Shown: positions 1 through 64,000 of the stretch, in pieces
How positions within the stretch are numbered: the first letter of the stretch is position 1
Layout of the letters: each line of letters starts with the position of its first letter
Source of the DNA: an uncultured Alphaproteobacteria bacterium
GTDB taxonomy: Bacteria; Pseudomonadota; Alphaproteobacteria; SHVP01
Direction: 5' to 3'
Assembly (NCBI GenBank): GCA_964611585.1
Contig: CAZTAK010000001.1
Location: 11,132 to 75,131, forward strand
Length of the DNA: 64,000 bases
Notes under the pieces: model-generated
Database searches by the model: none
What the model was told of the DNA's origin: nothing
Seen by the model: only the letters and a program-made list of their open reading frames with translations
Program-made: the position numbers and the translations under genes

Positions 1-170
1 ATCTACCGGTGCCGGTGATCAACCCGGGTCCGCTGAGCTACAAGATGGCCGAGGCGGTACTGGACCTCGGGTTGACCCATGCGCGCGCCGCCTTCCCGAA
101 TCCAACGGTCTGGAACAAGGATATGACCCACGCGATGATGGACGGCGCCGCTAAAATGGTCGCCAGCTAG
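1..170 (+). CDS. Asp/Glu/hydantoin racemase family protein, C-terminal fragment (5' end lies outside the window)
   Basis: The frame starting at nt 3 reads LPVPVINPGPLSYKMAEAVLDLGLTHARAAFPNPTVWNKDMTHAMMDGAAKMVAS and ends at TAG 168-170. It resembles the C-terminus of Asp/Glu/hydantoin racemases and of the paralog at 32768-33586. Confidence 0.45.
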   Translation, partial: LPVPVINPGPLSYKMAEAVLDLGLTHARAAFPNPTVWNKDMTHAMMDGAAKMVAS

Positions 171-276
171 CGGCCAGGTCTGCGCAACGAAACGCAACGC
201 GGGACCTGAATACTTACGGCAAGGTTCCGCGCTGGCCGGTCTCGGTTGGAGGCGTATACCGGCGAAAGGATCGACA

Positions 277-1260
277 ATGGGCGTGCTGGTGAATGGCATC
301 TGGACCGAAGACGAATCGGCCCTTACCCGTGCGGCCGAAGATGGCCGCTACCGCCGCGCCGGATCGGCGTTCCGAAACTGGGTAACGCCAGACGGCGACG
401 CCGGGCCAAGCGGCGTGGGCGGATTTGCGGCCGCCTCCGGGCGCTACCACCTTTACGTCGCGATCAACTGCCCGTGGGCGCACCGCACCATGATCTTGCG
501 CCGCCTCAAGGGGCTGGAAGAAGTGATCTCGATGTCGGTGGCGCTGCCGAAGCGCGACCCCCGCGGCTGGGTGTTCGGCACCGGCGATCCGGCGTTTGCG
601 GATCATCTGTTCGGCAAGGAAGCGCTCTACGAAATCTATGCCCTCGGGCAGTCCGATTATTCCGGCCGGGTCACGGTGCCGGTCCTGTGGGACAAAGAGC
701 GCGGCGTCATCGTCAACAACGAGTCTTCTGAAATCATCCGAATGCTGAGTACCGCGTTTGTGGAGTTCACCGACGACGCCACCGATTACTACCCCGAAGA
801 TTCGCGCGATACGATCGACGCCTGGAACGAACGAATCTACGAGACCGTCAATAACGGGGTCTATCGCACCGGCTTTGCCCGCAGCCAGTAGGCCTACGAG
901 GAGGCGTTCGAAACGTTGTTAGACACCCTCGATGCGCTCGACGCCCACCTCGCCTCGAACCGCTACATTGCGGGGTCCCGTCTGACCGAGGCCGACTGGC
1001 GCCTGTTCCCGACCCTGGTGCGGTTCGATGCCGCCTATTACGGCGCCTTCAAGTGCAATAAGCGGCGGATCGTCGATTACCCGAATCTGTGGGGCTATAC
1101 CCGCGAGCTCTATCAGACGCCGGGCGTGGCGGAGACCGTCGATACCGAGGTCTACAAGCAGGGCTATTACTCGATCAGCGCGGATCGGAATCCGCTCGGC
1201 ATCGTGCCCAAGGGGTCCGAGATCGACTTCACCGCCCCGCACGGGCGCGAGGGCATCTAG
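277..1260 (+). CDS. yqjG: glutathionyl-hydroquinone reductase (GST Xi class, YqjG-like); reading frame interrupted by an in-frame TAG at 889-891
   Basis: ORFs 277-891 and 916-1260 share one frame. The joined 327-aa product aligns end to end with YqjG (CPWAHRT active-site region, GRVTVPVLWDK, NESSEIIRM, VNNGVYRTGFA..SQ*AYEEA, TEADWRLFPTLVRFD). An RBS (GAAAGGA) is present. Confidence 0.8.
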
Positions 1261-1262
1261 CG

Positions 1263-1536
1263 CGGTCCGGTTTTGATCGGAACCGCTCTCATTTTTTTGT
1301 CGCTCACGGCAACGGACCTAAGGGTCAACGCCTGCGCGCGCGCCGGTCAAGCGGCGGCCCGCCTGGAGCAATATCCGCAGGGATTGAACCGGCGCGGCTC
1401 AAGCCCTTCGGGAAAATTGCTCTACTTTTCAAAAAGTTAGAGCAGCCTTATCCGTACAGGTATCGCCGAAAGCGATTCCACCTGAACGGATGCTGCTCTT
1501 GCGGCCAGAAGCGATTCCAGACGAACTGGAATCGCT
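1263..1536. repeat. intergenic REP/MITE-like repeat element, copy A (includes a ~145-bp internal insertion)
   Basis: About 100 bp plus the terminal 23 bp are near-identical to 12314-12457 (..cggaacc.ctctc.ttttttgtcgctcacggca.cggacc..cgcctgcgcg.gcgc..aagcggcgg.ccgcct..gattccagacgaac.ggaatcgc). It contains a hairpin plus T-run and lies between convergent genes. The extra 1366-1510 segment carries nested inverted repeats and a GGGATTGAACC (tRNA T-arm-like) motif. Confidence 0.6.
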
Positions 1537-2442
1537 TTAGTGCTGCGATTCGATCAGTTCGACCAGCCAGCCTTCCGGGGCGCGGATGGTCAACGCCGCA
1601 CGCCCGTCATAGGGCGCCGCGGCCGGACGCACCGGCGCAGACAAGGCCATTCGCTCGAACGGTTCGACCGACGGCACCGCGAGGCTCGCCAGCGCAAAGC
1701 CGGGCGGCAGCGCCCCCGGAGAGACCGGGCGATCCGCGGCGCGATGCGGATACTCGTCCACCTGAATCAGACTTTGACCGGTCAGTTGAAGTGTCGTCAT
1801 CGACAACGGATTGGCGCGCACATGGCCGTACCTGTCGCCTTCGTGGTAGACGCCGCGCTCATGCGCCGGCCGCGGGGAAATCGCGAATTTCACCGAGAGC
1901 CATTCGAGGGTTTCCTCGAACGAACGGGTCGCCAGCACCGCAATGAAGACCCGGTCCACCAGAGAGGCCGCGGCGGGCAAATCAAACCCCTGCACCGATT
2001 CGGGCAACGTCGTCAGGTAAAGGACTTCGCCGGCGGGCCCGATGGCTTGGGTGGCGCGGATCTCGGGAAAATTCTTGAGGCTTTGCGGCGGACCGATGAT
2101 CTCGAACGGCGAATCGATCAGCCGCGCGGCAACGGCATCGGTATCGCGAACCAGAATCTCGATGGCGGACCAGCCCGGGGTCGCCAGCGGCCGGTAAGCG
2201 GGATCGGCGGGTTGCTCGACCAGCCGGATGCCGCCGGGAGCGCCGCTTGCGGGCTGCATCCACACCGTGGCCGCGCCCGCCGCTTGCGGCGCGCCCCACG
2301 ATTCCGCCAGCTCGACCGGCACCTGTCCGGCGGACGTTTCGACGTAACCGAAGATGCGGGTATAGAGCGCTGCCGCTGCCGCCGCGTCCGGCACAGCGAC
2401 CGTCGCGGCAACGATCGGCCCCGCCCCGGCAACCGAATTCAA
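1537..2442 (-). CDS. VOC (glyoxalase/bleomycin-resistance/dioxygenase) superfamily protein, two-domain
   Basis: 301-aa ORF with GC-biased third positions typical of genes here. It shows two glyoxalase-like halves and no overlap conflict apart from antisense artefacts. Confidence 0.5.
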   Translation of the reverse strand: MNSVAGAGPIVAATVAVPDAAAAAALYTRIFGYVETSAGQVPVELAESWGAPQAAGAATVWMQPASGAPGGIRLVEQPADPAYRPLATPGWSAIEILVRDTDAVAARLIDSPFEIIGPPQSLKNFPEIRATQAIGPAGEVLYLTTLPESVQGFDLPAAASLVDRVFIAVLATRSFEETLEWLSVKFAISPRPAHERGVYHEGDRYGHVRANPLSMTTLQLTGQSLIQVDEYPHRAADRPVSPGALPPGFALASLAVPSVEPFERMALSAPVRPAAAPYDGRAALTIRAPEGWLVELIESQH

Positions 2443-2605
2443 GGGCCGCCCCTTTCAAACGCCGTCATTTCCACTCGTACCCATTGGCGTGGTCCGGCGT
2501 CGATCATTTACCATCGCGCCATCAATTTCAATTCACCGTGAAGATTCGTTGGCTTTGGCCGGAATTTTGCTATCTATCGCCAGGATGTTTAAGGGAAAGG
2601 TATCG

Positions 2606-3013
2606 ATGAAAGTTCTTGGTCTAGCAATCTCGTTCGGCATGGTTCTGTCGATTCTGAATTTCACCGGAGCAACGGCACAAGACGACGCGGAGCCATCGTT
2701 TGGCCAGCCCGGAGACATCGCGTTTGCCACCGAGTTGTGGCGCGAGCTCGAGGCAGCACGCCTGGTCGGGCCGCGGTCGATCATCGCGCAGCCCTACGAA
2801 GGCAGCGATCCGCACGGCGTCATTCTGATCACGCTCGATTCGACGGTCACGATGGAGGGTCGCGAAGACACCGTGATCGTGAAGAAGAACTACGCCGGGG
2901 AGGATATCTCGATTGAATCGGTCGCCACCAAACCGGATCAGTTTCTCGACGCGATCACGGTCATGTTCCGGCGTGAGCAGTCTGGGCGAAATTCTCCGCC
3001 GACGGAACGTTGA
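2606..3013 (+). CDS. secreted hypothetical protein with signal peptide; may continue through TGA 3011-3013 into an in-frame 43-codon segment with a CXXCH motif
   Basis: An RBS (AGGGAAAGG) sits 7 nt before ATG 2606. The product begins MKVLGLAISFGMVLSILNFTGATAQDD (signal peptide). ATG 3014 follows the TGA in the same frame and reads MINPRGLQLAGRVAKNPEDGCIACHRL... Confidence 0.5.
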   Translation: MKVLGLAISFGMVLSILNFTGATAQDDAEPSFGQPGDIAFATELWRELEAARLVGPRSIIAQPYEGSDPHGVILITLDSTVTMEGREDTVIVKKNYAGEDISIESVATKPDQFLDAITVMFRREQSGRNSPPTER

Positions 3014-3174
3014 TGATCAACCCGCGCGGCTTGCAGCTGGCCGGGCGCGTCGCCAAGAATCCTGAAGACGGCTGCATCGCCTGCCACCGCCTCGCCCCGG
3101 GCGAGGATCTCGTCTTTTTGCACGACCGGTTCGCGGTCGAGTAGGGTTTCGACAGACGCAGTGGGGGACAGAGA

Positions 3175-3783
3175 ATGTGGGACCAAACGAAGCCGGTCCG
3201 GCTCGCACTCATTGCCGCATTTCTGACTGCGGCGCTGGTGCCCGGTGCCTGGGCGGCGGATATGATCGACGGGCTGGCCCCGATCTCGCCCCAACCCCAG
3301 GCCGGCCAACTTCAACCCGGTCTCGCCGTCACCTATTATTTTCATATCTTCAATCATGTGAACGAAGTGATCGAGTTCGCCAAGTCGAACCCGGGGCAAA
3401 AAGGCGCGCCGATTCTGGCACTCGATTACAAAGTTGGTTCCGGGCCGATCCTGACCAGCGGGCGCACCAACGGGATCGGAGCGGCGATCAGCGGCCTGAT
3501 CCGCTTTCCCGCGACCGGCCTCTACCGCATGGTGGTGCAGTCGAACGACGGCGTCCGAATCACCATCGACAGCCAGATTGTCCTCTCTGACCCCGACGTC
3601 CACGCCGACCGCTTCTCGAAGATCATTCCGGTCCGCATTGACACGCCCGGCTGGTACCCGATCTCCGTCGATTACTTCGAAAGAAGGAACACCGCAACGC
3701 TCAGGCTCTATTGGCTGCCGCCCATGACCCGCGGTGGCCTGCGCTATGTGCCGGCCGATAATCTGGCCCATCTACCGGAATGA
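3175..3783 (+). CDS. secreted PA14-domain protein
   Basis: An N-terminal signal peptide (LALIAAFLTAALVPGAWA) is followed by a PA14-like pattern (YYFHIFNHV..GLYRMVVQSNDGVRITIDSQIV..GWYPISVDYFER). Confidence 0.55.
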   Translation: MWDQTKPVRLALIAAFLTAALVPGAWAADMIDGLAPISPQPQAGQLQPGLAVTYYFHIFNHVNEVIEFAKSNPGQKGAPILALDYKVGSGPILTSGRTNGIGAAISGLIRFPATGLYRMVVQSNDGVRITIDSQIVLSDPDVHADRFSKIIPVRIDTPGWYPISVDYFERRNTATLRLYWLPPMTRGGLRYVPADNLAHLPE

Positions 3784-3935
3784 CGCCCCTGATTTAGTCC
3801 GCCTGGACGGCGATTCATCAATTCTTAGGCACCCCAGCCGCAAGATTCGCCGCACCCCGCGATTTTTTGTATGGACTGTGGTGGCGACTGTTTCCGGCCC
3901 CGGCCGGACAGGAGTGTCCGCTTTGGGAGGAGCGA

Positions 3936-4370
3936 ATGCCGAACCCCTTCGATTACATGCAATTTATCAGCACCGATCAAGGCCGCGCCAAAGAATTCTA
4001 TTCGTCGTTGTTCGACTGGAGGACCGAAGACACTCCGATCGGAAATGACATGGTGCAGACCGTTATCCGCCAGCCCGACGGACCGTGGGGCGGGATCATG
4101 CCGTCAACCAATCCCAACGCGCCGTCGATGTGGCACGTCTATGTGCAGGTCGTGAACATGGACGAGACGCTGTTGAAAATAGTGCAACTGGGGGGCCAGA
4201 TTATCGTTCCCAAGACGCCGGTGGCAGGATCCGGATATATCGCCTTCATCCAGGACCCGACCGGTGCAATGCTTGGCGTGACCCAGCGCGACGAGATCGC
4301 AATCCATACCGCCAACCAACTGCTCGGCGCGTCGGACGCCGCCGCGCGCCCGCCACCCGGCAGCGACTAA
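3936..4370 (+). CDS. VOC/glyoxalase family protein
   Basis: An RBS (GGGAGGAGCGA) precedes ATG 3936. The product MPNPFDYMQFISTDQGRAKEFYSSLFDWRTED..WHVYVQVVNMDETL..GAMLGVTQ is typical of a small glyoxalase-fold protein. Confidence 0.6.
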   Translation: MPNPFDYMQFISTDQGRAKEFYSSLFDWRTEDTPIGNDMVQTVIRQPDGPWGGIMPSTNPNAPSMWHVYVQVVNMDETLLKIVQLGGQIIVPKTPVAGSGYIAFIQDPTGAMLGVTQRDEIAIHTANQLLGASDAAARPPPGSD

Positions 4371-4401
4371 CCGGAACGCGCTCGCAGCGTAAGGCGGCCC
4401 C

Positions 4402-5079
4402 TCAAAACGCCGGTTTGAAAAGACCGATTGCGGTATTCGCCACCACGATCGCCCAGAACGCCCAAATAACGGGTTTTGACCTGTCGATCGTGCCCTTGAT
4501 AATGGCCTCGACTTCGGGACTCGATCCCTCGCTCAAAAGGCGCGCGAATGCCGGACCGAACGGTGTCAGCATTTTGTTGACGGCGATCAGACCGGCGAAC
4601 GTGAATCCGTAAAGAAGCACTTTGAGCGCAAGCCAGGGTTCGGAAAATGGCTTGCCCGCCACGAACGAGCCGACCGCCGCCGCCAACACGACGACCAGCA
4701 GTACCCAGTTTATCGCCGAATCGAGACCATGCAGTTTCTTTCCCCAGTCGGGCGCCGTGGGACGGTGGATATTCCAGACCAGAAACAGCCACGCCGCCGC
4801 AACCACCCACACCAGGATCAGCCAACCCCCCTCGACCGGCGACAACCCGGTGCGCGCGGCCAGCGTCATGCCGGTCGGCAGCACCAGCACCATCGACAGG
4901 CGCGGAAATATATCAACTCCCTGCATGACGCGCGCCAGGACGGCGCGGGTCTCGGGCGAATACTCGGTGCGCACGAATAACTTCGCCGAATAGTAGGCGC
5001 CCATGTCGCCGCCGAGCCAGAACGCCATCACCAGAACGTGGATAAAGATCCAGAACGTGGTCCAGTCCCAAAAATCCAT
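4402..5079 (-). CDS. integral membrane protein of unknown function (about 5 predicted TM helices)
   Basis: 225-aa ORF with multiple long hydrophobic segments (FWIFIHVLVMAFWLGG, WLILVWVVAAAWLFLVW, VLLVVVLAAAVGSFVAG). Confidence 0.5.
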   Translation of the reverse strand: MDFWDWTTFWIFIHVLVMAFWLGGDMGAYYSAKLFVRTEYSPETRAVLARVMQGVDIFPRLSMVLVLPTGMTLAARTGLSPVEGGWLILVWVVAAAWLFLVWNIHRPTAPDWGKKLHGLDSAINWVLLVVVLAAAVGSFVAGKPFSEPWLALKVLLYGFTFAGLIAVNKMLTPFGPAFARLLSEGSSPEVEAIIKGTIDRSKPVIWAFWAIVVANTAIGLFKPAF

Positions 5080-5266
5080 GCCGCCCCTCCCGCACCGCTT
5101 TAGCCCCCGCCACAGAACCTAGCGCAGGACCCTCGGGCGGCGCAAACTTGGCGGAGGCCGATGCGTCCCTGACTTTCGCGCCACGGCGCCGCCGCGATTG
5201 CCATTGACGCCCATGCGTGCACCCGCGCACAGTGCGCAACGTGCAAGTCAACGTCGAAAAACCGGA

Positions 5267-6094
5267 ATGGACGCGCCAGACATGCCCACCTTGAAAGGAA
5301 AGTGCGCATTGATCACCGGCGGAGGACGCGGCATCGGCCGCGCCATCGCCGAACGCCTCGCTGCCGACGGCGCCGCCGTCGTGATCGTCGATTTCAACGG
5401 AACCACGGCCAGCGAGACCGCCCGGGCCCTCAGCGAATCGGGCGCGCGAGCCGCGTCGTTATGCGCCGATGTCGCTAATCCTGAAGCCGCCGCCGAGGCG
5501 ACGGCCCTTGCGGTAGGCACCTTTGATGGGCTCGACATTCTGGTCAACAACGCCGGCATCGCGCCCAACCGCCGCGTCCTCGACACCACTCTCGAGGAAT
5601 GGGAACGCGTCCTGCGCGTCAACCTGACCGGAACGTTTCTGTTTTCCAAAGCGGCCGCGCCGGCAATGGCTGATCGCGGCGGCGGAAAGATTGTCAATAT
5701 TGCGTCCGTTTCGGGGCAGCGCGGCGGCGTCGGGCGCGGCGCCTATGGAACCTCCAAGGCCGGCATCCTGATGCTGACGCGGATCATGGCGGTCGAATTC
5801 GCGTCCCTGAACATTGCCGTCAACGCCATCGCGCCCGGGCCGATCCGGACCGGCATCACCGATCACAGTGAAGGCACGGTAGCAGGCTACCTCGACCGGA
5901 TACCGATGCGGCGCTACGGCACCACGGACGCGGTGGCCGCCGCTGCCGCCTATCTCGTGTCCGAGGATTGCAGCTATACCACCGGGACGACGCTCAACGT
6001 GGACGGCGGGTTCGACGCCGCCGGGCTGATTTTTTCGCAAGACGAGCTGCGTGCGGCGGACCCGGCGCCGCGCGGCGCGGAAGGGATTCGATGA
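5267..6094 (+). CDS. SDR-family oxidoreductase (FabG-like)
   Basis: It has the TGGGRGIG Rossmann motif, NNAG, and the S...Y..AYGTSK catalytic tetrad. Its stop TGA overlaps the ATG of the next gene (ATGA). Confidence 0.85.
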   Translation: MDAPDMPTLKGKCALITGGGRGIGRAIAERLAADGAAVVIVDFNGTTASETARALSESGARAASLCADVANPEAAAEATALAVGTFDGLDILVNNAGIAPNRRVLDTTLEEWERVLRVNLTGTFLFSKAAAPAMADRGGGKIVNIASVSGQRGGVGRGAYGTSKAGILMLTRIMAVEFASLNIAVNAIAPGPIRTGITDHSEGTVAGYLDRIPMRRYGTTDAVAAAAAYLVSEDCSYTTGTTLNVDGGFDAAGLIFSQDELRAADPAPRGAEGIR

Positions 6095-7782
6095 CCAGCA
6101 AGATCACCGACGAAAATGCATTCTGGCGGACGCCACCGGGGGTTCAACGCGGCTACACGCAGGCGCGCTTCGGGCAGATTCATTACCGTTTCGCCCGCCC
6201 CGCCGAGGCGACCCAAACGCCGCTGATGTGCTTTCACCTGAGCCCGAGTTCGGGCCGGATCTACGCCCGCTTCCTGGCGGAAATGGGCAAGAACCGCCTG
6301 GCGATTGCCCCGGACACGCCGGGCTTCGGCGATTCGGACGTTCCGGCGGAGCCGCCCGAGATTGCCGACTACGCCGCCGCGATGGGCGAGGTTCTGGACG
6401 CGCTGGAAATCGAGACGGTCGATCTGATGGGCTATCACACCGGGTCGAAAATCGCGCTCGAACTCGCCCAACAACGCCCGGCACAGGTTCGCCGCGTGGT
6501 ACTGGTTTCGGCGCCGATCTATTCCGACGAGGAACTCGAAAGCCAGAAATCCCACTACGCCGGGCGCGAGGCCGACGACGCGGGCGATTTTCTCAAAGCG
6601 GCATGGGACGGACAGAAGCGCTGGCGCGCCAAGGACGCCCCCGACATTTTCGTTCACCGCGAGGTGGTGGAGGCGCTGCGGGGCGTCGACCATTCGTGGT
6701 GGGGCCATCGTGCCGCATTCCGCTATCCTCACGCCGACGCCCTGCCCAAGGTGCGCCAGCCGGTAACAATCCTGTGCCCGAAGGACGATCTGTACGAGCA
6801 AACTCTGCGCGCGGCGGATTACATCGACAACGGGCGGCTTCTGGAACTGCCGGACTGGGGCGGCCACGGCATGCTCGACATGCACACGGGCGAGGTCGCG
6901 CAAATCGTGCGGACGGTGCTGGACGGCCCCGAAGAGGCGCACCAACCGGCCGCCGCAAAGCTCGCCCCCGATCCCAGGCCGGGTGCCGACACCGGCTTTC
7001 GCAAGCGGTTCATCGACGGGCCCTACGGGCAGATTCATTTGCGCTATTCCGGGCCCGGAGCGCCCGCAGCGGCACCGCTTTTCTGTTTCCATTCGAGCCC
7101 CAATTCGGGCCTCAAATACAGCGCGATCCTCCGCATGCTGGGGCAGGAACGCACTGTCGTCGCCGTCGATACGCCCGGCTTCGGCGAATCCGAGGCCCCG
7201 GCCAAACCGCCCGAGATCGAGGACTATGCCACCACCATGGCCTACGTCATCGAAACCCTGGGCGCCGGGCCGGTCGACATCATGGGCTATCACACCGGAT
7301 CGGAAACCTGCATCGAGCTCGCGCGCCAGCGCCCCGACCTGGTGCGCAAGATCGTCATGAACTCGGCGCCGATCTTCAGCGATGAAGAACTCCAAGGGTT
7401 CCGCGATCTCTACGCGCCCGATCCGATTGCCGCGGACGGGTCGCACCTTGTCAGGTTCTGGCAACGGATGATCCCGTTCTACGGACCGACGGTGCCGCAC
7501 CCGATTCGGCAACGGAATTTCGCCGAAGGTCTGCGCGGCGGACCGATGTCGCACTGGGGCCACCGGGCCGCATTCAATTATCCGCTGGCGAAGAAGATGG
7601 CGGAGGTCGAAAACGAAATCCTCGTTATCAATCTCGACGACGACTTGAGAGAGCAGACCAAGCAAGCCGAAGGCATATTGCGCAACGGCCGCATTCACAC
7701 CATCGAAAAATACGGTCACGGCTGGTTCGACATCATTCCCGACGAAGCCGCGCGCATCCTGCGCGAATTCCTCGACGCTTGA
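6091..7782 (+). CDS. tandem-duplicated alpha/beta-hydrolase-fold protein (two ~280-aa repeats) with a non-canonical nucleophile elbow
   Basis: There is a clear internal duplication (LMCFHLSPSSG..DTPGFGDSD..DLMGYHTGSKIALELA // LFCFHSSPNSG..DTPGFGESE..DIMGYHTGSETCIELA). The HGXP-like and GxNuxG elbow positions read G-Y-H-T-G, with His where the Ser/Asp nucleophile normally sits. The gene is translationally coupled to the SDR gene. Confidence 0.8.
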   Translation: MTSKITDENAFWRTPPGVQRGYTQARFGQIHYRFARPAEATQTPLMCFHLSPSSGRIYARFLAEMGKNRLAIAPDTPGFGDSDVPAEPPEIADYAAAMGEVLDALEIETVDLMGYHTGSKIALELAQQRPAQVRRVVLVSAPIYSDEELESQKSHYAGREADDAGDFLKAAWDGQKRWRAKDAPDIFVHREVVEALRGVDHSWWGHRAAFRYPHADALPKVRQPVTILCPKDDLYEQTLRAADYIDNGRLLELPDWGGHGMLDMHTGEVAQIVRTVLDGPEEAHQPAAAKLAPDPRPGADTGFRKRFIDGPYGQIHLRYSGPGAPAAAPLFCFHSSPNSGLKYSAILRMLGQERTVVAVDTPGFGESEAPAKPPEIEDYATTMAYVIETLGAGPVDIMGYHTGSETCIELARQRPDLVRKIVMNSAPIFSDEELQGFRDLYAPDPIAADGSHLVRFWQRMIPFYGPTVPHPIRQRNFAEGLRGGPMSHWGHRAAFNYPLAKKMAEVENEILVINLDDDLREQTKQAEGILRNGRIHTIEKYGHGWFDIIPDEAARILREFLDA

Positions 7783-7799
7783 CGGGACAAAGCCGCCCC

Positions 7800-9470
7800 A
7801 TGACACGAATTACCCGCCATTTCGTGACCGTGGGTACGCGCCGGGTGCATTACCGGCGCGCGGGATCGGGGCCCCCGGTAGTGATGCTGCACCCGAGCCC
7901 AAGCTGTTCAGGCAGCCTGACTGGCACCATCGATGTGTTCGCGAAGGCCTTCACCGCCATTGCGCTCGATACGCCCGGTTATGGGCTCTCCGATCTGTTG
8001 CCGATGGAGCAGCCGGAGATCCCCGATTTCGCCGAAGCGCTGGCCGAAACCCTCGATGCGCTGGGCATCGAACGCTGCGGCGTGTTCGGATCGCACACCG
8101 GCGCCTCTATCGCCATCGAATTTATCCGGCGCTATCCCGAACGCGCCTCGATCACGGTGTTCGACGGCTACCCCGGCTATACCGACGACTATCGCGCCGA
8201 CATGCTGGAATCCTACCTGCCGCCCTACGTTCCGAAGTGGGACGGGACTCATCTGTTGACGACGTGGATGAAGTACCGCGAGCAATTCCTCTATTCGCCC
8301 CCCTTCCGGCACCACAAGGAAAACCGCTCCAACGCAGTGCCGCGCGATCCGGTCACGACTCAGGCCGCTGTGACGCCCCGGTTGATGACGGGACGGAACT
8401 ACAACATCGGCTACTCGTCGGTGTTCCGGTACAAGAGCCTTGAGGCGCCGTACGACCTCAAATCTCCCACCTGCTTTGCCGCGCGTGAGGACGATTCGCT
8501 GGTCAGGTCGCTCGGCCTGCTGGACGATTTGCCCGAGGGCTGCTGGAAGGAAGTGCTGGGACGCGACGAGGCCGCCGCCGCCGAACGCTATGCGGAGATC
8601 TTGGCCGAGCGGCTGGAACCGGGCGATACGCCGGCCCCGCCCGACCCGGAAAACCTGCCCGGCCGGGTGCAATACTCCTACACCGATTTTGGCGCCGGCC
8701 AGGTGATGGTGCGCCGCGCCGGCAATGGCGACCGGCCCCTGGTGATGATGCCGCCTCTGCCGGGCACCTCGGACCTTCTCGAGACGCTGATGCTCGCGCT
8801 CGCGCCCGCGCGCGCGGTTATCGCGTTCGACCCGCCGGGCAACGGCGATTCGGACGACTTCCTGCCGCACACGATCGAAGCGTGCGCCGGCGCGCTGGGC
8901 CAGGTTGCAACCAAGCTGGCGGTGGGCGAATTCGACCTCTATGGCCGCAATGCGGGTGCTTCGGTGGCAGCCGCGTTCGCGCACGCCAACCCGGACCGCG
9001 TCGGCAAACTGATTCTCGACGCGCCGCTGGCCCTCGACACTGCCACGGCGGAGGCCTGGCAGGCCGGCTACGCCCCCGCCATCGAACCGAAATGGGACGG
9101 ATCGCACCTGATCGCGCTCTGGCATCAGCTCCGGGCCGAACAATTGTTCTCGCCGTGGTTCAACGAAACAGCCGCAGGCATTCGCGACGTCGAACCCGAA
9201 ATCGACCCCGATTTTCTGTCGCAAAAACTAACCGGCATCCTCAAGCATTACGGCACCTATCACGAATTCTGGGATGTGGCGTTCGAGTATCCAGGGCTCG
9301 ACACGCTGTCTCGTATCGGCCACACGACCCTCGTTTGCGCGCGCAAGAACGACCTGTTCGCCGCCTTCGCCGATGACGCCGCCGAAGCCGTTCCGAAGGC
9401 ATCGCGCGCCACCCTTCCGGCGGAAACACAGGGTGCCGCGCGCGTCATCGCGGAATTCCTGGATTCCTGA
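7800..9470 (+). CDS. tandem-duplicated alpha/beta-hydrolase-fold protein, paralog of the upstream gene
   Basis: It has the same two-repeat architecture (VVMLHPSPSCSG..DTPGYGLSD..FGSHTGASIAIEF // LVMMPPLPGTSD..DPPGNGDSD..LYGRNAGASVAAAF). Alternative TTG start at 7779 overlaps the upstream stop; ATG 7800 was chosen. Confidence 0.75.
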   Translation: MTRITRHFVTVGTRRVHYRRAGSGPPVVMLHPSPSCSGSLTGTIDVFAKAFTAIALDTPGYGLSDLLPMEQPEIPDFAEALAETLDALGIERCGVFGSHTGASIAIEFIRRYPERASITVFDGYPGYTDDYRADMLESYLPPYVPKWDGTHLLTTWMKYREQFLYSPPFRHHKENRSNAVPRDPVTTQAAVTPRLMTGRNYNIGYSSVFRYKSLEAPYDLKSPTCFAAREDDSLVRSLGLLDDLPEGCWKEVLGRDEAAAAERYAEILAERLEPGDTPAPPDPENLPGRVQYSYTDFGAGQVMVRRAGNGDRPLVMMPPLPGTSDLLETLMLALAPARAVIAFDPPGNGDSDDFLPHTIEACAGALGQVATKLAVGEFDLYGRNAGASVAAAFAHANPDRVGKLILDAPLALDTATAEAWQAGYAPAIEPKWDGSHLIALWHQLRAEQLFSPWFNETAAGIRDVEPEIDPDFLSQKLTGILKHYGTYHEFWDVAFEYPGLDTLSRIGHTTLVCARKNDLFAAFADDAAEAVPKASRATLPAETQGAARVIAEFLDS

Positions 9471-9491
9471 CCGCTCGCCGTCGCCACTCCC

Positions 9492-10487
9492 TTGAACGAT
9501 CCCGGGCAACAAGAAGTTCTCGTCATCAAGCACGGTGCGCTCGGCGATATGGTGCTGGCGACCGGCCCCTTCGGCGCCATCCGGGCGCATCACGCGCGCG
9601 CGCACATCACCTTGCTGACGACCAGCGCCTACGCGGAAATGATGCAGGGCTCGGGTTGGTTCGACGAAATCTGGATCGACAGCAAACCCACGCTCTGGCA
9701 ACCCGGCGACTGGTTGCGGCTGAGGCGGATGCTGCGCGGCGGGAACTTCGCGCGGGTCTACGACCTGCAGCACAGCGATCGAACTCATATGTACTACCGC
9801 CTGCTCGGCCGGCCGCGCCCGGAATGGTCGGGGATCGCCAAAGGTGCCTCGCACCCCCACACCAACCCCGACCGCGATTCGATGCACACCATCGAACGCC
9901 AAGCCGAACAACTTGCCCAGGCGGGAATCGCGAAAACCCCGCCGACCGATATTTCTTTTCTTGCCGCCGACCTGACGCGGTTACGGCTCGGGGACCGGTA
10001 CGCGCTGCTGGTCCCCGGCGGCGCCCGCCACCGGCCCCGCAAGCGCTGGCCCGCGGGCCGTTACGCGGCGCTGGCGGGTTGGCTGGCCAATCGCGACGTG
10101 CGGCCGGTGCTGATCGGGACGCTCGAGGAACAGGATGTCCTCGACGAAATCGCCGACCGCGTGCCCGCAACTCTCAACCTGTGCCAGGACACCACCTTCG
10201 CCGAGATTGCCGAACTCGCCCGCCACGCCATCGCCGCCGTCGGCAACGACACCGGCCCGATGCACCTGATCGCGGCCGCCGGATGCCCCACGGTGGTGCT
10301 GTTTTCGGCGGAATCGGTGCCGGCGCAAACCGCGCCGCGCGGCGAGGCCGTGACGATTCTCGAGGCGAAAACGCTGGAAACGATGGCGGTCGCGCGGGTT
10401 CTTGTGGCGCTCAAGGATTTCGATCCGGCCTTTTCGCGCGAAGCCAAACCAGGCGAGACCCTGGGGGAGAGCCCCGAGACCGGCTGA
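9492..10487 (+). CDS. glycosyltransferase family 9 (ADP-heptose:LPS heptosyltransferase-like)
   Basis: VLVIKHGALGDMVLATGPF at the N-terminus and the C-terminal GNDTGPMHLAAAAGCPTVVLF motif are characteristic of GT9. The probable start is TTG, 22 nt after the upstream stop. Confidence 0.8.
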   Translation: MNDPGQQEVLVIKHGALGDMVLATGPFGAIRAHHARAHITLLTTSAYAEMMQGSGWFDEIWIDSKPTLWQPGDWLRLRRMLRGGNFARVYDLQHSDRTHMYYRLLGRPRPEWSGIAKGASHPHTNPDRDSMHTIERQAEQLAQAGIAKTPPTDISFLAADLTRLRLGDRYALLVPGGARHRPRKRWPAGRYAALAGWLANRDVRPVLIGTLEEQDVLDEIADRVPATLNLCQDTTFAEIAELARHAIAAVGNDTGPMHLIAAAGCPTVVLFSAESVPAQTAPRGEAVTILEAKTLETMAVARVLVALKDFDPAFSREAKPGETLGESPETG

Positions 10488-10561
10488 CCCGCCGCTGCGG
10501 CCTTGCGCCCACCGGCTCGCACGGGCCACAATCGGCGCATCAACCGCCGGAGGATTGAACC

Positions 10562-11134
10562 ATGCCGAACCCCGTATTGCCGCGCGTTGCGCGCGAGGAC
10601 ATGCCCGAAGTCTTGCGGCAGGGCTATGACACCGCGAAAGAGGTGCGTGGCGACGCGACCTTCTTCGAGATCGGCGCGCACGCCCCCGAAATCCTGGACT
10701 GGTATCACAACAGCTTCTATTCGCGCGTATTCTACGGCGGCAAGGTGGACGTGAAGATCAAGGAACTTCTGCGCTACCGCCTGTCGATGACCCATGGCTG
10801 CGCGTTCTGCAACAAAGGCAACCGGCTCGCCGCCATCAAGGCGGGCGTAACCGAGGACCAGTTCCACAACATCATGAACGAATCGAGCGATGTGTTTTCG
10901 GACGGCGAGCGTGCGGTGCTGAAACTCGCCGATCAGATCGCCATTCCCAACATGCACGGCAATCTCGACAAGGCGCTCTATGACGCCCTGCGGCCCCACT
11001 TTTCCGACGGTGAAATCTTCGAACTCGGCGTGACCGCGGCGGTTCTCACCGGCATGGCGAAGTTCCTGTTCGTGTTCGATCTGGTCGAAAAGGAAGCAAA
11101 CTGCCCGATCGTGCCGCGCCAGGCGGCGGAATAG
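10562..11134 (+). CDS. carboxymuconolactone decarboxylase / AhpD-like family protein
   Basis: It carries the CMD-family core with a HGCAFCN (CxxC) motif and is about 190 aa. Confidence 0.8.
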   Translation: MPNPVLPRVAREDMPEVLRQGYDTAKEVRGDATFFEIGAHAPEILDWYHNSFYSRVFYGGKVDVKIKELLRYRLSMTHGCAFCNKGNRLAAIKAGVTEDQFHNIMNESSDVFSDGERAVLKLADQIAIPNMHGNLDKALYDALRPHFSDGEIFELGVTAAVLTGMAKFLFVFDLVEKEANCPIVPRQAAE

Positions 11135-11135
11135 A

Positions 11136-11207
11136 CCCGCGCACTCGTAATCCCGCGTACTCGAAAACCCGCGCACGGACACACCCGCGCACAAATAGAC
11201 CCGCGCA
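11136..11207. repeat. five direct repeats of CCCGCG(C/T)A phased at exactly 16 bp (starts 11136, 11152, 11168, 11184, 11200), ending 13 nt before the RidA start codon; candidate operator array
   Basis: The repeats were read directly from the sequence gacCCGCGCActcgtaatCCCGCGTActcgaaaaCCCGCGCAcggacacaCCCGCGCAcaaatagaCCCGCGCAtaggagg. The last repeat abuts the AGGAGG RBS. Confidence 0.7.
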
Positions 11208-11220
11208 TAGGAGGCGCCCC

Positions 11221-11610
11221 ATGAACCGGCATTTCAATCCCGCCACCTCGTTTCCGCCGCAGGGGGCCTATAGCCACGGTGTCGATGTGCCGCCGGGATC
11301 GCGCATGGTGTATGTCGCGGGCCAGGTGGGCGTGGACAAAGACGGCAACACGCCCGAGGATTTCGCATCGGAAGCCGACAACGCCTTCGCCAACGTGGTG
11401 CGCGTTCTGGCGGACGCGGGCATGGAACCGACCGATATCGTCAAGCTCAACACCTACCTGACGCGCCCGGAAGACATGGCAACGCTGCGGCCGATTCGCG
11501 AGAAGCACTTCGGCGATCACGCCCCGGCCGCAACGCTGGTGTACGTCGCCGGCCTCGCCGCGCCGATCTGGCATATCGAGATCGAGGCGGTGGCGGCGAA
11601 GAAGGATTAG
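11221..11610 (+). CDS. RidA/YjgF/TdcF family reactive-intermediate deaminase
   Basis: The 129-aa product has RidA-family motifs (PPQGAYSHGV, YVAGQVGVD, NTYLT, HAPAATLVYVAGL). A strong RBS (AGGAGG) is present. Confidence 0.85.
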   Translation: MNRHFNPATSFPPQGAYSHGVDVPPGSRMVYVAGQVGVDKDGNTPEDFASEADNAFANVVRVLADAGMEPTDIVKLNTYLTRPEDMATLRPIREKHFGDHAPAATLVYVAGLAAPIWHIEIEAVAAKKD

Positions 11611-11632
11611 ACACCGGGCAGTGCCAGCCGCG

Positions 11633-11664
11633 AAGAAAGGCCCCGGTGACGGGGCCTTTCTGCT
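11633..11664. terminator. bidirectional rho-independent terminator hairpin between convergent genes
   Basis: The GC-rich stem AAAGGCCCCG-gtga-CGGGGCCTTT is followed by CTGCTG on the + strand and flanked by an A-run on the - strand side. Confidence 0.45.
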
Positions 11665-11686
11665 GCGCGCGGAAAACTCGCTTTGA

Positions 11687-12118
11687 TTAGCCGTGGTGGA
11701 AGTCGTGCATCTCGGCCATGTCGTTCCAGACCCATTGCTCGGCGAACTTGCCGCCGCGGATCAGGAAGCGGTCGATGTAGCGGATGCCTGAATACGGCGA
11801 TCCGTCGAGCCATTTCCCTTGCAGGGTGCCGATACTGAAAACAACGGTGCCATCGGGTGTCTCGGCCACCTCGAAGCGTTCGAATGTCTTGCTGGTGCCG
11901 GTGTAGCGGCTTTTTGAAAACGCCGCCAGGTCTTCCAGTTTCGTGTAGCGCCGCGCGCCCGGGAAAAGCATCTCGAAGTCCGGCGCCAGCATCGTGCGCG
12001 CGGTGTCGAAATCGCGCGCCTCCATGGTCCGCAAATATGTCGCGACCATGCGTTCCGGCGAGCCTTCGGGCAAATCTTCGGGTTCGAGGGATTTCTGTTT
12101 CAGCGCGGCTTCGGCCAT
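11687..12118 (-). CDS. SnoaL-like / NTF2-like fold protein
   Basis: The 143-aa ORF has an NTF2-like pattern (VATYLRTMEARDFDTARTMLAPDFEMLFPG..RFLIRGGKFAEQWVWND). Confidence 0.55.
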   Translation of the reverse strand: MAEAALKQKSLEPEDLPEGSPERMVATYLRTMEARDFDTARTMLAPDFEMLFPGARRYTKLEDLAAFSKSRYTGTSKTFERFEVAETPDGTVVFSIGTLQGKWLDGSPYSGIRYIDRFLIRGGKFAEQWVWNDMAEMHDFHHG

Positions 12119-12285
12119 GGCGGTTCCTCCCAGTGGGTTGTCGCTTCAGGGTAGCGTCCTTCGCCCCAGAGGTTCAATTCCGACTTTGCGGCGCGGTGAT
12201 ATTGGCGCCAAACACCGATAAAAACTAAACATAATCAGATGGTTAGCCGAATTGTGCGGATCGCCATCGAGGTGCCGAAATGCGC

Positions 12286-12457
12286 GGAATCGAACTGGGG
12301 GGTCGCGCCCCAAGAGCGGTTCCGTTCTAATCGGAACCACTCTCGCTTTTTTGTCGCTCACGGCAGCGGACCGATTGGTCCGCGCCTGCGCGGGCGCGCC
12401 GCACAAGCGGCGGGCCGCCTCGCGGCCACGGGCGATTCCAGACGAACCGGAATCGCC
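12286..12457. repeat. intergenic REP/MITE-like repeat element, copy B
   Basis: It shares about 120 bp with copy A (1263-1536), including a hairpin (GAGCGGTTCCG..CGGAACCACTC) plus T-run and the terminal GATTCCAGACGAACCGGAATCGCC inverted repeat. Short terminal inverted GGAATCG motifs are present. It ends exactly at the stop codon of the minus-strand ORF. Confidence 0.6.
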
Positions 12458-12694
12458 CTAGTCGTCGAGATCGACGCGCAGAAGCCCCATCGACCAGACG
12501 AACAGCCGATACCACACGAACCCCAGTCCAAACAGCGCCGCCAGCACCCCCGGCAACATCACCCAAGCCAGCCCACGCGCCTCGAGCCACGCAAAGCCCT
12601 GGACCTGAAACCACCACAGTCCGCCGACCGCCGCCGCGAAAACGACTGCGCCCGCAAATGCGAGCGAAACCAATATCTTGTAGCGTACCGCCAT
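12458..12694 (-). CDS. small hypothetical membrane protein (2 TM)
   Basis: The 78-aa ORF has two hydrophobic helices. It abuts repeat copy B. Support is weak. Confidence 0.3.
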   Translation of the reverse strand: MAVRYKILVSLAFAGAVVFAAAVGGLWWFQVQGFAWLEARGLAWVMLPGVLAALFGLGFVWYRLFVWSMGLLRVDLDD

Positions 12695-12939
12695 CGCTGC
12701 CTACTGGCCTCCCCTCGGCCCACACGTGGCCGATCGCAAAGCGCCGCCTGGGTGGCCCCTCCCGGAACGGCCCCCTTGGCGCCCCCTGATCCGCCCTTGG
12801 CAGCATTAGCGCGCGGCAGCGCGCGGTCAAGGCGCGCGTATCGAACGGGCTTGTCGCGGTTGCGGGCAGTCTCTAGGTTTGAAGGCGGTGGCGCCAGTCC
12901 GGCGGGCGCCGAACCCGCCACAACCCTAGGGCCCGTTTC

Positions 12940-14217
12940 ATGGGAATGACGCTTTCCGAGAAGATAATCGCCAGGGCCTGCGGGCAGGATTCGGTGCGGC
13001 CGGGTGAAATCGTGACCTGCAAGGTCGATCTCGCCATGACCCACGATTCGAGCGGGCCGCGCCGCCAGGCGCCGCGCCTGAAGGAACTCGGCGTCAAGGT
13101 GTGGGACCCGGACAAGGTGGTGATCCTTACGGATCACTACGTTCCGGCGGTCGATGCGCTGAGCGCGGAGATCCTCAAACTCACACGCGACTGGGTCAAA
13201 GAACAGGGGATAAAGAATTTCTACGACATGCAGGGCATCTGCCATGTCGTGCTGCCCGAGCGCGGCCACCTGCACCCGGGCCAGTTCGCCGTCGGCGGTG
13301 ATTCCCACTCGCCCACCGGGGGCGCGTTCGGGACCTTCATGATCGGGGTCGGCGCCACCGATATGACCGGCGTTCTGGCGACCGGCGAAATCTGGGTCAA
13401 CGTACCGCCGACCATCCTGGTGCGCTGGACCGGCGATCTTCCCGAATACGTCACCGCCAAGGACATGATGCTGCGGCTGTGCGGCGAGATCGGCCTTAAC
13501 GGCGCCAACTACAAGGTCGTTGAGTTCGCCGGCAATGGCGTGAGCGCGCTCTCGATGGACGAACGCATGGTGCTGCCCAACATGACCGCCGAAGTCGGCG
13601 CCAAAACCGGCATCATTGCCCCCGACGCGGTGACGGTGGAATGGCTAAAAGCCGCGGGCGCGGAAACAGCGGGCGCGCTGGACTGGTTTTCGGACGAGGA
13701 CTGCGAGTACGAGAGTGTGTTGGAATTCGATGCCTCCACACTGTCACCACAGGTGGCGGCGCCGCACAGTCCGGCCAATGCCGCGCCGGTAGAGGACTTC
13801 AAGGACGTTGCCGTCGATCAGGCCTACATCGGCGCCTGCACCGGCGCGAAACTCGAAGACCTGCACATGGCGGCCGAGATCGTCCGCGGCCAGACCGTCG
13901 CCGAGGGAACGCGCTTTCTGGTGGCGCCCGCCTCAACGCGAATTACGGCGCAAGCCGCCGCCGACGGGACGCTGGCGACGCTGACCGCGGCAGGTGCAAT
14001 CTTGCTGCCGTCCGGTTGCGGCGCGTGTGCGGGCCTCGGCGCGGGCGTGTTGTCGGCAGGCGAGACCTGCATCTCGTCCACCAACCGTAATTTCAAGGGC
14101 CGCATGGGCCCCTCGGACGCTTCCGTTTATCTGGGATCGCCCTATGCAGTGGCGGCCGCGGCGGTGGCCGGGCACATCGCCGATCCCCGCGACATCAGCA
14201 ACCGGAGGGCATCATGA
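12940..14217 (+). CDS. aconitase-family dehydratase large subunit, archaeal-type LeuC-like (LeuC/homoaconitase/dimethylmaleate hydratase family)
   Basis: The 425-aa product aligns along its length with small-type LeuC (MGMTLSEKI, VDLAMTHD, GGDSHSPTGGAFG, the Fe-S cysteines in SGCGACAG and ISSTNRNFKGRMG). Confidence 0.85.
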   Translation: MGMTLSEKIIARACGQDSVRPGEIVTCKVDLAMTHDSSGPRRQAPRLKELGVKVWDPDKVVILTDHYVPAVDALSAEILKLTRDWVKEQGIKNFYDMQGICHVVLPERGHLHPGQFAVGGDSHSPTGGAFGTFMIGVGATDMTGVLATGEIWVNVPPTILVRWTGDLPEYVTAKDMMLRLCGEIGLNGANYKVVEFAGNGVSALSMDERMVLPNMTAEVGAKTGIIAPDAVTVEWLKAAGAETAGALDWFSDEDCEYESVLEFDASTLSPQVAAPHSPANAAPVEDFKDVAVDQAYIGACTGAKLEDLHMAAEIVRGQTVAEGTRFLVAPASTRITAQAAADGTLATLTAAGAILLPSGCGACAGLGAGVLSAGETCISSTNRNFKGRMGPSDASVYLGSPYAVAAAAVAGHIADPRDISNRRAS

Positions 14218-14720
14218 GCGGTACGGACGGCGGCGGCACCGCCTGGGTCTATGGCGACGACATCGACACGGATTCGCTGGCGCCGGGGCTCTATCTCAAA
14301 GGGTCGATGGAGGAGATGGCGAAGCATTGCCTCGAAGCGATCGACCCCACCTTCGCCGCCGAATCCAAGGAAGGCGACTTCGTGGTGGCGGACGAGAATT
14401 TCGGCATCGGTTCGTCGCGCGAACAGGCGGCGCAGTGCCTGTCGATATTGGGCGTCAATGTGGTGCTGGCCAAGAGTTTCGCGCGTATCTTTTACCGCAA
14501 CGCTTTCAACGTCGGTGTCGTGCCGCTGGTGTTCAAAGACGCGGACAAAATCAAGAAAGGCGACCGCCTGCGGGTCGATGCGGCTGCGGGCACGATCGAA
14601 AATCTTACCAGGAACGAGACCTACACCTGCGAGACCGTACCACCGCACCTGATGGAAATCGTTGCCGACGGCGGCCTGATGCCGCATCTGAAAAAGAAAC
14701 TGAAAGGAAAAACGACGTGA
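14214..14720 (+). CDS. aconitase-family dehydratase small subunit (LeuD-like)
   Basis: ATGA overlap with the upstream stop. The product has the LeuD-like swivel domain (VYGDDIDTD, GIGSSREQA). Confidence 0.85.
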   Translation: MSGTDGGGTAWVYGDDIDTDSLAPGLYLKGSMEEMAKHCLEAIDPTFAAESKEGDFVVADENFGIGSSREQAAQCLSILGVNVVLAKSFARIFYRNAFNVGVVPLVFKDADKIKKGDRLRVDAAAGTIENLTRNETYTCETVPPHLMEIVADGGLMPHLKKKLKGKTT

Positions 14721-15601
14721 CCGATTATCAATCGCTCAAGAGCCAGCTTGCAGGCGATGACATCATCGTCGCGCCCGGCTGCTATGACGCCTATTCGGCA
14801 ATGATGATCGCCAAGGCCGGCTTCAGCGTGGCCTACATCTCCGGCGCCGGCGTGTCGTTTACGCGCATCGGACGTCCCGATATCGGCCTGGTCAGCATGC
14901 ACGAAGTGGCCGAGACCGTGAGCGCGATCGCAGAATTCAACGACATCCCGCTGGTCATCGACGGCGATACCGGATTCGGTAATGCGCTCAACGTAATGCG
15001 CACGGTGCGCCTGTTCGAACGCGCGGGCGCGAGCGCGATTCAGCTCGAAGACCAGACCATGCCCAAGCGCTGCGGTCACCTGAGCGGAAAGTCGCTGGTG
15101 CCGGATGCGGAAATGGTCGGCAAGATCAAGGCCGCGACCGACGCACGGCGCTCGGACCAAACACTGATCATCGGCCGCACCGACGCGATCGCGGTCGAGG
15201 GGTTCGAACGCGCGCTCGAGCGCGCCGAACGCTACGTCGAGGCGGGCGCGGACGTCCTGTTCATCGAGGCGCCGCAGACCGACGATCAGATGAAGGCCCT
15301 GACGGCGCAGTTCAAAGGCCGGGTCCCGCTCCTGGCGAACATGGTCGAGGGCGGCAAGACGCCGCTGAAAAGTGCGGCCGAGTTGCAGGCGCTCGGCTAT
15401 TCGCTGGTGATTTTTCCGGGCGGGCTGATCCGGGCCTATTCGTTCATGGCCGCGGAATACCTGAAGAGTTTACGCGAAAACGGCACCACGGCGCCCTACC
15501 GCAACCGGATGCTGGATTTCGATCAGCTCCAGGAGGTGCTGGGAACGGCCTCGGTGCTGGAGGCGGGCGGGCGCTACGACGCCGAGAACTTCGAGGCCTG
15601 A
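14717..15601 (+). CDS. isocitrate lyase/PEP mutase superfamily lyase (2-methylisocitrate lyase / 2,3-dimethylmalate lyase-like)
   Basis: The GTG start overlaps the LeuD-like stop (GTGA). The product carries the ICL/PEPM signature KRCGH plus DGDTGFG and IEDQ. Confidence 0.8.
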   Translation: MTDYQSLKSQLAGDDIIVAPGCYDAYSAMMIAKAGFSVAYISGAGVSFTRIGRPDIGLVSMHEVAETVSAIAEFNDIPLVIDGDTGFGNALNVMRTVRLFERAGASAIQLEDQTMPKRCGHLSGKSLVPDAEMVGKIKAATDARRSDQTLIIGRTDAIAVEGFERALERAERYVEAGADVLFIEAPQTDDQMKALTAQFKGRVPLLANMVEGGKTPLKSAAELQALGYSLVIFPGGLIRAYSFMAAEYLKSLRENGTTAPYRNRMLDFDQLQEVLGTASVLEAGGRYDAENFEA

Positions 15602-15629
15602 CAAGCGAGGCATACGAAGCGGACGCGCG

Positions 15630-16496
15630 ATGACCGAACGCTTCACGTTTTCGAGCCCGGACGCCCTGGCGGCACGCATCCCTGACGGCGCGCACCTGGC
15701 GATCCCGGCCGACCGGCGCGGCGTGTCGATGGCAACGACGCGCGCCCTTATCCGCCGCAGCGCGCGCGATCTCCGGCTCGTCGCCGTCCCCACCAGCGGG
15801 CTTCAGGCTGATCTCCTGATCGGCGCCGGCGCAGTCGCCGAAATCGAAACATCGGCCGTCTCGCTGGGCGAATACGGCCCGGCGCCGCGGTTTGGCGAGG
15901 CCGTCGAGCAGGGACGCATCGTCATCTTGGACGCTACCTGCCCCGCCATTCACGCCGGATTGCACGCCGCCGAAAAAGGCATCCCGTTCATGCCGCTCAG
16001 GGGAATTCTGGGCTCGGACCTGCTGGTCCACCGCCCCGACTGGACAGTGATCGAAAATCCCCTGGGGCCGGTGCCGGAAGAACGGCCCGGCACCACGGCA
16101 GAGGACTTTGCCGATCCCATCGTCATTCTGCCGGCGATCCGGCCCGATTTCGCGCTCTTTCATGTGCCGCTCGCCGACCGGGCCGGCAATATCTGGGTCG
16201 GGCGCAACCGCGATCTCATTACCATGGCGCATGCGGCGCGCGAGACCCTGGTGACAGTGGAAGCAATCGCCGATCACGATCTCATGGCCGATCGCGAATG
16301 GGCGGCGGGGACGCTTTCGTCGTTCTATGTGAGTGGCATCGCCGTTGCCGAGAAGGGCGCCTGGCCGACGGCGATGCCGGGCACCTACGAAGAAGACGCA
16401 GAGCACATGCGCCGCTACGCCGAACAAGCCCGCAGCGGCGAGGGATTCGCGGCCTACCTCGAGGAATTCGTTTTTCAGGACCTTTCCCTCGGGTAG
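15630..16496 (+). CDS. CoA-transferase family I, subunit A
   Basis: The 288-aa product resembles glutaconate/3-oxoadipate CoA-transferase A subunits. It sits immediately upstream of the B subunit. Confidence 0.7.
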   Translation: MTERFTFSSPDALAARIPDGAHLAIPADRRGVSMATTRALIRRSARDLRLVAVPTSGLQADLLIGAGAVAEIETSAVSLGEYGPAPRFGEAVEQGRIVILDATCPAIHAGLHAAEKGIPFMPLRGILGSDLLVHRPDWTVIENPLGPVPEERPGTTAEDFADPIVILPAIRPDFALFHVPLADRAGNIWVGRNRDLITMAHAARETLVTVEAIADHDLMADREWAAGTLSSFYVSGIAVAEKGAWPTAMPGTYEEDAEHMRRYAEQARSGEGFAAYLEEFVFQDLSLG

Positions 16497-16501
16497 CGCT
16501 C

Positions 16502-17224
16502 ATGGATGCCGGGCCCGAAGAGTTCCTGATCTGCGTCATCGCGCGGCTTCTCGCCGGCACGCGCCATATCGCGGTCGGCGCCCTGTCGCCGATACCCGGA
16601 TCGGCGGCGCTGTTGCACCAGGCTGAGAGCCGCGAGCCGGTTCGCGTCTCGGTTCTCGACAGCCGGCGCAATTTCTGGTCGGACGGCAGCAAGGAACTGT
16701 TCGACTGCGCGGCGCAGGGACGCATCGACGCCTTTTTCCTCGGCGGCGCCCAGATCGACGGCCAGGGCAACGTCAACCTCGTCGGCGTCGGTGGTTATCC
16801 CCGGCCGAAGACGCGCTTTTCGGGATCGTTCGGATCGGCCTATCTCTATTTTCTCGTGCCGAGGGTGATTCTGTTCCGAGAGGAGCACACGCCGCGGACG
16901 CTGGTCGATAAAGTCGATTTCATATCGAGCCCCGGAACGAGCCCGGACAACGTCTATCGCCGCGGCGGGCCCTCGGCGCTGGTGACGGGAAAAGCGCTGT
17001 TCACCTTCGATGAGGCGGGGCGCCGCTTTCGCCTCGCCAGCAGCCATCCGGGATACACCGCGCCGGACATCGAGGCGGCGACAGGATTTGCCTTCGAGAC
17101 GCCTGCCTCGGTCCCGGCAACAGCGGCCCCCGATGCGGCCACGCTCAATCTGTTGCGGGGACCCGTGGCCCGCGAGATCGCCGAGACCTACCCCCGCTTC
17201 GCCGCACGGGTTTTCGGCGACTAA
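16502..17224 (+). CDS. CoA-transferase family I, subunit B
   Basis: The ATG lies 6 nt after the subunit A stop. The B-subunit-like sequence (GGAQIDGQGNVNLVGVG) is present. Confidence 0.65.
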   Translation: MDAGPEEFLICVIARLLAGTRHIAVGALSPIPGSAALLHQAESREPVRVSVLDSRRNFWSDGSKELFDCAAQGRIDAFFLGGAQIDGQGNVNLVGVGGYPRPKTRFSGSFGSAYLYFLVPRVILFREEHTPRTLVDKVDFISSPGTSPDNVYRRGGPSALVTGKALFTFDEAGRRFRLASSHPGYTAPDIEAATGFAFETPASVPATAAPDAATLNLLRGPVAREIAETYPRFAARVFGD

Positions 17225-17377
17225 CCGGCGATTGAGGCAAAAAGTCCCCATTAATTGAGGGTTTTGGCGGCGGGGTACGCGTTCGTCCGGATCGGTCATA
17301 ATGATTCTAATTCTCGTCCCGCGAAAGGAACGTGCGCCATGAGTGAAGCAACCTAGTCCGGATTCGGCGAACACGGC

Positions 17378-18496
17378 ATGCGCGCCGATATGACCCACGA
17401 CGAGACCGCGCAGATGGATTTTATCATGAGCCTCTACCGGCACCTCGGGCGCAACATCGTGCCCGGGCACCGCGAGGTTTATGACGGGCGCGTCAAACCC
17501 GCGTTCGAACGCAAGAACGGCCGGGCGCCGAAAACCCGCCACGAAGTTCGCAAGGCAATGCTGGACGACCCCTACTTTCAGTTCTGGAGCCATCTGCGCC
17601 TTTACAGCCAGGCCAAGAGCTATGACCTGAGGCGCGAGATCGTCGACCGGCAATTGGACGACCTGATCGAGCGCGCCAAACCACGCGCGTCCGACAAGGG
17701 CACGGTGGAACTCGATGCCGATTTCGAGATTCCGAAATATCAGGCGGCGTTCGACATGCACTGGATGCCGGGCAGCTTCTACACCGAATTCGCCGAGGAC
17801 GACGTCGCCGCGGGCGTCATGTATGACACCGGCGGGCTCTATATCGCGCTGTCAGGTTCGATCGGCGCCTACAACGACGGCGCCGGCCATGCGGTGGTGC
17901 ACTGGCTCAACGAAAATCACCCGGATTTCAAACCGAAGCGCGTGCTCGACGAGGGCTGCACCGCAGGCGGCAATACATTGCCCTTCAAGTATGCCTAGCC
18001 CGATGCGGAGATAACCGCCATCGACATCGGCGCACCGGTACTGCGCTATGCCCACCGCCGGGCCGAGAGCCTCGGCTATGAAGTCCATTTCTCGCAGCAG
18101 AATGCCGAAGAAACGAGATATGAAGACGAGAGCTTCGATCTTGTGGTTTCGACCATGTTTTTGCACGAAACCTCGAACAAGGCGGTGCACAACATCGTTG
18201 CCGAATGCCACCGGCTGTTGAAACCGGGCGGGCTGATGGTGCATGTCGAGCAACCGCCGTTCGCGCGCTTCGACGATCCCTTCGATCAGTTCGTGCGCGA
18301 CTGGGACACGCACAACAACAACGAGCCGTTCTGGGGCCCGATGCACGACATGGACCTGCCCCAGGTAGCGGTGAAGGCGGGCTTCGCGCGCGATGACGTC
18401 ATCATGGAAATGGCGAAATATTGCGCCCCCACCAAAGAGAACCCCTACCGCGAGGCGCCGGGCGGCTGGTTCATCTTCGGTGCCTGGAAACGGTAA
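17378..18496 (+). CDS. class I SAM-dependent methyltransferase; reading frame interrupted by an in-frame TAG at 17996-17998
   Basis: ORFs 17378-17998 and 18143-18496 are in the same frame. Methyltransferase motif I (VLDEGCTAGG) is followed by KYA-TAG-PDAEITAIDIG and then by DLVVSTMFLHE and LLKPGGLM (post-I motifs) after the stop. Confidence 0.6.
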
Positions 18497-18518
18497 GGGC
18501 TGCCACAGGATTGAACCA

Positions 18519-18550
18519 AGGCGGGCGCCTCAAGGGGCGCCCGTTTTTGT
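18519..18550 (+). terminator. rho-independent terminator after the methyltransferase gene
   Basis: The stem GGCGGGCGCC-tcaag-GGGCGCCCG is followed by TTTTTGT. Confidence 0.5.
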
Positions 18551-18592
18551 CTGGCCCGCCCCGTTCCGACCGGCGTGCCCGACCGCTTGCGC

Positions 18593-19075
18593 TCAGTAGT
18601 CCTCGGCGTCGTAGACCCGGCCCTTGGCGTCGCCGGGGCTGCGGATCAGGCGCATGCGCGCTTCACCGCGCGGCTTTTCCGACCACGTCGAATAGCCGGG
18701 AACGTATTCGGTGCGGCTCTCGCTGGTCAGGTTCCCTTCCTTGGCACTGCCGGAATAGGTCGTCGTGGTGCGCTCGTAGCCCGGGTGGTAGTCCTCGACG
18801 GTTTCCGACCATGCGTTGAAGAATTCGAACGCGAAATAATCGTAGCCTTCGCCGCGGGCGATCTCGGCGGCGCGGCGGTACAGGTAGCTTTCGATGGTCG
18901 CGACGCTGGTATAGGCGTTGCCATAGGCCTCGATGTAGAAAGTCTGCGGCCCGGTTTGCGAGTGACTGACGCCGCCGAATATCCCCGGCGGCCCGTAGGG
19001 CGTCGCGCAGGCGGCGAGCAACAGAAGAAGCGCGAGGACCGGGGCGGAACGGAAATGCAGCCGGGCAGATGCCAT
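18593..19075 (-). CDS. lipoprotein of unknown function
   Basis: ATG 19075 gives MASARLHFRSAPVLALLLLLAAC (signal peptide plus lipobox Cys). The product is Tyr/Glu-rich. Confidence 0.5.
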   Translation of the reverse strand: MASARLHFRSAPVLALLLLLAACATPYGPPGIFGGVSHSQTGPQTFYIEAYGNAYTSVATIESYLYRRAAEIARGEGYDYFAFEFFNAWSETVEDYHPGYERTTTTYSGSAKEGNLTSESRTEYVPGYSTWSEKPRGEARMRLIRSPGDAKGRVYDAEDY

Positions 19076-19264
19076 AGCTATGGGGCCTCGCTGGCGCCGG
19101 GTGCGGCGTCGGCCGGATCGACCGGCCGCGGCGTCTGCCGGATCGGCCGGGTTCCGCCTCGCGAGGGCGCGCCCCCGCAACCCCGAAGCCTCGATTCGAA
19201 GACTGGGGCGGCCGCCGGTGCCGTGGTTCTAGGGCCGATGCGAAGACAATAGCGATCCGCCCGC

Positions 19265-19490
19265 CGGGCCGTTACGCGGCAAATTGCCGCCCGGCGGCGG
19301 GGCGGCGGCGCCGGCGACGGTCCGATCTCTACGGTTTAGGCGGCGCGCCAAGCGCGCATCAAGTTCGACCGGTTTACGCGGCGCGCCCAGCGCGAATCAT
19401 GTTCGACCGGCTTACGCGGCGCCACAGGCGCCACGGTCCGGTCTCTCGGCTTACGCGGCGCCTCGGGGCGCCACGGTCCGGTCGCTATTG
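19265..19490. repeat. tandem array (about 5 units) of a 38-39 bp GC-rich repeat containing GGCGCC...GGCGCC palindromes
   Basis: The units cggtttaggcggcgcgccaagcgcgcatcaagttcgac, cggtttacgcggcgcgcccagcgcgaatcatgttcgac, cggcttacgcggcgccacaggcgccacggtccggtctct and cggcttacgcggcgcctcggggcgccacggtccggtcgct are contiguous. The array lies between the 3' end of a deacetylase gene and the 5' end of a lipoprotein gene. Confidence 0.7.
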
Positions 19491-20450
19491 CTGGCTCTTC
19501 CAGCTATCGAGGATTTCCGATGCGGTCGCGGTCCACACGCCCGACTTGCTGGTCAAATAGTCGAGCACCTGCTCCAGGAACCGGATGCGGTGCGGCTGGC
19601 CCGACATCCACGGATGAATGGTAAGCGCCATGATGCGCCCGCCCTGGGTCCCGGCCTCGGCATGCAGGGTGTCCAGCTGGTCCTTCACCTGCTGGACGAA
19701 TTCATCGCCCGTCTGCTTGTAGAAGAACAGGATCGTCGCATCCGAAATCCAGTGCTGGTGCGGCATCGCCGTCACCTCGCCCGATTTGGTGCGGAACGGG
19801 TAGGGCATGTCGTCGTTGATCCAGTCGCACAGGTAGTCCACGCCCTCGGCCGCCACCAGGTCCGGTGTCGCCCAGGATTCCGAACGCGCCGGCGAAAGCC
19901 AGCCGCGCACGGGCTGGCCCGACATTTCGCGCAACGTCGATAGCGATTCCTGCACCTGCACCTTTTCTTCCGATTCGTCGAGGCCGGTGTAATGCAGTTT
20001 CGCCATGTTGACACCGTGGGCCATGATTTCCCAGCCGCGCCGGGTCACCTCGTCGACCAGGAACGGGTTGCGTTTGGCAACGTCGGAATTCATCGCCACC
20101 GTCGCCTTGATGCCGCTATCGTCCAAGGCCTTGGCGACGCGGTAGAACCCGACCCGGTTGCCGTAATCGCGCAGCGTATAGTGGCGCAGGTCCGGGTAGG
20201 GCGTCACCATGCTGCCCTGGGCCTTGAACGGTTTTACCGGCGTATCGAGCGGGAAGAATTCCAGCACCGGCGTCACCCACAACGCGATGCGGGCGCCATT
20301 CGGCCAAACGACGGGCTTGCGCCGCGGCAGGATCGACCAGTCGTAACGGTCGTGATCCATGCCGTAACTGCGGTGATCGTAAACGAGATAGCTGTCCGGC
20401 AGCGAATGAGTGTGCTGGTCGTCGCTGGTGGCATCAATCGGCGGGCGCAT
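19485..20450 (-). CDS. polysaccharide-deacetylase-fold hydrolase of the PuuE (allantoinase-like) family
   Basis: The product is paralogous to the upstream gene (WPNGARIALWV..YGNRVGFYR..HG.N). The start is 2 nt after the upstream stop. Confidence 0.7.
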   Translation of the reverse strand: MRPPIDATSDDQHTHSLPDSYLVYDHRSYGMDHDRYDWSILPRRKPVVWPNGARIALWVTPVLEFFPLDTPVKPFKAQGSMVTPYPDLRHYTLRDYGNRVGFYRVAKALDDSGIKATVAMNSDVAKRNPFLVDEVTRRGWEIMAHGVNMAKLHYTGLDESEEKVQVQESLSTLREMSGQPVRGWLSPARSESWATPDLVAAEGVDYLCDWINDDMPYPFRTKSGEVTAMPHQHWISDATILFFYKQTGDEFVQQVKDQLDTLHAEAGTQGGRIMALTIHPWMSGQPHRIRFLEQVLDYLTSKSGVWTATASEILDSWKSQQ

Positions 20451-20452
20451 GG

Positions 20453-21394
20453 TCAGGTCCTCGGCGGGTGTTTCTTGTTGAATTCGCTGGTCGCGTTGAC
20501 CCATTCGTCGTAGCCGTGCTCGAAGAAGTGTTCGGCGATCTGGGTGCCGGTAGTGACCCACACCTTGTCGTGGCCGGTAATGTATTTGAGCGCCTCGTCA
20601 AGGGCGCCGATGCGGTGTGCCTGACCGACCGCATAGGCGTGCAGCGGAATGCACATGATGGTGCCCGAATTCTCACCCTCGGCGTAGAGGCGGTCGAAGT
20701 TGCCCTTGAGCCAGTCGAAATAGACCCGCGGCGGCACGAAGTGCTGGTTGTAAACGATGATGTCGTTCATCTCGAGGGAATAGGGAATCGAGATCAGGCG
20801 GCCTTCCTTGACGTTGACCGGACACGGCTGGTCGTCGTGGAACAGATCGCAGGTGTAAAAAAAATCGTTCTTCGCCAGCAGATCCATCGTGCGCTCGGTG
20901 TGCGTTAGCGCGGGCGCGAGATAGCCGCGGATACGCTGGCCGGTGTGCTGCTGCACCGACTTGATCGAGTCATCGAGGATCGCCTGCTCCTGCGCCTCGT
21001 TCATGTTGTAGGAATAGCGCGTGTTGTAGATGCCGTGGGAATAGAACTCCCACTCGCGCTTGACGCATTCCTCGACGATTTCGGGGTGGTGGTCCAAAAG
21101 CGCCACCGACAGCGAGATCGACCCCCTGACACCGTACCGGTCCAACACCTCCATCAGGCGCCAGTGGCCGACGCGGTTGCCGAAATCGCGTTCGGAATAG
21201 GGCACCAGATCGGGCCGCGGCTTGGGCCACGGCTGTCGTGCCGGGTTGGAGGGCCCGTCGAGTTCGTAATACTCGATGTTGGGCGCTACCCAGAAAGCGA
21301 TGCGCGCACCGTCCGGCCATTCGATCTTGGGACGGTTGATATATGGCAGATAATCGTAAAGCCCGAGGTCGCTTTTCACGGACCGACTCCCCAA
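20453..21394 (-). CDS. polysaccharide-deacetylase-fold hydrolase of the PuuE family (paralog)
   Basis: The 313-aa product has WPDGARIAFWV, DFGNRVGHWR and HGIYN motifs shared with PuuE-type cyclic amide hydrolases. Confidence 0.7.
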   Translation of the reverse strand: MGSRSVKSDLGLYDYLPYINRPKIEWPDGARIAFWVAPNIEYYELDGPSNPARQPWPKPRPDLVPYSERDFGNRVGHWRLMEVLDRYGVRGSISLSVALLDHHPEIVEECVKREWEFYSHGIYNTRYSYNMNEAQEQAILDDSIKSVQQHTGQRIRGYLAPALTHTERTMDLLAKNDFFYTCDLFHDDQPCPVNVKEGRLISIPYSLEMNDIIVYNQHFVPPRVYFDWLKGNFDRLYAEGENSGTIMCIPLHAYAVGQAHRIGALDEALKYITGHDKVWVTTGTQIAEHFFEHGYDEWVNATSEFNKKHPPRT

Positions 21395-21413
21395 TAATTG
21401 ATGACTCGCCCGG

Positions 21414-22088
21414 TCAGTTGACCGGCTGATAGTTGTTCAGATAGTCGCGCACAGTTTCGAACGATTCTATATCGCCGTACTTGAGCTGCATGTCGGCAAG
21501 GTTGGCAAAGTGCGGGATTTCGTGTTTGTCGGCGACGCCTTCTTCGCAGACGATGGTGCGATAGCCGTGCGACAGCCCGTCCACGCAGGTGGCGCGCACG
21601 CAGCCCGAAGTCGAGCCGCCGTTCAGGATCAACGTATCGATACCGTGGTACACCAGCAGCGAGGCCAGCGGCGTTTCATAAAACGCGCTCGCCATACGTT
21701 TGAGGTAGATCAGGTCGCGGCCGCGGTCGATCTTGAGGCGGTCGTCGAATTCGTTCCGCTCCGAGCCGATCTTGATGTTCTGGAGCGAATCCGGGGTATC
21801 GGTGCGCGTGCCCCAGACACCGCAGTCCTCGCCCGAATCGGCATAGCCGACGTGGGTCCACACCACCGGCAGGCCCTTGGATCGGCAGATTTCAGCCAGT
21901 TCGTTGACGTAATCGAGCTGTTTGGGGTCGGTTTCGTAAGCGGTCTTGAACAGGTCGGTGCGGGTGTAGGCCTTTTGCAGGTCGATGTTCACCAAGGCCG
22001 CCTTGCGACCGAATCCGAATCTAGCCCGGTCCGGATTGGCTTTGATGCTGGCGAAATACTCTCGTGGCGTGAGATCCGACGCTTCCAT
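21414..22088 (-). CDS. isochorismatase-family cysteine hydrolase (amidohydrolase)
   Basis: ATG 22088 has an RBS. The product carries the isochorismatase-like fold signature (ALVNIDLQKAY, the catalytic Cys in GGSTSGCV, and TIVCEEG). Confidence 0.7.
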   Translation of the reverse strand: MEASDLTPREYFASIKANPDRARFGFGRKAALVNIDLQKAYTRTDLFKTAYETDPKQLDYVNELAEICRSKGLPVVWTHVGYADSGEDCGVWGTRTDTPDSLQNIKIGSERNEFDDRLKIDRGRDLIYLKRMASAFYETPLASLLVYHGIDTLILNGGSTSGCVRATCVDGLSHGYRTIVCEEGVADKHEIPHFANLADMQLKYGDIESFETVRDYLNNYQPVN

Positions 22089-22187
22089 GGGTTTCCTGCC
22101 TGATTGATCTTTTTGAAAGGACTTTGAGCTAGATTCGGGGAGCGTTCCGGGATTGTCAAGCGGGGTTCGAATCCGGTCGGCGCTGCA

Positions 22188-22538
22188 TTGCAACCCGCGC
22201 GCCCTCTACGAACCGGCGGACCGCCCGGCGGGTTTTCGGTCCGCACCTGCACCTCCGGAGCGGAGGCGCTGACGGCGCTTGATGAATTCAAGCCCGACCT
22301 GGTTCTGCTCGACGTCATGATGCCCGGGATGGACGGCCCGGCGACCCTGCGCGCCATCCACGATATCAAAGGGTACGCCGACCTCCCGGTCGTCTTCTTG
22401 ACGGCGAAATTCCGGCCGCACGAGATCGGGCACTACGTCGATCTCGGCGCCATCGACGTGATCGCCAAACCGATCGACCCCCTGGACCTGCCGGCGCAAC
22501 TACAGGCGATTTGGACGCGCTATCATGCAAACGCCTGA
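22188..22538 (+). CDS. response-regulator receiver domain protein lacking the N-terminal beta1/alpha1 (acidic-pocket DD) region; TTG start
   Basis: It retains the phospho-acceptor region (LVLLDVMMPGMDG), T/K positions (VVFLTAK) and the C-terminal AKPIDPLDL. No upstream frame supplies the missing N-terminal residues. Confidence 0.5.
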   Translation: MQPARPLRTGGPPGGFSVRTCTSGAEALTALDEFKPDLVLLDVMMPGMDGPATLRAIHDIKGYADLPVVFLTAKFRPHEIGHYVDLGAIDVIAKPIDPLDLPAQLQAIWTRYHANA

Positions 22539-22872
22539 AGCCCGCGCCGAACTCTCCGAAGCGCTTGCGCGCCTCAACAAGAAATTTTCCGAATCGCTGC
22601 CGAAACGGATTTTGGCGCTTGAAAACGACCTCGCGGAATCGCGGCGCACCGGCTATGCCGCCGAATCGTTAGGGAAACTCTACCGTGCCGCCCACAGCCT
22701 TGCCGGGGCGGCAGGAACCTTCGGACGACCCCAACTCAGTGCGGTTGCGCAGGTGCTGGCGGAATATCTGAACCGGCACGCCGATGGTGGCGCCGAGTTC
22801 AGGAGCGCCGAGGCGGATCAAATCGATGCCCTGACGGCGAGCGTCATCAAGGTCGCCAACGCCGACCGCTAG
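22525..22872 (+). CDS. Hpt (histidine phosphotransfer) domain protein
   Basis: The HxxxG motif AHSLAGAAGTFG is present. The gene overlaps the upstream receiver gene end by 14 nt. Confidence 0.6.
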   Translation: MQTPEARAELSEALARLNKKFSESLPKRILALENDLAESRRTGYAAESLGKLYRAAHSLAGAAGTFGRPQLSAVAQVLAEYLNRHADGGAEFRSAEADQIDALTASVIKVANADR

Positions 22873-22901
22873 GCCACCTGCTCGGACTGAAGCGTCTTTC
22901 G

Positions 22902-23597
22902 TCAGTTGCGCTCGATCCAAGACCGGGCGCGCTGCACGCCGAGGGCAACCTGTGCCGGCGTCAGGCGTTCGCGCACGGCATCGCGATTGGCCGCAGCTCC
23001 CGGGTACCCGCGCTGCGCCAGGACTTCGAACCAAGTAAAGGATTCGATCATATCCTCGGGAACCCTACTGTTGCCGAGCAGGACGGCGACGATGTACTGC
23101 GAGCCCGCAAAATCTTGATAGGCGGCGAACCGCGCCCAACGCAGGGCCGCGGCCGGATCCTTTTCGACACCATCGCCGCGGAGGTACATCTGGCCGAGCA
23201 GGTGGCGGGCCGCGACGACGCCCTGGCCGGCTGCAAGCCTGAACCAGCGCGCTGCTCCGGAATAATTCTGCGCGACGGCGCCGCCGTTGGTGCCGGTACC
23301 GTTGTAGAGCATGAATCCGAGGCTGAATTGGGCCTCGGCGTAGCCCTGATTCGCAGCTTGGCGATACCATTCCGCGGCTTGGGCGTAGCTGCGCGCCACC
23401 CCCTGCCCGTGATCGTACATGGCGCCAACGATATATTGAGCCTCTGCGTCGCCTCCCTCAGCGAGGCCGCGCAGACTGGACCACGCAGCCGGGTAATCGC
23501 CCCGCAGATAGGCGGCCTGCCCATCGGCGAGGTCGGCGCGGACGCCCGATGCCGTCCCGATCAGGAGTAGTGCCGCCAGCAGGACAAGCTTCTTCAT
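22902..23597 (-). CDS. Sel1-repeat secreted protein
   Basis: A signal peptide (MKKLVLLAALLLIGTASG) is followed by multiple Sel1/TPR-like units (AEAQYIVGAMYDHGQGV, AEAQFSLGFMLYNG). Confidence 0.8.
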   Translation of the reverse strand: MKKLVLLAALLLIGTASGVRADLADGQAAYLRGDYPAAWSSLRGLAEGGDAEAQYIVGAMYDHGQGVARSYAQAAEWYRQAANQGYAEAQFSLGFMLYNGTGTNGGAVAQNYSGAARWFRLAAGQGVVAARHLLGQMYLRGDGVEKDPAAALRWARFAAYQDFAGSQYIVAVLLGNSRVPEDMIESFTWFEVLAQRGYPGAAANRDAVRERLTPAQVALGVQRARSWIERN

Positions 23598-23983
23598 GCC
23601 TGGTCCTCCATTACGGAACCGAACAGCGCCGGCCCGTCTAAAACTGGTTCGCGTATTATATCGTCTGCGGAACCACCGGCGAAGCCGCTAAGACGGCTCG
23701 CGGGTGCGACAAATCGTGGCGGGGCGGGGCAGCGGCTATCGGCCAGCGCCGGACTTGAACGAGTTCAGGGCGTCGGCGGCAGACCCTTGCGGCCAGCGCC
23801 GATTCGCGGTGCGGATGGCGCCGGTGTCCGGAATCCGGCAACCGCACGGTTTGCTCTAGGTCGTGGACTCACAAACAACGCAAGGCATTGAAACGACTTG
23901 TTTCTTCGCCAGCCACAGTTTGTTCCAAACAGGTCAGTAACCCTCTGATCTGTTTTGGTTTTCTGGACCAATGGGTACGTGAC

Positions 23984-24532
23984 CTAATTTGTCCGACTGA
24001 ACTTTTCGATCGCCAGTTCCAGCGCCTCGATCAGTTCGGCGCCCGTCGTGCCGCCGTCGCCCTCGATCCGCTCGCGGATCACGACGTTCATCGTGTCGAT
24101 GTGCGCCTTGACGATTTCGACATGGTCGTCGGTGGTTCCCGCACTGCGCCCGGTAAACTGGTGCAGCGACTTGGCGAACGTTGTAATCAGCGGATACCCG
24201 AAAGTACCGCCCTGCCCGCGCATGTCGTGGGCGATCTCGTTGATCTTGCGATAGGGCCGGTAGCGCTCCTTTTCGGGCGCAGACTGCGCCACCTTGAGGG
24301 CGGCGACGAGTTGATTCACCGAACCGCTGACCCATTCGGGATAGCCTTCCGAGAACTTGGAGATTTCGGCCATCGCCTCTTCCAGGGTTTCGCTGGCAAA
24401 GCCCAGGCTGCCGCCGGCAACGCCGCTGCCTGCCTTGTCCTTGAGCTTGTTGCGCAGCCGGAAATACCGCACCTTGGCCTTTTTCTTGGCTCGCATGCCA
24501 GGTGCGGTCGGGCGCCTGTTTTCGGAGGCCAT
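23984..24532 (-). CDS. Hpt-like domain protein with a basic N-terminal region
   Basis: The motif IAHDMRGQGGTFGYPLITTFA fits the Hpt HxxKG..G pattern. The start is 3 nt downstream of the (readthrough) receiver gene stop. Confidence 0.45.
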   Translation of the reverse strand: MASENRRPTAPGMRAKKKAKVRYFRLRNKLKDKAGSGVAGGSLGFASETLEEAMAEISKFSEGYPEWVSGSVNQLVAALKVAQSAPEKERYRPYRKINEIAHDMRGQGGTFGYPLITTFAKSLHQFTGRSAGTTDDHVEIVKAHIDTMNVVIRERIEGDGGTTGAELIEALELAIEKFSRTN

Positions 24533-24535
24533 CGG

Positions 24536-25093
24536 TCAGAAATTCCCGTCGTCGTAAATGACTTCCGCTTCCTTGTCGGTGATGATGCGGCGCTCGCCTT
24601 TGCTGGTCTCGGCACGGCGGCGCCGCCGGTCCGGACCAAAATATACCGGTGTCAGCACGTACTGACGCGGCCGTTCGATCAACTGGCCAAGTATCCGGGT
24701 CAAACTCTGGATCTAATAGGGCTTGCCAAGAACTTCGGTGGCGCCGAGATCGCGCGCCTCGCGCACCTTTTCCATATCGGCGTGGCCGGTGACGAGGATG
24801 AAGGGCATGAACTTGTCGGGAGAGTCCTTGTGCCGCCGCAGCCACTTCAACAGCATAATGCCGTCGACGGGCGACATCTCCCAGTTCGACATGATGAAAT
24901 CCACGCTGCTGATTCCAGCCTTGCGTGGATCATCTTGCATGAGCTTGAGAAGTTCGATCGCCTCGCCGCCGTCTCCGGCAATTACGACGTTTCCGCTACC
25001 GAGGCGCAACAATATCGAACGCAACAGGTTGCGCATGCACGAATTGTCGTCGACAACGAGAACCGTAAACAGGCTCAGGTTGTAACCATCCAT
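24536..25093 (-). CDS. CheY-like response-regulator receiver; reading frame interrupted by an in-frame TAG at 24713-24715
   Basis: The N-terminal 126 aa form a canonical REC (LVVDDNSCMR, the acceptor Asp in FIMSNWEMSPVDG, FILVTGH, GKPY). The frame continues after the TAG as IQSLTRILGQLIERP (alpha5) for 58 codons to TGA 24536-24538. Confidence 0.65.
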
Positions 25094-25209
25094 CTACAGT
25101 TCAATCCCTTCCCCATCGCGCCCCCAATTGTGGCGTAGGAGAAACGAAGGCTAACATTTTGTTTTCGGCGTGAACAGGCTCGGCGGTCTCGTTGCAGTTG
25201 AATTCGGGT

Positions 25210-26238
25210 TCAGTTTTCTACCGCCCAGGTATGGCCCTGCCGCAGCATGGCGTTGAGACCGGCACTGGATTTGGCCGTGCGGGCGCTGTCGATCTGGGCC
25301 CAGACTTTGGTTTCAAAGCTGGCCGAAGGATCGCAGTACAGGACCCCCAGCGCGACCGGAAATTGCGGCCGCGGCATTGCCGCCAGCAGCGCGGCAAGCG
25401 CGTGGTTGGTCTCGTCGTGAACGAGAAGGTCGTCCTCGGTCATGCCGTTTTCGCCGATGACAACGCTTTCGAGGTCGAGCGTGCCGGGCTTCAGCCTCAG
25501 GCCGCGTTTGCGTTCGGTGCCAAAGATCAGCGGCGCCCCGTGCTCGACGAACAACTGGTTGTCGGCGGCAATATCTTTTTCGATGAAGTCACCAAATACA
25601 TTGTCGTTGTAGACGATGCAGTTTTGAAAAATCTCGACGAAAGATGCCCCGTCATGAGTGTGCGCCCGTTTGAGAATTTCCGGCAAATGAGTCTTGCTGG
25701 TATCGATGGAACGGGCCACGAATTGCGCCCCGCAACCGAGCGCAAAGCTGGCCGGATGCACGGGATTGTCGAGCGAGCCTTCGGGTGTCGAGGGCGACTT
25801 CGTTCCCGGCCGCGAAGTCGGCGAATATTGACCCTTGGTAAGACCGTAAATTTCGTTGTTGAACAGAATGATCTGCAAATCGACGTTGCGGCGCAGGGCG
25901 TGAAACAAGTGATTGCCGCCAATCGATGTGCCGTCGCCGTCGCCGGTAATCACCCACACGTCGAGATTTGGATTGGCGAGGCGGATACCGGTGGCGACCG
26001 CGGGCGCGCGCCCGTGGATGGTATGAAAGCCGTAGGTGGCCATGTAATAGGGAAAGCGCGACGAGCAACCGATACCCGACACAAAGACGGTTTTTTCAGG
26101 GTCGCCCCCGATTTCGGCCATCGTCTTCTGCATCGCCTTGAGAATCGCGTAATCGCCGCAACCGGGACACCAGCGGACTTCCTGGTCGCTGGCGAAGTCC
26201 TTGGCGGTACGCTTCTGCACAGCAGGAACAACGTTCAT
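25210..26238 (-). CDS. korB: 2-oxoglutarate(2-oxoacid):ferredoxin oxidoreductase, beta (TPP-binding) subunit
   Basis: The product has WCPGCGDY and GIGCSSR together with the TPP-binding motif GDGDG..NN.IYGLTKGQ. Confidence 0.85.
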   Translation of the reverse strand: MNVVPAVQKRTAKDFASDQEVRWCPGCGDYAILKAMQKTMAEIGGDPEKTVFVSGIGCSSRFPYYMATYGFHTIHGRAPAVATGIRLANPNLDVWVITGDGDGTSIGGNHLFHALRRNVDLQIILFNNEIYGLTKGQYSPTSRPGTKSPSTPEGSLDNPVHPASFALGCGAQFVARSIDTSKTHLPEILKRAHTHDGASFVEIFQNCIVYNDNVFGDFIEKDIAADNQLFVEHGAPLIFGTERKRGLRLKPGTLDLESVVIGENGMTEDDLLVHDETNHALAALLAAMPRPQFPVALGVLYCDPSASFETKVWAQIDSARTAKSSAGLNAMLRQGHTWAVEN

Positions 26239-26239
26239 G

Positions 26240-28120
<1,881 letters not shown>

Positions 28121-28268
28121 TGTCAGCCTTCTTGACTATTGCCGGAGGGGTCGGAGCCTTCGCAAGGAAAACACTAACCCTGCGGCCAGCACGTACGCCC
28201 AACGGAAATTAGGGCCCTGCCGGCTCCAAAATCAAGGGAATTCCCGGTCTCTCGGGGCGAAAAACCGC

Positions 28269-29615
28269 CTACTCGGGATCGGACCCCGACACCGCCAGCG
28301 CTGGCGCGGCGGGCGCCTCGAGGACCGACAACATGGCCGCCACGGTCTCGAATTTGCGCCGTGGCGCGGGCGGCACGGCGGCAGCAATTTCCGCCGCGTC
28401 GATCGCCTCCCAGTCGGCAAACGACACCGGCCCGACCCCGCGCCCGGCCAGCAACGACCGCAACCGGTGGCCCGCCGGTTTGCCGCTGTCCCGGCAGTCC
28501 GAAACGATGTGACCGGCCACTTTCACGCCGTCCGGACGGTTGGTGCCAATCACGCCGCTGGGGCCGCGCTTGATCCAGCCAACCACGTAGATCCCCGGCT
28601 CAACTCGGCCGTCATGGTTGGGTATGGTGGCCGATTTTTCATCGAAGGGCAGGCCTTCGACCGCTATCGACCGGTAGCCCACTGCCGGAATTACCAGGCC
28701 GCACGGGATCTCAAAAAATTCACCGGTGCCGACGGCGCGGCCCGCGACGACCCGGGTCCGTTCGAGCCGCAGGCCCTCGACCCGGTCGCCGCCAAGGATC
28801 TCGACCGGAGTCGCAAAAAACGCGAAATGGGCCCGCCGCGCTACCTCACGCCCGGCCTGGGCCGCGAACCCCTTGAGCGTGGCGAGATTCTTTTCCTTGA
28901 GACGGCGGTCGCGGCCTTCCGGCAAATCGCCGACGTCGTCTGGAAGTTGGGCCGGGTCCACCACCGCCAGGGCATCTTCCAGGTGCCCCATTTCCCTCAG
29001 TTCGACGTTGGTGAATTTCGCCTCGATGGGGCCCCGCCGCCCGAACATGTAGACATCCCGAAGCGGAGATCGCGCGATCGCGTCGGCGGCATAGGGTGGC
29101 AGGTCCGATTCCGCCATATTCTCGCGAGTCTTGACCAGCACCCGCGCAATGTCGATGGCGACGTTGCCGTTGCCGATGACGGCGGCGGCGGTGCAGCCCA
29201 GGTCGGGGTCGAGGTCCCGCATATCAGGATGGGCGTTGTACCAACCGACGAAACTGGCCGATCCGATGACGCCACCCTTGTCTTCGCCGGGAATCCCGAG
29301 GGAACAGTCGTGGGCCGCCCCGGTGGCGAACACCACGGCGTCATAGGCGGACCGCAGTTCGTCGAGGGTGACGTCGCGGCCGACCTCGACGTTGCCGAAG
29401 AACTCCACTTCCTCGCGGCGCAGAATCTTGGTGTACACCCGGGTAACGCGTTTGGTGGTCTGGTGGTCGGGCGCCACCCCATAGCGAACCAAGCCAAAGG
29501 GCGTCGGCAGCCGGTCGATCATGTCGATGCGACACTCGGCATCGCTCTTGAGCAGGGCCTCGGCAGCGTAAAACCCGGCCGGGCCGGTCCCGACGATGGC
29601 GACCTGAATCGTCAT
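28269..29615 (-). CDS. NADPH:ferredoxin/adrenodoxin reductase (FprA-type)
   Basis: The product has the FAD motif VAIVGTGPAGFYAA and a second NADPH motif VIGNGNVAIDIARVL, typical of the FprA/adrenodoxin reductase family. Confidence 0.8.
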   Translation of the reverse strand: MTIQVAIVGTGPAGFYAAEALLKSDAECRIDMIDRLPTPFGLVRYGVAPDHQTTKRVTRVYTKILRREEVEFFGNVEVGRDVTLDELRSAYDAVVFATGAAHDCSLGIPGEDKGGVIGSASFVGWYNAHPDMRDLDPDLGCTAAAVIGNGNVAIDIARVLVKTRENMAESDLPPYAADAIARSPLRDVYMFGRRGPIEAKFTNVELREMGHLEDALAVVDPAQLPDDVGDLPEGRDRRLKEKNLATLKGFAAQAGREVARRAHFAFFATPVEILGGDRVEGLRLERTRVVAGRAVGTGEFFEIPCGLVIPAVGYRSIAVEGLPFDEKSATIPNHDGRVEPGIYVVGWIKRGPSGVIGTNRPDGVKVAGHIVSDCRDSGKPAGHRLRSLLAGRGVGPVSFADWEAIDAAEIAAAVPPAPRRKFETVAAMLSVLEAPAAPALAVSGSDPE

Positions 29616-29752
29616 GGCATGGCTCCGGAGTGTTCAGATGGAGGGGGCACGGCAAGTTTCTCCGCGCCGCACGTTTGCGACCGCCGGTCCCCGACTAATC
29701 GGTCTCTATATACGCGGTTTGGCCCGGTCTGCAATACCGGACCGCGCGACGG

Positions 29753-30589
29753 TCAGATCAGGTTGAGTCGCATATTCTCGCGCGCGACGATGGCGCCCGA
29801 CCACATGGCGCGGGCTTCGCTCTCGAGTTTCTCCATGAACCCGTCCGCGTGGTCCGGATCGTGGTGGAATATCGCCAGCGTCTTGGCGTTTGCGGCCCGG
29901 CACAACCGCACACCTTCCTCCCATGTCGAATGACCCCAGCCGACCCGCATGGGAAATTCCTTGTCGGTATAGGTGCAATCGTAAATCACGAGATCGGCAC
30001 CTTCGATCAGGCCGAGAATCTTTTCGTCGGATTTGCCGACCACATGTTCGGTATCGGTCACATAGCAAAACGCCTTGCCCGCATGCTCCACCCGGTAGCC
30101 GGTGGCGCCGTTGGGATGATTGAGAGGCACCGTGACCACACGCGTACCCGAAAACGGTGAAAAGGTATCGCCCGCACGGAAGTCCTCGAAATCGAGCCGC
30201 GCGCCCATGAATTCCAGCGGCACCGGAAACGTCGGTTGCGACATCTGCCCGGATATCACTTTTTGGATGCCGCCCTGATCCATAAGGTGCCCGGCGCTAA
30301 TAAGAAAATGGTTGTCTTTGGAAAACGCGGGCGAGAAAAACGGGAAGCCGTCGATGTGGTCCCAGTGGGTATGGGACAGGAAGATCTTGGCGTGCTTTAC
30401 GTTTTTGCGTTTGAGCCAGTGGCCGAGATTCCGCAACCCGGTGCCGGCGTCAAAAATGATGCGATTGCCGCCAAGTGAAACTTCGATGCAGCTGGTATTG
30501 CCGCCAAAAGCAACGTGCCGGGGAGAGGGGCACGCGATGCTACCGCGCACGCCCCAGAACTTGATCTTGAAGCTCATTCGATTTGTCAC
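29753..30589 (-). CDS. MBL-fold metallo-hydrolase
   Basis: The HxHxDH motif (SHTHWDHIDG) and downstream His/Asp ligands are present. Confidence 0.75.
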   Translation of the reverse strand: MTNRMSFKIKFWGVRGSIACPSPRHVAFGGNTSCIEVSLGGNRIIFDAGTGLRNLGHWLKRKNVKHAKIFLSHTHWDHIDGFPFFSPAFSKDNHFLISAGHLMDQGGIQKVISGQMSQPTFPVPLEFMGARLDFEDFRAGDTFSPFSGTRVVTVPLNHPNGATGYRVEHAGKAFCYVTDTEHVVGKSDEKILGLIEGADLVIYDCTYTDKEFPMRVGWGHSTWEEGVRLCRAANAKTLAIFHHDPDHADGFMEKLESEARAMWSGAIVARENMRLNLI

Positions 30590-30742
30590 CCGTTGCGAAC
30601 AAGCGCACTCCCCAAAGTACTATCGGTTGCAGGTATTCAGCAGCAGTGTGTGCAATATCCAGGGTTCAGCGTCAATGGCAAAGACGGGGACCCGGCGGCA
30701 TCCAAACTTTGTTTCTAAAGGGCTTTCGGCGCCCTCGGCCTC

Positions 30743-31567
30743 TCAATGCGACATCAGCACGGGGACGGTCATGTGATGAAGCAAGCTCCGCGTGACGCCA
30801 CCCAGCACCACCTCGCGGAAGCGCGAGTGGCCGTAAGCGCCGAGAACCATCATGTCGGCGCCAATATCGCTGGCGGCATCGAGCAGCACATCGGATACGC
30901 CAATGCCGTCGCTGTCGCGGTTGTGGGTCTCGACCGCGACCCCGTGGCGGGCGATATGGGCCGAAATATCACTGCCCGGAATATAGTCTTTGCTCGGCGC
31001 GTTGACCCCCAGAACCACAACCTTGGTGGCGCGCTTGAGAAAAGGCAGGGCGTCGTGGGTTGCCCGGGCGGCTTCGCGGCTGCCGTTCCAGGCCACCAGG
31101 ATCCGTTCGCCCATGGTCTTGAAATTCCCCGAATAGGGGATCGCCAGGAGCGGGCGCGACGAGCGCAGGGCCAGTTCTTCGGCCAGGTCATATTCGGCGT
31201 CGGCCTCGGGCGAGTCGGGGTCGCGCCGGCTTGCGACAACGAGATCGGCGTACCGAGCCTGGGTGATCACGGCGCCCAGATCGTTTTCACTACTCTCGCG
31301 CCATTCAAACGGGATGTCGGCACCCTCGGCACGGTCTTCGAACATGTCGCGCACCGATGCCATGTCGCGCTGCATCTCGGCGCGGCGCCCCGCCAACATC
31401 TCTTCAGTGAAATAGGTTTTGATGTAGCCGGGCAGCACATGGGCGACCGGAACGAACAAGCCGATCAAATGGGCGTCGAATTTCTGCGCCACCGATATGG
31501 CGGCATCTAGCCGCTGTATTTTGTGGGCGTCGTTGGCAAGATGCACCAGAATATCCTTGATACCCAT
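30743..31567 (-). CDS. universal stress protein with tandem UspA domains
   Basis: Two Usp domains start MGIKDILVHL, each ending with G.YGHSR....GGVT-type ATP-binding motifs. Confidence 0.8.
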   Translation of the reverse strand: MGIKDILVHLANDAHKIQRLDAAISVAQKFDAHLIGLFVPVAHVLPGYIKTYFTEEMLAGRRAEMQRDMASVRDMFEDRAEGADIPFEWRESSENDLGAVITQARYADLVVASRRDPDSPEADAEYDLAEELALRSSRPLLAIPYSGNFKTMGERILVAWNGSREAARATHDALPFLKRATKVVVLGVNAPSKDYIPGSDISAHIARHGVAVETHNRDSDGIGVSDVLLDAASDIGADMMVLGAYGHSRFREVVLGGVTRSLLHHMTVPVLMSH

Positions 31568-31671
31568 GACCGGCCTCGTTTTCGCTTGCGCGGGGCACAC
31601 TGCCCCATACCGGAAAGGTAGTCGGCGCGCCGCTACCGGCAAGGCCGCAATTTGTCGCACCGTTCGGACTT

Positions 31672-32367
31672 CTACTGGCCCGGAATGACGGACTCGCCGA
31701 ACAGCCAAGGGTGAACCCCAAGGAGGATGGCGTACAGAGCCAGGGCGGCGACGATTCGAATCCATCCGATCTCGCCCAGGCTGACCCGGGTACGCCGCCC
31801 GATCAGGGCGGCCAGCGGCACGAAACTCGTCTGGGCGGAAAACTGGGCCCATTGGTAGGGCTTTTCCCGCTTGCGCTTGAGGTCGATCTGCCACGATCCG
31901 ACCATTGCGAGAAACGCCAGGGCGCCAAAGAAAATCAGCGACGGTACGTCGCCGTTGGCGAGCATGTGCGCCCCGGCCCACATCGCGATGCCCCAGTTTA
32001 TCGGGTGGCGGGTAACGTGGACGATGCCGTGGACGGACCGGTCCGCTTCCAGCATCCCGATCTGGCCCACCGACATTGGATTGCGCGTGGTAGAGCCGGC
32101 CACTGCCAGAATCAATGCAAACGGCATCACCACCAGCACGATGTCTTCTAGGAATTGCGCCTCCCACAGGACCGGGCCGGTCACACTGCGGTGGGCCAAC
32201 ACCATCCACAGCAAGCCGAGCGCGGCCAGCACCGAGAACAGGCCCTGGAATGGCCGTTCGCCGGTGACCCGCACAATCGACCGCCGAAGCCCGGTTCCCG
32301 AAAGAACGACGTGAAGGCCGACAAAGAATACCGATGTAGCGACAAGCGTAATCAGACCGGCGGACAC
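31672..32367 (-). CDS. NnrU-family membrane protein (tentative)
   Basis: The 231-aa polytopic membrane protein has an RHPINWG motif. The family assignment is by recollection only. Confidence 0.45.
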   Translation of the reverse strand: MSAGLITLVATSVFFVGLHVVLSGTGLRRSIVRVTGERPFQGLFSVLAALGLLWMVLAHRSVTGPVLWEAQFLEDIVLVVMPFALILAVAGSTTRNPMSVGQIGMLEADRSVHGIVHVTRHPINWGIAMWAGAHMLANGDVPSLIFFGALAFLAMVGSWQIDLKRKREKPYQWAQFSAQTSFVPLAALIGRRTRVSLGEIGWIRIVAALALYAILLGVHPWLFGESVIPGQ

Positions 32368-32400
32368 ATGCAGACCTCTCGCGTGGTTGCGGACGGAAGT

Positions 32401-32649
32401 TCAGGCGGTCGTGGAGCGCCGGCCGGTGACCGCGCGCCGCCCGCCGCCGGTCAACTTGCACACCAACCAATCCGGCTTGATCGGGTTATCGAACCAGGGT
32501 TCCGCCCACCCTTTGAGAATGCAGGCGCGAATGGTTTTGGTGCTGATTTTCTGGCCCTCGCGGTCGAACAAGGGAAGCTTGCCGCCGGGCTGGTCGAGCC
32601 CGCGCTTGAGGTAGCGCGCCTGAGAGGAGGTCGGCCTAGTGTCGCTCAT
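32401..32649 (-). CDS. small hypothetical protein
   Basis: The 82-aa ORF starts MSDTRPTSSQARYLKRG. Codon bias is consistent with coding, but no family was recognised. Confidence 0.3.
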   Translation of the reverse strand: MSDTRPTSSQARYLKRGLDQPGGKLPLFDREGQKISTKTIRACILKGWAEPWFDNPIKPDWLVCKLTGGGRRAVTGRRSTTA

Positions 32650-32767
32650 CGCGAAACTGTAGCCCAAACCGCGGGACTGCGCCACGGCGCAGCCCGAATC
32701 ATGACAAATAGCGCGGCGGTTGGTAGGTTGGCGCCTTGCTTGGACGCACGCCGACAAGGGAGCGGAC

Positions 32768-33586
32768 ATGAGAATTGCCGTTATTGGAACAGGATTCCGG
32801 CGCGAGGGTCACGACACCCCGCCGCAGCAGATTGTCGATATTGCCGGGAGCGGTTTCGATCCCCGATTGTTCGAACAGCGCCTGCCCGCGTTTCCCGTCA
32901 ACCAGATCAATCGAAACTTGTCCGCGGTCAGCAACATCGAAACGGGCCTGAGGGCGGCCGCGGACGGGTTCGACGCCATCTTCATCAATACCGTCGGCGA
33001 CTATGGTCTCGGCTCTTTGCGTTCGGCCTTGACAATTCCGGTCGTCGGGGCAGGCCAGGCGACGATGCACGCGGCGGCGCAACTGGGCGAGCGGTTTTCG
33101 ATCGTTACCATCTGGCCCGAGTCGCTTCGGTTCATCTATTCGAACTTGCTGCGACTCTACGGCATGAACGGGCATTGCGTTTCGGTGCGGTGCGTTTCGC
33201 AGGACGAGGAATTGCCGACTCTCTCGGACGACGAGAACTTCGTTACCGAAATGCGTCGCGGCGAGGCGAGCCAGCAGGACCGTATCGTTGCCGAATGCAT
33301 GAAGGCGATCGAAGAAGACCGGGCCGACACCATCATGTTGGGCTGCACCTGCATGGCTCCGGTCGCGGACGAGATTGCGGCGCGTTGCCCGGCCCCTGTG
33401 CTGAACCCGTTGACGACCGGCTACATGGCGACCGAGATGCAGCTGGCGCTCGGCCTTGGCGCCAGCAACCTCGCCTACCAGGATATCGGCGGCGACCGCC
33501 TCGCCCAGTACGCAGCGATGGCCGATGCCGTTCTGGCGCTGGAAGAGGAAGACGAGTTCCGCGGCACCGCCACAGCCGCCGAATAG
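32768..33586 (+). CDS. Asp/Glu/hydantoin racemase family protein
   Basis: The product MRIAVIGTG...DAIFINTVGDYGL...IMLGCTCM matches the two-cysteine racemase family pattern. It is a paralog of the fragment at 1-170. Confidence 0.65.
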   Translation: MRIAVIGTGFRREGHDTPPQQIVDIAGSGFDPRLFEQRLPAFPVNQINRNLSAVSNIETGLRAAADGFDAIFINTVGDYGLGSLRSALTIPVVGAGQATMHAAAQLGERFSIVTIWPESLRFIYSNLLRLYGMNGHCVSVRCVSQDEELPTLSDDENFVTEMRRGEASQQDRIVAECMKAIEEDRADTIMLGCTCMAPVADEIAARCPAPVLNPLTTGYMATEMQLALGLGASNLAYQDIGGDRLAQYAAMADAVLALEEEDEFRGTATAAE

Positions 33587-33612
33587 GGAATACGTGGTGC
33601 CGGGTGCGCGGC

Positions 33613-34254
33613 TCAGCCGCCGCGGCCCTGCAACGCCTTTTCGCCCTCCTCAAGGGTCCACCGGACCACGTCTTTGAGAACATCACCGAGCGCCTCGTCG
33701 AAGGTTTCGATGATGATCGGCATCGACGTGCCGGGAGCCCGCAACAGCGCCTCGAAGTTCTGCGAGGCGACGATTTCACGGCGCGGCTGGCGGATCAGCT
33801 TGACGTTGAGGCGCACGCGCACATTGGGTGCGCGATCTTGTCCCTCGAAGTATTCGGCCTGAAATTCCCGTAACTCGCTCTTGACGTTGATATCCGACCG
33901 AAGCCCGATCACCTGGCGGCCGACGGCCACGATCTTGCCGGTGTTCTCGAACGATTCGACCAGTAGCGTCTGGACCAGCCGCGTGGCCCGCTCCGTCCAG
34001 CGCGCGCCGGCGAAGTAGGCGAGCTCCAAATGGGTTTCGCGCAGCGCGATACTTTGCGTGTTGAGCCCGCCCGCGGCGACCGGCTCTTCGATCACAAGTT
34101 GCCAGTTCACCCGGGGAAGCGTGCCCGGATAGGTACTTTTCGGCGTCAGCGTATAGAGATCGGGCGGCGGCCCGGTCCCCGGCAAGACACCGGTGCAGGC
34201 GCCGAGCAGACTCGCCAGCACCACGGACAGCAGGATCAGACGTTTTCGTTTCAC
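33613..34254 (-). CDS. ABC-transport auxiliary lipoprotein (PqiC/YmbA-like)
   Basis: A signal peptide plus lipobox (LLGAC) is present. The gene overlaps the upstream MCE gene by 4 nt. Confidence 0.6.
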   Translation of the reverse strand: MKRKRLILLSVVLASLLGACTGVLPGTGPPPDLYTLTPKSTYPGTLPRVNWQLVIEEPVAAGGLNTQSIALRETHLELAYFAGARWTERATRLVQTLLVESFENTGKIVAVGRQVIGLRSDINVKSELREFQAEYFEGQDRAPNVRVRLNVKLIRQPRREIVASQNFEALLRAPGTSMPIIIETFDEALGDVLKDVVRWTLEEGEKALQGRGG

Positions 34255-35270
34255 TTCGCCTCAAACCCCCGTTGGGCGCCCCCGAACAAGAACTGCGCCG
34301 GATCCGATTCGATTTGGTTGGTGAGCCGCGCCAGGCTCCCCATCAATTGGCGCAGGTCGTGGATCAGACCCGAAAACTCATACAAACCATCGGCGGAAAA
34401 ATCGGCGAGCGGTTGCTGGGTGTCGGCGACCAGAATGTTCAGCCGATCCGACACCTGAGTCACCGATTGAGCGGTGCGCTGGGCATCCGTCAGCAACGTC
34501 CGCACATCGTTTTCGACCACCGCATCGACGCCCGAAATCGTACCGCGCAGCGTCGACAAGGTAGCCTCGGCGCCATCGGCCAGCAGCGCAACCTGCGAAT
34601 CGAGACCGACGATCAGGTCGTTGAGCGATTCCGCCGCCTTGCGCATTTCGACCGAAGTGCGGTCGATGTTGGACATGATGCTGCCGAATTCGTCGGCGCG
34701 CGCGCCAAGCTCGCCGGTAACGGCCTGGGTGTCTTCGAGAATCTCGGTGATCGTCAGAATATTGTCGTCGTTGACCAGCGCCGTCACCTGTTCGATCAGT
34801 ATGGTGGCCTGATTCAAGAGCTCGGGCGCGTCGGCGAACAGACGCTGGAACTGCGACGGCGCCGAATCGATCTCCGCAAGCCGTTGGCCGGGCCGCGGGC
34901 GCAACGGCGGGCTGTCGGCACTGCCGCCGGTAATCTGAACCAGCGAGACGCCGGTAATGCCCTGTAGCTGCAAGGTTGCCACCGAATCGGATTTGATCGG
35001 CGTATTGGTGGCAACTTCGATGACAACGCCGACGCGGCTGGGATCGTCCGGATCGAGGGCGATGTCCTGCACGGTGCCAACCGGTATTCCGTTGTAGAGC
35101 ACGCTGGAGGCTGTCGAGAGGCCGGCGACCGAGCCCTCGAAAAAGATCTGATAACGCGTGAACTCACGGTCGATTTCGATCTTGGCGAGCCAGATCACGA
35201 ATCCGAACAGACCGATGATGATTACCAGGACAAAGGTCCCGACCAGCAGATGGTGTGCGCGCGTTTCCAT
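34251..35270 (-). CDS. MCE/MlaD-family protein
   Basis: An N-terminal TM helix is followed by an MCE domain (YQIFFEGSVAGLSTASSVLYNGIPVGTV). Confidence 0.85.
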   Translation of the reverse strand: METRAHHLLVGTFVLVIIIGLFGFVIWLAKIEIDREFTRYQIFFEGSVAGLSTASSVLYNGIPVGTVQDIALDPDDPSRVGVVIEVATNTPIKSDSVATLQLQGITGVSLVQITGGSADSPPLRPRPGQRLAEIDSAPSQFQRLFADAPELLNQATILIEQVTALVNDDNILTITEILEDTQAVTGELGARADEFGSIMSNIDRTSVEMRKAAESLNDLIVGLDSQVALLADGAEATLSTLRGTISGVDAVVENDVRTLLTDAQRTAQSVTQVSDRLNILVADTQQPLADFSADGLYEFSGLIHDLRQLMGSLARLTNQIESDPAQFLFGGAQRGFEAK

Positions 35271-35291
35271 GGTCGATCCTCGGCAGCCGCT

Positions 35292-36050
35292 CTATCCGGC
35301 CAGCGCCGCACGCCCGCGCGGGCCGTGGAAGTATTCCCGAATCCACGGATGATCGCTCTGCAGCATTGCGTCCATCGACCCCACGACCTCAACGCGCTTT
35401 TCCGCCAGAACCGCAATACGGTCGCAGATTGTATGCAGGCTGTCCAGATCGTGGGTCACCATGAAAACGGTGAGACCAAGCGAGCGGTGCAACTGCAGAA
35501 TCAACTGGTCGAAGGCGGCCGCGCCGATCGGATCGAGCCCGGCGGTCGGTTCGTCGAGAAACAGAATGTCCGGATCCATGGCCAGTGCCCGGGCAAGGCC
35601 CGCGCGCTTGCGCATACCGCCCGACAGTTGCGACGGAAACTTGAGTCCGGCGTCGGCGGGCAAACCGACCATCGCCACCTTCAGCGTCGCGATTTCGTCG
35701 AGCAACGCCGGTGACAGTTTGGAATGCTGTTTTAGCGGCGCCTGGATATTTTCAGCGACCGTCAGCGAACTGAACAGCGCCCCGTCCTGAAACAAGACGC
35801 CCCAGTGTTCTTCCAGGCGGTGCAATTGTCGCGACGATACGCCTGTCACCGGATGGCCCAGCACCTCGATCGACCCGCTGGCCGGGCGCTTGAGTCCGAC
35901 TATGGAGCGCAACAACACCGATTTGCCGGTGCCCGATCCGCCGACCACACCCAGAATTTCGCCCCGCATCACGTCGAGATCGAGGTTGTCGTGGACCGCC
36001 TGCAAACCAAACTGGGTGCGCAGGCCGCGAATCCGGATGGCGATGCCGTT
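35292..36050 (-). CDS. ABC transporter ATP-binding protein (MlaF-like)
   Basis: The GTG start has an RBS. The product has Walker A (GGSGTGKS), the signature LSGGMRKR and Walker B (ILFLDEP). Confidence 0.85.
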   Translation of the reverse strand, partial: NGIAIRIRGLRTQFGLQAVHDNLDLDVMRGEILGVVGGSGTGKSVLLRSIVGLKRPASGSIEVLGHPVTGVSSRQLHRLEEHWGVLFQDGALFSSLTVAENIQAPLKQHSKLSPALLDEIATLKVAMVGLPADAGLKFPSQLSGGMRKRAGLARALAMDPDILFLDEPTAGLDPIGAAAFDQLILQLHRSLGLTVFMVTHDLDSLHTICDRIAVLAEKRVEVVGSMDAMLQSDHPWIREYFHGPRGRAALAG

Positions 36051-36070
36051 ATCGTGCGCCACGACCGCCC

Positions 36071-37204
36071 TCAAACGCCGACGATCTGGAAAAAGATCGA
36101 GAACGCCGCATCGACCACGATCACCAGGAAGATCGACTCGACGACCGAACGAGTGGTGCGCTGGCCCACGCTTTCGGCCGAGCCCTCGACTTGCAACCCC
36201 TCGTAGCACCCGACCATCGCGATCAGAAACCCGAAAACCGGCGCCTTGATGATGCCGACCCAGAACGACCACAGGCCGACCGCATCGTTGAGGCGCTCGA
36301 CGAAGGCCGCCGGCGAGATGCCGAGCACGATCCACGACATCAGGCCGCCGCCGAGAAGACCCATGATATCGGAGAAGAACGCCAGCAGCGGTAGCGTTAT
36401 TACCAGCGCCAGGAGGCGCGGCAGCACCAGCACCTCCATCGGATCGAGGCCGAGCGTCTGCATGGCATCGACTTCTTCGTGCACCTTCATCGATCCGATT
36501 TGGGCCGTAAAGGCGCTGCCGGAACGGCCGGCGACAACGATCGCGGTCAGAAGAATCCCGATCTCGCGCAACACCGAGACCGCCACCAGATTGACGACGA
36601 ACACCTCGGCACCGAAGCGGACCAGCTGGCTTGCGCCCTGAAAGGCCATCACGACGCCGATCAGGAACGAAATCAGGGCCACGATAGGGAGCGCGTTCAG
36701 GCCAACCTGCTCGATGTGATAGATCAGCGGCGTCACCCGGAGCCGCCACGGCCGTACCGCAGTGCCCGCCAGTGTCGTCACGATCCGGCCGAAGAATCCC
36801 AGCAACGCCACGCCCTCGCGCGCAACCTCTTCGCTGGCAGCACCGACGTGGGCGATCATTTGCAAAAAGCCGGTGCCCTCGCCAGTTTCCGGTTCGTGCG
36901 GCTTGTCGCTGCGGCTGACGGCGTCGAACAACGATTGCTGATCGGCGGACGCGCCTTCGACGCGCACGGTCGCGCCGGCCGCCGACCAGTCCCGCGCCGT
37001 CCGGTAGAGCACCCATGCGCCGGCGGTATCGAGGCGTTCAAGCCGACTGAGATCGATGCGGACCGACCGCGCTGCCGGAACGCTGACGCGTTTCAGTTCG
37101 CCGTCGAGGCGACCGATGCTGGCAACATCCCAATTGCCACCGGCCGAGAGGACGAATTCGTCCCCCTCGCCGCCCGTTTCCAACCAGCCCTGATCCGCGA
37201 CCAT
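36071..37204 (-). CDS. MlaE-family ABC permease with a fused N-terminal STAS domain
   Basis: The N-terminal 100 aa are STAS-like (anti-sigma antagonist fold). The C-terminal region is the MlaE permease core. Confidence 0.8.
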   Translation of the reverse strand: MVADQGWLETGGEGDEFVLSAGGNWDVASIGRLDGELKRVSVPAARSVRIDLSRLERLDTAGAWVLYRTARDWSAAGATVRVEGASADQQSLFDAVSRSDKPHEPETGEGTGFLQMIAHVGAASEEVAREGVALLGFFGRIVTTLAGTAVRPWRLRVTPLIYHIEQVGLNALPIVALISFLIGVVMAFQGASQLVRFGAEVFVVNLVAVSVLREIGILLTAIVVAGRSGSAFTAQIGSMKVHEEVDAMQTLGLDPMEVLVLPRLLALVITLPLLAFFSDIMGLLGGGLMSWIVLGISPAAFVERLNDAVGLWSFWVGIIKAPVFGFLIAMVGCYEGLQVEGSAESVGQRTTRSVVESIFLVIVVDAAFSIFFQIVGV

Positions 37205-37437
37205 AGTTTCATCTTATTTGGCTGGCAGTGTCGGTATCGGTGCGGTCCTGCCTCGGCGCGGGAAAATCATGACATGGCACGAATTTGTGATCAAGAAGCC
37301 CTAATTGCTCCGAATTCGGCTTTTATTAAGCGGTTTCGGGTATTGCTGCGGTGCCGCATGGTCAGTAATGTCGCCGTCCAACAATTCGGCGCCCCCGGCC
37401 CAAACCCGGGGGGGAACCCCTGATGAAGGAGAAATAA

Positions 37438-37842
37438 ATGAATTTGGCGAAATCCCTTGCACTCAGTACAGCGTTTGCCATCGGCCTCGGTGCGGTCCCG
37501 GCGCTTGCGCAGGATACCGCAAAGGGGAAACGGTTGTTCAAGCGCTGCGCCGCGTGCCACACACTCGAAGAAGGCGGCAAGAACAAGGTTGGGCCCAACC
37601 TGTTCGGCATCCTGGGGCAGCAAATCGCGACTGCCGAGAACTTCCGTTTCTCGAACGCGTTCAAGGAGCTGGATTTCGCATGGGACGAGGCGAAAATGGA
37701 CGAATTCATCCTGGCGCCGAAAAAGATGATTCCGGGCACAAAGATGGCTTTTCCCGGCTTGCGCAAGGAGCAGGACCGGGCGGACCTGATCGCCTACCTC
37801 ATGGAGGCGACGACAACCAGCACGGCGGATGCAACCGACTGA
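37438..37842 (+). CDS. class I c-type cytochrome (c2/c550-like)
   Basis: The product has a signal peptide, the CAACH heme-binding site and a distal Met region (GTKMAFPGL). Confidence 0.85.
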   Translation: MNLAKSLALSTAFAIGLGAVPALAQDTAKGKRLFKRCAACHTLEEGGKNKVGPNLFGILGQQIATAENFRFSNAFKELDFAWDEAKMDEFILAPKKMIPGTKMAFPGLRKEQDRADLIAYLMEATTTSTADATD

Positions 37843-37884
37843 GCCCGTGCCGGCCCGGAAAATCGAATAGCGGCGCCTGCGGGC

Positions 37885-37918
37885 GAAAAACGACGTCTTT
37901 GGACGCCGTTTTCTTTTG
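37885..37918 (+). terminator. rho-independent terminator after the cytochrome c gene
   Basis: The stem AAAACGACGTC-tttg-GACGCCGTTTT is followed by CTTTTG. Confidence 0.5.
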
Positions 37919-38050
37919 CCGCCAATCCGGACTTTTTGACCGACGACCCGGGCGGCGCCCCGTCCCGGCGCGCGGCGCGATTGCGGTCGAGCGCCTTTCG
38001 CCCGTAGGATCGATATCCGCCGCGCGGTACCCAATCCATGCCTTGCTGAT

Positions 38051-39283
38051 ATGAGCCTGGTTCTCGAGTTTCTCGAATTCGTCGAAAAGAAAGCGCCGCC
38101 ATCGGTCTCGGCGCTGTTGGCCCGAATTCTGCTCAAGTGCCGCGAAACGACCGGCGCCGAAGCGGGCACGGTCCATGTGGTGCGCCGGCGCGGGCGCCAG
38201 ACCCTGCTCGAAATGGTGCAACGCCAGAACGACGCGGTTCCGGTGGCCCCGGCAGCAGATGACCGCGCCAGCCCCGTCAATACGGCAACCATCGTCGGAT
38301 TCGCCGCCGCCACCGGCGAGCCCGTGCGCGAGTCCGACGTACGCCGGATTCGCTCGAACAAGCCCTACGCATTCAACCGCAACCTGGACCCGCCCGGTTA
38401 TGTCACGCGCTCGGTTCTGTGCTTGCCGGTAAAGAACTTTCAGGGCGACGTCGTCGCCGTGGTCGAACTGATCAACCGCCGGCTAAAGGGGCGCGAGGTG
38501 CCCGCTGCCTTTACGCGCGACCAGGCCAACCTGCTACTGCCGGTGATGCGGGTGCTGTCTGGATATATCGAACGCACCGACAATCTCGAAAGGATCGCGG
38601 CGCAAAACGTCAAACTTCGCCAGCGCGCGCGCACGCTCGCCAAGCAGCGCGCCAAAGTTGCCGACCTTCAGGAACAGACCGAAGACGCCTTCAAACTTTC
38701 GATCAGCCTGCTGGCGCGAGCCGCAGAAATTCACGACGAAGGCACCGGCAACCACATCGTCCGGGTCAACGAGTACAGCTATTACCTAGCCGACAAGCTG
38801 GGGATGCCGCGCGCGTTCTGCAACGAAATCCGCTACTCGGCACAACTCCACGACGTCGGCAAAATGGTGGTCGATGCCGCCGTGCTCAAGAAGGGCGGCA
38901 AACTGACCAACGACGAGCGTCAGGAAATGAACAAGCATCCGATCTACGGCTATCAGATTCTGTCGCATTCCCACCGCCTCAAACTGGCCGCAGGGATCGC
39001 CCTGTTTCATCATGAAAAATGGGACGGCAGCGGTTACCCCAACCGCGTAAAAGGCGAAGAGATTCCGATTTCGGCGCGTATCGTCGCAGTCGCCGATGCC
39101 TACGACGCGCTGCGCTCGGCGCGTCCCTACAAGCCCGGCTACAGCCACGAACGGACTGTTGAGATCATCGCCAAGGGTGATGAGCGCATCGACCCCAAGG
39201 GCCATTTCGATCCGACGGTGATCGACGTGTTCTCGCAGCATCACCGTGGCATGGCAAAGATCTGCCAGAAGTTTGTCGACTGA
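38051..39283 (+). CDS. GAF-domain / HD-GYP c-di-GMP phosphodiesterase
   Basis: The product has an HD motif (LHDVGK) and HHEKWDGSGYP (HD-GYP) after an N-terminal GAF-like region. Confidence 0.85.
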   Translation: MSLVLEFLEFVEKKAPPSVSALLARILLKCRETTGAEAGTVHVVRRRGRQTLLEMVQRQNDAVPVAPAADDRASPVNTATIVGFAAATGEPVRESDVRRIRSNKPYAFNRNLDPPGYVTRSVLCLPVKNFQGDVVAVVELINRRLKGREVPAAFTRDQANLLLPVMRVLSGYIERTDNLERIAAQNVKLRQRARTLAKQRAKVADLQEQTEDAFKLSISLLARAAEIHDEGTGNHIVRVNEYSYYLADKLGMPRAFCNEIRYSAQLHDVGKMVVDAAVLKKGGKLTNDERQEMNKHPIYGYQILSHSHRLKLAAGIALFHHEKWDGSGYPNRVKGEEIPISARIVAVADAYDALRSARPYKPGYSHERTVEIIAKGDERIDPKGHFDPTVIDVFSQHHRGMAKICQKFVD

Positions 39284-39589
39284 CGGCGCCGTGCCGTTTT
39301 TTTCGGAGAGCCGCCCGACCGGCCGGCGCCCGCACGCCGCAACAGGGATTATCAGCCGCGAAAAACGGCACGGAGTGCAACTGCGTTGACGAAATCGGGC
39401 CGCTTCCCTACGGGAAGGTGCCCGCCCGCCCGGCCCGCCACTGCGGGCTGTAATGACGACGTGCAGCCGCGACGAACGGCATCGGTTACGACCGCGTTGA
39501 CATTCCCTCGGGCATTCTCAATACTTTGGAGGTCGGCTCCTGACACTGGTAGAAATACTAGTCGTTTATTGGCGCCGACCTTTTTTTTA

Positions 39590-39660
39590 TTAATTGCGTT
39601 GACTTGTTTAGTTGCATGGCGATTTCAATAAGTAAAAGTATCAATACTAGGGTGCAAATA
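39590..39660. promoter_or_regulatory. AT-rich segment inside a long structured intergenic region; probable promoter of the downstream ABC importer operon
   Basis: Local AT content is far above the window average. TTGACT (39599-39604) and TATCAAT-like hexamers are present but with ambiguous spacing. Confidence 0.3.
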
Positions 39661-39786
39661 ATGGGCGGCACTATTGTCCAGCCAAGTATTGTGACCGCGA
39701 ATTAGCGCGGGGGAAAGAACGGTCGGTGCGCCGGATTGAATCGTCGCGGGGAACCGTAACGGAGGCGCTAACAGATGGAGGAAACC

Positions 39787-41487
39787 ATGGCGCACACCAA
39801 AGACCCAAAACTACACGCCTACATTCCCGAGCTGATCGAACAGTTTCGGAAACGCGAAATCAGCCGCCGCGAGTTCCTGCGGACGGCAACGCTTCTGGGC
39901 GTCTCGGCGACCGCCGCCTATGCGGTTGCGGGCCGGATCGACGGCCAGACCTTCGTACCGCAGGCCCGCGCCCAGATGAAGAAGATGGGCGGCCACCTGC
40001 GTTTCGGCATGAGCGTTCAGGAAGTCACCGACCCGGCAATCTTCGACTGGACCGAGAAAGGCAACGGCGCACGGCAAATCGTCGAATCGCTGGTTCGAAT
40101 CGGAAACGACAATATCGCCCGCCCCTATCTGGCGGAACGCTGGGAGGCCTCGGAAAACCTTAAGACCTGGACTTTCCATCTTCGGCGCGGCGTCAAATGG
40201 TCGAACGGGGACACCTTCAACGCCGACGACCTGATCTTCAATATGGAACGCTGGCTCGACCCTGCCACCGGTTCGTCGAACCAGTCCCGGTTCGGCACCA
40301 TGACGACGACCGCTGACACCGGCAAGAAGGACGACAACGGCAATCCGGTTATGTCGACGACCATGACCGGGGGCGCAATTGAGCGGATCGACGATCATAC
40401 CGTGCGCTTTCACCTCAATACGCCGAACGTAGCGATCCCGGAAAGTTTCGGCGACTACCCGGCGTTGATTGTGCACCGGCGGTTTTCGGACGAAGGCGGC
40501 GATCTTTCGAAAAACCCGGTCGGGACCGGCCCCTATCGTCTTGCCGAGTACGTCGTCGGCGAAAAGCTGGTGCTGGAAAAGCGTCCGGCCTCGGAATACT
40601 GGGGCGACGAATTCGCCCTCGACAAGATCACCTACATCGATACCGGCGACGATCCGGCGGCCTCTCTGGCGGCGCTTGCCTCGGGGCAGATCGACATCAA
40701 CCACCAGTTCGGCGTCGAACTGATCGACGCGGTGCAGCAAATTCCGACGCTCAACCTCAATGAAACGCCGACCGCGGCAACCGGCGTCGCCCGAATGCAC
40801 GTTACCGAAAAACCGTTCGATGATCCGCGCGTGCGCAAGGCGATCCGGCTGACCGTCGATCATCAGCGCCTGGTCGATATCGTCTTTCGCGGCCATGGGT
40901 TGCCGTCGGAAGACCACGCCGTGGCGCCCATTCACCCCGAATACGCGGCCCTGCCCGAGGTCAAACGCGACATCGAGCAAGCCAAGGCGCTGTTGCACGA
41001 GGCCGGATTTGATAATGGTCTCGACCTGCAAATCAACTGCGTCGCCAACCCGACCTGGGAGCAGAATTCGTGCACGGCGCTGGCCGAGATGGCGAAGCCC
41101 GCGGGCATCAACATCAAAGTCAACGTCATGCCGGGCGGCAGCTATTGGGGCAAGTGGCTGACTTGGCCGTTCGGTTTCACGTCGTGGGGCCACCGGCCGC
41201 TGGGTATTATCAACCTCGGTCTCGGCTACCGGACCGGCGGCAAATGGAACGAAACGGGGCACAACAACCCGGAGTTCGACAAAGCGCTGGATGAAGCGAC
41301 CGGCATTCTCGATCCCAGGGAGCGCAGCGTCGTGATGGCGAAGGTTGAAAAGCTCTTGCAGGACGACTCGGTGATTTCACAGTCGCTGTGGCGGTCGCTG
41401 TTCAACGCCAACAACAAGAAGGTGAAGGGCTGGACACTCGGCAACGCATTGGAGCATCACCTCAACGACGTGTGGATCGACGCCTGA
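39787..41487 (+). CDS. ABC transporter substrate-binding protein, family 5 (DppA/OppA-like), Tat signal
   Basis: An RBS (GGAGGA) is present. The twin-arginine motif SRREFLRTATLLGVSATAAYA is followed by the SBP_bac_5 pattern. Confidence 0.85.
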   Translation: MAHTKDPKLHAYIPELIEQFRKREISRREFLRTATLLGVSATAAYAVAGRIDGQTFVPQARAQMKKMGGHLRFGMSVQEVTDPAIFDWTEKGNGARQIVESLVRIGNDNIARPYLAERWEASENLKTWTFHLRRGVKWSNGDTFNADDLIFNMERWLDPATGSSNQSRFGTMTTTADTGKKDDNGNPVMSTTMTGGAIERIDDHTVRFHLNTPNVAIPESFGDYPALIVHRRFSDEGGDLSKNPVGTGPYRLAEYVVGEKLVLEKRPASEYWGDEFALDKITYIDTGDDPAASLAALASGQIDINHQFGVELIDAVQQIPTLNLNETPTAATGVARMHVTEKPFDDPRVRKAIRLTVDHQRLVDIVFRGHGLPSEDHAVAPIHPEYAALPEVKRDIEQAKALLHEAGFDNGLDLQINCVANPTWEQNSCTALAEMAKPAGINIKVNVMPGGSYWGKWLTWPFGFTSWGHRPLGIINLGLGYRTGGKWNETGHNNPEFDKALDEATGILDPRERSVVMAKVEKLLQDDSVISQSLWRSLFNANNKKVKGWTLGNALEHHLNDVWIDA

Positions 41488-41596
41488 TTGGGCGGATGCG
41501 CGGGGCCGGCACCGGCCGGACCCGCGCACCCCGCGCGCCCGCCGCAAGGCCGAGGCGGCACGCGGCGTCTGACGCCGATCTGGCCGGCACCAAACT

Positions 41597-42529
41597 GTGA
41601 CGCTTTTGCTGCTCAAACGCATCGGCTACCTGGTGCTGACCATGGTGGCGGTGTCGATCCTGGTATTCTTGCTGCTCGAAGTCTCGCCCGGCAGCGTTGC
41701 GGCCAAGGTACTGGGACCCTATTCGACACTGGAACAGCGCGAACTGTGGCTCGCCGCCCACGGCTACAACGAGCCGGTCTTGCAGCGTTATCTCGACTGG
41801 TTGTGGCGGTTCTTCACGGGCGATTTTGGCGAATCGACGCGCTTCAAGGTTCCGGTCGCCGATGTCCTGTGGCGCCGCCTCGGCAACACCGCCATCCTCG
41901 GCCTGACGGCGCTTGCGATCATCGTGCCGCTGTCGCTGGTGCTGGGCGTTCTGGCGGGTATGCGCGAGGGGTCCAAGCTCGACCGCGCAATTTCCATTGG
42001 GAGCATCTTCACCACCTCGATCCCCGAGTTCGCCAGTGCGGTGTTCGTCGCCGCCATCTTCGTCTTCTGGCTGGGCTGGCTGCCGGGAACCTCGGGCATG
42101 ACCAACGGTTGGAATCCGATCGAGCTGATTCTTCCGGCCCTGGTACTGGTGCTCTACGACTTCGGCTATGTCACGCGCATGACCCGCGCCTCGATGGCCG
42201 AGGTGATGACCACGCCCTACATCCGGACCGCGGTTCTAAAAGGTCTGCCCTATCGCCGCATCATTACCCGGCACGCGCTTCGCAATGCGCTGATCGCGCC
42301 GTTCACGATCATCATGTTGCAGATCAACTGGCTTTTGTCGGGAGTGATCGTGGTCGAGTTCTTCTTTGCCTACAAAGGATTTGGCGCGCTTCTGCTCGAG
42401 GCGTCGCTCAACCAGGACATTTTCCTGATCGAAGCGTGCACCATGGTCGCCGTGTTCGTGGCGGTGACCACTCAGACGGTTGCGGACGTGGGGTACACCT
42501 ACCTCAATCCGCGCATCCGGTTCAGTTGA
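41597..42529 (+). CDS. ABC transporter permease (DppB-like)
   Basis: The product is a 6-TM permease with the EAA-like loop (MAEVMTTPYIRTAVLKGL). Confidence 0.85.
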   Translation: MTLLLLKRIGYLVLTMVAVSILVFLLLEVSPGSVAAKVLGPYSTLEQRELWLAAHGYNEPVLQRYLDWLWRFFTGDFGESTRFKVPVADVLWRRLGNTAILGLTALAIIVPLSLVLGVLAGMREGSKLDRAISIGSIFTTSIPEFASAVFVAAIFVFWLGWLPGTSGMTNGWNPIELILPALVLVLYDFGYVTRMTRASMAEVMTTPYIRTAVLKGLPYRRIITRHALRNALIAPFTIIMLQINWLLSGVIVVEFFFAYKGFGALLLEASLNQDIFLIEACTMVAVFVAVTTQTVADVGYTYLNPRIRFS

Positions 42530-42601
42530 GGTACCGGCGATGGCAGACTCACGAAGTGTTCAATCCGCCCCCGCGGGGTGCGCAGGGCGTTGGTGCGAAC
42601 G

Positions 42602-43432
42602 ATGAAGTCGTTCGCGTTGTTGCGGGAATCGCCGGTCGGCATGATCGGCACGGCGATCATCGTGCTGTGGATCGCGATTGCACTGCTGGCGCCGCTGATC
42701 GCGCCCTTTCCTCCCAACGCGCAGATCCTCCCGTTCGCAAGGCCGCTCGCGGCGGCGCCTGACGGCGGTACATTCTGGCTCGGCACCGATAATCTCGGGC
42801 GCGACATTCTCAGCCGCATCATCTGGGGCGCGCAGACGGTGCTGACCTATGCCCCGGCGGCGACCCTCAGCGCCTATGTCGTCGGCGTCGCCATGGGCCT
42901 TGCCGCCGGTTACCTGCGGGGCTGGATCGACGAAGTGCTGTCGCGGTTGAGCGACGTGATTCTGTCGTTCCCGATCCTGGTCCTCTACATCATCATCATC
43001 GCCACCGTCGGCGCTTCGGGCCTCAACATCATTCTCGCCGTCACTTTCGCCAGTACGCCCGGCATCATGCGAATCGTGCGGAGCCTGGTTCTCGACCTGC
43101 GCAACCGCAACTATGTCGCCGCGGCCGAGACCCGGGGCGAATCGACATGGCATATCATGCTGGTCGAGATTCTGCCCAACGCGCGCGGACCGCTCATCGT
43201 CGACGGCTGCCTGCGGCTCGGTTACGTCACGATAACCATTGGCGCGCTCGGTTTTCTCGGGCTTGGGCTTCCGCCGCCCGATCCCGACTGGGGCACCATG
43301 GTGAATCAGGGACGGCCGATGGCGATGGTATTCCCGCACATGGTGCTTTACCCGTGCGCCGCGATTACCTCATTGGTGCTGGGCTTTAACCTGTTGGCCG
43401 ACGGCCTGCGGGAAATCTCGCTCAAGGATTGA
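42602..43432 (+). CDS. ABC transporter permease (DppC-like)
   Basis: The binding-protein-dependent permease signature is present. An alternative GTG start lies at 42578. Confidence 0.8.
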   Translation: MKSFALLRESPVGMIGTAIIVLWIAIALLAPLIAPFPPNAQILPFARPLAAAPDGGTFWLGTDNLGRDILSRIIWGAQTVLTYAPAATLSAYVVGVAMGLAAGYLRGWIDEVLSRLSDVILSFPILVLYIIIIATVGASGLNIILAVTFASTPGIMRIVRSLVLDLRNRNYVAAAETRGESTWHIMLVEILPNARGPLIVDGCLRLGYVTITIGALGFLGLGLPPPDPDWGTMVNQGRPMAMVFPHMVLYPCAAITSLVLGFNLLADGLREISLKD

Positions 43433-43434
43433 CG

Positions 43435-45534
43435 ATGGACGCGAAGGCTTCCAGGGCAACAGCGGAACCGCTTCTCGACATACGCGATCTGTGCGTGTCG
43501 TACTTCACGCGCGCGGGCGAGGTTCCCGCGGTCGAAGATTTTTCGCTGTCTCTGGCGCCGGGCGAAGCGGTCGGCCTGGTCGGCGAATCGGGGTGCGGCA
43601 AGACCACCGTCGCCATGGCGATCATGCGGTATCTGGGCCGCAACGGCCGCACGGTCGGCGGTGAAATCCGGTTCGGCGGGCGCAACATGGAAAGCCTCGC
43701 GCCGCTTGAGTTGCGCGCCGTCCGCGGCGGTAAGATCGCGATGGTGTATCAGGAGCCGATGTCGGCGCTCAACCCCAGCATGCCGCTCGGCCAACAGCTT
43801 GCCGAGGTGCCGCGATACCACGATTCGGTTGACGATGCCGAGGCGCGCGACCGCGTGCTGGAGGTGCTGATCGACGTCAAATTGGCCGATCCGGAACGTG
43901 TTTTCGACGCCTACCCGCACCAGATTTCGGGCGGGCAACAGCAGCGTGCCGTCATCGCCATGGCTCTGCTGGGACGGCCGTCGCTATTGCTGCTGGACGA
44001 GCCGACCACCGCCCTTGACGTCACGATCGAAGCCGGCATCGTCGATCTGATCGCCGAGATTCGCGCCAAGTACGGAACCAGCATTCTGTACATTTCGCAC
44101 AACCTCGGCCTCATTCTCGAAACCTGCGATCGAATCAGCGTGATGTACTCGGGTGAGGTGGTGGAAGAGGGATTGGTGCGCGATGTTTTCTCGGCCCCCC
44201 GCCATCCCTATACACAGGGTCTGTTCCGCTGCATTCCGACAGTCGCCGCCGATAAGTCCGAGCGGCCGTTGCGGCCGATCCGGGGCCAGCTTCCGTTGCC
44301 GCACGAGCGCCCCGCGGGATGCAATTTCGGCCCCCGGTGCGATTTTTTCTCGCCAGGTCTGTGCAATACGCCCGATCTGCCGCTGCAAACCACCACCGCA
44401 GACGGCGGGGCGCCCCGTGTGCGCTGCCGTCGCTGGCAGGATGTTGCCGCCGACGAAGCGGTCCTGCCGGCCCGGGCGCGCGGTTTACGCTCCGGCGAGG
44501 GCCCCGCGCCAATCCTCGACGTCCGCGGCCTTCACAAGCGCTATCCCGTTCAGGACCGCACCCTGGGAGCGCTCCTTTCCGGCCAAGGAAAGCGGTACGT
44601 CCAAGCCAACGAAGGCCTGACCTTCAGCGCGCGGCGCGGCGAGACGCTGGCCGTGGTCGGCGAATCCGGATGTGGCAAATCGACCTTCGCCAAGGTTCTG
44701 ATGGGGCTGGAAACGGCGACCGCGGGCGAGGCCCGGTTCAATGGCGAGGAGATCGGGACACGCCCCGTCCGCCGCCGCCAGCCCGAACAACTGGCGGCCA
44801 TGCAAATGGTGTTTCAGGATCCGAGCGAAACCCTGAATCCCAGCCACACCGTCGGCGGCCAAATTGGGCGCGTCGTCCGGCGGCTGGGCGGGCGCACCGA
44901 CCGCAGCGAAATCCGGGCCGAGGTCGCACGTCTGCTCGATCTGGTGAAGCTGCCGCAGAACATGGCGAATCGGCTGCCGCGACAATTATCGGGTGGGCAG
45001 AAGCAGCGAATCGGAATTGCGCGCGCCTTTGCCGGCAGTCCCGGTCTGGTGGTTGCCGACGAGCCGGTGTCGGCACTCGACGTCTCGGTTCAGGCGGCGG
45101 TGACTGAACTGCTGATCGACATTCAACGCGAATTCGGAACCACGCTCTTGTACATCAGCCACGATCTCGGTGTGGTGCGATATCTTGCCGACCAGGTCGT
45201 GGTGTTGTACCTCGGGCAAGTGATGGAAACCGGGACGACCGATCAGGTGTTCGGTCCGCCACATCACCCCTACACCGAGGCACTGTTGTCGGCGGTACCG
45301 GTGACCGACCCGCAAGCGGAACGCCGCCGTATCGTCCTTGAGGGAAGCCCGCCCAGCGCTCTCGATCCGCCACACGGTTGTCCTTTTCACACCCGGTGCC
45401 CGCGAAAAGTGGGAGCCCAATGCGAAACCGGGCGGCCCGCCGAACAGTTGGCCGCGTCGGGACACCGGATCGCCTGTCATATCCCCGTCGAAGAGCTGGC
45501 CGAGGTCCGGCCGTTGAGGAAGCGCGGTTTCTAG
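43435..45534 (+). CDS. ABC transporter ATP-binding protein with two fused ATPase domains (DppD-DppF fusion)
   Basis: There are two complete Walker A, signature and Walker B sets (GESGCGKTT/LSGGQQQR and GESGCGKST/LSGGQKQR). Each half has the oligopeptide-type C-terminal extension. Confidence 0.85.
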   Translation: MDAKASRATAEPLLDIRDLCVSYFTRAGEVPAVEDFSLSLAPGEAVGLVGESGCGKTTVAMAIMRYLGRNGRTVGGEIRFGGRNMESLAPLELRAVRGGKIAMVYQEPMSALNPSMPLGQQLAEVPRYHDSVDDAEARDRVLEVLIDVKLADPERVFDAYPHQISGGQQQRAVIAMALLGRPSLLLLDEPTTALDVTIEAGIVDLIAEIRAKYGTSILYISHNLGLILETCDRISVMYSGEVVEEGLVRDVFSAPRHPYTQGLFRCIPTVAADKSERPLRPIRGQLPLPHERPAGCNFGPRCDFFSPGLCNTPDLPLQTTTADGGAPRVRCRRWQDVAADEAVLPARARGLRSGEGPAPILDVRGLHKRYPVQDRTLGALLSGQGKRYVQANEGLTFSARRGETLAVVGESGCGKSTFAKVLMGLETATAGEARFNGEEIGTRPVRRRQPEQLAAMQMVFQDPSETLNPSHTVGGQIGRVVRRLGGRTDRSEIRAEVARLLDLVKLPQNMANRLPRQLSGGQKQRIGIARAFAGSPGLVVADEPVSALDVSVQAAVTELLIDIQREFGTTLLYISHDLGVVRYLADQVVVLYLGQVMETGTTDQVFGPPHHPYTEALLSAVPVTDPQAERRRIVLEGSPPSALDPPHGCPFHTRCPRKVGAQCETGRPAEQLAASGHRIACHIPVEELAEVRPLRKRGF

Positions 45535-45705
45535 GTCGCGGAATCCGTCGAACTCTTTCACCAGTTCTTTACTTTCACAGGTTCTAATGCATCCCGAAAT
45601 TGTGCCATCTCGGGTGCAGTTCCGGCGCCGGACGTTGGGCCCGAACTCAAGCCGGATACGCAGGTTCCGGCGGAGCAAGCAAAATAGATTCGAGGCGGTC
45701 CAAAC

Positions 45706-47478
45706 GTGGACAAAGAAGAACTGAAGATTCTAGTTGCAGTCCCCGCCGTCGACATTAGGGCGGTCGCCCAGGCATTGACCGAGGCAGGTTTCCGGTATTC
45801 CCTCCATACTGCGAATACCGCCGAGGCTGCGAGCGACGGTTTAGGCCAGATCGGGTTCGATTTTGCGATTCTCGGTGAAACCCTGCCGGACGACGGGGGC
45901 GAAGCCTTACTTCCCCACATTATCGGGCACGGGATCGAAGTGCCCGTCATCTTCATTTTCGACGGCGACATGGACTTGTCGCGCGCGACGAATGTAGTTC
46001 GCTTGGGTGTCGCCGACTGTTTTCACCAGTCGGAGCTCTCGTCCGAGCGGTTGGAGCGTGCCGCACTGACGGCGCTCCGGTTTTACCGCGCCCAGTCGAA
46101 AGCGATCCGAGCCCAGAAGCAGCTGACCATGCGGGCTTTGTTCGACCCCCTGACCGATTTGCCGAACCGGGGCTTGTTCTTCGCCCGGGTGAACCGGGCG
46201 CTGGCGTTGTCGGAGAAAGATAATCGCGAAGTCGCCATACTGGCGATCGATCTGAACCGGTTTCGAGACGTAAATAACGTGTTGAGCCATGCTGCCGGTG
46301 ACGAACTGTTGCGGCTGGTAACGACACGCCTCAATAATGTGGTCCGCACGACCGATACACTGGCGCGCCTGGGTGCCGACGAGTTCGCGATCCTGATGCC
46401 GAAGAACGCATCGATTCCAGCGGCCGAGAGCATGGCGCGACGTGTGCACGACGCGATGCTCCCGCCCTATACCATCGAGCGCCAGAACCTCGGCGTCGGT
46501 TCAAGTATCGGTATTGCCGTATCGCCCCATCACGGATCGGACAGTTCGGCGTTGTTGCGCCATGCCGATCTGGCCCGCCTCGCGGCCAAACGGGGCAAAC
46601 AAGCGTTCGTCGTATTTGCTGGCGACGATACGAATCTGACACTCCACTCGATGTCGCTCGCCAGCGATCTCCGCAACGCCGTTCCCGAGAAACAACTGGT
46701 TCTCTATTACCAGCCGAAGATCAGCACCGAGGACGGAACCGTCTGCGGCGTCGAGGCGTTGACGCGCTGGAACCATCCCGAACACGGCATGGTACCGCCC
46801 GACACCTTTATCCCGTTGGCCGAGCAAACCGGTCTGATTGAACCGCTAACGCAGTGGCTTCTTGAAGAGGCCGCCGCCCAACACCGGTCCTGGAAGCGGA
46901 CCGGTAACCACATCCCGATTGCGGTCAATATTTCTGCCATCACGCTGCAAAATTCGAACTTTCCCCAAGTAGTCGGCGAACTGCTGGGGAGGCACTCGCT
47001 GTCGGGCGGCAGCGTCATGCTGGAGATCACCGAAAGCGCGATCATGTCCGATGTCGCCCAGGCCGCGCGGACGGTGAATGAACTCGCTGAAATGGGCGTT
47101 GGATTCTCGATCGACGATTTCGGAACCGGCTATACGTCGTTTTCCTACATCGGCAAACTGCCGATCCGCGAGATCAAGGTCGACAAATCGTTCGTCTTCA
47201 ACATGCTCAAAATCAACGACGACGCCGCCATCGTCCGGACCATCGTCGAAATGGGCAAGAACCTGGGCGTCAACGTGGTCGCCGAAGGGGTCGAGGACGA
47301 AGAGACCTGGAATGCCTTGGGGACACTTGGCTGCGACACCTGCCAAGGATACTTTTTCAGCAAGCCGGTGCCGCCGGATGAACTGGTGACGTGGCTGGAT
47401 ACGGCGCCCTGGCCGGTGCGCCCGCGGACCAAAATGATTGACGATGGCCTGCTCCGCGCCGACGGCACTACCGGCTGA
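45706..47478 (+). CDS. GGDEF (degenerate, GADEF) - EAL domain protein with an N-terminal receiver-like domain
   Basis: GTG start. The GGDEF A-site reads RLGADEF. The EAL motifs (EALTRW, DDFGTGYTSF, EGVE) are intact. Confidence 0.8.
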   Translation: MDKEELKILVAVPAVDIRAVAQALTEAGFRYSLHTANTAEAASDGLGQIGFDFAILGETLPDDGGEALLPHIIGHGIEVPVIFIFDGDMDLSRATNVVRLGVADCFHQSELSSERLERAALTALRFYRAQSKAIRAQKQLTMRALFDPLTDLPNRGLFFARVNRALALSEKDNREVAILAIDLNRFRDVNNVLSHAAGDELLRLVTTRLNNVVRTTDTLARLGADEFAILMPKNASIPAAESMARRVHDAMLPPYTIERQNLGVGSSIGIAVSPHHGSDSSALLRHADLARLAAKRGKQAFVVFAGDDTNLTLHSMSLASDLRNAVPEKQLVLYYQPKISTEDGTVCGVEALTRWNHPEHGMVPPDTFIPLAEQTGLIEPLTQWLLEEAAAQHRSWKRTGNHIPIAVNISAITLQNSNFPQVVGELLGRHSLSGGSVMLEITESAIMSDVAQAARTVNELAEMGVGFSIDDFGTGYTSFSYIGKLPIREIKVDKSFVFNMLKINDDAAIVRTIVEMGKNLGVNVVAEGVEDEETWNALGTLGCDTCQGYFFSKPVPPDELVTWLDTAPWPVRPRTKMIDDGLLRADGTTG

Positions 47479-47481
47479 GAC

Positions 47482-48006
47482 TCAGATATCCTCCCAACTG
47501 CACTCGAGCTGAAGCTGTTGCGCCGTATTCGACACCGCGGCCAGGCACGCCTCGGCCCGGTCCGGATTGAGAGCGACATCGAAGTGGGTCGTATAGATCT
47601 GCCGGCCGCCGGCAACATGATGCTGTGAATTGAGGCGGACGATGTTGGCGTCGAATTCGACGAACGCTTCAGTAAGTCGCGCGATCAGACCCGGCTGATC
47701 GCCGCCGGAAACCCGGATCCGGTGGGTCCGCCGTGCCGTTGCAGTGTGGCGCGTGTCGTACCGGAATTCAGAAACGTCAAGCGTGCAACCTTGCAATTCG
47801 TCGAGCGTCTCGAGGGCTGCGGCTACATCCGCATTTTGAATGTCGGTTGAAGTTTCGGCGATGGCGTTGAATTCGAACGCGGTACCCAGGACGGCAAACG
47901 AGGTGTCGCCCAGATTGAGACCGAGATCGAACAGCCGCCCGGTCAGGGCCGCGACGACGCCGACCCGGTCGGGGCCGCTACAGGAAATCAACAAGGTTCG
48001 TGTCAT
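47482..48006 (-). CDS. ACT-domain protein (GcvR-like, two ACT domains)
   Basis: The product has two repeats of the ACT fold (LLISCSGPDRVGVVAALTG / IRVSGGDQPGLIARLTEA). Confidence 0.6.
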   Translation of the reverse strand: MTRTLLISCSGPDRVGVVAALTGRLFDLGLNLGDTSFAVLGTAFEFNAIAETSTDIQNADVAAALETLDELQGCTLDVSEFRYDTRHTATARRTHRIRVSGGDQPGLIARLTEAFVEFDANIVRLNSQHHVAGGRQIYTTHFDVALNPDRAEACLAAVSNTAQQLQLECSWEDI

Positions 48007-48146
48007 CCGGCCCTCCTGGCGGCGATGGTTCCAGCGTCTCTATCACGGCTCGCGCGCGCCGCAAACCGTCGGCGCCTGATTGCCCGAATCGGGTTGGGCC
48101 GGTATGTTCGGGCGCCCCAACCCTTCGCACCCAAAATCACGCCATG

Positions 48147-49343
48147 GACGATCTCAAAACCCTCGATGATCTCGACGTTGAGGGACGGACAGCGCTGGTC
48201 CGCGTCGATCTCAACGTGCCGATGGAGGAATTGACCCTTCTCGACGGACTGCGGATTGAACGCCTCAAGCCGACGGTAATGGAACTTCTTTCGCGCGGCG
48301 CCCGGGTCGTCCTCCTTTCGCACTTCGGCCGGCCCGGCGGATCGTTTCAGGCAGACCTGTCTTTGAGGCGCGTCAACGAAGTGTTTGGCGAAGCGCTGGG
48401 ACGCCCGCCGCTGCCGTTCGCCGAGGATTGCATCGGCCCCGAAGCCGCGCGCGTGGTTGCGGACCTGGAACTGGGCGAGGTCGCCCTGCTGGAGAATCTT
48501 CGGTTCCATCCCGGCGAGACCACCAACGACACCGAATTTGCAGCCGCGCTTGCCGCGTTGGGTGATGTATACGTCAACGACGCCTTCAGTTGCGCCCACC
48601 GGGCACACGCTTCGATCGAGGCGATCGCGCACCTGCTGCCCAGCGCCGCCGGCCGCGGCATGGCGGCCGAGCTGATGGCCCTCGGACAGGTGCTGGACAC
48701 ACCCGAGCGCCCCCTCGCCGCGGTCATCGGCGGTGCCAAGGTATCTTCCAAGCTGGCGCTCTTGTCGACGCTGGTCAAACAGGTGCAGGTCCTGGCGGTC
48801 GGCGGCGCCATGGCGAATACGTTCCTGCTCGCCAAAGGGATCGGCATCGGAAGCAGTTTATGCGAACCGGACCTGATGGACATTGCCGGCGGGATTCTCG
48901 CCACCGCGGGGGTCGCAGGATGCGAGATCGTGCTGCCTGAGGACGTCGTGGTCGCGGCCGAGCTAGTTCCGGGCACCGCCACCCGGACGGTCGGCGTCAC
49001 CGCAATTCCAGACGGGATGATGGTTCTCGACGTCGGGCCGAAATCGGCAGATGCCCTCGCCCGGCGCCTGGCCGACTGCCGTACGCTGGTGTGGAACGGG
49101 CCCTTGGGCGCCTTCGAAACCGAGCCCTTCGACCGGGGCACCTGTTCCGTTGCCCTGGCGGCGGCCAAACTGACGCGCGGGGGCAAAATGATCAGCGTCG
49201 CCGGCGGTGGCGACACCATGGCAGCACTGGCGCACGCGGGCGCCGCCCAAGATTTCACTTATGTCTCGGCGGCAGGCGGCGCGTTCTTGGAATGGCTGGA
49301 AGGAAAACGCCTACCCGGGGTCGAGGTGCTGCGGAAACGCTGA
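48147..49343 (+). CDS. pgk: phosphoglycerate kinase
   Basis: The 398-aa product shows full-length Pgk similarity (RVDLNVP, SHFGRP, GGAKVSSK, GGGD). Confidence 0.9.
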   Translation, partial: DDLKTLDDLDVEGRTALVRVDLNVPMEELTLLDGLRIERLKPTVMELLSRGARVVLLSHFGRPGGSFQADLSLRRVNEVFGEALGRPPLPFAEDCIGPEAARVVADLELGEVALLENLRFHPGETTNDTEFAAALAALGDVYVNDAFSCAHRAHASIEAIAHLLPSAAGRGMAAELMALGQVLDTPERPLAAVIGGAKVSSKLALLSTLVKQVQVLAVGGAMANTFLLAKGIGIGSSLCEPDLMDIAGGILATAGVAGCEIVLPEDVVVAAELVPGTATRTVGVTAIPDGMMVLDVGPKSADALARRLADCRTLVWNGPLGAFETEPFDRGTCSVALAAAKLTRGGKMISVAGGGDTMAALAHAGAAQDFTYVSAAGGAFLEWLEGKRLPGVEVLRKR

Positions 49344-49399
49344 CCGCCGCGGCACGCCGGCGCGCGCCAGGAACCCTGCGCCAACCCTTTCCCTGAAGT

Positions 49400-51775
49400 C
49401 TATTTCGAGGTCATCACCCAGACGCCCTCCCAGTCGTCGCCTGGCGGTTCTTTCTTCAGGTGCTCGCAGCGTCCGATGTACGTCTGCGAAAGGGCGTCGT
49501 CGGGATTGAGCGCGAGACATTCCTTGAACGATTTAACCCCCTTGTCGAAGGCGCCCTTGCGGTAATGATCGACGCCCGCCTTAAAGTAATTCACCGCCTC
49601 CATCAGATTGGGAAAGGTCTCGTCGGTGTGATAGTCGAGCACCTCGTAGACACCCACCGGTTGGGTCTTGCCCTTGACGACGACCCTGTCGATGTCGCGC
49701 ATCCGATAGGTTCCGCGCAGCTTCTTCACCGTGTTCTCGCTGATAAGGATGCGCGCCGAATACTGTTTGCAGGCACTCTCGAGCCGCGCCGCCAGGTTCA
49801 CGCCGTCACCGATGATGGTGTAGTCCATGCGTTTGGGCGATCCGATGTTGCCCGACACCACCACGTCGGTATTGAGGCCGATGCCCATATCGACCGGAGG
49901 CAGGCCGTGGGCCTGGCGGTCGGCGTTCCAAACCCGGAGAGACGAGATCATGTTGATTGCTGCACGGACGCCGCGGTCTTCATCGTCGTCGTGGGCGACC
50001 GGTATTCCGAACGCCGCCATAATGGCGTCGCCGATAAACTTGTCGAGCATCCCTTCCTCGGCGGAAATACAATCGACCATCAACGTGAAGTATTCGTTGA
50101 GCAGGCTGACTGTGCCCTGGGCGCCGAGTCCCTCGGTGAGCGTGGTGAAGCCACGAATATCCGAGAACAGCACTGTCGATTCCGTGGATTGACCGCCAAG
50201 CAGGTCTTCACCACCGCCCAATACCTGATCGGCGAGGCCCGGATCCATGTAGCGCGCCATCGTCGATTTGACGCGCTTTTCACTTGAGATGTCTTCCATC
50301 ATCAACAGCGTGCCGAGTTGTTTGGCCTCGCCGCTCATCAGCGGCATGACCGTGAGATTGACCGACACCGTTTCGCCGCCGAATGCCATTTCGGCATCCA
50401 TGGTGATGTCGTGTTCCTGGGTCTCAGCGACCCACCCGATCTTTTCGAGCAGGAACATGTTATCGCTTTCAAAGAATTCCTGGGCCTTCTTGTCGATGAT
50501 TTCGTCTACAGATACCTTCATGATGCGCAGTCCAGCCGCGTTGCAAGTAACGATCTTGCCGTCTTCATCCGTTGTGACAACCGCATTCGACATGCTTTCC
50601 AGCATGCTTTCGTTGTAGTTCTTCATTTGCTGAACGTCGTCGAACAGCTTCGAGTTTTCGAGCGCGATCGAAACCTGCGCCGTAAACGCCTTGAGGCGCG
50701 ATTCGTCCTCGTCGGTAAACGGCCCGCCGCGCCGGTTCAGCACTTGGGTAACACCGATGGTCTTGCCGTTCTTGTTGACCACCGGCACGCACAAGATCGA
50801 ACGCGTAAAATAGCCGGTCTGCTTGTCGAACGAGGGATTGAAGCGCAAGTCGGCATAGGCGTGCGGGATGTTGACGGATCGCCCCGAAGTGAAAACCGCG
50901 CCGGCAATACCGGCATTGTTGGGCAGCCGGATTTCGCCGATCGACTCGCCCATGGCGACCCGGGAGAACAATTCGCTGGTCTTTTCGTCGTACAGAAACA
51001 GTGTCGAGCGGTCGGCCTGAAGCATCCGCGTGGCTTCGGTCATGACCCGCTGCAGCAGCGTCCCGAGTTCGAGCTCGGAGGTCACGTCGGAGACAATGTC
51101 GAGGAACTCCATCTCCTTTTCGCGGGTTTTCTTCATGCGCTCGACGAACTGGGTGCTTTGCAGTGCCACCGCGGCCTGCGACGTCATCGCCTCGATCAGC
51201 GCCAGATCGTCCTTGGTGAACCGGCCCTTCTTCTTGTTGAGGACCTGCGACACGCCGATGACTTCGCCTTTGACGGTGCGCACCGGGCAGCAGACGATAC
51301 TTTTGGTGTGAAAGCCGGTCTGCTGATCGACATTGGGGTTGAAGCGTTCGTCTGAATAGGCGTCATGGATGATGGCACCCTCGCCGTTGCTGAACACCCA
51401 GCCGGCAACGCCGCTGTCGTTGAGGATGCGGATTTCGCGTTTGAAGTTGCCTTGGGCGACCCGGGAATAGAGTTCGCCCGAGGCTGAATCGTTGAGGAAC
51501 AAGGTGCCGCGCTCGGCCCCCAGTTCCCAGGTTGTCATCTCGACCAGGGTTTCGAGAATCTCGTCGAGCGATTCGATCGCCACGCACCGCCGCGACACGT
51601 TGAGAAGCATCTCCGCCTGACGCAACCGTTGCTCGAGCTGGTGCTGCGAGGGCGCGCGGCCGGTGCCTTTTTTGCCTTTTTTTGTCCCGGCGGCGCTCGC
51701 TCGTCCGCGGGTTTCACCGGCCCGCCGTCCCGCCTGTCCGCTCCGCGCCAACCTGCCGCTACCTTCGCTAGCCAT
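49400..51775 (-). CDS. class III adenylate/guanylate cyclase with GAF-GAF-PAS sensor region
   Basis: There are two GAF-like segments (FLNDSASGELYSR.. / FLYDEKTSELFSR..), a PAS-like region, and a C-terminal CHD catalytic domain (LFSDIRGFT, FIGDAIMAAFG). Confidence 0.85.
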   Translation of the reverse strand: MASEGSGRLARSGQAGRRAGETRGRASAAGTKKGKKGTGRAPSQHQLEQRLRQAEMLLNVSRRCVAIESLDEILETLVEMTTWELGAERGTLFLNDSASGELYSRVAQGNFKREIRILNDSGVAGWVFSNGEGAIIHDAYSDERFNPNVDQQTGFHTKSIVCCPVRTVKGEVIGVSQVLNKKKGRFTKDDLALIEAMTSQAAVALQSTQFVERMKKTREKEMEFLDIVSDVTSELELGTLLQRVMTEATRMLQADRSTLFLYDEKTSELFSRVAMGESIGEIRLPNNAGIAGAVFTSGRSVNIPHAYADLRFNPSFDKQTGYFTRSILCVPVVNKNGKTIGVTQVLNRRGGPFTDEDESRLKAFTAQVSIALENSKLFDDVQQMKNYNESMLESMSNAVVTTDEDGKIVTCNAAGLRIMKVSVDEIIDKKAQEFFESDNMFLLEKIGWVAETQEHDITMDAEMAFGGETVSVNLTVMPLMSGEAKQLGTLLMMEDISSEKRVKSTMARYMDPGLADQVLGGGEDLLGGQSTESTVLFSDIRGFTTLTEGLGAQGTVSLLNEYFTLMVDCISAEEGMLDKFIGDAIMAAFGIPVAHDDDEDRGVRAAINMISSLRVWNADRQAHGLPPVDMGIGLNTDVVVSGNIGSPKRMDYTIIGDGVNLAARLESACKQYSARILISENTVKKLRGTYRMRDIDRVVVKGKTQPVGVYEVLDYHTDETFPNLMEAVNYFKAGVDHYRKGAFDKGVKSFKECLALNPDDALSQTYIGRCEHLKKEPPGDDWEGVWVMTSK

Positions 51776-52565
51776 TACCCTTCTCCAACCGTTCGCGTAG
51801 TTCCTCGATCATAGCCTGCAAATGCGCATTTTCATTGCGGGTATCGCGTTCGAGAGTCTGAATTCGTTCCTCGTACCGGACCGTGGTGCGGTCGAGTTCG
51901 TCGCGCAAGGCGCCCACCGTGCTGCGTAATTGGGCAAGTTCGTCGGCCGAGGCCGCAATCGTCGCCTGAACTTCCGCTTCTTTGTCGAATCGCAGTTGTT
52001 CGAGTTCAGCGCGCAGCGACGAAGCGGTTTGCTTGAGTTGCCGGATTTCGTCACTGGCCGCCGCCACCGCCGCCTGAACGGCGGCTGCTTTGTCATAGCG
52101 CAGTTTTTCGAGTTCGTCGCGCAATGTCGAGGCGGTCGCCTTGAGTTGCACGATCTCGTCGTTGGCCGCCGCCACCGCGGCTTGTACCGCCGCTTCCTTT
52201 TCATAACCGAGTTTTTCAAGTTCCGAGCGCAGCGTGGCTACCGTCCCCTTGAGCTGAACAATCTCGTCGTTGGCCAAGGCGACCGCTGCCTGTATCGCCG
52301 CCTCATTTTCGAAGCGCATCTTCTCGAGTTCACCGCGAAGAACCGCCGCAGTCTTGCGAAGCTGCATGGTTTCGTCGGTGGATTCGGCAACGGCGCGCTG
52401 CACGTCCGCTTCCTGCCCGTACTGGGTCGCTTCGAGTTGTTCGCGTAGGGCGGCGATGGTGTTCTTGAGGTGGCGCACCTCCGTTTCGGCCGCGAGCAGG
52501 CGGCCCGGTGTCTGCGGTTCGGCCAAGTCCGGGGTCCCGGCGAGATCCGTCATCGCCGCCGCCAC
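51768..52565 (-). CDS. coiled-coil protein with about 5 tandem 38-aa repeats; translationally coupled to the cyclase gene
   Basis: The repeat unit is IVQLK.TVATLRSELEKL.YEKEAAVQAAVAAANDE. The underlying DNA carries 114-bp tandem repeats. The stop overlaps the cyclase start by 8 nt. Confidence 0.55.
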   Translation of the reverse strand: MAAAMTDLAGTPDLAEPQTPGRLLAAETEVRHLKNTIAALREQLEATQYGQEADVQRAVAESTDETMQLRKTAAVLRGELEKMRFENEAAIQAAVALANDEIVQLKGTVATLRSELEKLGYEKEAAVQAAVAAANDEIVQLKATASTLRDELEKLRYDKAAAVQAAVAAASDEIRQLKQTASSLRAELEQLRFDKEAEVQATIAASADELAQLRSTVGALRDELDRTTVRYEERIQTLERDTRNENAHLQAMIEELRERLEKGNG

Positions 52566-52743
52566 GGCGGCACCGGCTGGCCGGTATCAGAGAAATAGGC
52601 AATTTCGTTCATGTCCCCACCGCAGTCCGGGCACAGCCAATTTCCCGCAAGCCGGCCGCGCCCAAGCGTACCATGACCGGGAGGGTTTTCGGGAAGTCGG
52701 AAATCGCGCCTCCCGCAAGCCCCGACCCCGGCCCGTAAGGCCG

Positions 52744-53790
52744 CTAGCGGTGGATTAGCGCGAGCGTCCTGTCTTCCAGCCCGACCGCGATTGCGGGCCA
52801 CCGTGAATCGCCCGGAAGGGGCACCAGCGCCGTCTGCACGCGGGCCGGCAACGGCAACCTGGCGATCTCGGCGAAGACGCCGCCGGCAAAGGTGACGATC
52901 CGGATCGCGCGGCGCCGGGCGTCCGGCACCATCATATCGGGCACGCCGTCGCCGTTGGCATCGACAATGGCCGAAAGCCCCAGTTCGCGAGAGCCGATGG
53001 CGTGATTCGAGAAGCCTGGCGCTGCGCCCATTTCGACCAGAACTGCGCCACGCAGCGCGTAGATTTTGAGAACCCCGCCGATGTGCAGCGTGATGACCGC
53101 GGCCGCCTCGGGCGCCCCGTCGCCGTCGAAATCGGCGACGCCGACCGGGTTGAGCCAACGGCTCGGCCGCCCGATGGGCGGCGCCTCGGCGATCCGGACC
53201 AGCGCCCCGCCGCGGACCCCATAGACGCTCAACGCCGCTCCGGCCGAGAGATAGGACCGAACGATCATGATCTCGTCTTCGCCGTCGCCCGTAAGGTCGG
53301 CAAGCCGCGCGAGCCGGTCCTCGAAGACGGATTCGGTATCGAGGACCGCTTCAAGCGTGCCGCCGCTGGCCGTGGTGACGCGCACGCCCGAGCCTTCGAT
53401 GGCGTCGCCGAGGACGCCATGGCCATAGCGCCCCGTCGGCCCAATCAGCCACGCCTCGCGAATGACGCCCTCGCCATGAGAGACCACCGCATCCGGCAGG
53501 CTATCCGGGCGCGGCTCGGGGGCCGGCCGGGCAAACCCCGGCACCAGGCCGAACCGGACATTGCCGTTCGAAATCGACACACCGAGAAAGTGCCCGGCGC
53601 CGGTTTCCAGAACCAGACGCCGCCCCAACTCTGTTGCGGCGATGAACAGGCTGGTGGTTTCGTCGCCGGCAGCGAAAGTGTCGACTCGCCAGACCGGTTC
53701 CGATTGCGCCGGCGCGCCCGCAACGGCAAGGAGGCCCGCAGCCGCCAACGCGGCCGGGCGCCGAAACAGGACAGAACGCAGTCGAACCAT
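52744..53790 (-). CDS. FG-GAP / VCBS-repeat secreted protein
   Basis: A signal peptide is followed by multiple DxDGDG calcium-binding-like repeats (DLTGDGEDE, DFDGDGAPE, DANGDGVPD). Confidence 0.6.
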   Translation of the reverse strand: MVRLRSVLFRRPAALAAAGLLAVAGAPAQSEPVWRVDTFAAGDETTSLFIAATELGRRLVLETGAGHFLGVSISNGNVRFGLVPGFARPAPEPRPDSLPDAVVSHGEGVIREAWLIGPTGRYGHGVLGDAIEGSGVRVTTASGGTLEAVLDTESVFEDRLARLADLTGDGEDEIMIVRSYLSAGAALSVYGVRGGALVRIAEAPPIGRPSRWLNPVGVADFDGDGAPEAAAVITLHIGGVLKIYALRGAVLVEMGAAPGFSNHAIGSRELGLSAIVDANGDGVPDMMVPDARRRAIRIVTFAGGVFAEIARLPLPARVQTALVPLPGDSRWPAIAVGLEDRTLALIHR

Positions 53791-54056
53791 GAACAACTCG
53801 GCGAAGGGAATCCGGGGCACGGGTTGCTGGCGCCGGGCCCGAGGAAAAGTGCGATTGGGAAGTGCGATTAGAAGGACCGTGGCGCCCGCCCGCAACCGCC
53901 TTGGCGACACGATTGCGTGGGCCCGGCAATCACCGGGAGGGGAGTTAAAGGGGTGTGGAGTAGCGTCGAGGAACGCACCTCACGCTGCGGGTTTGCAGTG
54001 CGGCCAGTGCGGGCGCGCAGGCATTGTCGCCCGCATTGCCCCGGCGAGCCCGGATC

Positions 54057-54998
54057 TTATCCGCCGTCCGGCGGAATCGCGCCGGTGCGTTCGACGATCA
54101 GGCCATAATGCTCGGGCCGGCGGTGTTTATCGAAGGCGAACCAGGTCTCCTTATAGGAACGGCACAGATCGAGGTCGCATTTGGCGACGATCAGCTCGTC
54201 GTCCATGGTCGAGGTCATGGCGGTGATTTCGCCCGACGGCGCGATAATCGAACTCTGCCCCAACAGGTCGCAGCCTTCCTCGCGCCCCGCCTTGGCCACG
54301 CCTACCATCCAGGTCGCGTTCTGGTACGCGCCCGCCTGCATCGAGAGATGGTTGTGAAACGACGTCAGGTGGTCGTGTTGCGGCGCGGGCGGATTGTGGA
54401 CCGGCGAATTGTAGCCGCACATCACCAGTTCCACGTCCTGCAGGCCCATGACGCGGTAGGTTTCGGGCCAGCGGCGGTCGTTGCAGATGCACATACCCAT
54501 GTTGCCGTCCATGGTGCGCCACACCGGAAAGCCGAGGTCGCCGACCTCGAAATAGCGTTTTTCAAGATGCTGGAAAGGACGGTAGTTTTCGTATTCGGCG
54601 TGACCCGGCAGATGGACCTTGCGGTATTTTCCGGCCAGATTGCCCGCCTTGTCGATAAGGATCGACGTATTGAAGTGCCGCGTGCGGCCGTTTTCTTCGA
54701 CCAGTTCCGCGTAGCCGAGATAGAACCCGATGCCGAGGCGCCTGGCCTCGTCGAACAGCGGTTGCGTCGCCGGGTTCGGCATCTCGCGCTCGAAATAGGC
54801 GTCAATCTCTGCCTGGTTCTCCATAAACCAGCGCGGGAAGAAACTGGTCAGCGTGAGTTCGGGAAAGACGACGATGTCGCACTTCATCGACGCCGCCTCG
54901 CGCAAAAGCTCCAGCAGACGCGCGACCACCGTCTGCCGCGATTCCGCGCGCGCGATGGGGCCCATTTGCGCGGCGCCGAGGGTGAGGATACGGGTCAT
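54057..54998 (-). CDS. N-carbamoyl-D-amino-acid hydrolase (nitrilase superfamily)
   Basis: The product has near full-length similarity to D-carbamoylase (VFPELTLTSFFPRW, GKYRKVHLPGH, the catalytic Cys in GMCICNDRRWPE). Confidence 0.85.
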   Translation of the reverse strand: MTRILTLGAAQMGPIARAESRQTVVARLLELLREAASMKCDIVVFPELTLTSFFPRWFMENQAEIDAYFEREMPNPATQPLFDEARRLGIGFYLGYAELVEENGRTRHFNTSILIDKAGNLAGKYRKVHLPGHAEYENYRPFQHLEKRYFEVGDLGFPVWRTMDGNMGMCICNDRRWPETYRVMGLQDVELVMCGYNSPVHNPPAPQHDHLTSFHNHLSMQAGAYQNATWMVGVAKAGREEGCDLLGQSSIIAPSGEITAMTSTMDDELIVAKCDLDLCRSYKETWFAFDKHRRPEHYGLIVERTGAIPPDGG

Positions 54999-56257
54999 GA
55001 CGACTCCTCGTTCGCAAGGGCAACCAGTGCTTCGGCGAGAACCCGGGCGCCGGCGGCAAGGTCCTCGGGTGTCGCGCTTTCGGCCTCGTTGTGGCTGAGA
55101 CCACGGGCACACGGGACGAAGATCATCCCCGACGGCGCAATGTCGTTCATGTATTTGGCATCGTGCAGCGCGCCCGAGATCATATCCATGTTGGGCAGCG
55201 CGAGCTCGGTGGCGGCTGCGCGGACGCGCGCGACGACGCTGGTATCGAAGGTGGTCGGCGGCACCGAATAGGTCTCTTTCACCGTCAACGGCAGGCCGCC
55301 CGCATGGCGCTCGCAAATGCCTTTGATGGCATCCCCCTTCCCGGTCAGCACGGCGAGATCCGGATGCCGGAAATCGACCGTAAAGAAGGCGCGCGCCGGC
55401 ACCGTGTTGGGTGAATTGGGCGATACCTCGAGGCGCCCGATGGTGAACCGCAGCACGTCGGTTTCGTCAGCCATCAGGTCGTGCATTTCGCTAATCATCG
55501 CCAGTGCAGCCTTCAGCGCATCCTTGCGCGCCGCGTTCGGCGTGGTGCCGGCGTGCGCCTCCTCGCCCAGAACCTCGACCGCAAACCAGCGGCAACCTTG
55601 AATGCCGGTGACGACGCCGACGGTCTTGTCTTCGTTTTCGAGACGCGGGCCCTGTTCAATGTGGGCCTCGATGTATGCCGCGACGGGGCTCCCGAAGGCG
55701 CGCGGCGTGGCGCCGGGCGTCGCCGCCAGCGATTGCGGCAGGGCGTCGCCGACCCGCACCCCGTCCCGGTCGCGTACGTCCAGCATTTCGGCAAAGTCCA
55801 TATTGCCCGCATACACGCCCGAGCCCATGGTCGCCGGCTGGAAACGCCCGCCTTCCTCGTTCATCCAGGCGACAAATTCGAGTGGCCGTCTGGTTTTTAG
55901 GCCGATGTCCTCGCACGCCTCAAGGACTTCAAGTCCCGCCATCACGCCGTAGGCGCCGTCGAACTTGCCGCCAGTCGGTTGGCTGTCGATGTGGCTGCCG
56001 GTGACGACCGGCGCCGCGTTCGGGTCTTCGCCCGCGCGGCGGAAAAAGAGATTGCCGATTTCGTCGATGTGGGTCGTAAAGCCACGCGCCTCGGCCCAGC
56101 CGCGGATCAACGCCCGCGCCTCGGCATCCTCGGGCGTCAGTGCCTCGCGGTTGACCCCGCCCTTTTTGGTGGCACCGATGGTGGCCAGGTCCATCAGGCG
56201 CTGCCACAGGCGGTCCTGCTGGACCGCCAGCGAAATCGGGCGATTGGATGGGGACAT
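54995..56257 (-). CDS. M20-family Zn-dependent amidohydrolase (N-carbamoyl-L-amino-acid hydrolase / allantoate amidohydrolase / beta-ureidopropionase type)
   Basis: The AmaB/AllC-like pattern is present (GSHIDSQPTGGKFDG, the His/Glu metal ligands). A 4-nt overlap links it to the downstream D-carbamoylase gene. Confidence 0.8.
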   Translation of the reverse strand: MSPSNRPISLAVQQDRLWQRLMDLATIGATKKGGVNREALTPEDAEARALIRGWAEARGFTTHIDEIGNLFFRRAGEDPNAAPVVTGSHIDSQPTGGKFDGAYGVMAGLEVLEACEDIGLKTRRPLEFVAWMNEEGGRFQPATMGSGVYAGNMDFAEMLDVRDRDGVRVGDALPQSLAATPGATPRAFGSPVAAYIEAHIEQGPRLENEDKTVGVVTGIQGCRWFAVEVLGEEAHAGTTPNAARKDALKAALAMISEMHDLMADETDVLRFTIGRLEVSPNSPNTVPARAFFTVDFRHPDLAVLTGKGDAIKGICERHAGGLPLTVKETYSVPPTTFDTSVVARVRAAATELALPNMDMISGALHDAKYMNDIAPSGMIFVPCARGLSHNEAESATPEDLAAGARVLAEALVALANEESS

Positions 56258-56510
56258 AAACGGACGACCTTTCGTGGACTTGGTGCCGCGCGGCACAGAA
56301 AACCGCCGCACCCCGGCAGAGCAGACAAGCTCCACCCGTTTCTGGACGCGGTAAGAGTGGGTCCCTATTATTCCGCCCCAAGGCGTGTTGTCCACCGCCA
56401 AACCCGGAAGCCGGAGCCGCATCGGCGCTCGTCCTTCCGGGCTGCCGTTTCCGGGCGCTACCGGAACACAGGCCCGGGTCGGGGCCGCGCCGCCAGGGAG
56501 GAATCAGTCG

Positions 56511-58589
56511 ATGCAATTGGTTGGTGTCGATGTCGGGGGCACGTTTACCGACATCGTCTATACGGATACGGACGATAACCGGACCATCATCCACAAGGTC
56601 CCGACGACACCCGAGGACCCGTCGAAGAGCGTCATGCAGGGGCTTTACGAATTGTGCGAGCGCAATGGGATCGACCGCAACGGGGTCGATCATGTGCTAC
56701 ATGGCACCACCATTGCCACCAATGCCGTGCTCGAAAATGACGGCGCGCATACCGGCATGATCACCACCAAGGGCTACCGCGATATTCTGCACATCGGCCG
56801 GCATCAGCGCCCACAGCACTATTCGATCATGCAGGAAATCCCCTGGCAGAACCGGCCTCTGATCCGGCGCCGCCACCGCAAGACCGTGACCGAACGTATT
56901 GCGGCGCGGGGCGACGTGCTGGCGCCGCTGAACGAAGACGAAGTGCGTATCGCCGCCCGCGCGCTGAAGGACGAAGGCGTCGAGTCGATTGCGGTGTGTT
57001 TCCTGTTTTCCTATATCGACCCCGGCCACGAAGAGCGCGCCGCCGAGATCGTGCGCGAGGTGTACCCCGAAGCCTTCGTCACGACCTCGTCCTCGGTGAC
57101 GCCCCAGTTCCGCGAGTTCGAGCGCTTTACCACCGCGGCGATGAACGCCTTTGTCGGCCCCAAGGTACGGACCTACGTCTCGAAACTCGCGAACAGCATC
57201 CGCGACGGCGGGATGAAGGCCGATCTGCATATCATGGGCTCGAACGGCGGGATCGCAACGGCGGGCCTTGTCGCCGAACGCCCGGTGCTGACGCTGCTGT
57301 CGGGACCGGCGGCGGGCGTCCTTGGCGGGGCGTGGTGCGGCGAGGTCGCGACACGCGAAAAACTCATCACCTTCGATGTCGGTGGAACTTCGGCCGACAT
57401 CGGTATCGTCACCGAAGGGCGGTTCGGCGAAGCGACCGCGCGCGATACCTGGATCGCAGGATTTCCGTTGATGGTGCCGATGATCGACGTTCATTCGATC
57501 GGCGCCGGCGGCGGCTCGATCGCGTGGCGCGATTCGGGCGGCACCTTCCGGGTCGGCCCGCGCAGCGCCGGATCGCAACCGGGCCCCGCCGCCTACGGGC
57601 GCGGCGGCAAGTTGCCGACGGTAACCGACGCCAACGTGGTTCTGGGACGGCTCAGCGCCGACAATTTTCTGGGCGGCGAAATGGACCTCGATGTCGAGGC
57701 GGCGACGCGGGTGATTTCCGCCTTCGCGAAGGAACTCGATCTCGGACTGCATGACTGCGCCGAAGGAATATTGACAATCCTCAACGCCAATATGGCGAAC
57801 GCGATCCGCTCGCGTACCGTTCAGAAGGGTATTGACCCGCGCGACTATGCGCTGGTCGCCTTCGGCGGCGCGGGGCCCTTGCATGGGGTGGCGGTGGCGG
57901 CGGAAATGGGAATCCAGGAAGTTTTGATTCCGCCTTACCCGGGTATCACCTCCGCGGTCGGCCTGTTGACGACCGATCACAAGTACGATGCGATTCGTAC
58001 CGAATTCCAAGTCCAGGGCGAAGTCGATACCGCCCGCCTCATGCGCGACTTTGAGGCGATGGAATCGGGGCTCGCCAACCAGTTCCGCGAAGAGGGCCTC
58101 GATGCCGATCAGGTAAGCTTCCTCCGTTCGGGCGATTTGCGCTATCTCGGCCAGGGCTATGAGCTCCGGATCGACCTTTCCGAAGGCGACCTCGACGCGG
58201 CCGCCCTAAAGGCCCTGTGGGCACAGTTTCATGGCTCCCATCTCAAGGACTACGGCCACAACTACCCCGATACGGAAATCGAAATCGTCAATATCCGCGT
58301 TTCGGGCGTCGGCACCATGCCCAAGATCGGAACCCCCTCGCTCGATGGTGCGAAACGGTCATTCGAGGCGGCGCTGGTCAAGCGCGATGCCTGCCACTTC
58401 CGCGTGGACGGCGTGCTCGACAGTTTCGAGACCGCGTTCTACCAGCGCGAGACCCTGCCGCTGGAACAGGACATCGCCGGCCCCGCCATCATTTTGCAAA
58501 AAGACACCACCACCGTAGTGCCGCCTGGCGCCACCGCCCGCGCCGATACCGGCGGCAACCTGTTCATTCGCCTGGGAGGAACACCATGA
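56511..58589 (+). CDS. hyuA: hydantoinase/oxoprolinase family, subunit A (ATP-dependent N-methylhydantoinase A-like)
   Basis: An RBS (GGGAGGAA) is present. The product begins [16 protein letters not shown] and has the hydantoinase_A domain. Confidence 0.85.
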
Positions 58590-60388
58590 CCGGCCCAAGC
58601 CCCGTCGCCGGGCGCGGCGACAACGGCCCTGCCGTCGATCCGATCACGGCGTCGGTAATTCAGGGCGCGCTTGAAAGCATCGCCATCGAGATGGGCTACA
58701 AGCTGATGCGTATGGCGTATTCGTCGATCATCCGGGAATCGGAAGACTTCGGCGCCGCGCTCGTCGATACCAAGTGCCGCCAGTTGTGCGAAAGCAAGCA
58801 GTCGACGCCGCTGCAATCGGGTCCGATCCCGGGTTACATCAAGGGCATTCTGAAAACCCTGAAGGCGCGCGGCGAAGCGATCGAGCCCGGCGACGTCATC
58901 ATGCACAATGACCCCTACGGTGGTTCGTCCCACGGCCCGGACGTGCTGTTCGCAGTGCCGGTGTTTCACGACGGTTCCCTGATCGGATTTGCGGCCACGA
59001 CCGCGCATCATCTGGATATCGGCGCGCTGTCACCCGGCAGTTGCGGCATCGTCGATGCGATGGACGTCTATGCCGAGGGCCTGCAGTTCAAGGCGATCAA
59101 GGTGTACGACCAGGGCGTCAAGAACGACATGGTGTGGCACATGTTGCGCGACAATATCCGCGCCTCGCACCTGGTGGTAGACGACATGGAAGCGCAGATC
59201 GCCGCCGCTCGAATCGGTGGCGAGCGGTTCCTGGAACTTGCGAACCGATATGGCATCGACACCGTCAACGCCGCCGCCGAGGCATTGATGGATGCATCCG
59301 AGCGCATGATGCGCGACGCCATCGCCAAGATTCCGGACGGAACCTATTCGGCCACCGGCCATATCGACGGTTACGAACTGAGTGACAATCCGAAAGAAAA
59401 GGAACTTCCCATCGTCGTCACCGTCACCGTCGAGGGCAATGATATGACCGTCGACCTGACCGGCACGGCGGATCAGATCGACCTGCCGATCAACATGCCG
59501 CTCGAGGGCACGGTCGATGTCGCGATCTGGCTGACGGTGCGCTCGATCCTGGTGGATACTGCCGTCTACGGCCATGTTCCGCAAAATTCAGGACTTACCC
59601 GGCCGATCAAGATCATCGTGCCGCCGGCGACGCTGGCCAACCCGGAATTTCCGGCGCCGGTCATCGCGCGTTTCTCGCCCGGCGTCATCATTGCCGACAC
59701 CCTGATGCGGGCGTTGGCGCAAGCCGTGCCGCGACAAGTCTCGGCGGGGGTCGGAAATCTCAAGGTGATCGCGTTCTCGGGCCTCGAAAAGGGGCGCCAC
59801 TGGGTCCACATGGAAATCTTCGAGGGCGCCTACGGCGGGCGCCATGGCATGGACGGGATGGATGCGGTCGATACGCTCTATGCCAACACTCGCAACAACC
59901 CGATCGAAGACATTGAGACCCACCTGCCGCTGCGGGTGGATCGCTATGAACTGCGCGAGAACATGGTGCCGGCCGGCGAATGGCGGGGCGGCATTGGTGC
60001 GATCCGCGAGTTTTCGTTCAAGGCCGACGGCGGCTATTCGGTCGAGGGCGAAGGCCACATGTTCAGGCCTTGGGGCTTTTCAGGCGGCGCCGAAGGCGAT
60101 CCGGCTGAACTTCAGTTCCGCACCGCGGCCGGGGTGGCGTCGGATCTGCCCTCGAAGCTCCCCTACCAGCCGGCTACCACCGGCGATACCTTCCTCGCGG
60201 TCGGGCCCTGCGGTGGCGGCTACGGCGACCCGCTGGCGCGCGACCCGGAGAAGGTCCGCGACGACGTGCTCGACGGGTATATCGGGACCGAGACCGCGCT
60301 TGCCGATTATGGCGTTGTCCTGACCGAGGCGCTTGAAGTCGACGCCGCCGCCACCGAAACGACCCGCAGCGAACGCCGCGCCGCGTGA
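58586..60388 (+). CDS. hyuB: hydantoinase/oxoprolinase family, subunit B
   Basis: ATGA overlap with the hyuA stop. An RBS (GGAGGA) is present. The hydantoinase_B domain is present ([12 protein letters not shown]). Confidence 0.85.
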
Positions 60389-60518
60389 ATCATGGGCGGC
60401 CCGGCGGGGGGGGCGGGAGGCAGGGGATAATCCTGCTGCTGGAAGGTAGAATCGCCGGGCTCTTGCGTTCGGCCCATCTTGTCCTTCATGGTTCCCACAC
60501 CCGGGCTCCCGGGCCGGA

Positions 60519-62315
60519 TTGGCTTGCCGAACGATGACCTTCGATCAAACCGCAATATTCGTCATTCTTGCGCTCGCCCTCGCCGGATTCATCTGGGGGC
60601 GGTGGCGCTATGACGTCGTCGCCTTTGCGGCCCTGATCGCCGCGGTTCTGGTGGGGGTGGTGCCGTCGGGCGAGGCCTTTCTCGGTTTCGGCCATCCCGC
60701 CACAATCACCGTGATCGGTGTGCTGATCATGAGCCGGGCCCTGCTGAATTCAGGCGCGGTCGATCTTCTGGCCGACCGCCTGACCCCGGGGACCCGGACC
60801 CCGGCGACGCATATCGGCACCCTGATCGGGATTGGCGCGCCGTTGTCGGCGATCATGAACAACGTCGGGGCGCTGTCGCTGCTGATGCCGGTGGCGGTGC
60901 AGTCGGCGATCAAGGCCAAGCGGTCGCCTGCGGTCATCCTGATGCCGCTGTCGTTCGGAACCATCCTCGGCGGGCTGGTAACGCTCATCGGGACGCCGCC
61001 CAACATTATCGTCGCCACCTACCGTGGCCGGGTCGCGGATGCGCCGTTCGGCATGTTCGACTTTACGCCGGCCGGTGCGGCGGTGGCGGTGGCGGGCGGG
61101 CTGTTTGTGGCATTGATCGGCTGGCGGCTGATTCCGAAATCGCGCCGCGCCGCACCGCCGCCGGGCGAACTGTTCCACATCGAGGACTACGTTGCCGAGG
61201 CCAAGGTGCCCGCCGGGTCGCCCTCAATCGGCAAATCGTTGGGCGAAATCGACGATGACGCCCGCGAGCAGGACGTCGTTGTCATCGGCCTGATTCGGGA
61301 CCGCATGCGCATTTTCGCCGCCGCACGCCACCAGCACATTCAGGAAGGCGACATTGTGGTGCTCGAGGCGGCGGCCAAACGAATCGACAAGTTCGTCACC
61401 GAAAGCGGGTTGGAACTGGTCGGCACCGAAGAGGAAGCGACCGCGTTCCTGAAAGCCGAACACATGACCGTCGGCGAGGTGGTGGTTTCGCCGGGCGCCC
61501 GCATCGAAGGCCGCAACGCCCGGGACCTGCGTCTTGCGGGCCGTTATGGGGTCAACCTGCTGGCGATTTCGCGCCAGGGCCAGCCCATTACCGCCCGCCT
61601 CAATTCGGTTCGATTCCGGGCCGGCGATGTGCTCCTGTTTCAGGGCGAACCCGAGCGCCTCAATCAGGTGAACTCGGCACTGGGATTGCTGCCGCTGGCG
61701 GAGCGGTCGTTGCAGATCGGCCGCGCCCCGCAGGCGGGCCTGACGGTGGCGATCTTTGCCGCCGCCATTCTGGCCGCAACATTCGGGGTGATGTCATTGC
61801 AGATTGCCTTGGGCCTTTCGTCGATTGCGGTCGTGGTGCTGCGGATCGTTCCGCTGACGCAACTCTACGAGGCGATTGACTGGCCGGTAGTGGTTCTGCT
61901 GGGGGCGATGATGCCGATTGGCGAAGCGCTGGAAACCACCGGCGCCACCCAAATGATGGTGGGCGCGATCGGCGGCCTGTCGGAGGGGGTTTCGCCCCTG
62001 CTGATTCTCGCGCTCCTGTTGATCGTCACCATGACGCTTTCGGATGTGATGAACAATGCGGCGACAGCCGTGGTCGCGGCGCCCATTGCCTTCGGCGTCG
62101 CGCAATTGCTGGGACTCAACCCGGACGCCTTCCTGATGGCGGTTGCGATCGGCGCGAGTTGCGCGTTCCTGACCCCGATCGGCCATCAGAACAATGCGCT
62201 GATCCTCGGCCCCGGCGGCTATCATTTCGGCGACTACTGGCGCATGGGGCTGCCGCTGGAGGTGCTGATCGTGGTCGTCGCGGTGCCGATGATCGCCTGG
62301 GTGTTCCCGCTCTAG
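60519..62315 (+). CDS. SLC13/DASS-family anion permease with two internal TrkA-C domains
   Basis: Two membrane halves with SLC13-type hairpins (NNVGALSLLMP / NNAATAVVAAP) flank two TrkA_C-like regulatory domains. Confidence 0.8.
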   Translation: MACRTMTFDQTAIFVILALALAGFIWGRWRYDVVAFAALIAAVLVGVVPSGEAFLGFGHPATITVIGVLIMSRALLNSGAVDLLADRLTPGTRTPATHIGTLIGIGAPLSAIMNNVGALSLLMPVAVQSAIKAKRSPAVILMPLSFGTILGGLVTLIGTPPNIIVATYRGRVADAPFGMFDFTPAGAAVAVAGGLFVALIGWRLIPKSRRAAPPPGELFHIEDYVAEAKVPAGSPSIGKSLGEIDDDAREQDVVVIGLIRDRMRIFAAARHQHIQEGDIVVLEAAAKRIDKFVTESGLELVGTEEEATAFLKAEHMTVGEVVVSPGARIEGRNARDLRLAGRYGVNLLAISRQGQPITARLNSVRFRAGDVLLFQGEPERLNQVNSALGLLPLAERSLQIGRAPQAGLTVAIFAAAILAATFGVMSLQIALGLSSIAVVVLRIVPLTQLYEAIDWPVVVLLGAMMPIGEALETTGATQMMVGAIGGLSEGVSPLLILALLLIVTMTLSDVMNNAATAVVAAPIAFGVAQLLGLNPDAFLMAVAIGASCAFLTPIGHQNNALILGPGGYHFGDYWRMGLPLEVLIVVVAVPMIAWVFPL

Positions 62316-62348
62316 CCAGCGTCACCGCGGCGAAGACGACGCCCCCGG

Positions 62349-62975
62349 TCACAGATCGATAGTGCGGCGCGCCAGCGCCCGGTCCCATTTCGAATCGATT
62401 GCCGGGTCGAAAAGGAATTCGGCGTCCCCCGGCAGGACGAACCAGCCGCCTTGGTCCAGTTCGCGTTCGAGTTGGCCCGGCCCCCAGCCCGAAAACCCGA
62501 ACGCCAGCAGACGGTCCCGCGGCCCCTCGCCGCGAGCGATCGCTTCGAATATTTCGCGCCGCGAGGTCATGGAAACCGCCTCGCTCACCTCGACGGTCCC
62601 GTCCTGAATGTAGTCGGTCGAATGGATCACGAACGCCGCCTCCGGCTCGACCGGTCCGCCGTAGTGAACCCGAACGATTTCCCGGTTGTCGCCGGCATCG
62701 ATCCCGAGATTCCGCATCACCTCGGCGACGGGCCAGCGGCCGACCGAGCGGTTGATGACAATCCCCATCGCACCGCCCGCGTCATGGCGCACCATGTAAA
62801 TTATGGTGTGAAAAAAATTGGCGTCCCGCAGTTCGGGCTCCGCCACCAGAAAACGCCCGCGCAAACTCTCGGGTGCCTCCTGCGCAGGGGCGGGCTCCGG
62901 TGCCGACAGCAGGACGGCAAGGCCAAGACCGAGAACGGCGGCGAGACGACGCCATCGGATGCGCCCAGTGATCAT
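62349..62975 (-). CDS. YqgE/AlgH (UPF0301) family protein with signal peptide
   Basis: The product LRGRFLVAEPELRDANFFHTIIYMVRHDAGGAMGIVINR is characteristic of the family. Confidence 0.75.
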   Translation of the reverse strand: MITGRIRWRRLAAVLGLGLAVLLSAPEPAPAQEAPESLRGRFLVAEPELRDANFFHTIIYMVRHDAGGAMGIVINRSVGRWPVAEVMRNLGIDAGDNREIVRVHYGGPVEPEAAFVIHSTDYIQDGTVEVSEAVSMTSRREIFEAIARGEGPRDRLLAFGFSGWGPGQLERELDQGGWFVLPGDAEFLFDPAIDSKWDRALARRTIDL

Positions 62976-64000
62976 GGCACAGCGTTAGACCAGCCCCGGG
63001 ACCAGCACAAGGCGCACTGACGCGGTCCACCGGGCAAAAGCGGCGCAGCCCCTTCCAGACCCGCCAATCCGAGGCGGCGATACCGACAACCTGGCACCGC
63101 AGTCAGCGTTCCACCGGCCCAATCCACAACATGTTGGGTAGATATCCCGAGAGAACACAAAAATCGGTTGCAGGTCCGATTCGGGGCGGGTAGGATTCGT
63201 ACAAGCTGAACGCCAGGGCTGCACAGGTAATGGGACCCTGCGCACTGACCTCCCGCGAGAGGCACACCCTGACGTTCTGGAGCCGCTCAAGCCCCTGACA
63301 CGCGCAAGTGGACGGGGTTTTTCCGTTTCAGGGCCCCGCGGCGCCGTTGCCGGTACCGCACAACCCCTTGCGGGAGCCTGCCAAAGACCGCCCTCCCAAC
63401 CCGTGGCCGCAGTCGCCCGAAGACAACGCCGACCCAGACCCGGAAAGGTAGCCCGCCCGACCGCCTGCCGCCCGAACCCGGCCCCCGAAAGAGTCGGACC
63501 CCGGCACAGGCCCCGTTGCGTCCGCCCGGCTGGCGGCCGGACCTTCCCGAAGGAAGGGCCGAACCGGTCACCGAACCCGAAACCCTGCCCCGGCCCCAGC
63601 AACTGGCGCCCGAAGGCGTCCAAGACTGAAACCCGGACCCGGATCCCGGCCGACGGGCCCGACCGGCCAGCGTACGCTCCAAAGGAGGGACCTCCCCAGA
63701 AACGCACGACCAAGCGTTCGAAGCACCATCGCGGTGGAGACCCACCGGTCCCCGAACGAACATTCCACCTAGCAGCGAAGTCGTCCCCTCGGAAACCTCC
63801 CCGATCCGCGCGGCCGCCAAATTCCCCGAAAGAAACCCGCCGACCACTCCGAACCAAGGACCGTCACGCTCACGCGTGCATGGAAAGTGTGCAGAAGCGA
63901 AGCCGCGCTGGCAACGAAATTCGTCATTCTGGGTGAAAAAAACTGTGTAAAACCAACGGCTTATATCACATAACACAAACAATTTTTCCACAGCCTTGTA

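Follow-up and report, generated by a model that had tools for sequence, protein, structure and literature searches.

A LeuCD-like Fe-S hydratase and an ICL-family lyase, encoded side by side in a 64,000-nucleotide stretch of DNA from an uncultured alphaproteobacterium (hereafter the window), have in our estimation about an even chance of being the terminal enzymes of a widespread, uncharacterised catabolic route that starts from a cyclic amide or imide, with a pair of downstream subunits, A and B, acting on a preformed acyl-CoA. The sequence and the list of open reading frames give five plus-strand genes between 12940 and 17224:

12940..14217, + strand: LeuC-like large subunit of a small (archaeal)-type aconitase-family hydratase, 425 aa (Pfam Aconitase, 334 bits)
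14214..14720, + strand: LeuD-like small subunit of the hydratase, 168 aa (Aconitase_C/LEUD_arch; TIGR02087 LeuD/DmdB family, 175 bits)
14717..15601, + strand: ICL/PEP-mutase (PEPM) superfamily C-C lyase of the MICL/petal-death-protein branch, 294 aa (PEP_mutase/ICL match)
15630..16496, + strand: glutaconate-CoA-transferase (Gct)-family subunit A homologue, 288 aa (weak CoA_trans match, 33 bits; conserved TCP motif)
16502..17224, + strand: Gct-family subunit B homologue, 240 aa (weak CoA_trans match, 46 bits; catalytic Glu absent)

The five are genuine genes that are transcribed together. All of them show the GC3 bias typical of real genes or sit in a biased frame, and independent gene callers, applied to eight public contigs with an identical lyase, give products of 425, 168, 294, 288 and 240 aa. 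The original prediction described the junctions as ATGA, GTGA, 28 nt and 6 nt. The first three are as described (an ATGA overlap between the LeuC-like and LeuD-like genes, a GTGA overlap between the LeuD-like gene and the lyase, whose start codon is GTG, and a 28 nt gap between the lyase and subunit A), but the gap between A and B is 5 nt, since translation from 16503 would be out of frame and 16502 was used. No terminator-like site of note was seen between the five genes, and an Rfam search found no Rfam elements. The gene order is retained in the diverged loci L001-L003 (64-81% identity per protein) and in L088 (63-79%), thus the arrangement is not a chance juxtaposition. The predicted family memberships (Aconitase, Aconitase_C/LEUD_arch, PEP_mutase/ICL and, weakly, CoA_trans) were confirmed; overall, the original interpretation is partly supported.

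The LeuC-like subunit has the three cysteines that ligate the Fe-S cluster (C300, C360 and C363). Its NCBIfam matches are at subfamily level only, with 433 bits against a cut-off of 611 for LEU2 and 437 bits against a cut-off of 550 for HacA_Meth, and its best solved relative is the large subunit of the M. jannaschii isopropylmalate/citramalate isomerase (398 bits). Among solved structures, the LeuD-like subunit is closest to 2pkp, a homoaconitase small subunit. Its substrate-recognition loop, YLKG, aligns with YLRT of homoaconitase and YLVY of IPMI, and the site of the homoaconitase Arg is occupied by Lys or Arg in all LeuD orthologues whose loop was recovered. This loop is the specificity determinant (PMC7308503), and its Lys, taken together with the MICL-like lyase, would point to a substrate carrying a third acidic group.

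The kinship with the M. jannaschii isomerase, the PGAP annotation of homologues as leuC/leuD, and a related locus, L170, that adjoins a PEP mutase-nucleotidyltransferase gene could point to biosynthesis, either by a LeuCD or homoaconitase of the leucine, isoleucine or lysine pathways, or by a phosphonate-biosynthetic PEP mutase coupled to an aconitase. We consider this highly improbable, because the scores are below every IPMI/HACN equivalog cut-off, leuA, leuB and lys genes are absent nearby, the lyase has a Cys-containing loop and reaches only 106-124 bits against PEP mutases, and in cultured strains GntR regulators and uptake transporters accompany the cluster. Leucine biosynthesis had originally been judged improbable because the hydratase is of the small type. 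This argument is weak alone, since large-type, paralogous LeuCD genes are found instead in the same kind of cluster in cultured Azospirillum, Sulfitobacter and Roseomonas.

The prediction of a true lyase, and not a PEP mutase or oxaloacetate decarboxylase, is supported. It scores 190-199 bits with methylisocitrate lyase and petal death protein versus about 100 bits with PEP mutase and the PA4872 oxaloacetate decarboxylase, and it retains the lyase-type catalytic loop EDQxxPKRCGHLxGK. PrpB and the carnation petal death protein (PDP) are the best matches, and the K-R-C-G-H loop, the Mg ligands and the Arg/Glu are common to both. Of the Mg and catalytic residues given for PrpB of C. burnetii (bioRxiv 10.1101/2025.01.06.631558), the lyase keeps Y, D, DxD, E, K, C, R and E, with Gln in place of His108(Cb). 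Signatures of the lyase orthogroup are Q[LI]EDQxxPKRCGH, ANMVEGG and IFPGG.

With PrpB/MICL as best NCBIfam and PDB matches and all but one of the MICL catalytic residues kept, the pair could belong to a methylcitrate-cycle-like module, in which a 2-methyl-cis-aconitate hydratase and a 2-methylisocitrate lyase process propionate or a related acid. The basic LeuD-loop residue fits a tricarboxylate, and PrpD-family dehydratase genes adjoin the lyase in Roseomonas and Tistrella. However, the prpB score of 297 bits is below the curated equivalog cut-off of 354, and prpC, prpD and prpE are absent in and near the operon. Moreover, the Phe of the MICL 'TEFG' is Gly in the window lyase (VEGG, compared to IEGG in PDP), the product-contacting Leu/Arg of MICL are replaced by Gly-Gly (IFPGG) across the orthogroup, and the amide hydrolases associated with the lyase have no role in propionate oxidation. 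We therefore regard such a module as quite improbable.

That the hydratase and the C-C lyase form a couple in a catabolic, non-leucine context, as had been proposed, is borne out by the gene neighbourhoods. Small-type LeuCD lies directly 5' of the lyase in 26 of the 53 evaluable loci of the orthogroup, and at least one amide hydrolase is present in 31 of the 40 lyase loci with both flanks. These partners belong to five unrelated families, i.e., caprolactamase-like HyuAB, AllB/dihydropyrimidinase-like amidohydrolase, PuuE-like deacetylases, isochorismatase-like amidase and AS amidase, and they are combined as caprolactamase-like HyuBA with isochorismatase, or PuuE-like with isochorismatase. An FAD oxidoreductase and transporters are further common members of the clusters. 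In the window, the five genes are flanked by the following features:

11687..12118, − strand: SnoaL_2/DUF4440 (NTF2-like) protein, 143 aa, conserved beside the lyase cluster (Pfam DUF4440/SnoaL_2)
12458..12694, − strand: predicted 78-aa membrane protein, divergent from LeuC
17339..18496, + strand: SAM-methyltransferase gene with two in-frame TAG codons, a probable pseudogene and conserved neighbour
19485..20450, − strand: PuuE-allantoinase-like polysaccharide-deacetylase-family hydrolase 2, 321 aa, start re-set (Pfam Polysacc_deac_1; TIGR03212 PuuE, 121 bits)
20453..21394, − strand: PuuE-allantoinase-like hydrolase 1, 313 aa (TIGR03212 PuuE, 139 bits)
21414..22088, − strand: isochorismatase-family (cysteine hydrolase) amidase-like protein, 224 aa (Pfam Isochorismatase; weak RutB and BiuH matches)

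The interval 12940-17224 probably leaves out members of the cluster, namely the minus-strand operon that spans 19485-22088 and, upstream of the five genes, those for the DUF4440/SnoaL protein and the 78-aa membrane protein. Homologues of the SnoaL_2/DUF4440 protein (43-68% identity) adjoin the lyase or LeuC in L001, L088, L089, L021, L085, L125 and L133, and in Sulfitobacter sp. SK012 this gene opens the operon. Homologues of the membrane protein (34-51% identity) occupy the same position in L088, L089, L001-3 and L021, and gene callers give a 77-79 aa product without Pfam match at this position in relatives. The SAM-methyltransferase is 73% identical over 382 aa to an intact 387-aa gene after subunit B in L002/L003 and 67% identical to the L021 gene; its TAG codons at 17354 and 17996 are both Trp in L003, and Phe and Trp, respectively, in L021.

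The operon at 19485-22088 lies 2.3 kb from the five genes, and its layout of two PuuE-like genes and an isochorismatase gene is also found on Burkholderia plantarii plasmid p1. PuuE-like hydrolase 2 shares 55-68% identity with genes of L132, L021 and B. plantarii p1, and 64% with the truncated last gene of a LeuCD-lyase-isochorismatase-deacetylase run in L131. Hydrolase 1 matches the gene that follows LeuC-LeuD-lyase-isochorismatase in L131 at 70% identity, and L132 and B. plantarii p1 genes at 59-60%. For the isochorismatase-like protein, identity is 62% with the gene immediately 3' of the lyase in L131, 67% with its L132 and 64% with its B. plantarii p1 counterpart. The operon is absent at the L088 locus, which retains all five genes. 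The cluster-typical HyuBA and FAD oxidoreductase genes are absent at the window cluster, and the HyuAB pair at 56-60 kb in the window is only 29-37% identical to cluster-type HyuAB.

Subunits A and B had been taken for a two-subunit family I CoA-transferase, and this assignment did not hold. GctAB, of family I, has the same two-subunit architecture and fold family and is the best single-sequence match for both A and B, but the catalytic beta-Glu of the GctB 'IIVESG' is gone, with 'VSVLDS' (RVSVLDS in the window protein) or 'SILGS' instead, and window B is about 25 residues shorter than GctB in its N-terminal half. The catalytic position is Gly in approximately 105 of the 118 closest homologues, including the one in the L088 five-gene cluster, and no Glu was found at or near it in their alignment. 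The window clade has an Asp, D53, at or beside this position, where the alignment register may be off by one residue. With no catalytic Glu in subunit B, A and B are not a canonical family I CoA-transferase, and judging from these residues the pair is probably not a transferase.

An NCBIfam search with A and B gave no match. The nearest solved relatives of subunit A are GctA (1poi), AibA (5mzw) and IpdA (6co6), at 57-76 bits, and the subunit B profile aligns over its full length with AibB. AibAB, the 3-methylglutaconyl-CoA decarboxylase of Myxococcus xanthus, and IpdAB, a ring-opening hydrolase of Mycobacterium tuberculosis, are Gct-family heterodimers that, like A/B, have no catalytic Glu, and they work on preformed CoA thioesters without CoA transfer; AibB carries Cys56 in place of the Gct glutamate (PMC7756340). 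This Cys is not kept in window B, which has Ile/Val, Leu or Gly there according to the register chosen, and IpdA Glu105 aligns with the Cys of 'DATCPA' in the window A family, which is kept in 18 of the 19 orthologues examined. The similarity of A/B to AibAB and IpdAB is low (57-110 bits), and the genomic context is unlike.

The link between A/B and the lyase is lineage-specific: A/B is found near the lyase in 2 of 40 lyase loci, and only 1 of 80 reference genomes has a lyase or LeuCD within 10 kb of A/B (absent in 79). A family III CoA-transferase gene lies directly 3' of subunit B in 18-20 of these 80 genomes, which implies that a different enzyme forms the CoA ester. Elsewhere, for example, A/B lies with 3-sulfinopropionyl-CoA genes (Comamonas and Bordetella) or with genes for a 2-hydroxyacid dehydrogenase and a class II aldolase (Paracoccus). 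In the window itself, neither a CoA ligase nor a CoA-transferase was found. A DmdAB/Dml-type hydratase and lyase acting on a branched dicarboxylate, with a genuine family I CoA-transferase that activates the released or incoming acid, would agree with the family matches (the NCBIfam small-subunit family is named 'LeuD/DmdB'), with the tight packing of the five genes in a unit that is intact in L001 and L088, and with the Asp53 of window B. We consider it unlikely in view of the missing Glu, the low CoA_trans scores, the family III neighbours and the rarity of the A/B-lyase link; in addition, the LeuD-loop Lys suggests an extra acidic group and not a purely alkyl substituent.

The same rarity, and the varied contexts of A/B elsewhere, would also suit two unrelated modules, LeuCD-lyase and A/B, that became co-transcribed in one alphaproteobacterial lineage without sharing a pathway, and the place of A/B in the operon could be historical rather than functional. 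We judge this rather unlikely, since A/B adjoins or neighbours the lyase in the window, L001, L088, L021 and L089 despite divergence of the B subunits to 59-73% identity, the gaps on either side of A are short, and different CoA-level enzymes occupy the same spot in other genomes. The lyase gene of B. plantarii precedes ETF, acyl-CoA dehydrogenase and family III CoA-transferase genes, and in L085 and L090 a carboxyltransferase and a biotin carrier lie beside LeuC, thus CoA-level processing beside the lyase is recurrent.

For the preferred reading, a route from a cyclic amide or imide, we infer the following chemistry and order of steps. An N-containing cyclic amide or imide, or its half-amide, would be opened and deamidated, here presumably by the three hydrolases encoded at 19485-22088, to a cis-unsaturated substituted maleate- or aconitate-type acid. 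The hydratase would then add water to give a 2-hydroxy-2,3-substituted succinate, and the lyase would split the C2-C3 bond, releasing a carboxylic acid together with a 2-oxo acid of the pyruvate, glyoxylate or 2-oxobutyrate type. As a Glu-less member of the Gct/AibAB/IpdAB family, A/B would be unable to run the family I ping-pong CoA transfer, and would most likely convert a preformed acyl-CoA, possibly from the lyase-released acid, by decarboxylation, hydrolysis or another non-transfer reaction.

Parts of this scheme have parallels in known systems. Cyclic-imide metabolism (imidase and half-amidase, Blastobacter) and the maleamate amidohydrolase NicF, an isochorismatase-family amidase, follow the same course from ring opening through half-amide hydrolysis to a dicarboxylate, but there succinate or maleate feeds central metabolism or a maleate isomerase, and in the literature searched no dedicated LeuCD-type hydratase and ICL-type lyase were tied to these pathways. 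LeuCD-type hydration of maleate or citraconate to D-malate or D-citramalate is represented by the maleate hydratase HbzIJ of Pseudomonas alcaligenes and by a side activity of the M. jannaschii isopropylmalate/citramalate isomerase, whose maleate hydratase activity is cited in PMC8307300. HbzIJ, however, is part of gentisate breakdown, where D-malate dehydrogenase and not a lyase takes over its product. The dimethylmaleate hydratase DmdAB and 2,3-dimethylmalate lyase Dml of nicotinate fermentation in Eubacterium barkeri appear analogous in having the same small-type two-subunit aconitase-family hydratase followed by an ICL/PEPM-family lyase, and the likeness would be one of logic, with a substituted maleate arising once an N-heterocycle has been opened and deamidated. 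However, nicotinate-pathway genes are absent here, the ring-opening partners in the clusters are HyuAB, AllB-like or PuuE-like and not enamidase, the LeuD-loop Lys hints at an additional acidic substituent, and the fungal Dml structure 3fa3 matches the window lyase at 162 bits, lower than MICL or PDP. The recurrent company of amide and cyclic-amide hydrolases agrees with a DmdAB/Dml-like logic that starts from an N-heterocycle, and the hydratase-lyase route probably degrades acids freed from cyclic amides or imides.

The five co-directional genes originally predicted on the plus strand at 12940-17224 were confirmed by sequence, and their families were assigned with Pfam and NCBIfam.

12940-14217, plus strand: LeuC-like protein, 425 aa
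14214-14720, plus strand: LeuD-like protein, 168 aa, ATGA overlap with the LeuC-like gene
14717-15601, plus strand: ICL/PEPM-family protein (the lyase), 294 aa, GTG start, GTGA overlap with the LeuD-like gene
15630-16496, plus strand: CoA_trans subunit A, 288 aa, 28-nt gap from the lyase gene
16502-17224, plus strand: CoA_trans subunit B, 240 aa, 5-nt gap from subunit A

The gap between the last two genes had been put at 6 nt, but the start that this implies, 16503, is out of frame and the actual start is 16502. Gene callers produced the same five products on eight independent public contigs with an identical lyase. No Rfam family matched the five-gene unit and no noteworthy terminator-like site was found within it, while riboswitch, regulator and terminator signals around the operon gave nothing over background, only two hairpin sites (12313-12343 and 12419-12469). 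Two conserved neighbours of the cluster are located in this upstream region.

11687-12118, minus strand: DUF4440/SnoaL protein
12458-12694, minus strand: membrane protein, 78 aa

The first hairpin, between these two genes, has a 12-bp perfect stem followed by CGCTTTTTTG (12313-12350 in all) and resembles a plus-strand intrinsic terminator, although no plus-strand gene obviously ends there. The second is an imperfect 21-nt inverted repeat that overlaps the stop codon of the membrane-protein gene.

When compared with proteins of solved structure, the lyase scored 190-199 bits against 2-methylisocitrate lyases (MICL, PrpB) and petal death protein (PDP), 162 bits against fungal dimethylmalate lyase (structure 3fa3) and oxaloacetate acetylhydrolase, and about 100-114 bits against PEP mutases, phosphonopyruvate hydrolase and the PA4872 oxaloacetate decarboxylase. 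With NCBIfam scores included, PEP mutases and PA4872 gave 101-124 bits. It contains the gating loop with the catalytic Cys, the DxD/E Mg site, and the catalytic Arg and Glu of the C-C lyase branch (motifs EDQTMPKRCGHLSGK, DGDTGFG, RTDA and IEAP), and the loop EDQxxPKRCGHLxGK is conserved in 120/120 of its closest homologues. The residues listed as catalytic or essential in C. burnetii PrpB, Y40, D81, E110, K116, C118, R152 and E182 (bioRxiv 10.1101/2025.01.06.631558), are all conserved in the alignment. These scores, residues and loop indicate a C-C lyase of the MICL/PDP branch. With the Cys loop present, and scores against PEP mutases and PA4872 below those against MICL and PDP, the protein, judged by its sequence, is not a PEP mutase, nor is it the oxaloacetate decarboxylase that PGAP calls it. 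It is probably not a bona fide PrpB either: the score against the prpB equivalog TIGR02317 was 297 bits, under the NCBIfam cut-off of 354, H108 of C. burnetii PrpB is replaced by Gln, the orthogroup has 'ANMVEGG', resembling 'ANMIEGG' of petal death protein, where MICLs have 'TEFG', and at a product-contacting position it has 'IFPGG' instead of the Leu/Arg-containing 'YPLS/YPRS' of MICLs.

The LeuCD-like pair is of the small two-subunit aconitase-superfamily type, with Fe-S ligands C300, C360 and C363 in the large subunit and the swivel-domain motif 'GIGSSREQA' in a separate small subunit. The large subunit matched subfamily-level NCBIfam models only, and the scores of both subunits were under all equivalog cut-offs (LEU2 433 bits versus 611 and HacA 437 versus 550 for the large subunit; leud 157 bits versus 246 and HacB 148-158 versus 230 for the small one), so that neither isopropylmalate isomerase nor methanogen homoaconitase would be the appropriate name. 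The nearest solved relative of the large subunit is the M. jannaschii isopropylmalate/citramalate isomerase, which has been credited with maleate hydratase activity in a review (PMC8307300), and that of the LeuD-like subunit is the homoaconitase small subunit 2pkp. A flexible loop of the small subunit decides substrate choice (PMC7308503). The corresponding loop in the LeuD-like subunit is YLKG, aligned with YLRT of homoaconitase and YLVY of the isomerase; it is basic as in homoaconitase, yet not identical to YLRT. A Lys or Arg at this position is kept in every orthologue for which the loop was recovered. The loop Arg of homoaconitase is said to recognise the distal carboxylate, a finding attributed to Jeyakanthan et al. 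2010, and we therefore take the loop Lys as a hint, and a lead to follow, that the hydratase substrate may have a third acidic group.

To place these enzymes in a genomic context, a panel of proteins was mapped onto 86 loci from metagenomes and public assemblies that carry lyase orthologues at 58-82% identity (loci from other genomes are numbered with the prefix L). Directly upstream of the lyase, 26 of the 53 evaluable loci had a small-type LeuC-LeuD pair and 14 had Liv-type ABC transporter ATPase genes, and directly downstream, again among 53 evaluable loci, we found HyuB (24), an AllB/dihydropyrimidinase-like amidohydrolase (6), an AS amidase (1) and subunit A (1). When the whole locus was considered, at least one amide or cyclic-amide hydrolase was present in 31 of the 40 loci with both flanks, and the A/B pair in two. 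After HyuB come a caprolactamase-like HyuA, a RutB/BiuH-like hydrolase of the isochorismatase family and a FAD_binding_2 oxidoreductase (flavocytochrome c/TcuA-like). Among cultured bacteria, the cluster also occurs on annotated plasmids of Azospirillum oryzae, Sulfitobacter sp. SK012, Roseomonas haemaphysalidis and Tistrella mobilis, where it includes a regulator of the GntR type and a transporter of the ABC, TRAP or TTT type. The hydratase of the first three is a large bacterial-type LeuCD paralogue that is 33-37% identical to that of the window, and PrpD-family dehydratases stand beside the lyase in Tistrella and Roseomonas. Each component has repeatedly been swapped for an analogue (LeuCD of two types, proteins of the PrpD family, and hydrolases from five unrelated families), which argues for a single pathway that would run from amide or cyclic-amide hydrolysis via hydration to aldol cleavage.

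The window has its own hydrolase operon, 2.3-5 kb downstream of subunit B.

21414-22088, minus strand: isochorismatase-family protein (Pfam)
20453-21394, minus strand: polysaccharide-deacetylase-family protein, PuuE 139 bits, under the cut-off
19485-20450, minus strand: polysaccharide-deacetylase-family protein, PuuE 121 bits, under the cut-off

For both deacetylases, the best NCBIfam match is PuuE, the hydantoin-ring-opening allantoinase. In a metagenome locus (L131) the order LeuC-LeuD-lyase-isochorismatase-deacetylase-deacetylase is found on one strand, the last three products being 62%, 70% and 64% identical to those of the window, and related arrangements occur in L132, L122 and L166. Plasmid p1 of Burkholderia plantarii KACC 18964 has the layout of the window, with the two deacetylase genes and the isochorismatase gene divergent from GntR-LeuC-LeuD-FAD oxidoreductase-lyase (46-64% identity to the window proteins), followed by a porin, ETF, an acyl-CoA dehydrogenase and a family III CoA-transferase. 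Given these arrangements and the conserved SnoaL and 78-aa neighbours, the functional unit in the window is probably larger than 12940-17224. The hydantoinase A/B (oxoprolinase-family) genes at 56385-60388 (plus strand) were considered as the missing cluster genes, but at only 37% (HyuA) and 29% (HyuB) identity to their counterparts in the lyase clusters they are probably an unrelated paralogous system.

Several other genes of the window were also conserved among related loci. A SAM-methyltransferase gene at 17339-18496 (plus strand) contains in-frame TAG codons at 17354 and 17996; its product is 73% identical to that of an intact 387-aa gene that follows subunit B in L002 and L003, two loci with the five-gene order. 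Both TAG positions are Trp in L003, and Phe and then Trp in L021. Two TGG-to-TAG changes have probably made the gene a pseudogene; a sequencing or population artefact is the alternative. Homologues of this methyltransferase are conserved neighbours of the A/B pair and PuuE-like genes in L003 and L021. At 5968-9470 (plus strand) there are two consecutive genes for large proteins of 604 and 563 aa, each with two alpha/beta-hydrolase-fold stretches, followed by GT9 heptosyltransferase-like, CMD-family and RidA-family genes; the two large-protein genes, GT9 and CMD are syntenic in L001-L003, for which the RidA-like gene was not listed. A 2-oxoacid:ferredoxin oxidoreductase (POR/PFOR-type) alpha/gamma fusion gene lies at 26240-28120 (minus strand) and is syntenic in L003; the alphaproteobacterial genome around it seems to be of aerobic type.

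The A/B pair had been described as a family I CoA-transferase. Both subunits have the homologous CoA_trans fold (Pfam CoA_trans 33 and 46 bits; PDB 1poi chains A and B), and they matched only GctAB (1poi), the Myxococcus xanthus 3-methylglutaconyl-CoA decarboxylase AibAB (5mzw) and the Mycobacterium tuberculosis ring-opening hydrolase IpdAB (6co6), at 38-80 bits. In Gct enzymes a catalytic Glu of the beta subunit forms the enzyme-CoA thioester, and in AibB this conserved residue is replaced by Cys56, which is dispensable according to mutagenesis cited in the same source (PMC7756340). An alignment of 18 diverse B subunits contained no invariant Glu. GctB 'CHIIVESG' corresponds to 'VRVSVLDS' in the window protein and, in most of the other sequences, to 'RVS[IV]LGS', so the ESG/SENG motif is absent. 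The catalytic position is Gly in ~105 of the 118 closest B homologues, Asp is confined to the six nearest, and a single homologue (P0052) has Glu; the register is uncertain by one residue, with a conserved acid in neither register. The B profile aligns over its full length with AibB and shares the loss of the Glu, whereas Cys56 of AibB is not conserved. The five-gene cluster of L088 has Gly at this position too, and a canonical family I CoA-transferase is therefore not what subunit B resembles.

Subunit A was compared with IpdA. Glu105 of IpdA, the site of the Glu-to-Ala difference between structures 6co6 and 6coj, is reported to be catalytic (Crowe et al. 2018). IpdA 'REMDEGMV', which contains this change in 6coj, aligns with 'ILDATCPAIH' of subunit A, placing the Cys of TCP opposite Glu105. 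This Cys is kept in 18 of the 19 subunit A orthologues examined, so an IpdAB-type reaction would lack its conserved alpha-subunit Glu. At about residues 146-158, subunit A of the window has a ~13-residue insertion (PVPEERPGTTAEDF) that is absent from aligned orthologues, and in L088 another insertion occupies this site.

Asp53 of subunit B, which coincides with or adjoins the position of the lost Glu, is restricted to the window and the five database proteins closest to it, the remaining homologues having Gly, Asn, Ser or His, and Glu once (P0052). A Glu-to-Asp mutant of GctB reportedly becomes an acyl-CoA hydrolase, so this Asp may matter in the window clade. As a functional stand-in for the Glu it was rejected, being confined to the six closest homologues and absent from the L088 cluster. 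We conclude from these alignments that the A/B pair is predicted not to work by the mechanism of a family I CoA-transferase. The A/B subfamily is very large, with more than 7,400 proteins at E <= 1e-3, and is a mis-annotated branch of a family in which reactions other than CoA transfer are already on record.

To see which genes accompany the A/B pair, 80 loci from 80 reference genomes, including Paracoccus denitrificans, Comamonas composti, Bordetella pseudohinzii and SAR116, were scanned within 10 kb of subunit B. LeuCD was found in 0/80 and the lyase in 1/80 (L021), and the A/B pair was rejected as a marker of the five-gene module. A family III CoA-transferase gene lies immediately downstream of B in 18-20 of the 80. 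Five loci (L007, L012, L015, L020 and L034, Paracoccus and relatives) show a recurrent context in which the A/B pair and a family III CoA-transferase precede a D-2-hydroxyacid dehydrogenase and a class II (fuculose-phosphate-type) aldolase. In Comamonas composti (L028, 5254-8965) and Bordetella pseudohinzii (L040), an A/B, family III CoA-transferase and LysR unit adjoins a gene set of the 3-sulfinopropionate type, made up of a family III CoA-transferase, a 3-sulfinopropanoyl-CoA desulfinase, a cysteine-dioxygenase-like protein and a 4HBT thioesterase. A glutarate/glutaconate role was suggested by the family III transferase and acyl-CoA dehydrogenase in these genomes, which looked like gcoT/gcdH, but the suspected gcdH is a 3-sulfinopropanoyl-CoA desulfinase (NCBIfam 652 bits, cut-off 600), and this support was dropped. 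The 3-sulfinopropionate-type neighbours may hint at what the A/B family natively acts on.

Whether the pair belongs to the pathway of the hydratase and lyase was weighed on these associations. It is operonic with the lyase in the window, L001-L003 and L088. In L089, and in L021, where a family III transferase and the PuuE-like genes are also present, pair and lyase are within 5-7 kb of each other. Among all these loci, B-subunit identity has fallen to 59-73%. Other CoA-level enzymes also stand beside the hydratase and lyase genes, namely ETF, acyl-CoA dehydrogenase and family III transferase in B. plantarii, and a carboxyltransferase and biotin carrier in L085 and L090. Against membership stand the rarity of the A/B-lyase association overall and the absence of any CoA ligase or CoA-transferase from the window. 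That the A/B pair processes the CoA ester of the acid released by the lyase is, in our judgement, roughly evenly balanced. The substrate of the pair is most likely a CoA ester that a different enzyme has formed.

From the gene families, motifs and co-occurrence we infer the first four steps of a route. A cyclic imide, cyclic amide or half-amide would be taken up and opened by the PuuE-like hydrolases, after which the isochorismatase-like amidase would free ammonia to give a substituted cis-butenedioate, probably with an extra carboxylate. The Fe-S hydratase would add water, the lyase would split the C2-C3 bond, releasing a 2-oxo acid together with a carboxylic acid, and the A/B pair may act downstream on a CoA derivative. 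The original analogy with DmdAB/Dml, the dimethylmaleate hydratase and dimethylmalate lyase of Eubacterium barkeri nicotinate fermentation, had the right kind of chemistry, whereas its CoA-transferase part did not hold.

Substituted maleimides, such as hematinic acid and methyl-ethyl-maleimide, are ubiquitous oxidation products of chlorophyll, haem and bilins. A cluster of transporter, cyclic-amide hydrolase, isochorismatase-like amidase, optional FAD oxidoreductase, LeuCD-like hydratase and ICL-family lyase could be the missing bacterial route that mineralises them, although we consider this improbable. Hematinic acid would then be opened and deamidated to 3-methyl-cis-homoaconitate, hydrated by the LeuCD-like enzyme with its loop Lys where homoaconitase has Arg, and cleaved by the MICL-like 'methylhomoisocitrate' lyase to pyruvate and glutarate, and the A/B pair, with its Cys and without the Glu, would be a new enzyme that works independently of biotin on a CoA ester of the glutaryl or glutaconyl type. 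In the literature searched on the cluster, maleate hydratase and cyclic-imide metabolism no characterisation of the pathway or its substrate was found; the enzyme families are already known.

The cluster is spread over Alpha-, Beta- and Gammaproteobacteria of sea, lakes and soil, with cultured carriers in Azospirillum, Sulfitobacter, Roseomonas, Tistrella, Burkholderia and Cupriavidus. Its genes bear no annotations other than 'leuC/leuD', 'oxaloacetate decarboxylase', 'hydantoinase' or 'cysteine hydrolase', so that reconstructions may misread it as leucine biosynthesis or propionate metabolism. The A/B family, systematically mis-named 'CoA-transferase' or 'CoA synthetase', probably conceals a non-transferase reaction, like AibAB and IpdAB. 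If the substrate of the cluster were identified, a breakdown pathway would be gained for what is evidently a common nitrogen-containing compound.

Follow-up and report, generated by a model that had tools for sequence, protein, structure and literature searches.

Among the closest known relatives of the proteins studied here are the imidases (EC 3.5.2.16) BpIH of Burkholderia phytofirmans, CIH of Pseudomonas putida YZ-26 and HxnM of Aspergillus nidulans. The structure 3S6O is 91% identical to BpIH, whose clade also includes HxnM and the P. putida CIH. These imidases share a metal-independent fold derived from that of the CE4 enzymes, act as homotetramers and use a Glu-His-Trp triad. After ring opening by HxnM a separate amidase, HxnN, releases ammonia, and the partner amidase there is an amidase-signature enzyme. 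Another group of amidases, including NicF of Bordetella, Ami of P. putida S16 and N-carbamoylsarcosine amidase, has the isochorismatase fold with an Asp-Lys-Cys triad, and the amide cleaved by these enzymes is terminal and lies four atoms away from a carboxylate. In the nicotinate fermentation of Eubacterium barkeri, an aconitase-family hydratase (DmdAB) acts on a substituted maleate and a C-C lyase (Dml) follows. The same two-step logic is found in the PrpB/AcnB methylcitrate cycle and in the R-citramalyl-CoA lyase and CoA-transferase of Chloroflexus. In a search of the openly accessible literature, we found no description of Dmd/Dml-, PrpB/AcnB- or citramalyl-CoA-type systems joined to an imidase/amidase cassette.

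We analyzed a stretch of 64,000 nucleotides (the window) from an uncultured Alphaproteobacteria bacterium (GCA_964611585.1, CAZTAK010000001.1:11132-75131). Three genes at 19485-22088 form one operon on the minus strand. The first, iso (22088-21414, ATG start), encodes a 224-aa cysteine hydrolase of the isochorismatase superfamily. It is followed by A (21379-20453, GTG start, 308 aa), which encodes a PuuE-clade protein with the CE4 fold, and by B (20450-19485, ATG start, 321 aa), a diverged paralogue of A. All three reading frames translate without internal stops; A is identical to database protein P0001 and B is 99% identical to database protein P0121. The 34-nt gap between iso and A contains a GGGGAG ribosome-binding site, and 2 nt separate the stop of A from the start of B. 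The initial annotation had all three genes at the right positions but placed the isochorismatase gene last; because the genes lie on the minus strand, the order of transcription is iso, A, B. In a scan of 19200-22500, the minus strand showed nothing resembling a promoter, and terminator-like sites were about as numerous as chance would give. Selenocysteine was considered at the in-frame stop of a neighboring methyltransferase gene and rejected, as the codon is TAG and not TGA.

Both A and B match Pfam Polysacc_deac_1 (PF01522), with E-values of 2.6e-8 and 6e-10 respectively. Their top NCBIfam model is PuuE (TIGR03212) at 138.8 and 121.2 bits, and neither reaches the cut-off of 424.6 bits for the allantoinase equivalog. 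The top solved structures for both are those of PuuE, 3cl6 (Pseudomonas fluorescens; 2.9e-30 for A) and 1z7a, and 3s6o and 3rxz are matched as well, by sequence and by predicted model. A and B share 33% identity (E = 6e-61) and score 184 bits against each other, compared with only 109 (A) and 84 (B) bits against PuuE; identity to BpIH, CIH and HxnM is just ∼26–29%. The AF2 model of A (pLDDT 82) superposes on 3cl6/1z7a with a TM of 0.78, and that of B (pLDDT 80) on PuuE-clade structures with a TM of 0.73–0.76. With Foldseek, the two models gave TM values of 0.69–0.80 to PuuE, 1z7a, 3s6o, 3rxz and HpPgdA, compared with at most 0.55 to canonical CE4 enzymes, which places both in the PuuE/imidase clade at the structural level.

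The Asp-His-His metal triad of true deacetylases is absent from A and B. At the TFDD position, which provides the catalytic-base Asp in CE4 enzymes, A has N-I-E and B has V-L-E, and in the H-x-x-x-H motif Asn (A) or Met (B) takes the place of the second His. These sequences and models support the assignment of both proteins to the metal-independent PuuE/cyclic-imidase branch and not to the true peptidoglycan or chitin deacetylases.

In A, N34-x-E36, H115, N205 and H247 are the same in all 82 orthologues. N34, E36, H115 and N205 correspond to N36, E38, H127 and N220 of BpIH, and H247 corresponds to H259 of PuuE, so that A has the catalytic and substrate-contact residues of EC 3.5.2.16 (N-x-E, His, Asn and the C-terminal His) as well as equivalents of the PuuE residues Glu36 and His259. 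In most species B does not. HMMER alignments to PuuE, whether with single sequences or with the A profile, never reached the region of the N-terminal Glu; our assignment of N-x-E in A therefore relies on the alignment with 3rxz, on where the strand lies in the model and on the residue list of BpIH. The Trp of the PuuE/BpIH triad (Trp131) is replaced by N119 in A and M149 in B. The triad positions thus read E36-H115-N119 in A, invariant in 82 sequences, and E64-H145-M149 in B, variable across orthologues. Since Trp131 is replaced, the mechanism may differ.

Among 78 B orthologues, the Glu is kept in 82%, the first His in 67% and the second His in 45% (T, R, I or V in the others), and the Asn of N-x-E is lost. 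Other substitutions seen across species are Glu to Gln and His to N, G, Y or K. The initial description of two PuuE-type hydrolases therefore holds for the kinship of the two paralogues but not for the catalytic residues of B in most species. B also has a conserved N-terminal extension, which is disordered in the monomer model, and in 73 of 77 loci the B gene starts at a distance of −50 to +30 nt from the stop of A. As the residues of A are invariant, those of B are lost and the genes overlap or abut, we take A and B to be the two subunits of a single enzyme, only one of them catalytic. From sequence, we infer a heteromer in which A is proposed to be the catalytic subunit, a PuuE-clade cyclic amide/imide hydrolase, and B is proposed to be a non-catalytic or auxiliary partner.

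Two other explanations of A and B were weighed against the two-subunit reading. PuuE and HpPgdA are homotetramers, and A and B could likewise be separate homo-oligomers acting on different rings or regio-isomers, or B could have acquired a new, non-hydrolytic activity. The B of the window keeps Glu64, His145 and His279 and might therefore be active here. Several residues are invariant in both proteins (D178/D209, D182/D213, D206/D237, R256/R288 and T164/T195, A/B numbering), and one Cytophagales genome has iso and A but no B. However, the catalytic equivalents in B vary freely while those of A do not, nearly every locus shows translational coupling of the two genes, and the N-terminal extension of B also speaks against independent enzymes, so we regard this explanation as improbable. 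The public names are 'polysaccharide deacetylase' for A and B (PGAP/JGI 'polysaccharide deacetylase family protein') and 'isochorismatase family' for iso. These names and the PF01522 matches would make A and B ordinary polysaccharide or peptidoglycan deacetylases. This has a very small chance of being right: the metal triad and the catalytic-base Asp are missing, an obvious signal peptide is lacking in both proteins, TM values to canonical CE4 structures stay below 0.55, and the gene context is purely catabolic. Grouping with true deacetylases that have an intact Asp-His-His triad, the finding that would have spoken against the earlier PuuE-type assignment, was thus not observed.

The third protein, iso, matches Pfam Isochorismatase (PF00857) at 94.7 bits (9e-27; threshold 27 bits). 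Its best solved relative is N-carbamoylsarcosine amidohydrolase 26st (3.5e-31), followed by the maleamate amidases 4l07/4l08, by 1nba and by NicF 3ot4. The Asp-Lys-Cys triad is intact, with D36 conserved in 75 of 78 orthologues and K130 and C163 in 78 of 78. By score and triad, iso belongs to the N-carbamoylsarcosine-amidase/maleamate-amidase subgroup of PF00857, which bears out its earlier naming as an isochorismatase-family hydrolase. It is under the NCBIfam cut-off for every equivalog: RutB (38 bits, cut-off 378), BiuH (28.6, cut-off 370), PncA (26.9, cut-off 174) and PRK11440 (49, cut-off 195). The E-values to NicF, Ami and N-carbamoylsarcosine amidase are only 1e-18 to 1e-31, and unlike these enzymes iso lies outside any nicotinate, nicotine or creatinine cluster. 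On sequence grounds, we propose that iso is a half-amide amidase. Its closest solved relative is an N-carbamoyl amidase, which counts against the pathway proposed below, as a ureide fits equally well.

The order iso-A-B was found in at least 590 matches among 185,579 species-representative genomes. In 84 loci from different phyla and contexts it is kept in essentially all. The hosts are mostly aquatic and soil Proteobacteria, and cultured Burkholderia, Sphingomonas and Comamonas strains also have the cassette on plasmids. Carriers include Brevundimonas diminuta, Sphingomonas sp. JE1 (pJE1) and B. plantarii KACC 18964 (p1). A few Caulobacter loci have no iso nearby; with the Cytophagales genome lacking B, these exceptions mean that the heteromer and the gene pairing are not absolute.

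In the window, a plus-strand operon converges on the cassette. It includes the large subunit of an aconitase/homoaconitase/LeuC-family hydratase (12940..14217, 425 aa), which is above the NCBIfam cut-off for both NF001614 (545 bits) and hacA_fam (491 bits). In many other genomes this gene is in the same operon as the cassette, and an aconitase/LeuC-type large subunit is present in 36 of the 84 loci. A LeuD/DmdB-family small subunit of 'type 1' follows (14214..14720, plus strand, 168 aa; TIGR02087, 174.7 bits). The specificity loop reads YLRT in archaeal homoaconitase and YLVM in isopropylmalate isomerase, and for this reason we examined it in the small subunit, where it reads APG-x-Y-[LMF]-K. 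A basic residue would suit a distal carboxylate, but Lys is found in bacterial LeuD as well.

The next gene (14717..15601, plus strand) encodes a 294-aa methylisocitrate-lyase-like protein of the PEP-mutase/isocitrate-lyase superfamily. At 294.6 bits against PrpB (TIGR02317), under the cut-off of 354.4, it is a superfamily member and not an equivalog; its PDB matches are 3eoo (6e-57), petal death protein (7e-56) and dimethylmalate lyase 3fa3 (1.4e-46). A PrpB-like lyase occurs in 28 of the 84 loci, nearly always with the type-1 hydratase. The same operon encodes a two-subunit protein of the glutaconate-CoA-transferase family (15630..17224, plus strand, 288 and 240 aa; Pfam CoA_trans). Its subunit A matches glutaconate CoA-transferase 1poi (2.4e-20) and also AibA 5mzw and IpdA 6co6. 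This CoA_trans version is restricted to the lineage of the window, and a family-III CoA-transferase is found in other genomes. The small subunit and the lyase match the models or structures of the Dmd/Dml and PrpB systems, yet none of the neighbors reaches equivalog level for the DmdAB/Dml, PrpB/AcnB or citramalyl-CoA lyase systems.

Across genomes, two non-orthologous hydratase-plus-lyase systems accompany the cassette, often in one operon with it. An archaeal-type LeuCD/HacAB-like hydratase with a PrpB-like lyase was found in ∼20 loci, and 14 loci combine a bacterial LeuCD-like hydratase, a family-III CoA-transferase and an HMG-CoA-lyase-like enzyme. Of 50 loci having at least 6 kb on both flanks, 31 have one or both systems, and around the cassette in the other 19 there is no such hydratase or lyase gene. 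In 12 loci, among them that on Burkholderia plantarii plasmid p1, the divergent neighbor of the hydratase is a true glutaryl-CoA dehydrogenase (3e-185 to 3gnc); there is none within the window. These 19 loci and the lack of the dehydrogenase in the window count against the pathway proposed below. TonB-dependent receptors beside the cassette gave generic siderophore, heme and B12 matches, all sub-threshold. A GntR/UTRA regulator is also adjacent.

The earlier proposal of ATP-independent ring opening followed by deamidation is reasonable, because A and B belong to the PuuE/imidase branch and iso has an intact triad; the strict three-gene synteny supports it. We consider the chances about evenly balanced that iso-A-B is a self-contained catabolic module which opens a cyclic imide and releases its nitrogen as ammonia. 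The context points to a route from cyclic imide to half-amide to substituted maleate and ammonia; from it we infer the class of imide used as substrate, the sequence in which the reactions occur and all of the products. A and B would form a hetero-oligomeric, metal-independent PuuE-type hydrolase with the active site in A and with B as a diverged, often catalytically dead partner. This enzyme would cleave one C-N bond of the imide by EC 3.5.2.16-type chemistry to give a half-amide. Through its Asp-Lys-Cys triad, iso would then remove the amide nitrogen as ammonia and leave a cis-dicarboxylate, a substituted maleate. The aconitase/LeuCD-family Fe-S hydratase would hydrate the maleate, and the methylisocitrate-lyase-like enzyme would split the product; other genomes would use a CoA-transferase together with an HMG-CoA-lyase-like enzyme for this cleavage. 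A CoA-transferase would then activate the acid fragment, which glutaryl-CoA dehydrogenase would oxidize in many genomes. Compared with the known imidases, the cassette has two coupled paralogues, one of them degenerate, in place of a homotetramer, and an isochorismatase-fold cysteine hydrolase in place of the amidase-signature enzyme.

The substrate had first been taken to be a hydantoin, allantoin or a pyrimidine. On that reading A and B would be two active ureide-ring hydrolases (for hydantoin, N-methylhydantoin, allantoin or dihydropyrimidine), and iso an N-carbamoyl amidase like N-carbamoylsarcosine amidase or RutB, with amino acid, CO2 and ammonia as products. PuuE is the top NCBIfam match of A and B, iso is nearest to N-carbamoylsarcosine amidohydrolase, with weaker matches to RutB and BiuH, and caprolactamase-like HydA/HydB genes are near the cassette in 7 loci. 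However, A and B reach only about a third of the PuuE cut-off score and lack the triad Trp. Genes for purine, pyrimidine or creatinine catabolism (uricase, OHCU decarboxylase, allantoicase, sarcosine oxidase, creatininase, dihydropyrimidine dehydrogenase) are absent from the conserved neighbors in the 84 loci, which are instead aconitase/LeuCD-type hydratases, the PrpB-like lyase, glutaryl-CoA dehydrogenase and CoA-transferases. The recurrent Fe-S hydratases and C-C lyases would have no role after an amino-acid product. The hydantoinase cluster of the window (56.5–60.4 kb), to which the cassette had been linked, lies at a distance of ∼35 kb. Its proteins share no more than 38% and 29% identity with the HydA/HydB linked to the cassette and are not their orthologues, and we rejected these genes as partners. 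A ureide therefore seems rather unlikely.

The case for a six-membered imide (glutarimide, or glutaconimide as a tautomer of 2,6-dihydroxypyridines) is doubtful to a similar degree. Such a ring would give glutarate or glutaconate directly, for activation by the glutaconate-type CoA-transferase and oxidation or decarboxylation by glutaryl-CoA dehydrogenase, with the hydratase and lyase serving another branch. The characterized clade members BpIH and HxnM act on glutarimides, and glutaryl-CoA dehydrogenase and glutarate-/glutaconate-type CoA-transferases recur near the cassette. In contrast, linkage to the hydratase/lyase is commoner (∼33–36 loci) than linkage to glutaryl-CoA dehydrogenase (12 loci), and the hydratase and lyase, frequently in the iso-A-B operon, would be left without a role.

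Within the cyclic imide reading, the chemistry would suit maleimides that derive from tetrapyrroles, such as hematinic acid, and we name these as a speculative substrate. Hematinic acid is 3-methyl-4-carboxyethyl-maleimide and derives from heme, bilins and chlorophyll. Reports describe it as a product of heme and chlorophyll oxidation and from senescent leaves and lake sediments. Its ring would be opened by A/B, and iso would strip the amide nitrogen to give 2-methyl-3-(2-carboxyethyl)maleate, a methyl-cis-homoaconitate. A homoaconitase-like enzyme would hydrate this compound and the PrpB-like lyase would split it into pyruvate and glutarate, the latter entering metabolism via CoA-transferase and glutaryl-CoA dehydrogenase. 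LeuCD-type enzymes act on alkyl-maleates, and alkyl-maleimides (methyl-, methyl-ethyl- and methyl-vinyl-) might instead take the branch with the LeuCD-like hydratase, CoA-transferase and HMG-CoA-lyase-like enzyme. Our search of the openly accessible literature found no paper on the cassette or on bacterial catabolism of maleimides or hematinic acid. A bolder reading, that the cassette with the hydratase, lyase and glutaryl-CoA dehydrogenase is the missing bacterial route for monopyrrolic products of tetrapyrrole oxidation and that A/B is the first PuuE-fold enzyme to be a heteromer in which one subunit is a pseudo-enzyme, is put forward as a long shot.

If the imide reading is true, the cassette would be a widespread nitrogen-releasing route for cyclic imides and A/B the first PuuE-fold enzyme made of a catalytic and a degenerate subunit, and many orphan 'LeuCD-like' and 'PrpB-like' genes would gain roles. 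If tetrapyrrole-derived maleimides are the substrate, one could test directly what microbes do with the breakdown products of heme and chlorophyll.

Three genes are tightly packed on the minus strand of the window at 19485-22088. The first, iso (22088-21414, 224 aa), encodes an isochorismatase-family cysteine hydrolase, and the other two, A (21379-20453, 308 aa) and B (20450-19485, 321 aa), encode PuuE-like paralogues with 33% identity. The iso/A gap is 34 nt and carries a GGGGAG ribosome-binding site, and the B start follows the A stop after 2 nt. The iso product clearly matched the Pfam isochorismatase family (9e-27). A and B gave weak Pfam matches to Polysacc_deac_1, and their top NCBIfam model was PuuE allantoinase (139 and 121 bits; cut-off 424.6). 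The gene set described in the initial annotation is present. The order is not as described there, since iso is transcribed first rather than last.

The closest solved proteins for A and B were PuuE (3cl6), 1z7a, 3s6o and 3rxz, with HpPgdA farther off. AlphaFold models (pLDDT 82 for A and 80 for B) superimposed on PuuE-clade structures with TM scores of 0.7-0.8, compared with only about 0.45-0.55 for the canonical metal-dependent CE4 deacetylases. PuuE is a metal-independent allantoinase with Glu-His-Trp in place of Asp-His-His, and its His259 and Glu36 are catalytic. The same clade contains bona fide cyclic imide hydrolases. Among its members are BpIH, which is 91% identical to 3S6O (triad E38-H127-W131; substrate contacts N36 and N220), HxnM and the P. 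putida YZ-26 imidase. Neither an intact Asp-His-His nor grouping with true deacetylases was found, so the earlier assignment of A and B as metal-independent PuuE-type proteins stands. By the same absence and the low CE4 scores, genuine polysaccharide deacetylases are effectively excluded.

To compare A and B, we aligned 82 A and 78 B orthologues extracted from 84 loci. In A, N34-x-E36, H115, N205 and H247 are kept in 82/82 sequences. H247 falls in the column of PuuE His259, and the Trp position of the PuuE triad is an invariant Asn. In B, the Glu column holds Glu in 82% of sequences (otherwise Gln), the first His column His in 67% (otherwise N/G/Y/K) and the second His column His in just 45% (otherwise T/R/I/V). 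B lacks the Asn of N-x-E. D178, D182, D206, R256, R64, R69, R74 and T164 (A numbering) are invariant in both. B starts -50 to +30 nt from the A stop in 73/77 loci and has a conserved N-terminal extension, disordered in the monomer model. The A/B mutual score is 184 bits, higher than that of either against PuuE. From the residue drift confined to B, the gene adjacency, the extension and the closer A-B kinship, we infer that A and B form an obligate hetero-oligomer in which A is catalytic and B is a structural or regulatory pseudo-enzyme. The B of the window itself retains Glu and both His. One Cytophagales genome has A without B, which counts against an obligate heteromer. That A and B act as independent homomers seems improbable.

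Some loci vary in their complement of these genes. In L064 (Cytophagales), iso and A are present and B was undetectable within 10 kb; in L036 (Runella, Bacteroidota), A and B are about 420 nt apart. Extra PuuE-clade paralogues lie close to the cassette in L042 (3651-4538), L088 (2796-3698), L055, L065, L076 and L077. One such third copy has the canonical Trp at the triad position and adjoins an SDR gene and the methyltransferase gene described below. Comamonadaceae carry two additional copies, with 45% and about 30% identity to A, together with a second isochorismatase gene and an Asp/Glu/hydantoin racemase.

Database relatives of A number more than 3,500, and identity is 63% or higher for the best 120. 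A cassette pattern scan with one genome per species gave at least 591 confirmed matches. Among the matches listed, most were from Alpha-, Beta- and Gammaproteobacteria, and a few from Bacteroidota, Marinimicrobia, Gemmatimonadota and Rokubacteria. Examples of cultured bacteria with the cassette are Brevundimonas diminuta, Caulobacter endophytica, Niveispirillum, Nitrospirillum, Hydrogenophaga and Kordiimonas. The order iso-A-B holds in nearly all loci with enough sequence; in Brevundimonas iso is downstream on the opposite strand, and a few Caulobacter loci have no iso nearby. Copies on plasmids or chromids are present in Burkholderia plantarii, Sphingomonas sp. JE1, Comamonas endophytica and Novosphingobium, among others, and have only the public names "polysaccharide deacetylase family protein" and "isochorismatase family protein".

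To identify conserved neighbours, all ORFs of the 84 loci were clustered de novo and then scanned against family models. Two alternative downstream modules were found. Type 1 (about 20 loci, window included) is an archaeal-type aconitase/homoaconitase/LeuCD hydratase pair, AcnL and AcnS (above cut-off for the NF001614, hacA_fam and LeuD/DmdB models), together with a methylisocitrate-lyase-like protein. This lyase scored 294.6 bits with the PrpB model, below the 354 cut-off, and matched 3eoo, petal death protein and dimethylmalate lyase in the PDB. AcnL-AcnS-lyase-iso-A-B is one co-directional block in many genomes (L012, L015, L031, L034, L038, L043, L051, L057, L083). In the window, AcnL-AcnS-lyase and a glutaconate-CoA-transferase-family pair (12940-17224, plus strand) converge with the cassette. 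Type 2 (14 loci) combines a bacterial LeuCD-like pair, a family-III CoA-transferase (top model succinate-glutarate CoA-transferase, sub-cut-off) and an HMG-CoA-lyase-subfamily protein (HMGL); in pJE1, HMGL-iso-A-B-leuC-leuD-lyase is a single operon. Where both flanks extended for 6 kb or more (50 loci), 31 loci had at least one type 1 or type 2 gene. In 12 loci, a true glutaryl-CoA dehydrogenase (3e-185 to 3gnc) adjoins the hydratase divergently; B. plantarii p1 is one of them, with 71% identity. Other recurrent neighbours were a GntR/UTRA regulator (20 loci), an about 400-aa SAM methyltransferase (16), a FAD_binding_4 oxidase (14), a TonB-dependent receptor (12), a secreted CN-hydrolase (11), a TcuA/flavocytochrome-like flavoprotein (10), an Asp/Glu/hydantoin racemase (9) and caprolactamase-like HydA/HydB (7). 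At about 12-17 kb in each of three Rhodospirillaceae loci (L034, L057, L083), five paralogous genes in tandem for ~324-aa VOC/glyoxalase-fold proteins with an apparent signal-peptide-like start lie directly 3' of B, followed by an enoyl-CoA hydratase gene.

Several other features surround the cassette in the window. A SAM-dependent methyltransferase gene of roughly 372 codons (17378-18496, plus strand) has an in-frame TAG at 17996-17998; the codon is not TGA, so selenocysteine is ruled out. In 16 other loci its intact ~400-aa orthologue adjoins the cassette, and a 118-aa partner protein usually accompanies it. A genuine nonsense mutation or pseudogene is likely, because L001 and L002, independent assemblies of the same population, have identical split calls. 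A GC-rich repeat of roughly 38 nt (CGGYTTASGCGGCGC...) is present in four tandem copies at 19332-19485, between the B stop and a lipoprotein gene. Relative to the window, the related contig L001 has an indel of 24 nt that lies somewhere in 19075-19485, the interval containing these copies. Divergent from iso are genes for a small response regulator immediately upstream (22188-22538) and an Hpt phosphotransfer protein (22525-22872). Beyond these, within 22188-25093 and 25210-28120, are a Sel1-repeat protein, a second response regulator and a 2-oxoacid:ferredoxin oxidoreductase alpha/beta pair. Homologues of the genes at 22188-28120 occur in at most 5 other loci, which makes a link between these genes and the cassette unlikely.

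The top solved relative of iso was N-carbamoylsarcosine amidohydrolase 26st (3.5e-31), and other best relatives were maleamate amidase Ami (4l07/4l08), 1nba and NicF (3ot4); no NCBIfam equivalog cut-off was attained. Its Asp-Lys-Cys triad is conserved (D36 75/78, K130 78/78, C163 78/78). This placement lends some support to a ureide ring (hydantoin, allantoin or pyrimidine) as substrate, as the initial annotation had proposed. N-carbamoylsarcosine and methyl-maleamate are isosteric, so iso family placement alone fits ureide and imide products equally. Gene context gives the ureide reading no support: no purine, pyrimidine or creatinine genes recurred among neighbours in the 84 loci, and we consider such a substrate quite unlikely. 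We found no support for the suggestion that the cassette complements the hydantoinase cluster (56.5-60.4 kb). The cluster's HydA/HydB-type ATP-dependent hydantoinase/oxoprolinase-family genes (56520-60388, plus strand) are about 35 kb away, with only 38% and 29% identity to cassette-linked HydA/HydB elsewhere. Their subfamily is not that of the caprolactamase-like HydA/HydB adjoining the cassette in L006, L073, L080 and L089.

Aconitase/LeuCD-family enzymes hydrate cis-2-butenedioates (aconitate, isopropylmaleate, citraconate, dimethylmaleate), and ICL/PrpB-family and HMGL-family lyases cut the substituted malates so formed. Two unrelated hydratase and lyase pairs have been recruited to the neighbourhood of iso-A-B, which is most simply explained if the cassette yields a substituted maleate; the substrate ring would then be maleimide-type or an oxidisable succinimide-type. 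A/B would open the imide to a half-amide, iso would release the dicarboxylate and NH3, and the dicarboxylate would pass to the hydratase and then the lyase. That glutaryl-CoA dehydrogenase and glutarate- or glutaconate-type CoA-transferases recur near the cassette suggests that glutarate is one of the products of cleavage. A glutarimide or glutaconimide substrate would account for the dehydrogenase but leaves the more strongly linked hydratase and lyase unexplained, and its probability is low. Hematinic acid, a maleimide with methyl and propionate groups formed on oxidation of heme, bilins and chlorophyll, fits every step and would yield pyruvate and glutarate. This is a chemical fit, not evidence, and hematinic acid is a possible but rather unlikely substrate. 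Reported sources of the compound are the ChuS reaction, chlorophyll degradation, senescent leaves and lake sediments.

What has been shown is family, fold, residue conservation and synteny, and all further statements are inferred. Searches of full-text literature, covering few subscription journals, gave nothing on the cassette or on bacterial maleimide or hematinic acid catabolism. The protein families of the cassette are already known; the apparent novelty lies in the coupling of a catalytic and a degenerate PuuE-fold protein, in the fixed isochorismatase-fold amidase partner of this pair and in the pathway context.

Follow-up and report, generated by a model that had tools for sequence, protein, structure and literature searches.

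A probable recent nonsense mutation, still polymorphic, in a Cle-like receiver gene of an uncultured alphaproteobacterium

When the reading frame of a bacterial gene continues in good order beyond an in-frame TAG, is that codon decoded, or has the gene been cut short? The question is raised by a CheY-like receiver (REC) gene on the minus strand of the window, that is, the whole 64-kb stretch of uncultured alphaproteobacterial DNA analysed here, to which all positions refer. The sequence-only reading of this locus held that the gene reads through its TAG into a longer form that sits at operon spacing from a downstream Hpt-like gene. The account favoured below, with a probability of about 0.8, is that the TAG is a recent single-base nonsense mutation, polymorphic in the population, in a Cle-type CheY-like gene.

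The receiver gene and the frame beyond its stop

The gene opens with an ATG at 25093..25091 (minus strand, as for all features below unless marked otherwise), behind a likely ribosome-binding site, GGGGAAGGGA (25105..25114), proposed from its sequence context. Codons 1-126 (24716..25093) comprise beta1 to beta5, as judged by Pfam, the CheY alignment, AF2 secondary structure and residue spectra, and end ...ATEVLGKPY (K124-P125-Y126), after which codon 127 is the TAG (24713..24715). The Pfam profile PF00072 scores 62.2 bits on the 126-aa form and 64.8 bits on the long form, against a cutoff of 30.2, and the match crosses the stop to residue 133, position 108 of the 111 in the profile. In the alignment with E. 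coli CheY the TAG falls at Thr112, and KPYxIQSLTRILGQLIER pairs with KPFTAATLEEKLNKIFEK of CheY. Sequence, profile match and alignment agree with the earlier placement of an in-frame TAG directly after the KPY of the receiver.

Helix alpha5 is encoded beyond the stop, by codons 128-141 (24671..24712), which align with CheY 113-126; AF2, modelling the full-length allele with a mean pLDDT of 82.6, places the helix at residues 128-140, and residue 127 is its N-cap. The peptide after the TAG had been described as alpha5 plus a tail, and the modelled helix, together with the conservation of the tail in homologues, upholds that description. In receiver domains alpha5 packs on the beta-sheet core and covers one face of the central sheet. 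The product of the 126-aa frame has no alpha5, leaving the (beta-alpha)5 fold incomplete, whereas the fold is complete in the ancestral long form.

The acidic pocket (D15/D16), T102 and K124 are all present in the window receiver. The phospho-acceptor aspartate (D57 of CheY) is replaced by Asn70 (24886..24884), and the 65 family members compared comprise 45 with Asn, 19 with Asp and 1 with Ala at this site. Arg114, invariant among homologues, lies inside the alpha4 helix of the AF2 model (residues 107-115).

The frame after the TAG, IQSLTRILGQLIERPRQYVLTPVYFGPDRRRRRAETSKGERRIITDKEAEVIYDDGNF, runs for 58 codons to a TGA (24538..24536), which is followed by ccg and then by the ATG of the Hpt gene at 24532; the 3-nt gap noted earlier is thus as described. 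An open frame of this length is within chance: base composition would leave 58 codons stop-free with P = 0.20, and of the window's other coding-like ORFs 38% continue for 58 codons or more beyond their own stops without meeting another. What sets the tail beyond chance is its codon content, namely homology and coding-like GC, rather than the open frame alone. GC at the three codon positions is 0.62/0.43/0.72 after the TAG, a coding-like pattern that resembles the flanking genes. An antisense ORF of 416 aa (23888-25138, plus strand) covers the entire REC/Hpt region; its GC3 is 0.58 against 0.75-0.80 in real genes, and it is therefore regarded as a spurious high-GC shadow ORF.

With the read-through translation as query, a protein search retrieved 184 homologues, nearly all of 182-185 aa. 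Subsets of 25 and of 65 of them, when aligned, have Ser, Thr or Ala where the window has its TAG, and at 80 orthologous loci taken from GTDB species representatives codon 127 specifies Ser 43 times, Thr 35 times and Ala twice, with a stop in no case. Tail columns G153, P154, D155, R156, R157, R158 and R169 are invariant among the 65 homologues, and R143 is likewise invariant in the alignments of 25 and 65. The most conserved motif of the whole family, YFGPDRRR, lies in the tail, which is the best-conserved part of these proteins: mean column identity is 0.71 over residues 142-169, against 0.68 in the REC core. Against the orthologue at L009, which is 79% identical, dN/dS is 0.12 in the tail and 0.07 in the core, and the tail of the window is 100% identical to the tails of full-length conspecific proteins. 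On this comparative sequence evidence the long form is the ancestral gene. The sequence-only reading had proposed an alignment of orthologous REC-Hpt operons and had named orthologues ending at the same place, or downstream codons devoid of conservation and codon bias, as the findings that would tell against it: none of the 80 loci terminates at the TAG site, and the 58 codons are both conserved and codon-biased.

The in-frame stops that were flagged at two loci (L027, L041) are alignment overruns beyond the natural stop. At another locus (L068:4001-4444, Iodidimonas nitroreducens Q-1) alignment of the orthologue begins only at residue 31 and meets an in-frame stop almost at once; the gene of this isolate genome may have been disrupted independently at its N-terminus or may carry a frameshift.

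A Cle-like tail and an Hpt partner

The conserved part of the tail is an Arg-rich region of Cle type (codons 142-173, 24575..24670), delimited by a PDB sequence match, published motifs and the invariant columns. Its elements are R143, YFGPDRRR (codons 151-158, 24620..24643), E167-R168-R169 and D173, and it is followed by a variable C-terminal region of codons 174-185 with the ancestral TGA (24536..24574). When the tail alone was searched against the PDB, the sole match was 6SFT, a peptide of Caulobacter CleD that binds c-di-GMP; the alignment covers 32 residues at E=0.0041 and pairs RPRQYVLTPVYFGPDRRRRRAETSKGERRIIT of the window tail with KPREWVEAVAYVGPDRRRFNSADYKGPRKRKA. The Cle family consists of CheY-like proteins with a C-terminal Arg-rich region bearing [Y/F]xGP[D/E][R/K]R (Nesper et al. 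2017, PMC5677366), and c-di-GMP binding has been reduced to DRR plus [R/K]RxxD (Hee et al. 2020, PMC7382256). The family motif is present here as YFGPDRR at residues 151-157 of the long form, invariant in the 65 homologues and, in this window, downstream of the TAG. In a second copy of the motif E167-R168-R169 is conserved, R169 being invariant, and the aromatic residue and the Pro are absent (SKGERR). The Asp that follows the RR stands at +4 in the window protein (RRIITD) and at +3 in some relatives (RRIMD). NCBIfam holds no model specific for either the REC-tail or the Hpt protein.

Because of YFGPDRR at 151-157, RR at 168-169, the invariant R114, Asn70 and the 6SFT match, the gene is filed by its sequence as Cle-like, and c-di-GMP binding by its full-length product is predicted; like Cle proteins, that product may also act on the flagellar switch FliM. 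The likeness to Caulobacter CleD extends to the overall plan of a single receiver and a short C-terminal Arg-rich region, with a conserved Arg before it and, after it, a further pair of Arg residues and an acidic one. DRR lies at 155-157 here and at 154-156 in CleD, RR 168-169 corresponds to K168-R169, and the alpha4 Arg is R114 here and R113 in CleD, an equivalence drawn by residue numbering, not from a direct REC alignment. Both proteins have a non-canonical residue at the phospho-acceptor position, Asn70 here and Glu70 in CleD, and the Cle family is itself alphaproteobacterial. Unlike in Cle proteins, the tandem second motif copy is degenerate, with the acidic residue at +4 after RR instead of +3, there is tight coupling of the gene to an Hpt protein, with fusion in some lineages, and the tail in this window is severed by a stop codon. 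The term 'Hpt' occurs 0 times in the Cle paper (PMC5677366).

The partner gene (23984..24532) encodes a 182-aa CheA-P1-like Hpt protein with its His102 codon at 24229..24227. The window protein scores 17.8 bits with the Hpt profile PF01627 (E=0.0039), under the cutoff of 24.6, while a match at E<=0.01 is obtained for 21 of the 26 family members, the best at 7.6e-6. Its His motif, AH102DMRGQGGTFGY, follows the family pattern AH[DE][ML][KR]GQGGTFGY, in which H102 and G106-Q107-G108-G109-T110-F111-G112-Y113 are invariant across 26 sequences, and a profile of the family matches CheA P1 and Hpt proteins in the PDB. The AF2 model is a helical bundle (helices 48-179, with pLDDT of about 90 over residues 70-180) whose top Foldseek matches are all CheA P1, with probabilities of 0.99-1.0 and TM(target) of 0.57-0.65, at E-values of only 0.04-0.2; the structural matches include the CheA3-P1/CheY6 complex. 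The protein thus resembles CheA P1 in an AHxxKGxxGTFG-type His motif and a predicted helical bundle, and departs from CheA P1 and Hpt domains in its sub-threshold Pfam score and in an N-terminal extension, some 45 residues long, that is basic, conserved and by prediction disordered. Within that extension the segment KVRYFRLRNKLKDKAG (residues 19-36, 24425-24478) is nearly invariant at R22, R25, N28, L30, K31 and K33 and is disordered in the AF2 model (pLDDT <50); it may be a binding motif.

Of the 80 orthologous loci, 78 have an Hpt homologue downstream of REC; the other neighbours are not conserved. The junction between the two genes is mostly an 8-nt overlap, or 3 nt in the closest orthologues, and in at least 10 loci from Pelagibius, Magnetospira and other Rhodospirillales the receiver, Arg-rich tail and Hpt domain form a single ORF of about 350-400 aa (L037, L039, L066, L067, L069, L074, L077, L079, L083 and L087, at about 4001-5200 in each). 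This retention, the tight junction and the fusions identify the two genes, by comparative sequence, as functional partners in a conserved two-gene module whose tight spacing is inherited. The earlier proposals that the long form is the real gene and that the spacing belongs to an operon built on it are both sustained.

The fused forms retain Asp at the acceptor position, unlike the Asn70 of the window protein, whose Hpt partner adjoins a receiver that cannot be phosphorylated. Caulobacter HmrX, a stand-alone CheA-P1-like Hpt protein in a c-di-GMP-linked motility and attachment pathway (PMC11481889), is similar to the partner in being CheA-P1-like, a comparison made by description only. The coupling or fusion of REC-tail proteins with a CheA-P1-like Hpt protein, found in hundreds of alphaproteobacterial genomes, is the more useful by-product of the analysis and suggests that c-di-GMP sensing may be wired to a phosphorelay through this module.

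TAG and TCG alleles in one population

The TAG is not a fixed property of the gene in its own species. Conspecific contigs carry TCG (Ser) at codon 127 of an otherwise identical or near-identical gene (L007 and 15 more), the gene of L007 differing from that of the window at 3 of 558 nt. Since the conspecific gene is otherwise identical, the TAG corresponds to one C-to-A change, at 24714 (G-to-T on the plus strand). TAG itself recurs in seven contigs (L001-L006 and L008) from ENA, NCBI and JGI records, and the contigs with TAG include one of 42.7 kb from a separate WGS record. Altogether about 34 contigs divide into some 11 with TAG and 23 with TCG; those with TCG come largely from the same metagenome sample series as those with TAG, and no sample identifier is common to the two lists. 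A metagenome pattern scan added one of these loci, L008, and exact-protein look-ups were far more informative.

At the protein level a 90%-identity cluster contains two truncated and five full-length variants. The truncated ones are P0121, the window sequence, and P0126, which has S92; the full-length ones are P0125 (the window protein with Ser127), P0124 (the S92 variant with Ser127), P0001, P0123 and P0127. The exact full-length counterparts, P0125 and P0124, were traced to some 20 contigs from this sample series.

The population is micro-diverse, with a divergence of 0.1-0.4%. In a variant table of 24 sequences (23 fetched contigs and the window) TAG is perfectly linked with 22134T and 23342A, the other SNPs being shuffled, a pattern consistent with one recent origin of TAG in a sub-lineage. 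The 177-nt tail after the stop contains no SNP in any contig of either allele; about 0.5 were expected, so the comparison has no power and the intact tail says nothing on selection. For the genes nearby, pN/pS counts are 5N:2S in REC and Hpt together against 5N:8S in the oxidoreductase, counts too small to bear an interpretation.

All four combinations of TAG or TCG with P92 or S92 exist, with the two sites (24714 and 24820) just 106 bp apart, and this shuffling contrasts with the perfect linkage of TAG to SNPs 1.4 and 2.6 kb off. The four haplotypes could have arisen by recombination, by recurrent mutation or through mosaic metagenome assembly.

Consequences of the TAG and competing accounts

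If the TAG is a young nonsense mutation, events at the locus can be pictured as follows. The ancestral module consisted of a Cle-type receiver with an Asn acceptor and an Arg-rich tail, translationally coupled to the CheA-P1-like Hpt gene, until a C-to-A transversion in the sub-lineage of the window turned Ser127 from TCG into TAG. Ribosomes should terminate there, TAG being a normal terminator in this genome, and release a 126-aa stub that ends directly after beta5. This stub, deprived of alpha5 and of the whole ligand-binding tail, on which Cle proteins depend for c-di-GMP binding, would be expected to be unstable and not to bind c-di-GMP, and because of these losses the TAG allele is most likely null or strongly hypomorphic. 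The interval separating the REC and Hpt genes yielded no promoter or terminator when scanned, and upstream of the Hpt start the only ribosome-binding site is a GGGA, weak and distant. With about 177 nt left untranslated before that start, coupling would be lost, and Hpt translation is probably reduced, given this untranslated stretch and the poor GGGA. The intactness of the downstream frame would then reflect the youth of the mutation, not selection for read-through.

Such an allele fits what is familiar from segregating nonsense alleles and young pseudogenes: it is a single-base step from a sense codon, an intact allele coexists with it, essential parts are lost and there is no further decay. 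It differs from them in its fairly high frequency, about one-third of the contigs, and in its presence on two protein backgrounds. Against this reading, TAG is found in about 11 of 34 contigs, from several samples and at least three data sources, and so is not a rare allele; nor would a mutation of strongly deleterious effect usually be expected with both P92 and S92, although recombination or mosaic metagenome assembly can place TAG on both backgrounds. The allele has also accumulated no secondary lesions downstream.

The claim that the gene reads through its TAG found no support: TCG alleles coexist with it, a stop occurs in none of the 80 orthologues, TAG is a frequent terminator and the window contains no suppressor tRNA. 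Like cases of programmed read-through or suppression, the locus has a conserved, functional-looking extension beyond an in-frame stop; in contrast to such cases, its stop is conserved in no relative, coexists with sense alleles that are otherwise identical, lacks a dedicated signal and is a TAG, which serves as a normal stop. RNA structure was considered as a signal and set aside as uninformative, the local fold near the stop being unremarkable (z = -2.1) and the sequence the same in TCG alleles; that identity of the flanking sequence means that no read-through signal can have evolved.

A leakier version of the same idea is unlikely, and of the alternatives it fares best. Near-cognate decoding of UAG would insert Gln, Tyr, Lys or Trp at position 127 and give a little full-length protein, so that a low-expression allele could persist through residual function. 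The N-cap position of alpha5 does tolerate Ser, Thr and Ala, the allele is at intermediate frequency, its downstream frame is intact, and a UAG followed by A is generally considered a weaker termination context. Basal read-through in bacteria, however, usually stays far below a few percent, the window commonly uses TAG as a terminator, and neither the RNA fold (z = -2.1) nor any other specific feature marks this stop for decoding.

It is somewhat less plausible still that the TAG allele is a functional variant maintained, on more than one background and at an intermediate frequency, for its effect on c-di-GMP signalling, through a low dose of read-through product or through a re-initiated 55-aa peptide; were it so, the polymorphism would be a natural on/off or dose switch between motile and attached lifestyles. 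The peptide route by itself, in which the gene has become a functional split gene, is purely hypothetical and quite improbable. It would have ribosomes re-initiate at an in-frame TTG (24701..24703, a re-initiation codon by conjecture) to make a free Arg-rich c-di-GMP-binding peptide from an ORF at 24536..24703 and so restore coupling to Hpt. That TTG lies 9 nt, or three codons, past the stop; yet no convincing Shine-Dalgarno sequence precedes it, it is simply the codon of the conserved Leu131 of alpha5, and no natural split occurs here among the homologues listed or in the 80 orthologous loci.

That the true base is C and the TAG a propagated sequencing or assembly error is highly improbable. 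Metagenome assemblies do hold artefacts: the split gene for a 2-oxoacid:ferredoxin oxidoreductase alpha subunit at L097:1011-1134, taken up as a candidate second nonsense case, was rejected when it proved to be divided by a scaffold N-gap and foreign sequence. The same TAG substitution, by comparison, is present in at least eight contigs from different samples in ENA, NCBI and JGI, including the 42.7-kb contig; it is perfectly linked with two other SNPs and is no homopolymer indel.

Least probable, and very unlikely, is recoding of the TAG as pyrrolysine or, by a dedicated suppressor tRNA, as Ser, which has nothing beyond the intact downstream frame in its favour and is opposed by the use of TAG to end about 17 of the 54 coding-like ORFs in the window (roughly 30%, so that the codon is not reassigned), by a 64-kb window with no tRNA gene, suppressor or other, by the ordinary Ser, Thr or Ala codons of orthologues and conspecifics with no stop in any relative, and by the want of a signal. 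No Pyl system is known from Alphaproteobacteria.

With the nonsense mutation as the preferred explanation, the locus is best annotated as a Cle-type CheY-like gene disrupted by a nonsense mutation, not as a 126-aa CheY and not as a case of recoding. Its biological value is modest: a clean young loss-of-function allele, as it appears to be, segregating beside the intact form within a population of uncultured alphaproteobacteria. The change away from TCG is derived and polymorphic, is linked to its two neighbouring variants and takes alpha5 and the Arg-rich region out of the product, while the family to which that product is assigned was read from its sequence.

A further likeness to loci with segregating nonsense alleles is a second disruptive variant in a neighbouring signalling gene. 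Some 2.5 kb away, a second receiver gene, REC2 (22188..22538, plus strand), belongs to a second REC-Hpt pair (22188-22872). Relative to L001-L003 and L099, REC2 has suffered a 196-bp deletion between 8-bp direct repeats, CCGGCGGG, with its junction at 22225-22232 on the plus strand (compare L001:6439-6642). The deletion takes the first 34 codons, including the ILFVEDEPD acidic pocket, together with the upstream region. Since this deletion is polymorphic too, disruptive variants segregate among the signalling genes here, in keeping with the nonsense reading, and with the TAG allele it points to an ongoing turnover of such genes; all four combinations of the deletion with TAG and TCG were found.

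Follow-up and report, generated by a model that had tools for sequence, protein, structure and literature searches.

In Pseudomonas sp. NS671, a non-stereospecific ATP-dependent hydantoinase, HyuAB, is paired with an M20 carbamoylase, HyuC (PMC8453981). The hyuA-hyuB-hyuC-hyuE cluster thus couples ring opening to decarbamoylation, and it also has a racemase. The classical partner of D-carbamoylases is a cyclic-amidohydrolase D-hydantoinase (dihydropyrimidinase) (PMC3546935), and we find this pairing in Sulfitobacter (L093) and Rhizobium (L094). Among M20 enzymes, the beta/L-carbamoylase RrCbAA of Rhizobium radiobacter (8c46) accepts N-carbamoyl-L- and beta-amino acids but not the D-forms, shows its highest activity with N-carbamoyl-beta-alanine, and has a role in pyrimidine degradation (PMC10952681).

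The window analyzed here, 64,000 nucleotides from an uncultured Alphaproteobacteria bacterium of soil or marine origin, contains a conserved five-gene block through which both mirror-image forms of hydantoin-type/N-carbamoyl compounds are most likely imported and degraded to amino acids. We read it, with belief somewhat outweighing doubt, as a salvage module, independent of any racemase, that handles hydantoin-type cyclic ureides, N-carbamoyl amino acids, or both. The four genes described in an earlier note on this DNA (54057-60388) are all present with exact coordinates, and the conserved unit exceeds them, as the transporter gene at 60534-62315 and a promoter in the spacer belong to it too. 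The features are as follows.

54057..54998, minus strand: predicted D-carbamoylase (N-carbamoyl-D-amino-acid hydrolase, nitrilase superfamily), 313 aa; Pfam CN_hydrolase
54995..56257, minus strand: M20 "hydantoinase/carbamoylase family" amidase, 420 aa; Pfam M20 and M20_dimer, TIGR01879
56343..56371, plus strand: candidate divergent hyuA promoter, TGGACG-17-TATTAT; consensus scan, weak
56367..56394, minus strand: predicted sigma-70-like promoter, TGGACA-16-AATAAT; consensus scan and conservation in relatives
56511..58589, plus strand: HyuA, large subunit of an ATP-dependent hydantoinase/lactamase, 692 aa; Hydant_A_N, Hydantoinase_A, Hydant_A_C
58586..60388, plus strand: HyuB, small (hydrolytic) subunit, 600 aa; Hydantoinase_B
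60534..62315, plus strand: DASS/CitMHS-family anion transporter, 593 aa; CitMHS, two TrkA_C, Na_sulph_symp

Chance is ruled out as a source of these gene calls because the domain matches are full-length and high-scoring. The gene arrangement is as previously described. The nitrilase-superfamily and M20 genes overlap by an ATGA on the minus strand (54995-54998), where the M20 stop and the D-carbamoylase start share the sequence TC-ATG-A; a GAGGAG ribosome-binding site precedes it. A 253-bp spacer separates the M20 gene from the divergent hyuA, which is ATGA-coupled to hyuB (58586-58589); GGGAGGA ribosome-binding sites precede both this overlap and the hyuA ATG. No dedicated regulator is present in the block.

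Within the spacer, TGGACA-16-AATAAT is the best promoter-like site of the region (10/12 matches), positioned ~100 nt upstream of the M20 start, and the TGGACA...GGAATAATAG block is the sole strongly conserved spacer stretch in relatives L084, L089, and L088. The M20-D-carbamoylase operon would be driven by this predicted promoter, which is conserved in relatives. The M20 start at 56257 is supported because the promoter falls inside a longer, 475-aa version of the ORF. The candidate hyuA promoter, with 9/12 matches, has an AT-rich element in common with the M20 promoter.

The nitrilase-family enzyme is, by sequence, a close relative of characterized D-carbamoylases. Its CN_hydrolase domain (PF00795, 1.1e-54) spans residues 7-283, giving a full-length fold. 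A PDB search retrieved the Agrobacterium D-carbamoylase 1fo6 over its full length at 62.7% identity (E 7e-134), and matches to 1fo6, 2ggk, 1erz, 1uf4, 8hpc, and 6le2 range from 1e-127 to 7e-134. Other nitrilase branches match far more weakly (N-carbamoylputrescine amidase, 5.6e-22; formamidase/aliphatic amidase, ~1e-5 to 1e-6), and none of their NCBIfam equivalogs scores above cutoff. Alignment to 1fo6 using the published triad and substrate-contact residues (PMC11503299) reveals an intact Glu47/Lys127/Cys172 triad, conserved Gly132, His144, Asn173, Arg175, Arg176, Asn197, and Pro199, and one conservative change, Ser for Thr at position 198. HJN03701.1 (P0121), a member of the same 90%-identity cluster, carries the NCBI name N-carbamoyl-D-amino-acid hydrolase. 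The enzyme is therefore predicted to act on D-forms. It resembles the industrial D-carbamoylases of Agrobacterium, Pseudomonas, and Nitratireductor (1fo6, 1erz, 1uf4, 6le2, 8i99) in sequence and triad but differs from them in Ser198 and in its partner, the ATP-dependent HyuAB, which is unrelated to the cyclic amidohydrolases.

The M20 enzyme combines a Peptidase_M20 domain (PF01546) with an inserted dimerization domain (PF07687) and exceeds the cutoffs of TIGR01879 (376 versus 204 bits) and NF006769 (483 versus 452 bits). Its PDB matches include 5thw (4e-114), 8c46 (7e-98), 8apz (6e-93), and AllC 1z2l (4e-53). RrCbAA (8c46), at 44% identity, is the closest characterized relative. In a neighbor-joining tree with 50 bootstrap replicates and few references, the enzyme falls into a 96%-bootstrap clade with 8c46, 5thw, 4wjb, and 5tp4, with AllC and the Geobacillus L-carbamoylase outside. 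Residues equivalent to the 8c46 ligand residues Glu131, Gln196, Arg291, and His385 (PMC10952681) are present, and the metal-binding/ligand motifs NEEG, HIEQGP, VDFRHP, and HDA align. Like the characterized members of this subclade, to which it is 44-49% identical, the enzyme retains metal and ligand residues; unlike them, it forms with its metagenomic relatives a separate, 100%-supported subgroup in which a D-carbamoylase gene is always next. An allantoate amidohydrolase identity was rejected, given the position of AllC outside the clade, 33% identity to the E. coli enzyme, and a score of 245 bits against the AllC equivalog TIGR03176 (cutoff 598). We infer an N-carbamoyl-L-(alpha/beta)-amino-acid hydrolase. 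The phylogeny proposed in the earlier note (AmaB versus AllC versus beta-ureidopropionase) thus places the enzyme on the carbamoylase side, and since the M20 enzyme groups with carbamoylases and the nitrilase-type enzyme with D-carbamoylases, both assignments made there, an L-carbamoylase or ureidopropionase-like enzyme and a D-carbamoylase, stand.

Because the M20 clade also holds beta-ureidopropionases, the substrate may be a beta-ureido rather than an L-alpha acid. The block could also be read as an ATP-driven variant of reductive pyrimidine catabolism, with HyuAB opening dihydrouracil/dihydrothymine, the M20 enzyme acting as beta-ureidopropionase, and the D-carbamoylase handling a chiral beta-ureido acid or side product. 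The substrate preference and physiological role of RrCbAA favor this account, and ATP-dependent hydantoinases of the HyuAB family can accept dihydropyrimidines. We nevertheless consider it improbable: the window has no dihydropyrimidinase homolog and the block no dihydropyrimidine dehydrogenase, neutral pyrimidines are ill-suited to an anion transporter, and characterized D-carbamoylases act on alpha-carbamoyl acids and are not known to use beta-carbamoyl acids.

The adjacency of the two carbamoylase types had been called uncommon, which the survey does not support. Of 80 independent D-carbamoylase loci from species-representative genomes of other species, 28 have an M20 carbamoylase-family gene directly upstream in the same orientation and 37 have one in the locus, with at least two M20 clades represented. 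The D-plus-L pairing is common and a recurring solution, so the cluster departs only modestly from a known system. The diaminopropionate ammonia-lyase (DAPAL)-M20-D-carbamoylase triad of many Proteobacteria has the same gene order, its M20 gene directly preceding a D-carbamoylase gene of like orientation, but differs from the block in using a sister M20 clade (~40% identity), in carrying the lyase, in having ABC or TRAP transporters in place of the DASS protein, and in lacking HyuAB.

Relatives of the block were recovered via the D-carbamoylase (L081-L090, L095, L096) and via the M20 gene (L098-L112). In all 14 loci that could be evaluated, the D-carbamoylase gene comes next after the M20 gene; a divergent HyuA gene lies upstream in 11 of 12, with protein identities as low as ~65%. 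The transporter gene (Pfam CitMHS, 1e-70, with two TrkA_C domains and Na_sulph_symp) adjoins hyuB in every relative with enough flank and is duplicated in several. Its product is a predicted importer of the pathway substrate, the direction of transport being presumed.

Two relatives, L088 and L109, have the transporter directly beside the M20 gene and no HyuAB. The core can thus do without ring opening, and N-carbamoyl compounds, not only hydantoins, may be imported. In L088 the D-carbamoylase gene follows; the L109 contig ends just past the M20 gene. Such loci would fit a core that takes up free N-carbamoyl amino acids and hydrolyzes them directly, for example those formed when cyanate or urea carbamoylates D- and L-amino acids, with HyuAB a co-located add-on for a separate lactam, 5-oxoproline, or other substrate. 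An anion-carrying transporter family suits N-carbamoyl acids better than neutral hydantoins, and some other genomes pair the M20 and D-carbamoylase genes with transporters but have no hydantoinase there. This reading is nonetheless unlikely: HyuAB is present in 11 of those 12 relatives with a shared divergent control region, and three unrelated annotated replicons carry members of its subfamily beside carbamoylase and racemase genes.

HyuA and HyuB both find their best solved-structure match in N-methylhydantoinase 7hk5, at ~44% identity each (HyuA, 4.5e-197; HyuB against residues 701-1278, 8.8e-143). HyuB matches Pfam Hydantoinase_B at 5.9e-148, and HyuA contains both phosphate-binding motifs, DVGGTFTD (P1, DxGGTxTD) and DVGGT (P2, DxGGT), as defined for ATP binding in PMC8453981. 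HyuA also matches caprolactamase 6yra (1.4e-112). Caprolactamase and acetophenone carboxylase identities were rejected for HyuAB, with CapA at 566 and CapB at 263 bits against cutoffs of 1000 and the Apc models far below cutoff. N-methylhydantoinase (7hk5/9h03), a fused protein of 1288 aa, shares the actin-like ATPase motifs with the window HyuAB, which is, in contrast, split into two ATGA-coupled genes with no adjacent N-carbamoylsarcosine amidase.

The product of N-methylhydantoinase is achiral, which runs counter to a chiral-hydantoin reading. Were HyuAB an N-methylhydantoinase, it would yield achiral N-carbamoylsarcosine, to be converted to sarcosine by one of the two carbamoylases or by the isochorismatase-family protein at 21414-22205 (minus strand), the only N-carbamoylsarcosine amidase homolog, whose best PDB matches are N-carbamoylsarcosine amidohydrolases (3.6e-31 and 1.8e-22). 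That gene lies 34 kb from the cluster, in a separate operon that also encodes two PuuE-like deacetylases; the scanned ORFs of the window showed no domain of a creatininase, creatinine deaminase, or sarcosine oxidase; and an achiral intermediate would make two stereo-distinct carbamoylases unnecessary. Moreover, within the HyuAB family an identity of 44% is not enough to assign a substrate. The closest annotated HyuAB relatives (59-72% identity) adjoin other hydantoin-pathway genes: an ABC transporter, a GntR regulator, a racemase, and an M20 gene on an Agrobacterium plasmid, and an M20 gene, an ABC transporter, a racemase, and a D-carbamoylase in Sulfitobacter and Flavimaricola, the latter uniting HyuAB with both carbamoylases and the racemase in one locus and the Sulfitobacter locus additionally carrying a dihydropyrimidinase gene. 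Such company points to chiral 5-substituted hydantoins. We regard the N-methylhydantoin route as distinctly improbable.

For the salvage module, the following sequence of steps can be envisaged. The DASS-family transporter would import an anionic substrate, either a carboxylate-bearing hydantoin or an N-carbamoyl amino acid itself. HyuA/HyuB would open the stable five-membered ring, spending one ATP, to give an N-carbamoyl amino acid. The two translationally coupled carbamoylases would then cleave off the carbamoyl group, yielding CO2 and NH3; L-alpha or beta forms would probably go to the M20 enzyme and D-forms to the nitrilase-type enzyme. With complementary carbamoylases, both enantiomers could be consumed without a hydantoin racemase. 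The block resembles the NS671 cluster in its two-subunit HyuA/HyuB beside an M20 carbamoylase and differs in lacking a racemase and in adding the coupled nitrilase-type D-carbamoylase and the DASS transporter. Complete conversion of racemic hydantoins without a racemase is plausible, provided that HyuAB takes both enantiomers as substrates. Selectivity for the L-form occurs among ATP-dependent hydantoinases; if HyuAB had it, the D-carbamoylase would not be needed for its products. Onward use of the D-amino acids is likewise presumed. A D-amino-acid dehydrogenase, oxidase, or racemase was not found in the scanned ORFs of the window, which counts against the module.

A narrower proposal, which we regard as unlikely, is that the block is a dedicated route for one natural anionic hydantoin occurring as both enantiomers, with the dual carbamoylases replacing a racemase. 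That compound might be a 5-carboxyalkyl-hydantoin (hydantoin-5-propionate, for instance) or an oxidized nucleobase product. If this were true, the block would, together with the widespread diaminopropionate-lyase triad, give D-carbamoylase a defined physiological role.

Racemase homologs had been placed outside the cluster only, and the interval from 52.7 to 62.3 kb contains no Asp/Glu/hydantoin-racemase homolog. The closest one, at 32768-33586, is genuine (PF01177, 3e-28); it is ~20 kb distant and has Mla lipid-transport genes as neighbors. Positions 1-170 encode only the last 56 aa of a racemase-like ORF, which match the 32768-33586 copy with an E value of 0.002.

The hydantoin gene block, spanning 54057-62315, is composed of five genes, assigned by ORF listing and translation combined with Pfam and NCBIfam scans.

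54057-54998, minus strand: D-carbamoylase, 313 aa, with a CN_hydrolase domain
54995-56257, minus strand: M20 amidase, 420 aa, with Peptidase_M20 and M20_dimer domains
56511-58589, plus strand: HyuA, 692 aa, Hydantoinase_A with N- and C-terminal domains
58586-60388, plus strand: HyuB, 600 aa, with a Hydantoinase_B domain
60534-62315, plus strand: transporter, 593 aa, DASS/CitMHS with two TrkA_C domains

ORFs for the domain scans were picked with a rough GC3-based gene finder (window GC ~63%), which missed the D-carbamoylase gene; the cluster coordinates and gene description of the earlier note proved accurate by ORF listing, translation, and Pfam/NCBIfam scans. Both the M20/D-carbamoylase and the HyuA/HyuB pairs share an ATGA overlap, each with a good ribosome-binding site, and a 253-bp spacer separates the divergent M20 and hyuA genes. 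No intrinsic terminator was detected 3' of the D-carbamoylase gene or of hyuB. The block is flanked on the left by genes for an FG-GAP protein, a coiled-coil protein, and a GAF-PAS-cyclase, and on the right by a DUF179/AlgH-like gene, within ordinary chromosomal surroundings (PGK, a GGDEF-EAL protein, an Opp-type ABC transporter, and Mla genes). Second-messenger signalling genes are dense to the left of the cluster, at 49400-51775 (minus), 45688-47478 (plus), and 37940-39283 (plus), comprising a GAF-GAF-PAS adenylate/guanylate cyclase, a GGDEF-EAL protein, and a GAF-HD protein; in relatives, too, the cyclase keeps synteny with the hydantoin cluster. Farther left, at 25210-28135 (minus), two neighbouring ORFs encode 2-oxoacid:ferredoxin oxidoreductase domains (one has POR, POR_N, and PFOR_II, the other the TPP-binding C-terminal domain), an enzyme class typically tied to anaerobic or microaerobic metabolism.

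The nitrilase-family protein is matched by all solved D-carbamoylases with E values of 1e-127 to 7e-134, against only 6e-22 for the next branch, N-carbamoylputrescine amidase; it thus groups with the D-carbamoylases, and the aliphatic amidase alternative is rejected. With the Agrobacterium enzyme it shares 62.7% identity across 303 residues, and it retains the Glu47-Lys127-Cys172 triad. Among the described ligand contacts (PMC11503299), Gly132, His144, Asn173, Arg176, and Pro199 are kept, and Thr198 is replaced by Ser. A protein from a metagenome-assembled Alphaproteobacteria genome in the same 90%-identity cluster is named N-carbamoyl-D-amino-acid hydrolase at NCBI.

The M20 protein scores above the cutoff of the NCBIfam hydantoinase/carbamoylase family model but not of the AllC equivalog; among solved structures it is closest to uncharacterised Burkholderia proteins (48-49% identity). 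Neighbour-joining with 50 bootstrap replicates unites the window enzyme with its metagenomic relatives at 100% support, in a group nested in a 96%-supported clade with 8c46 (the Rhizobium radiobacter beta/L-carbamoylase RrCbAA) and the Burkholderia proteins, while AllC (E. coli allantoate amidohydrolase) and the Geobacillus enzyme fall outside. Tree placement and the failed AllC model thus reject an allantoate amidohydrolase; with the aliphatic amidase rejected as well, neither outcome that the earlier note named as refuting it holds. 8c46 is reported to hydrolyse N-carbamoyl-L-alpha, beta, and gamma acids but not D-forms, and its ligand residues are Glu131, Gln196, Arg291, and His385 (PMC10952681); the aligned window protein is identical at all four positions. 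An ATP-driven pyrimidine route, to which such a beta-acid activity would be relevant, is a rival explanation of the block. A search of the window found neither dihydropyrimidinase nor diaminopropionate ammonia-lyase homologs.

HyuA carries both phosphate-binding motifs defined for its family (PMC8453981), DVGGTFTD and DVGGT, and both subunits score below the NCBIfam equivalog cutoffs for caprolactamase and acetophenone carboxylase. Among solved structures, HyuA (4.5e-197) and HyuB (8.8e-143) both come closest to a fused 1288-aa N-methylhydantoinase, with ~44% identity in the HyuA part; a literature search found no paper for the N-methylhydantoinase structures. Closer, uncharacterised HyuAB relatives (59-72% identity) reside on Alphaproteobacterial plasmids and chromosomes amid hydantoin-pathway genes. 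They lie with an ABC transporter, a GntR regulator, an Asp/Glu racemase, and an M20 hydrolase on an Agrobacterium tumefaciens plasmid; beside an ABC transporter, a racemase, a D-carbamoylase, and a dihydropyrimidinase on a Sulfitobacter plasmid; and beside an M20 gene, an ABC transporter, a racemase, and a D-carbamoylase on a Flavimaricola contig. Mainly because of this gene context, we read the subfamily as hydantoinase rather than lactamase. The solved relative would fit a role of the block in N-methylhydantoin/creatinine breakdown, a reading to which we give reduced weight beside the hydantoin-pathway setting of the closer relatives. Elsewhere in the window, an apparent operon at 19473-22205 (minus) contains two PuuE-like (allantoinase-type) polysaccharide-deacetylase genes and an isochorismatase-family gene, 34 kb from the N-methylhydantoinase-like HyuAB genes. 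The isochorismatase-family protein has its best solved matches in N-carbamoylsarcosine amidohydrolases (3.6e-31, 1.8e-22), and the deacetylases share 29-34% identity with those that flank the Sulfitobacter D-carbamoylase.

Two racemase-like ORFs are present in the window, both outside the block. The ORF at 3-170 (plus) is cut by the window edge and retains only the C-terminal 56 aa. The other, at 32768-33586 (plus), adjoins the Mla genes and encodes a full Asp/Glu/hydantoin-racemase family protein (PF01177, 3e-28) that is 28-35% identical to racemases of hyu clusters and matched no NCBIfam model.

A scan of species-representative genomes with a D-carbamoylase profile, from which the 80 best loci were kept, did not return the window's own lineage (best match 73% identical) and serves as a context survey. 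Of the 80 D-carbamoylase loci, 28 have an M20 carbamoylase-family gene at most 250 bp upstream in the same orientation, and 37 have one anywhere in the locus. Although the sample is biased to D-carbamoylases resembling the query, these counts suffice to reject the earlier claim that adjacent D- and L-type carbamoylases are uncommon. Most of the survey M20 genes fall in a sister clade that shares ~40% identity with the window enzyme, and a diaminopropionate ammonia-lyase gene (NF006058, 450 bits) usually stands before them. The link of D-carbamoylase to HyuAB is less common than the M20 pairing, occurring in merely 4/80 loci, and just one of these, Flavimaricola, has the window's HyuAB subfamily; the HyuAB of the other three (L014, L015, and L062) belong to a different subfamily (32-40% identity) and were set aside.

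The window's lineage was reached via exact-protein look-ups (D-carbamoylases 75-100% identical) and a metagenome scan. The look-ups revealed a common arrangement, transporter(s) <- HyuB <- HyuA | M20 -> D-carbamoylase, along with shared chromosomal neighbours; one 75%-identical D-carbamoylase stands alone. The metagenome scan with the M20 protein yielded 15 relatives (63-100% identity), with D-carbamoylase after the M20 gene in 14/14 evaluable loci and HyuA divergent upstream in 11/12. One or two alpha/beta-hydrolase genes, without an NCBIfam match, directly follow D-carbamoylase in most relatives, often overlapping (among others L084:7769-8584, L089:10942-11760, and L088:10933-12602, three loci reached via D-carbamoylase), and are absent from the window and a 64-67%-identity subgroup. 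In the M20/hyuA spacer, two promoter-like sites on opposite strands (56343-56394) share an AT-rich element (GGAATAATAGG), and the minus-strand site is kept in relatives even without hyuA. TGGACA-16-AATAAT, ~100 nt upstream of the M20 start, is the sole strongly conserved spacer element and the best sigma-70-like site in the region.

Two loci, L088:6377-9991 and L109:6004-9185 (the latter reached via the M20 gene), lack hyuAB; in both, a DASS transporter gene and the M20 gene are direct neighbours in divergent orientation. In L088 a DDE transposase fragment adjoins the transporter, suggesting loss or rearrangement of the hyuAB module. These variants suggest that carbamoyl acids themselves may be taken up. 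A rival explanation is a direct N-carbamoyl-acid salvage core with functionally separate HyuAB, to be set beside the recurrence of divergent HyuA in the metagenome loci. Our own reading, to which we give slightly better than even chances and for which we infer every functional step, combines an anion importer (the DASS-type transporter), ATP-driven ring opening, and two decarbamoylases of opposite stereochemistry encoded on one translationally coupled message. Needing no racemase, the cell would then be able to draw nitrogen and the amino-acid skeleton from a hydantoin or N-carbamoyl amino acid in both enantiomeric forms. That the transporter is of the DASS type suggests a substrate with a charge; Mhp1, the known hydantoin permease, is of another family (NCS1).

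The hyuA-hyuB-hyuC-hyuE cluster of Pseudomonas sp. NS671 provides a precedent for a non-stereospecific ATP-dependent hydantoinase. That type combines HyuAB and an M20 gene with a racemase, which the block lacks, whereas the Agrobacterium type pairs D-hydantoinase with D-carbamoylase in place of ATP-dependent HyuAB with both carbamoylases; the DASS-type transporter also departs from the described architectures. Further variety of hydantoin systems has been reported (PMC3546935). All block proteins clearly belong to known families, the parts would be no surprise to a specialist, and the main rarity claim fails. What sets the block apart is the racemase-free combination of ATP-dependent HyuAB, both carbamoylases, and a DASS-type transporter, for which we found no describing paper. 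Literature searches on hyuA/hyuB with carbamoylase and on the physiological role of D-carbamoylase returned nothing relevant. D-carbamoylases and hydantoinases are industrial workhorses. Their natural substrates are still unclear (PMC3546935), and the block points to a natural design in which two carbamoylases remove both enantiomers instead of racemising them, with an anion importer, narrowing the candidates to charged hydantoins or N-carbamoyl acids. A further use of the block is as a matched, co-evolved set of enzymes for testing, with modest practical gain because all components come from well-known families and the pairing is common.

The more intriguing lead, from outside the window, is the diaminopropionate ammonia-lyase link. 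The lyase gene lies directly upstream of D-carbamoylase in 34/80 survey loci, 23 of them in the order lyase -> M20 -> D-carbamoylase, as a rule accompanied by ABC or TRAP transporters. This linkage suggests an undescribed pathway through N-carbamoyl-2,3-diaminopropionate to pyruvate and ammonia; a literature search on the two enzymes found no paper linking them. Its frequency, with or without an M20 gene between, may point to a natural D-carbamoylase substrate. One example, on a Rhizobium sp. ACO-34A plasmid (L094:6534-9918), also has a dihydropyrimidinase.
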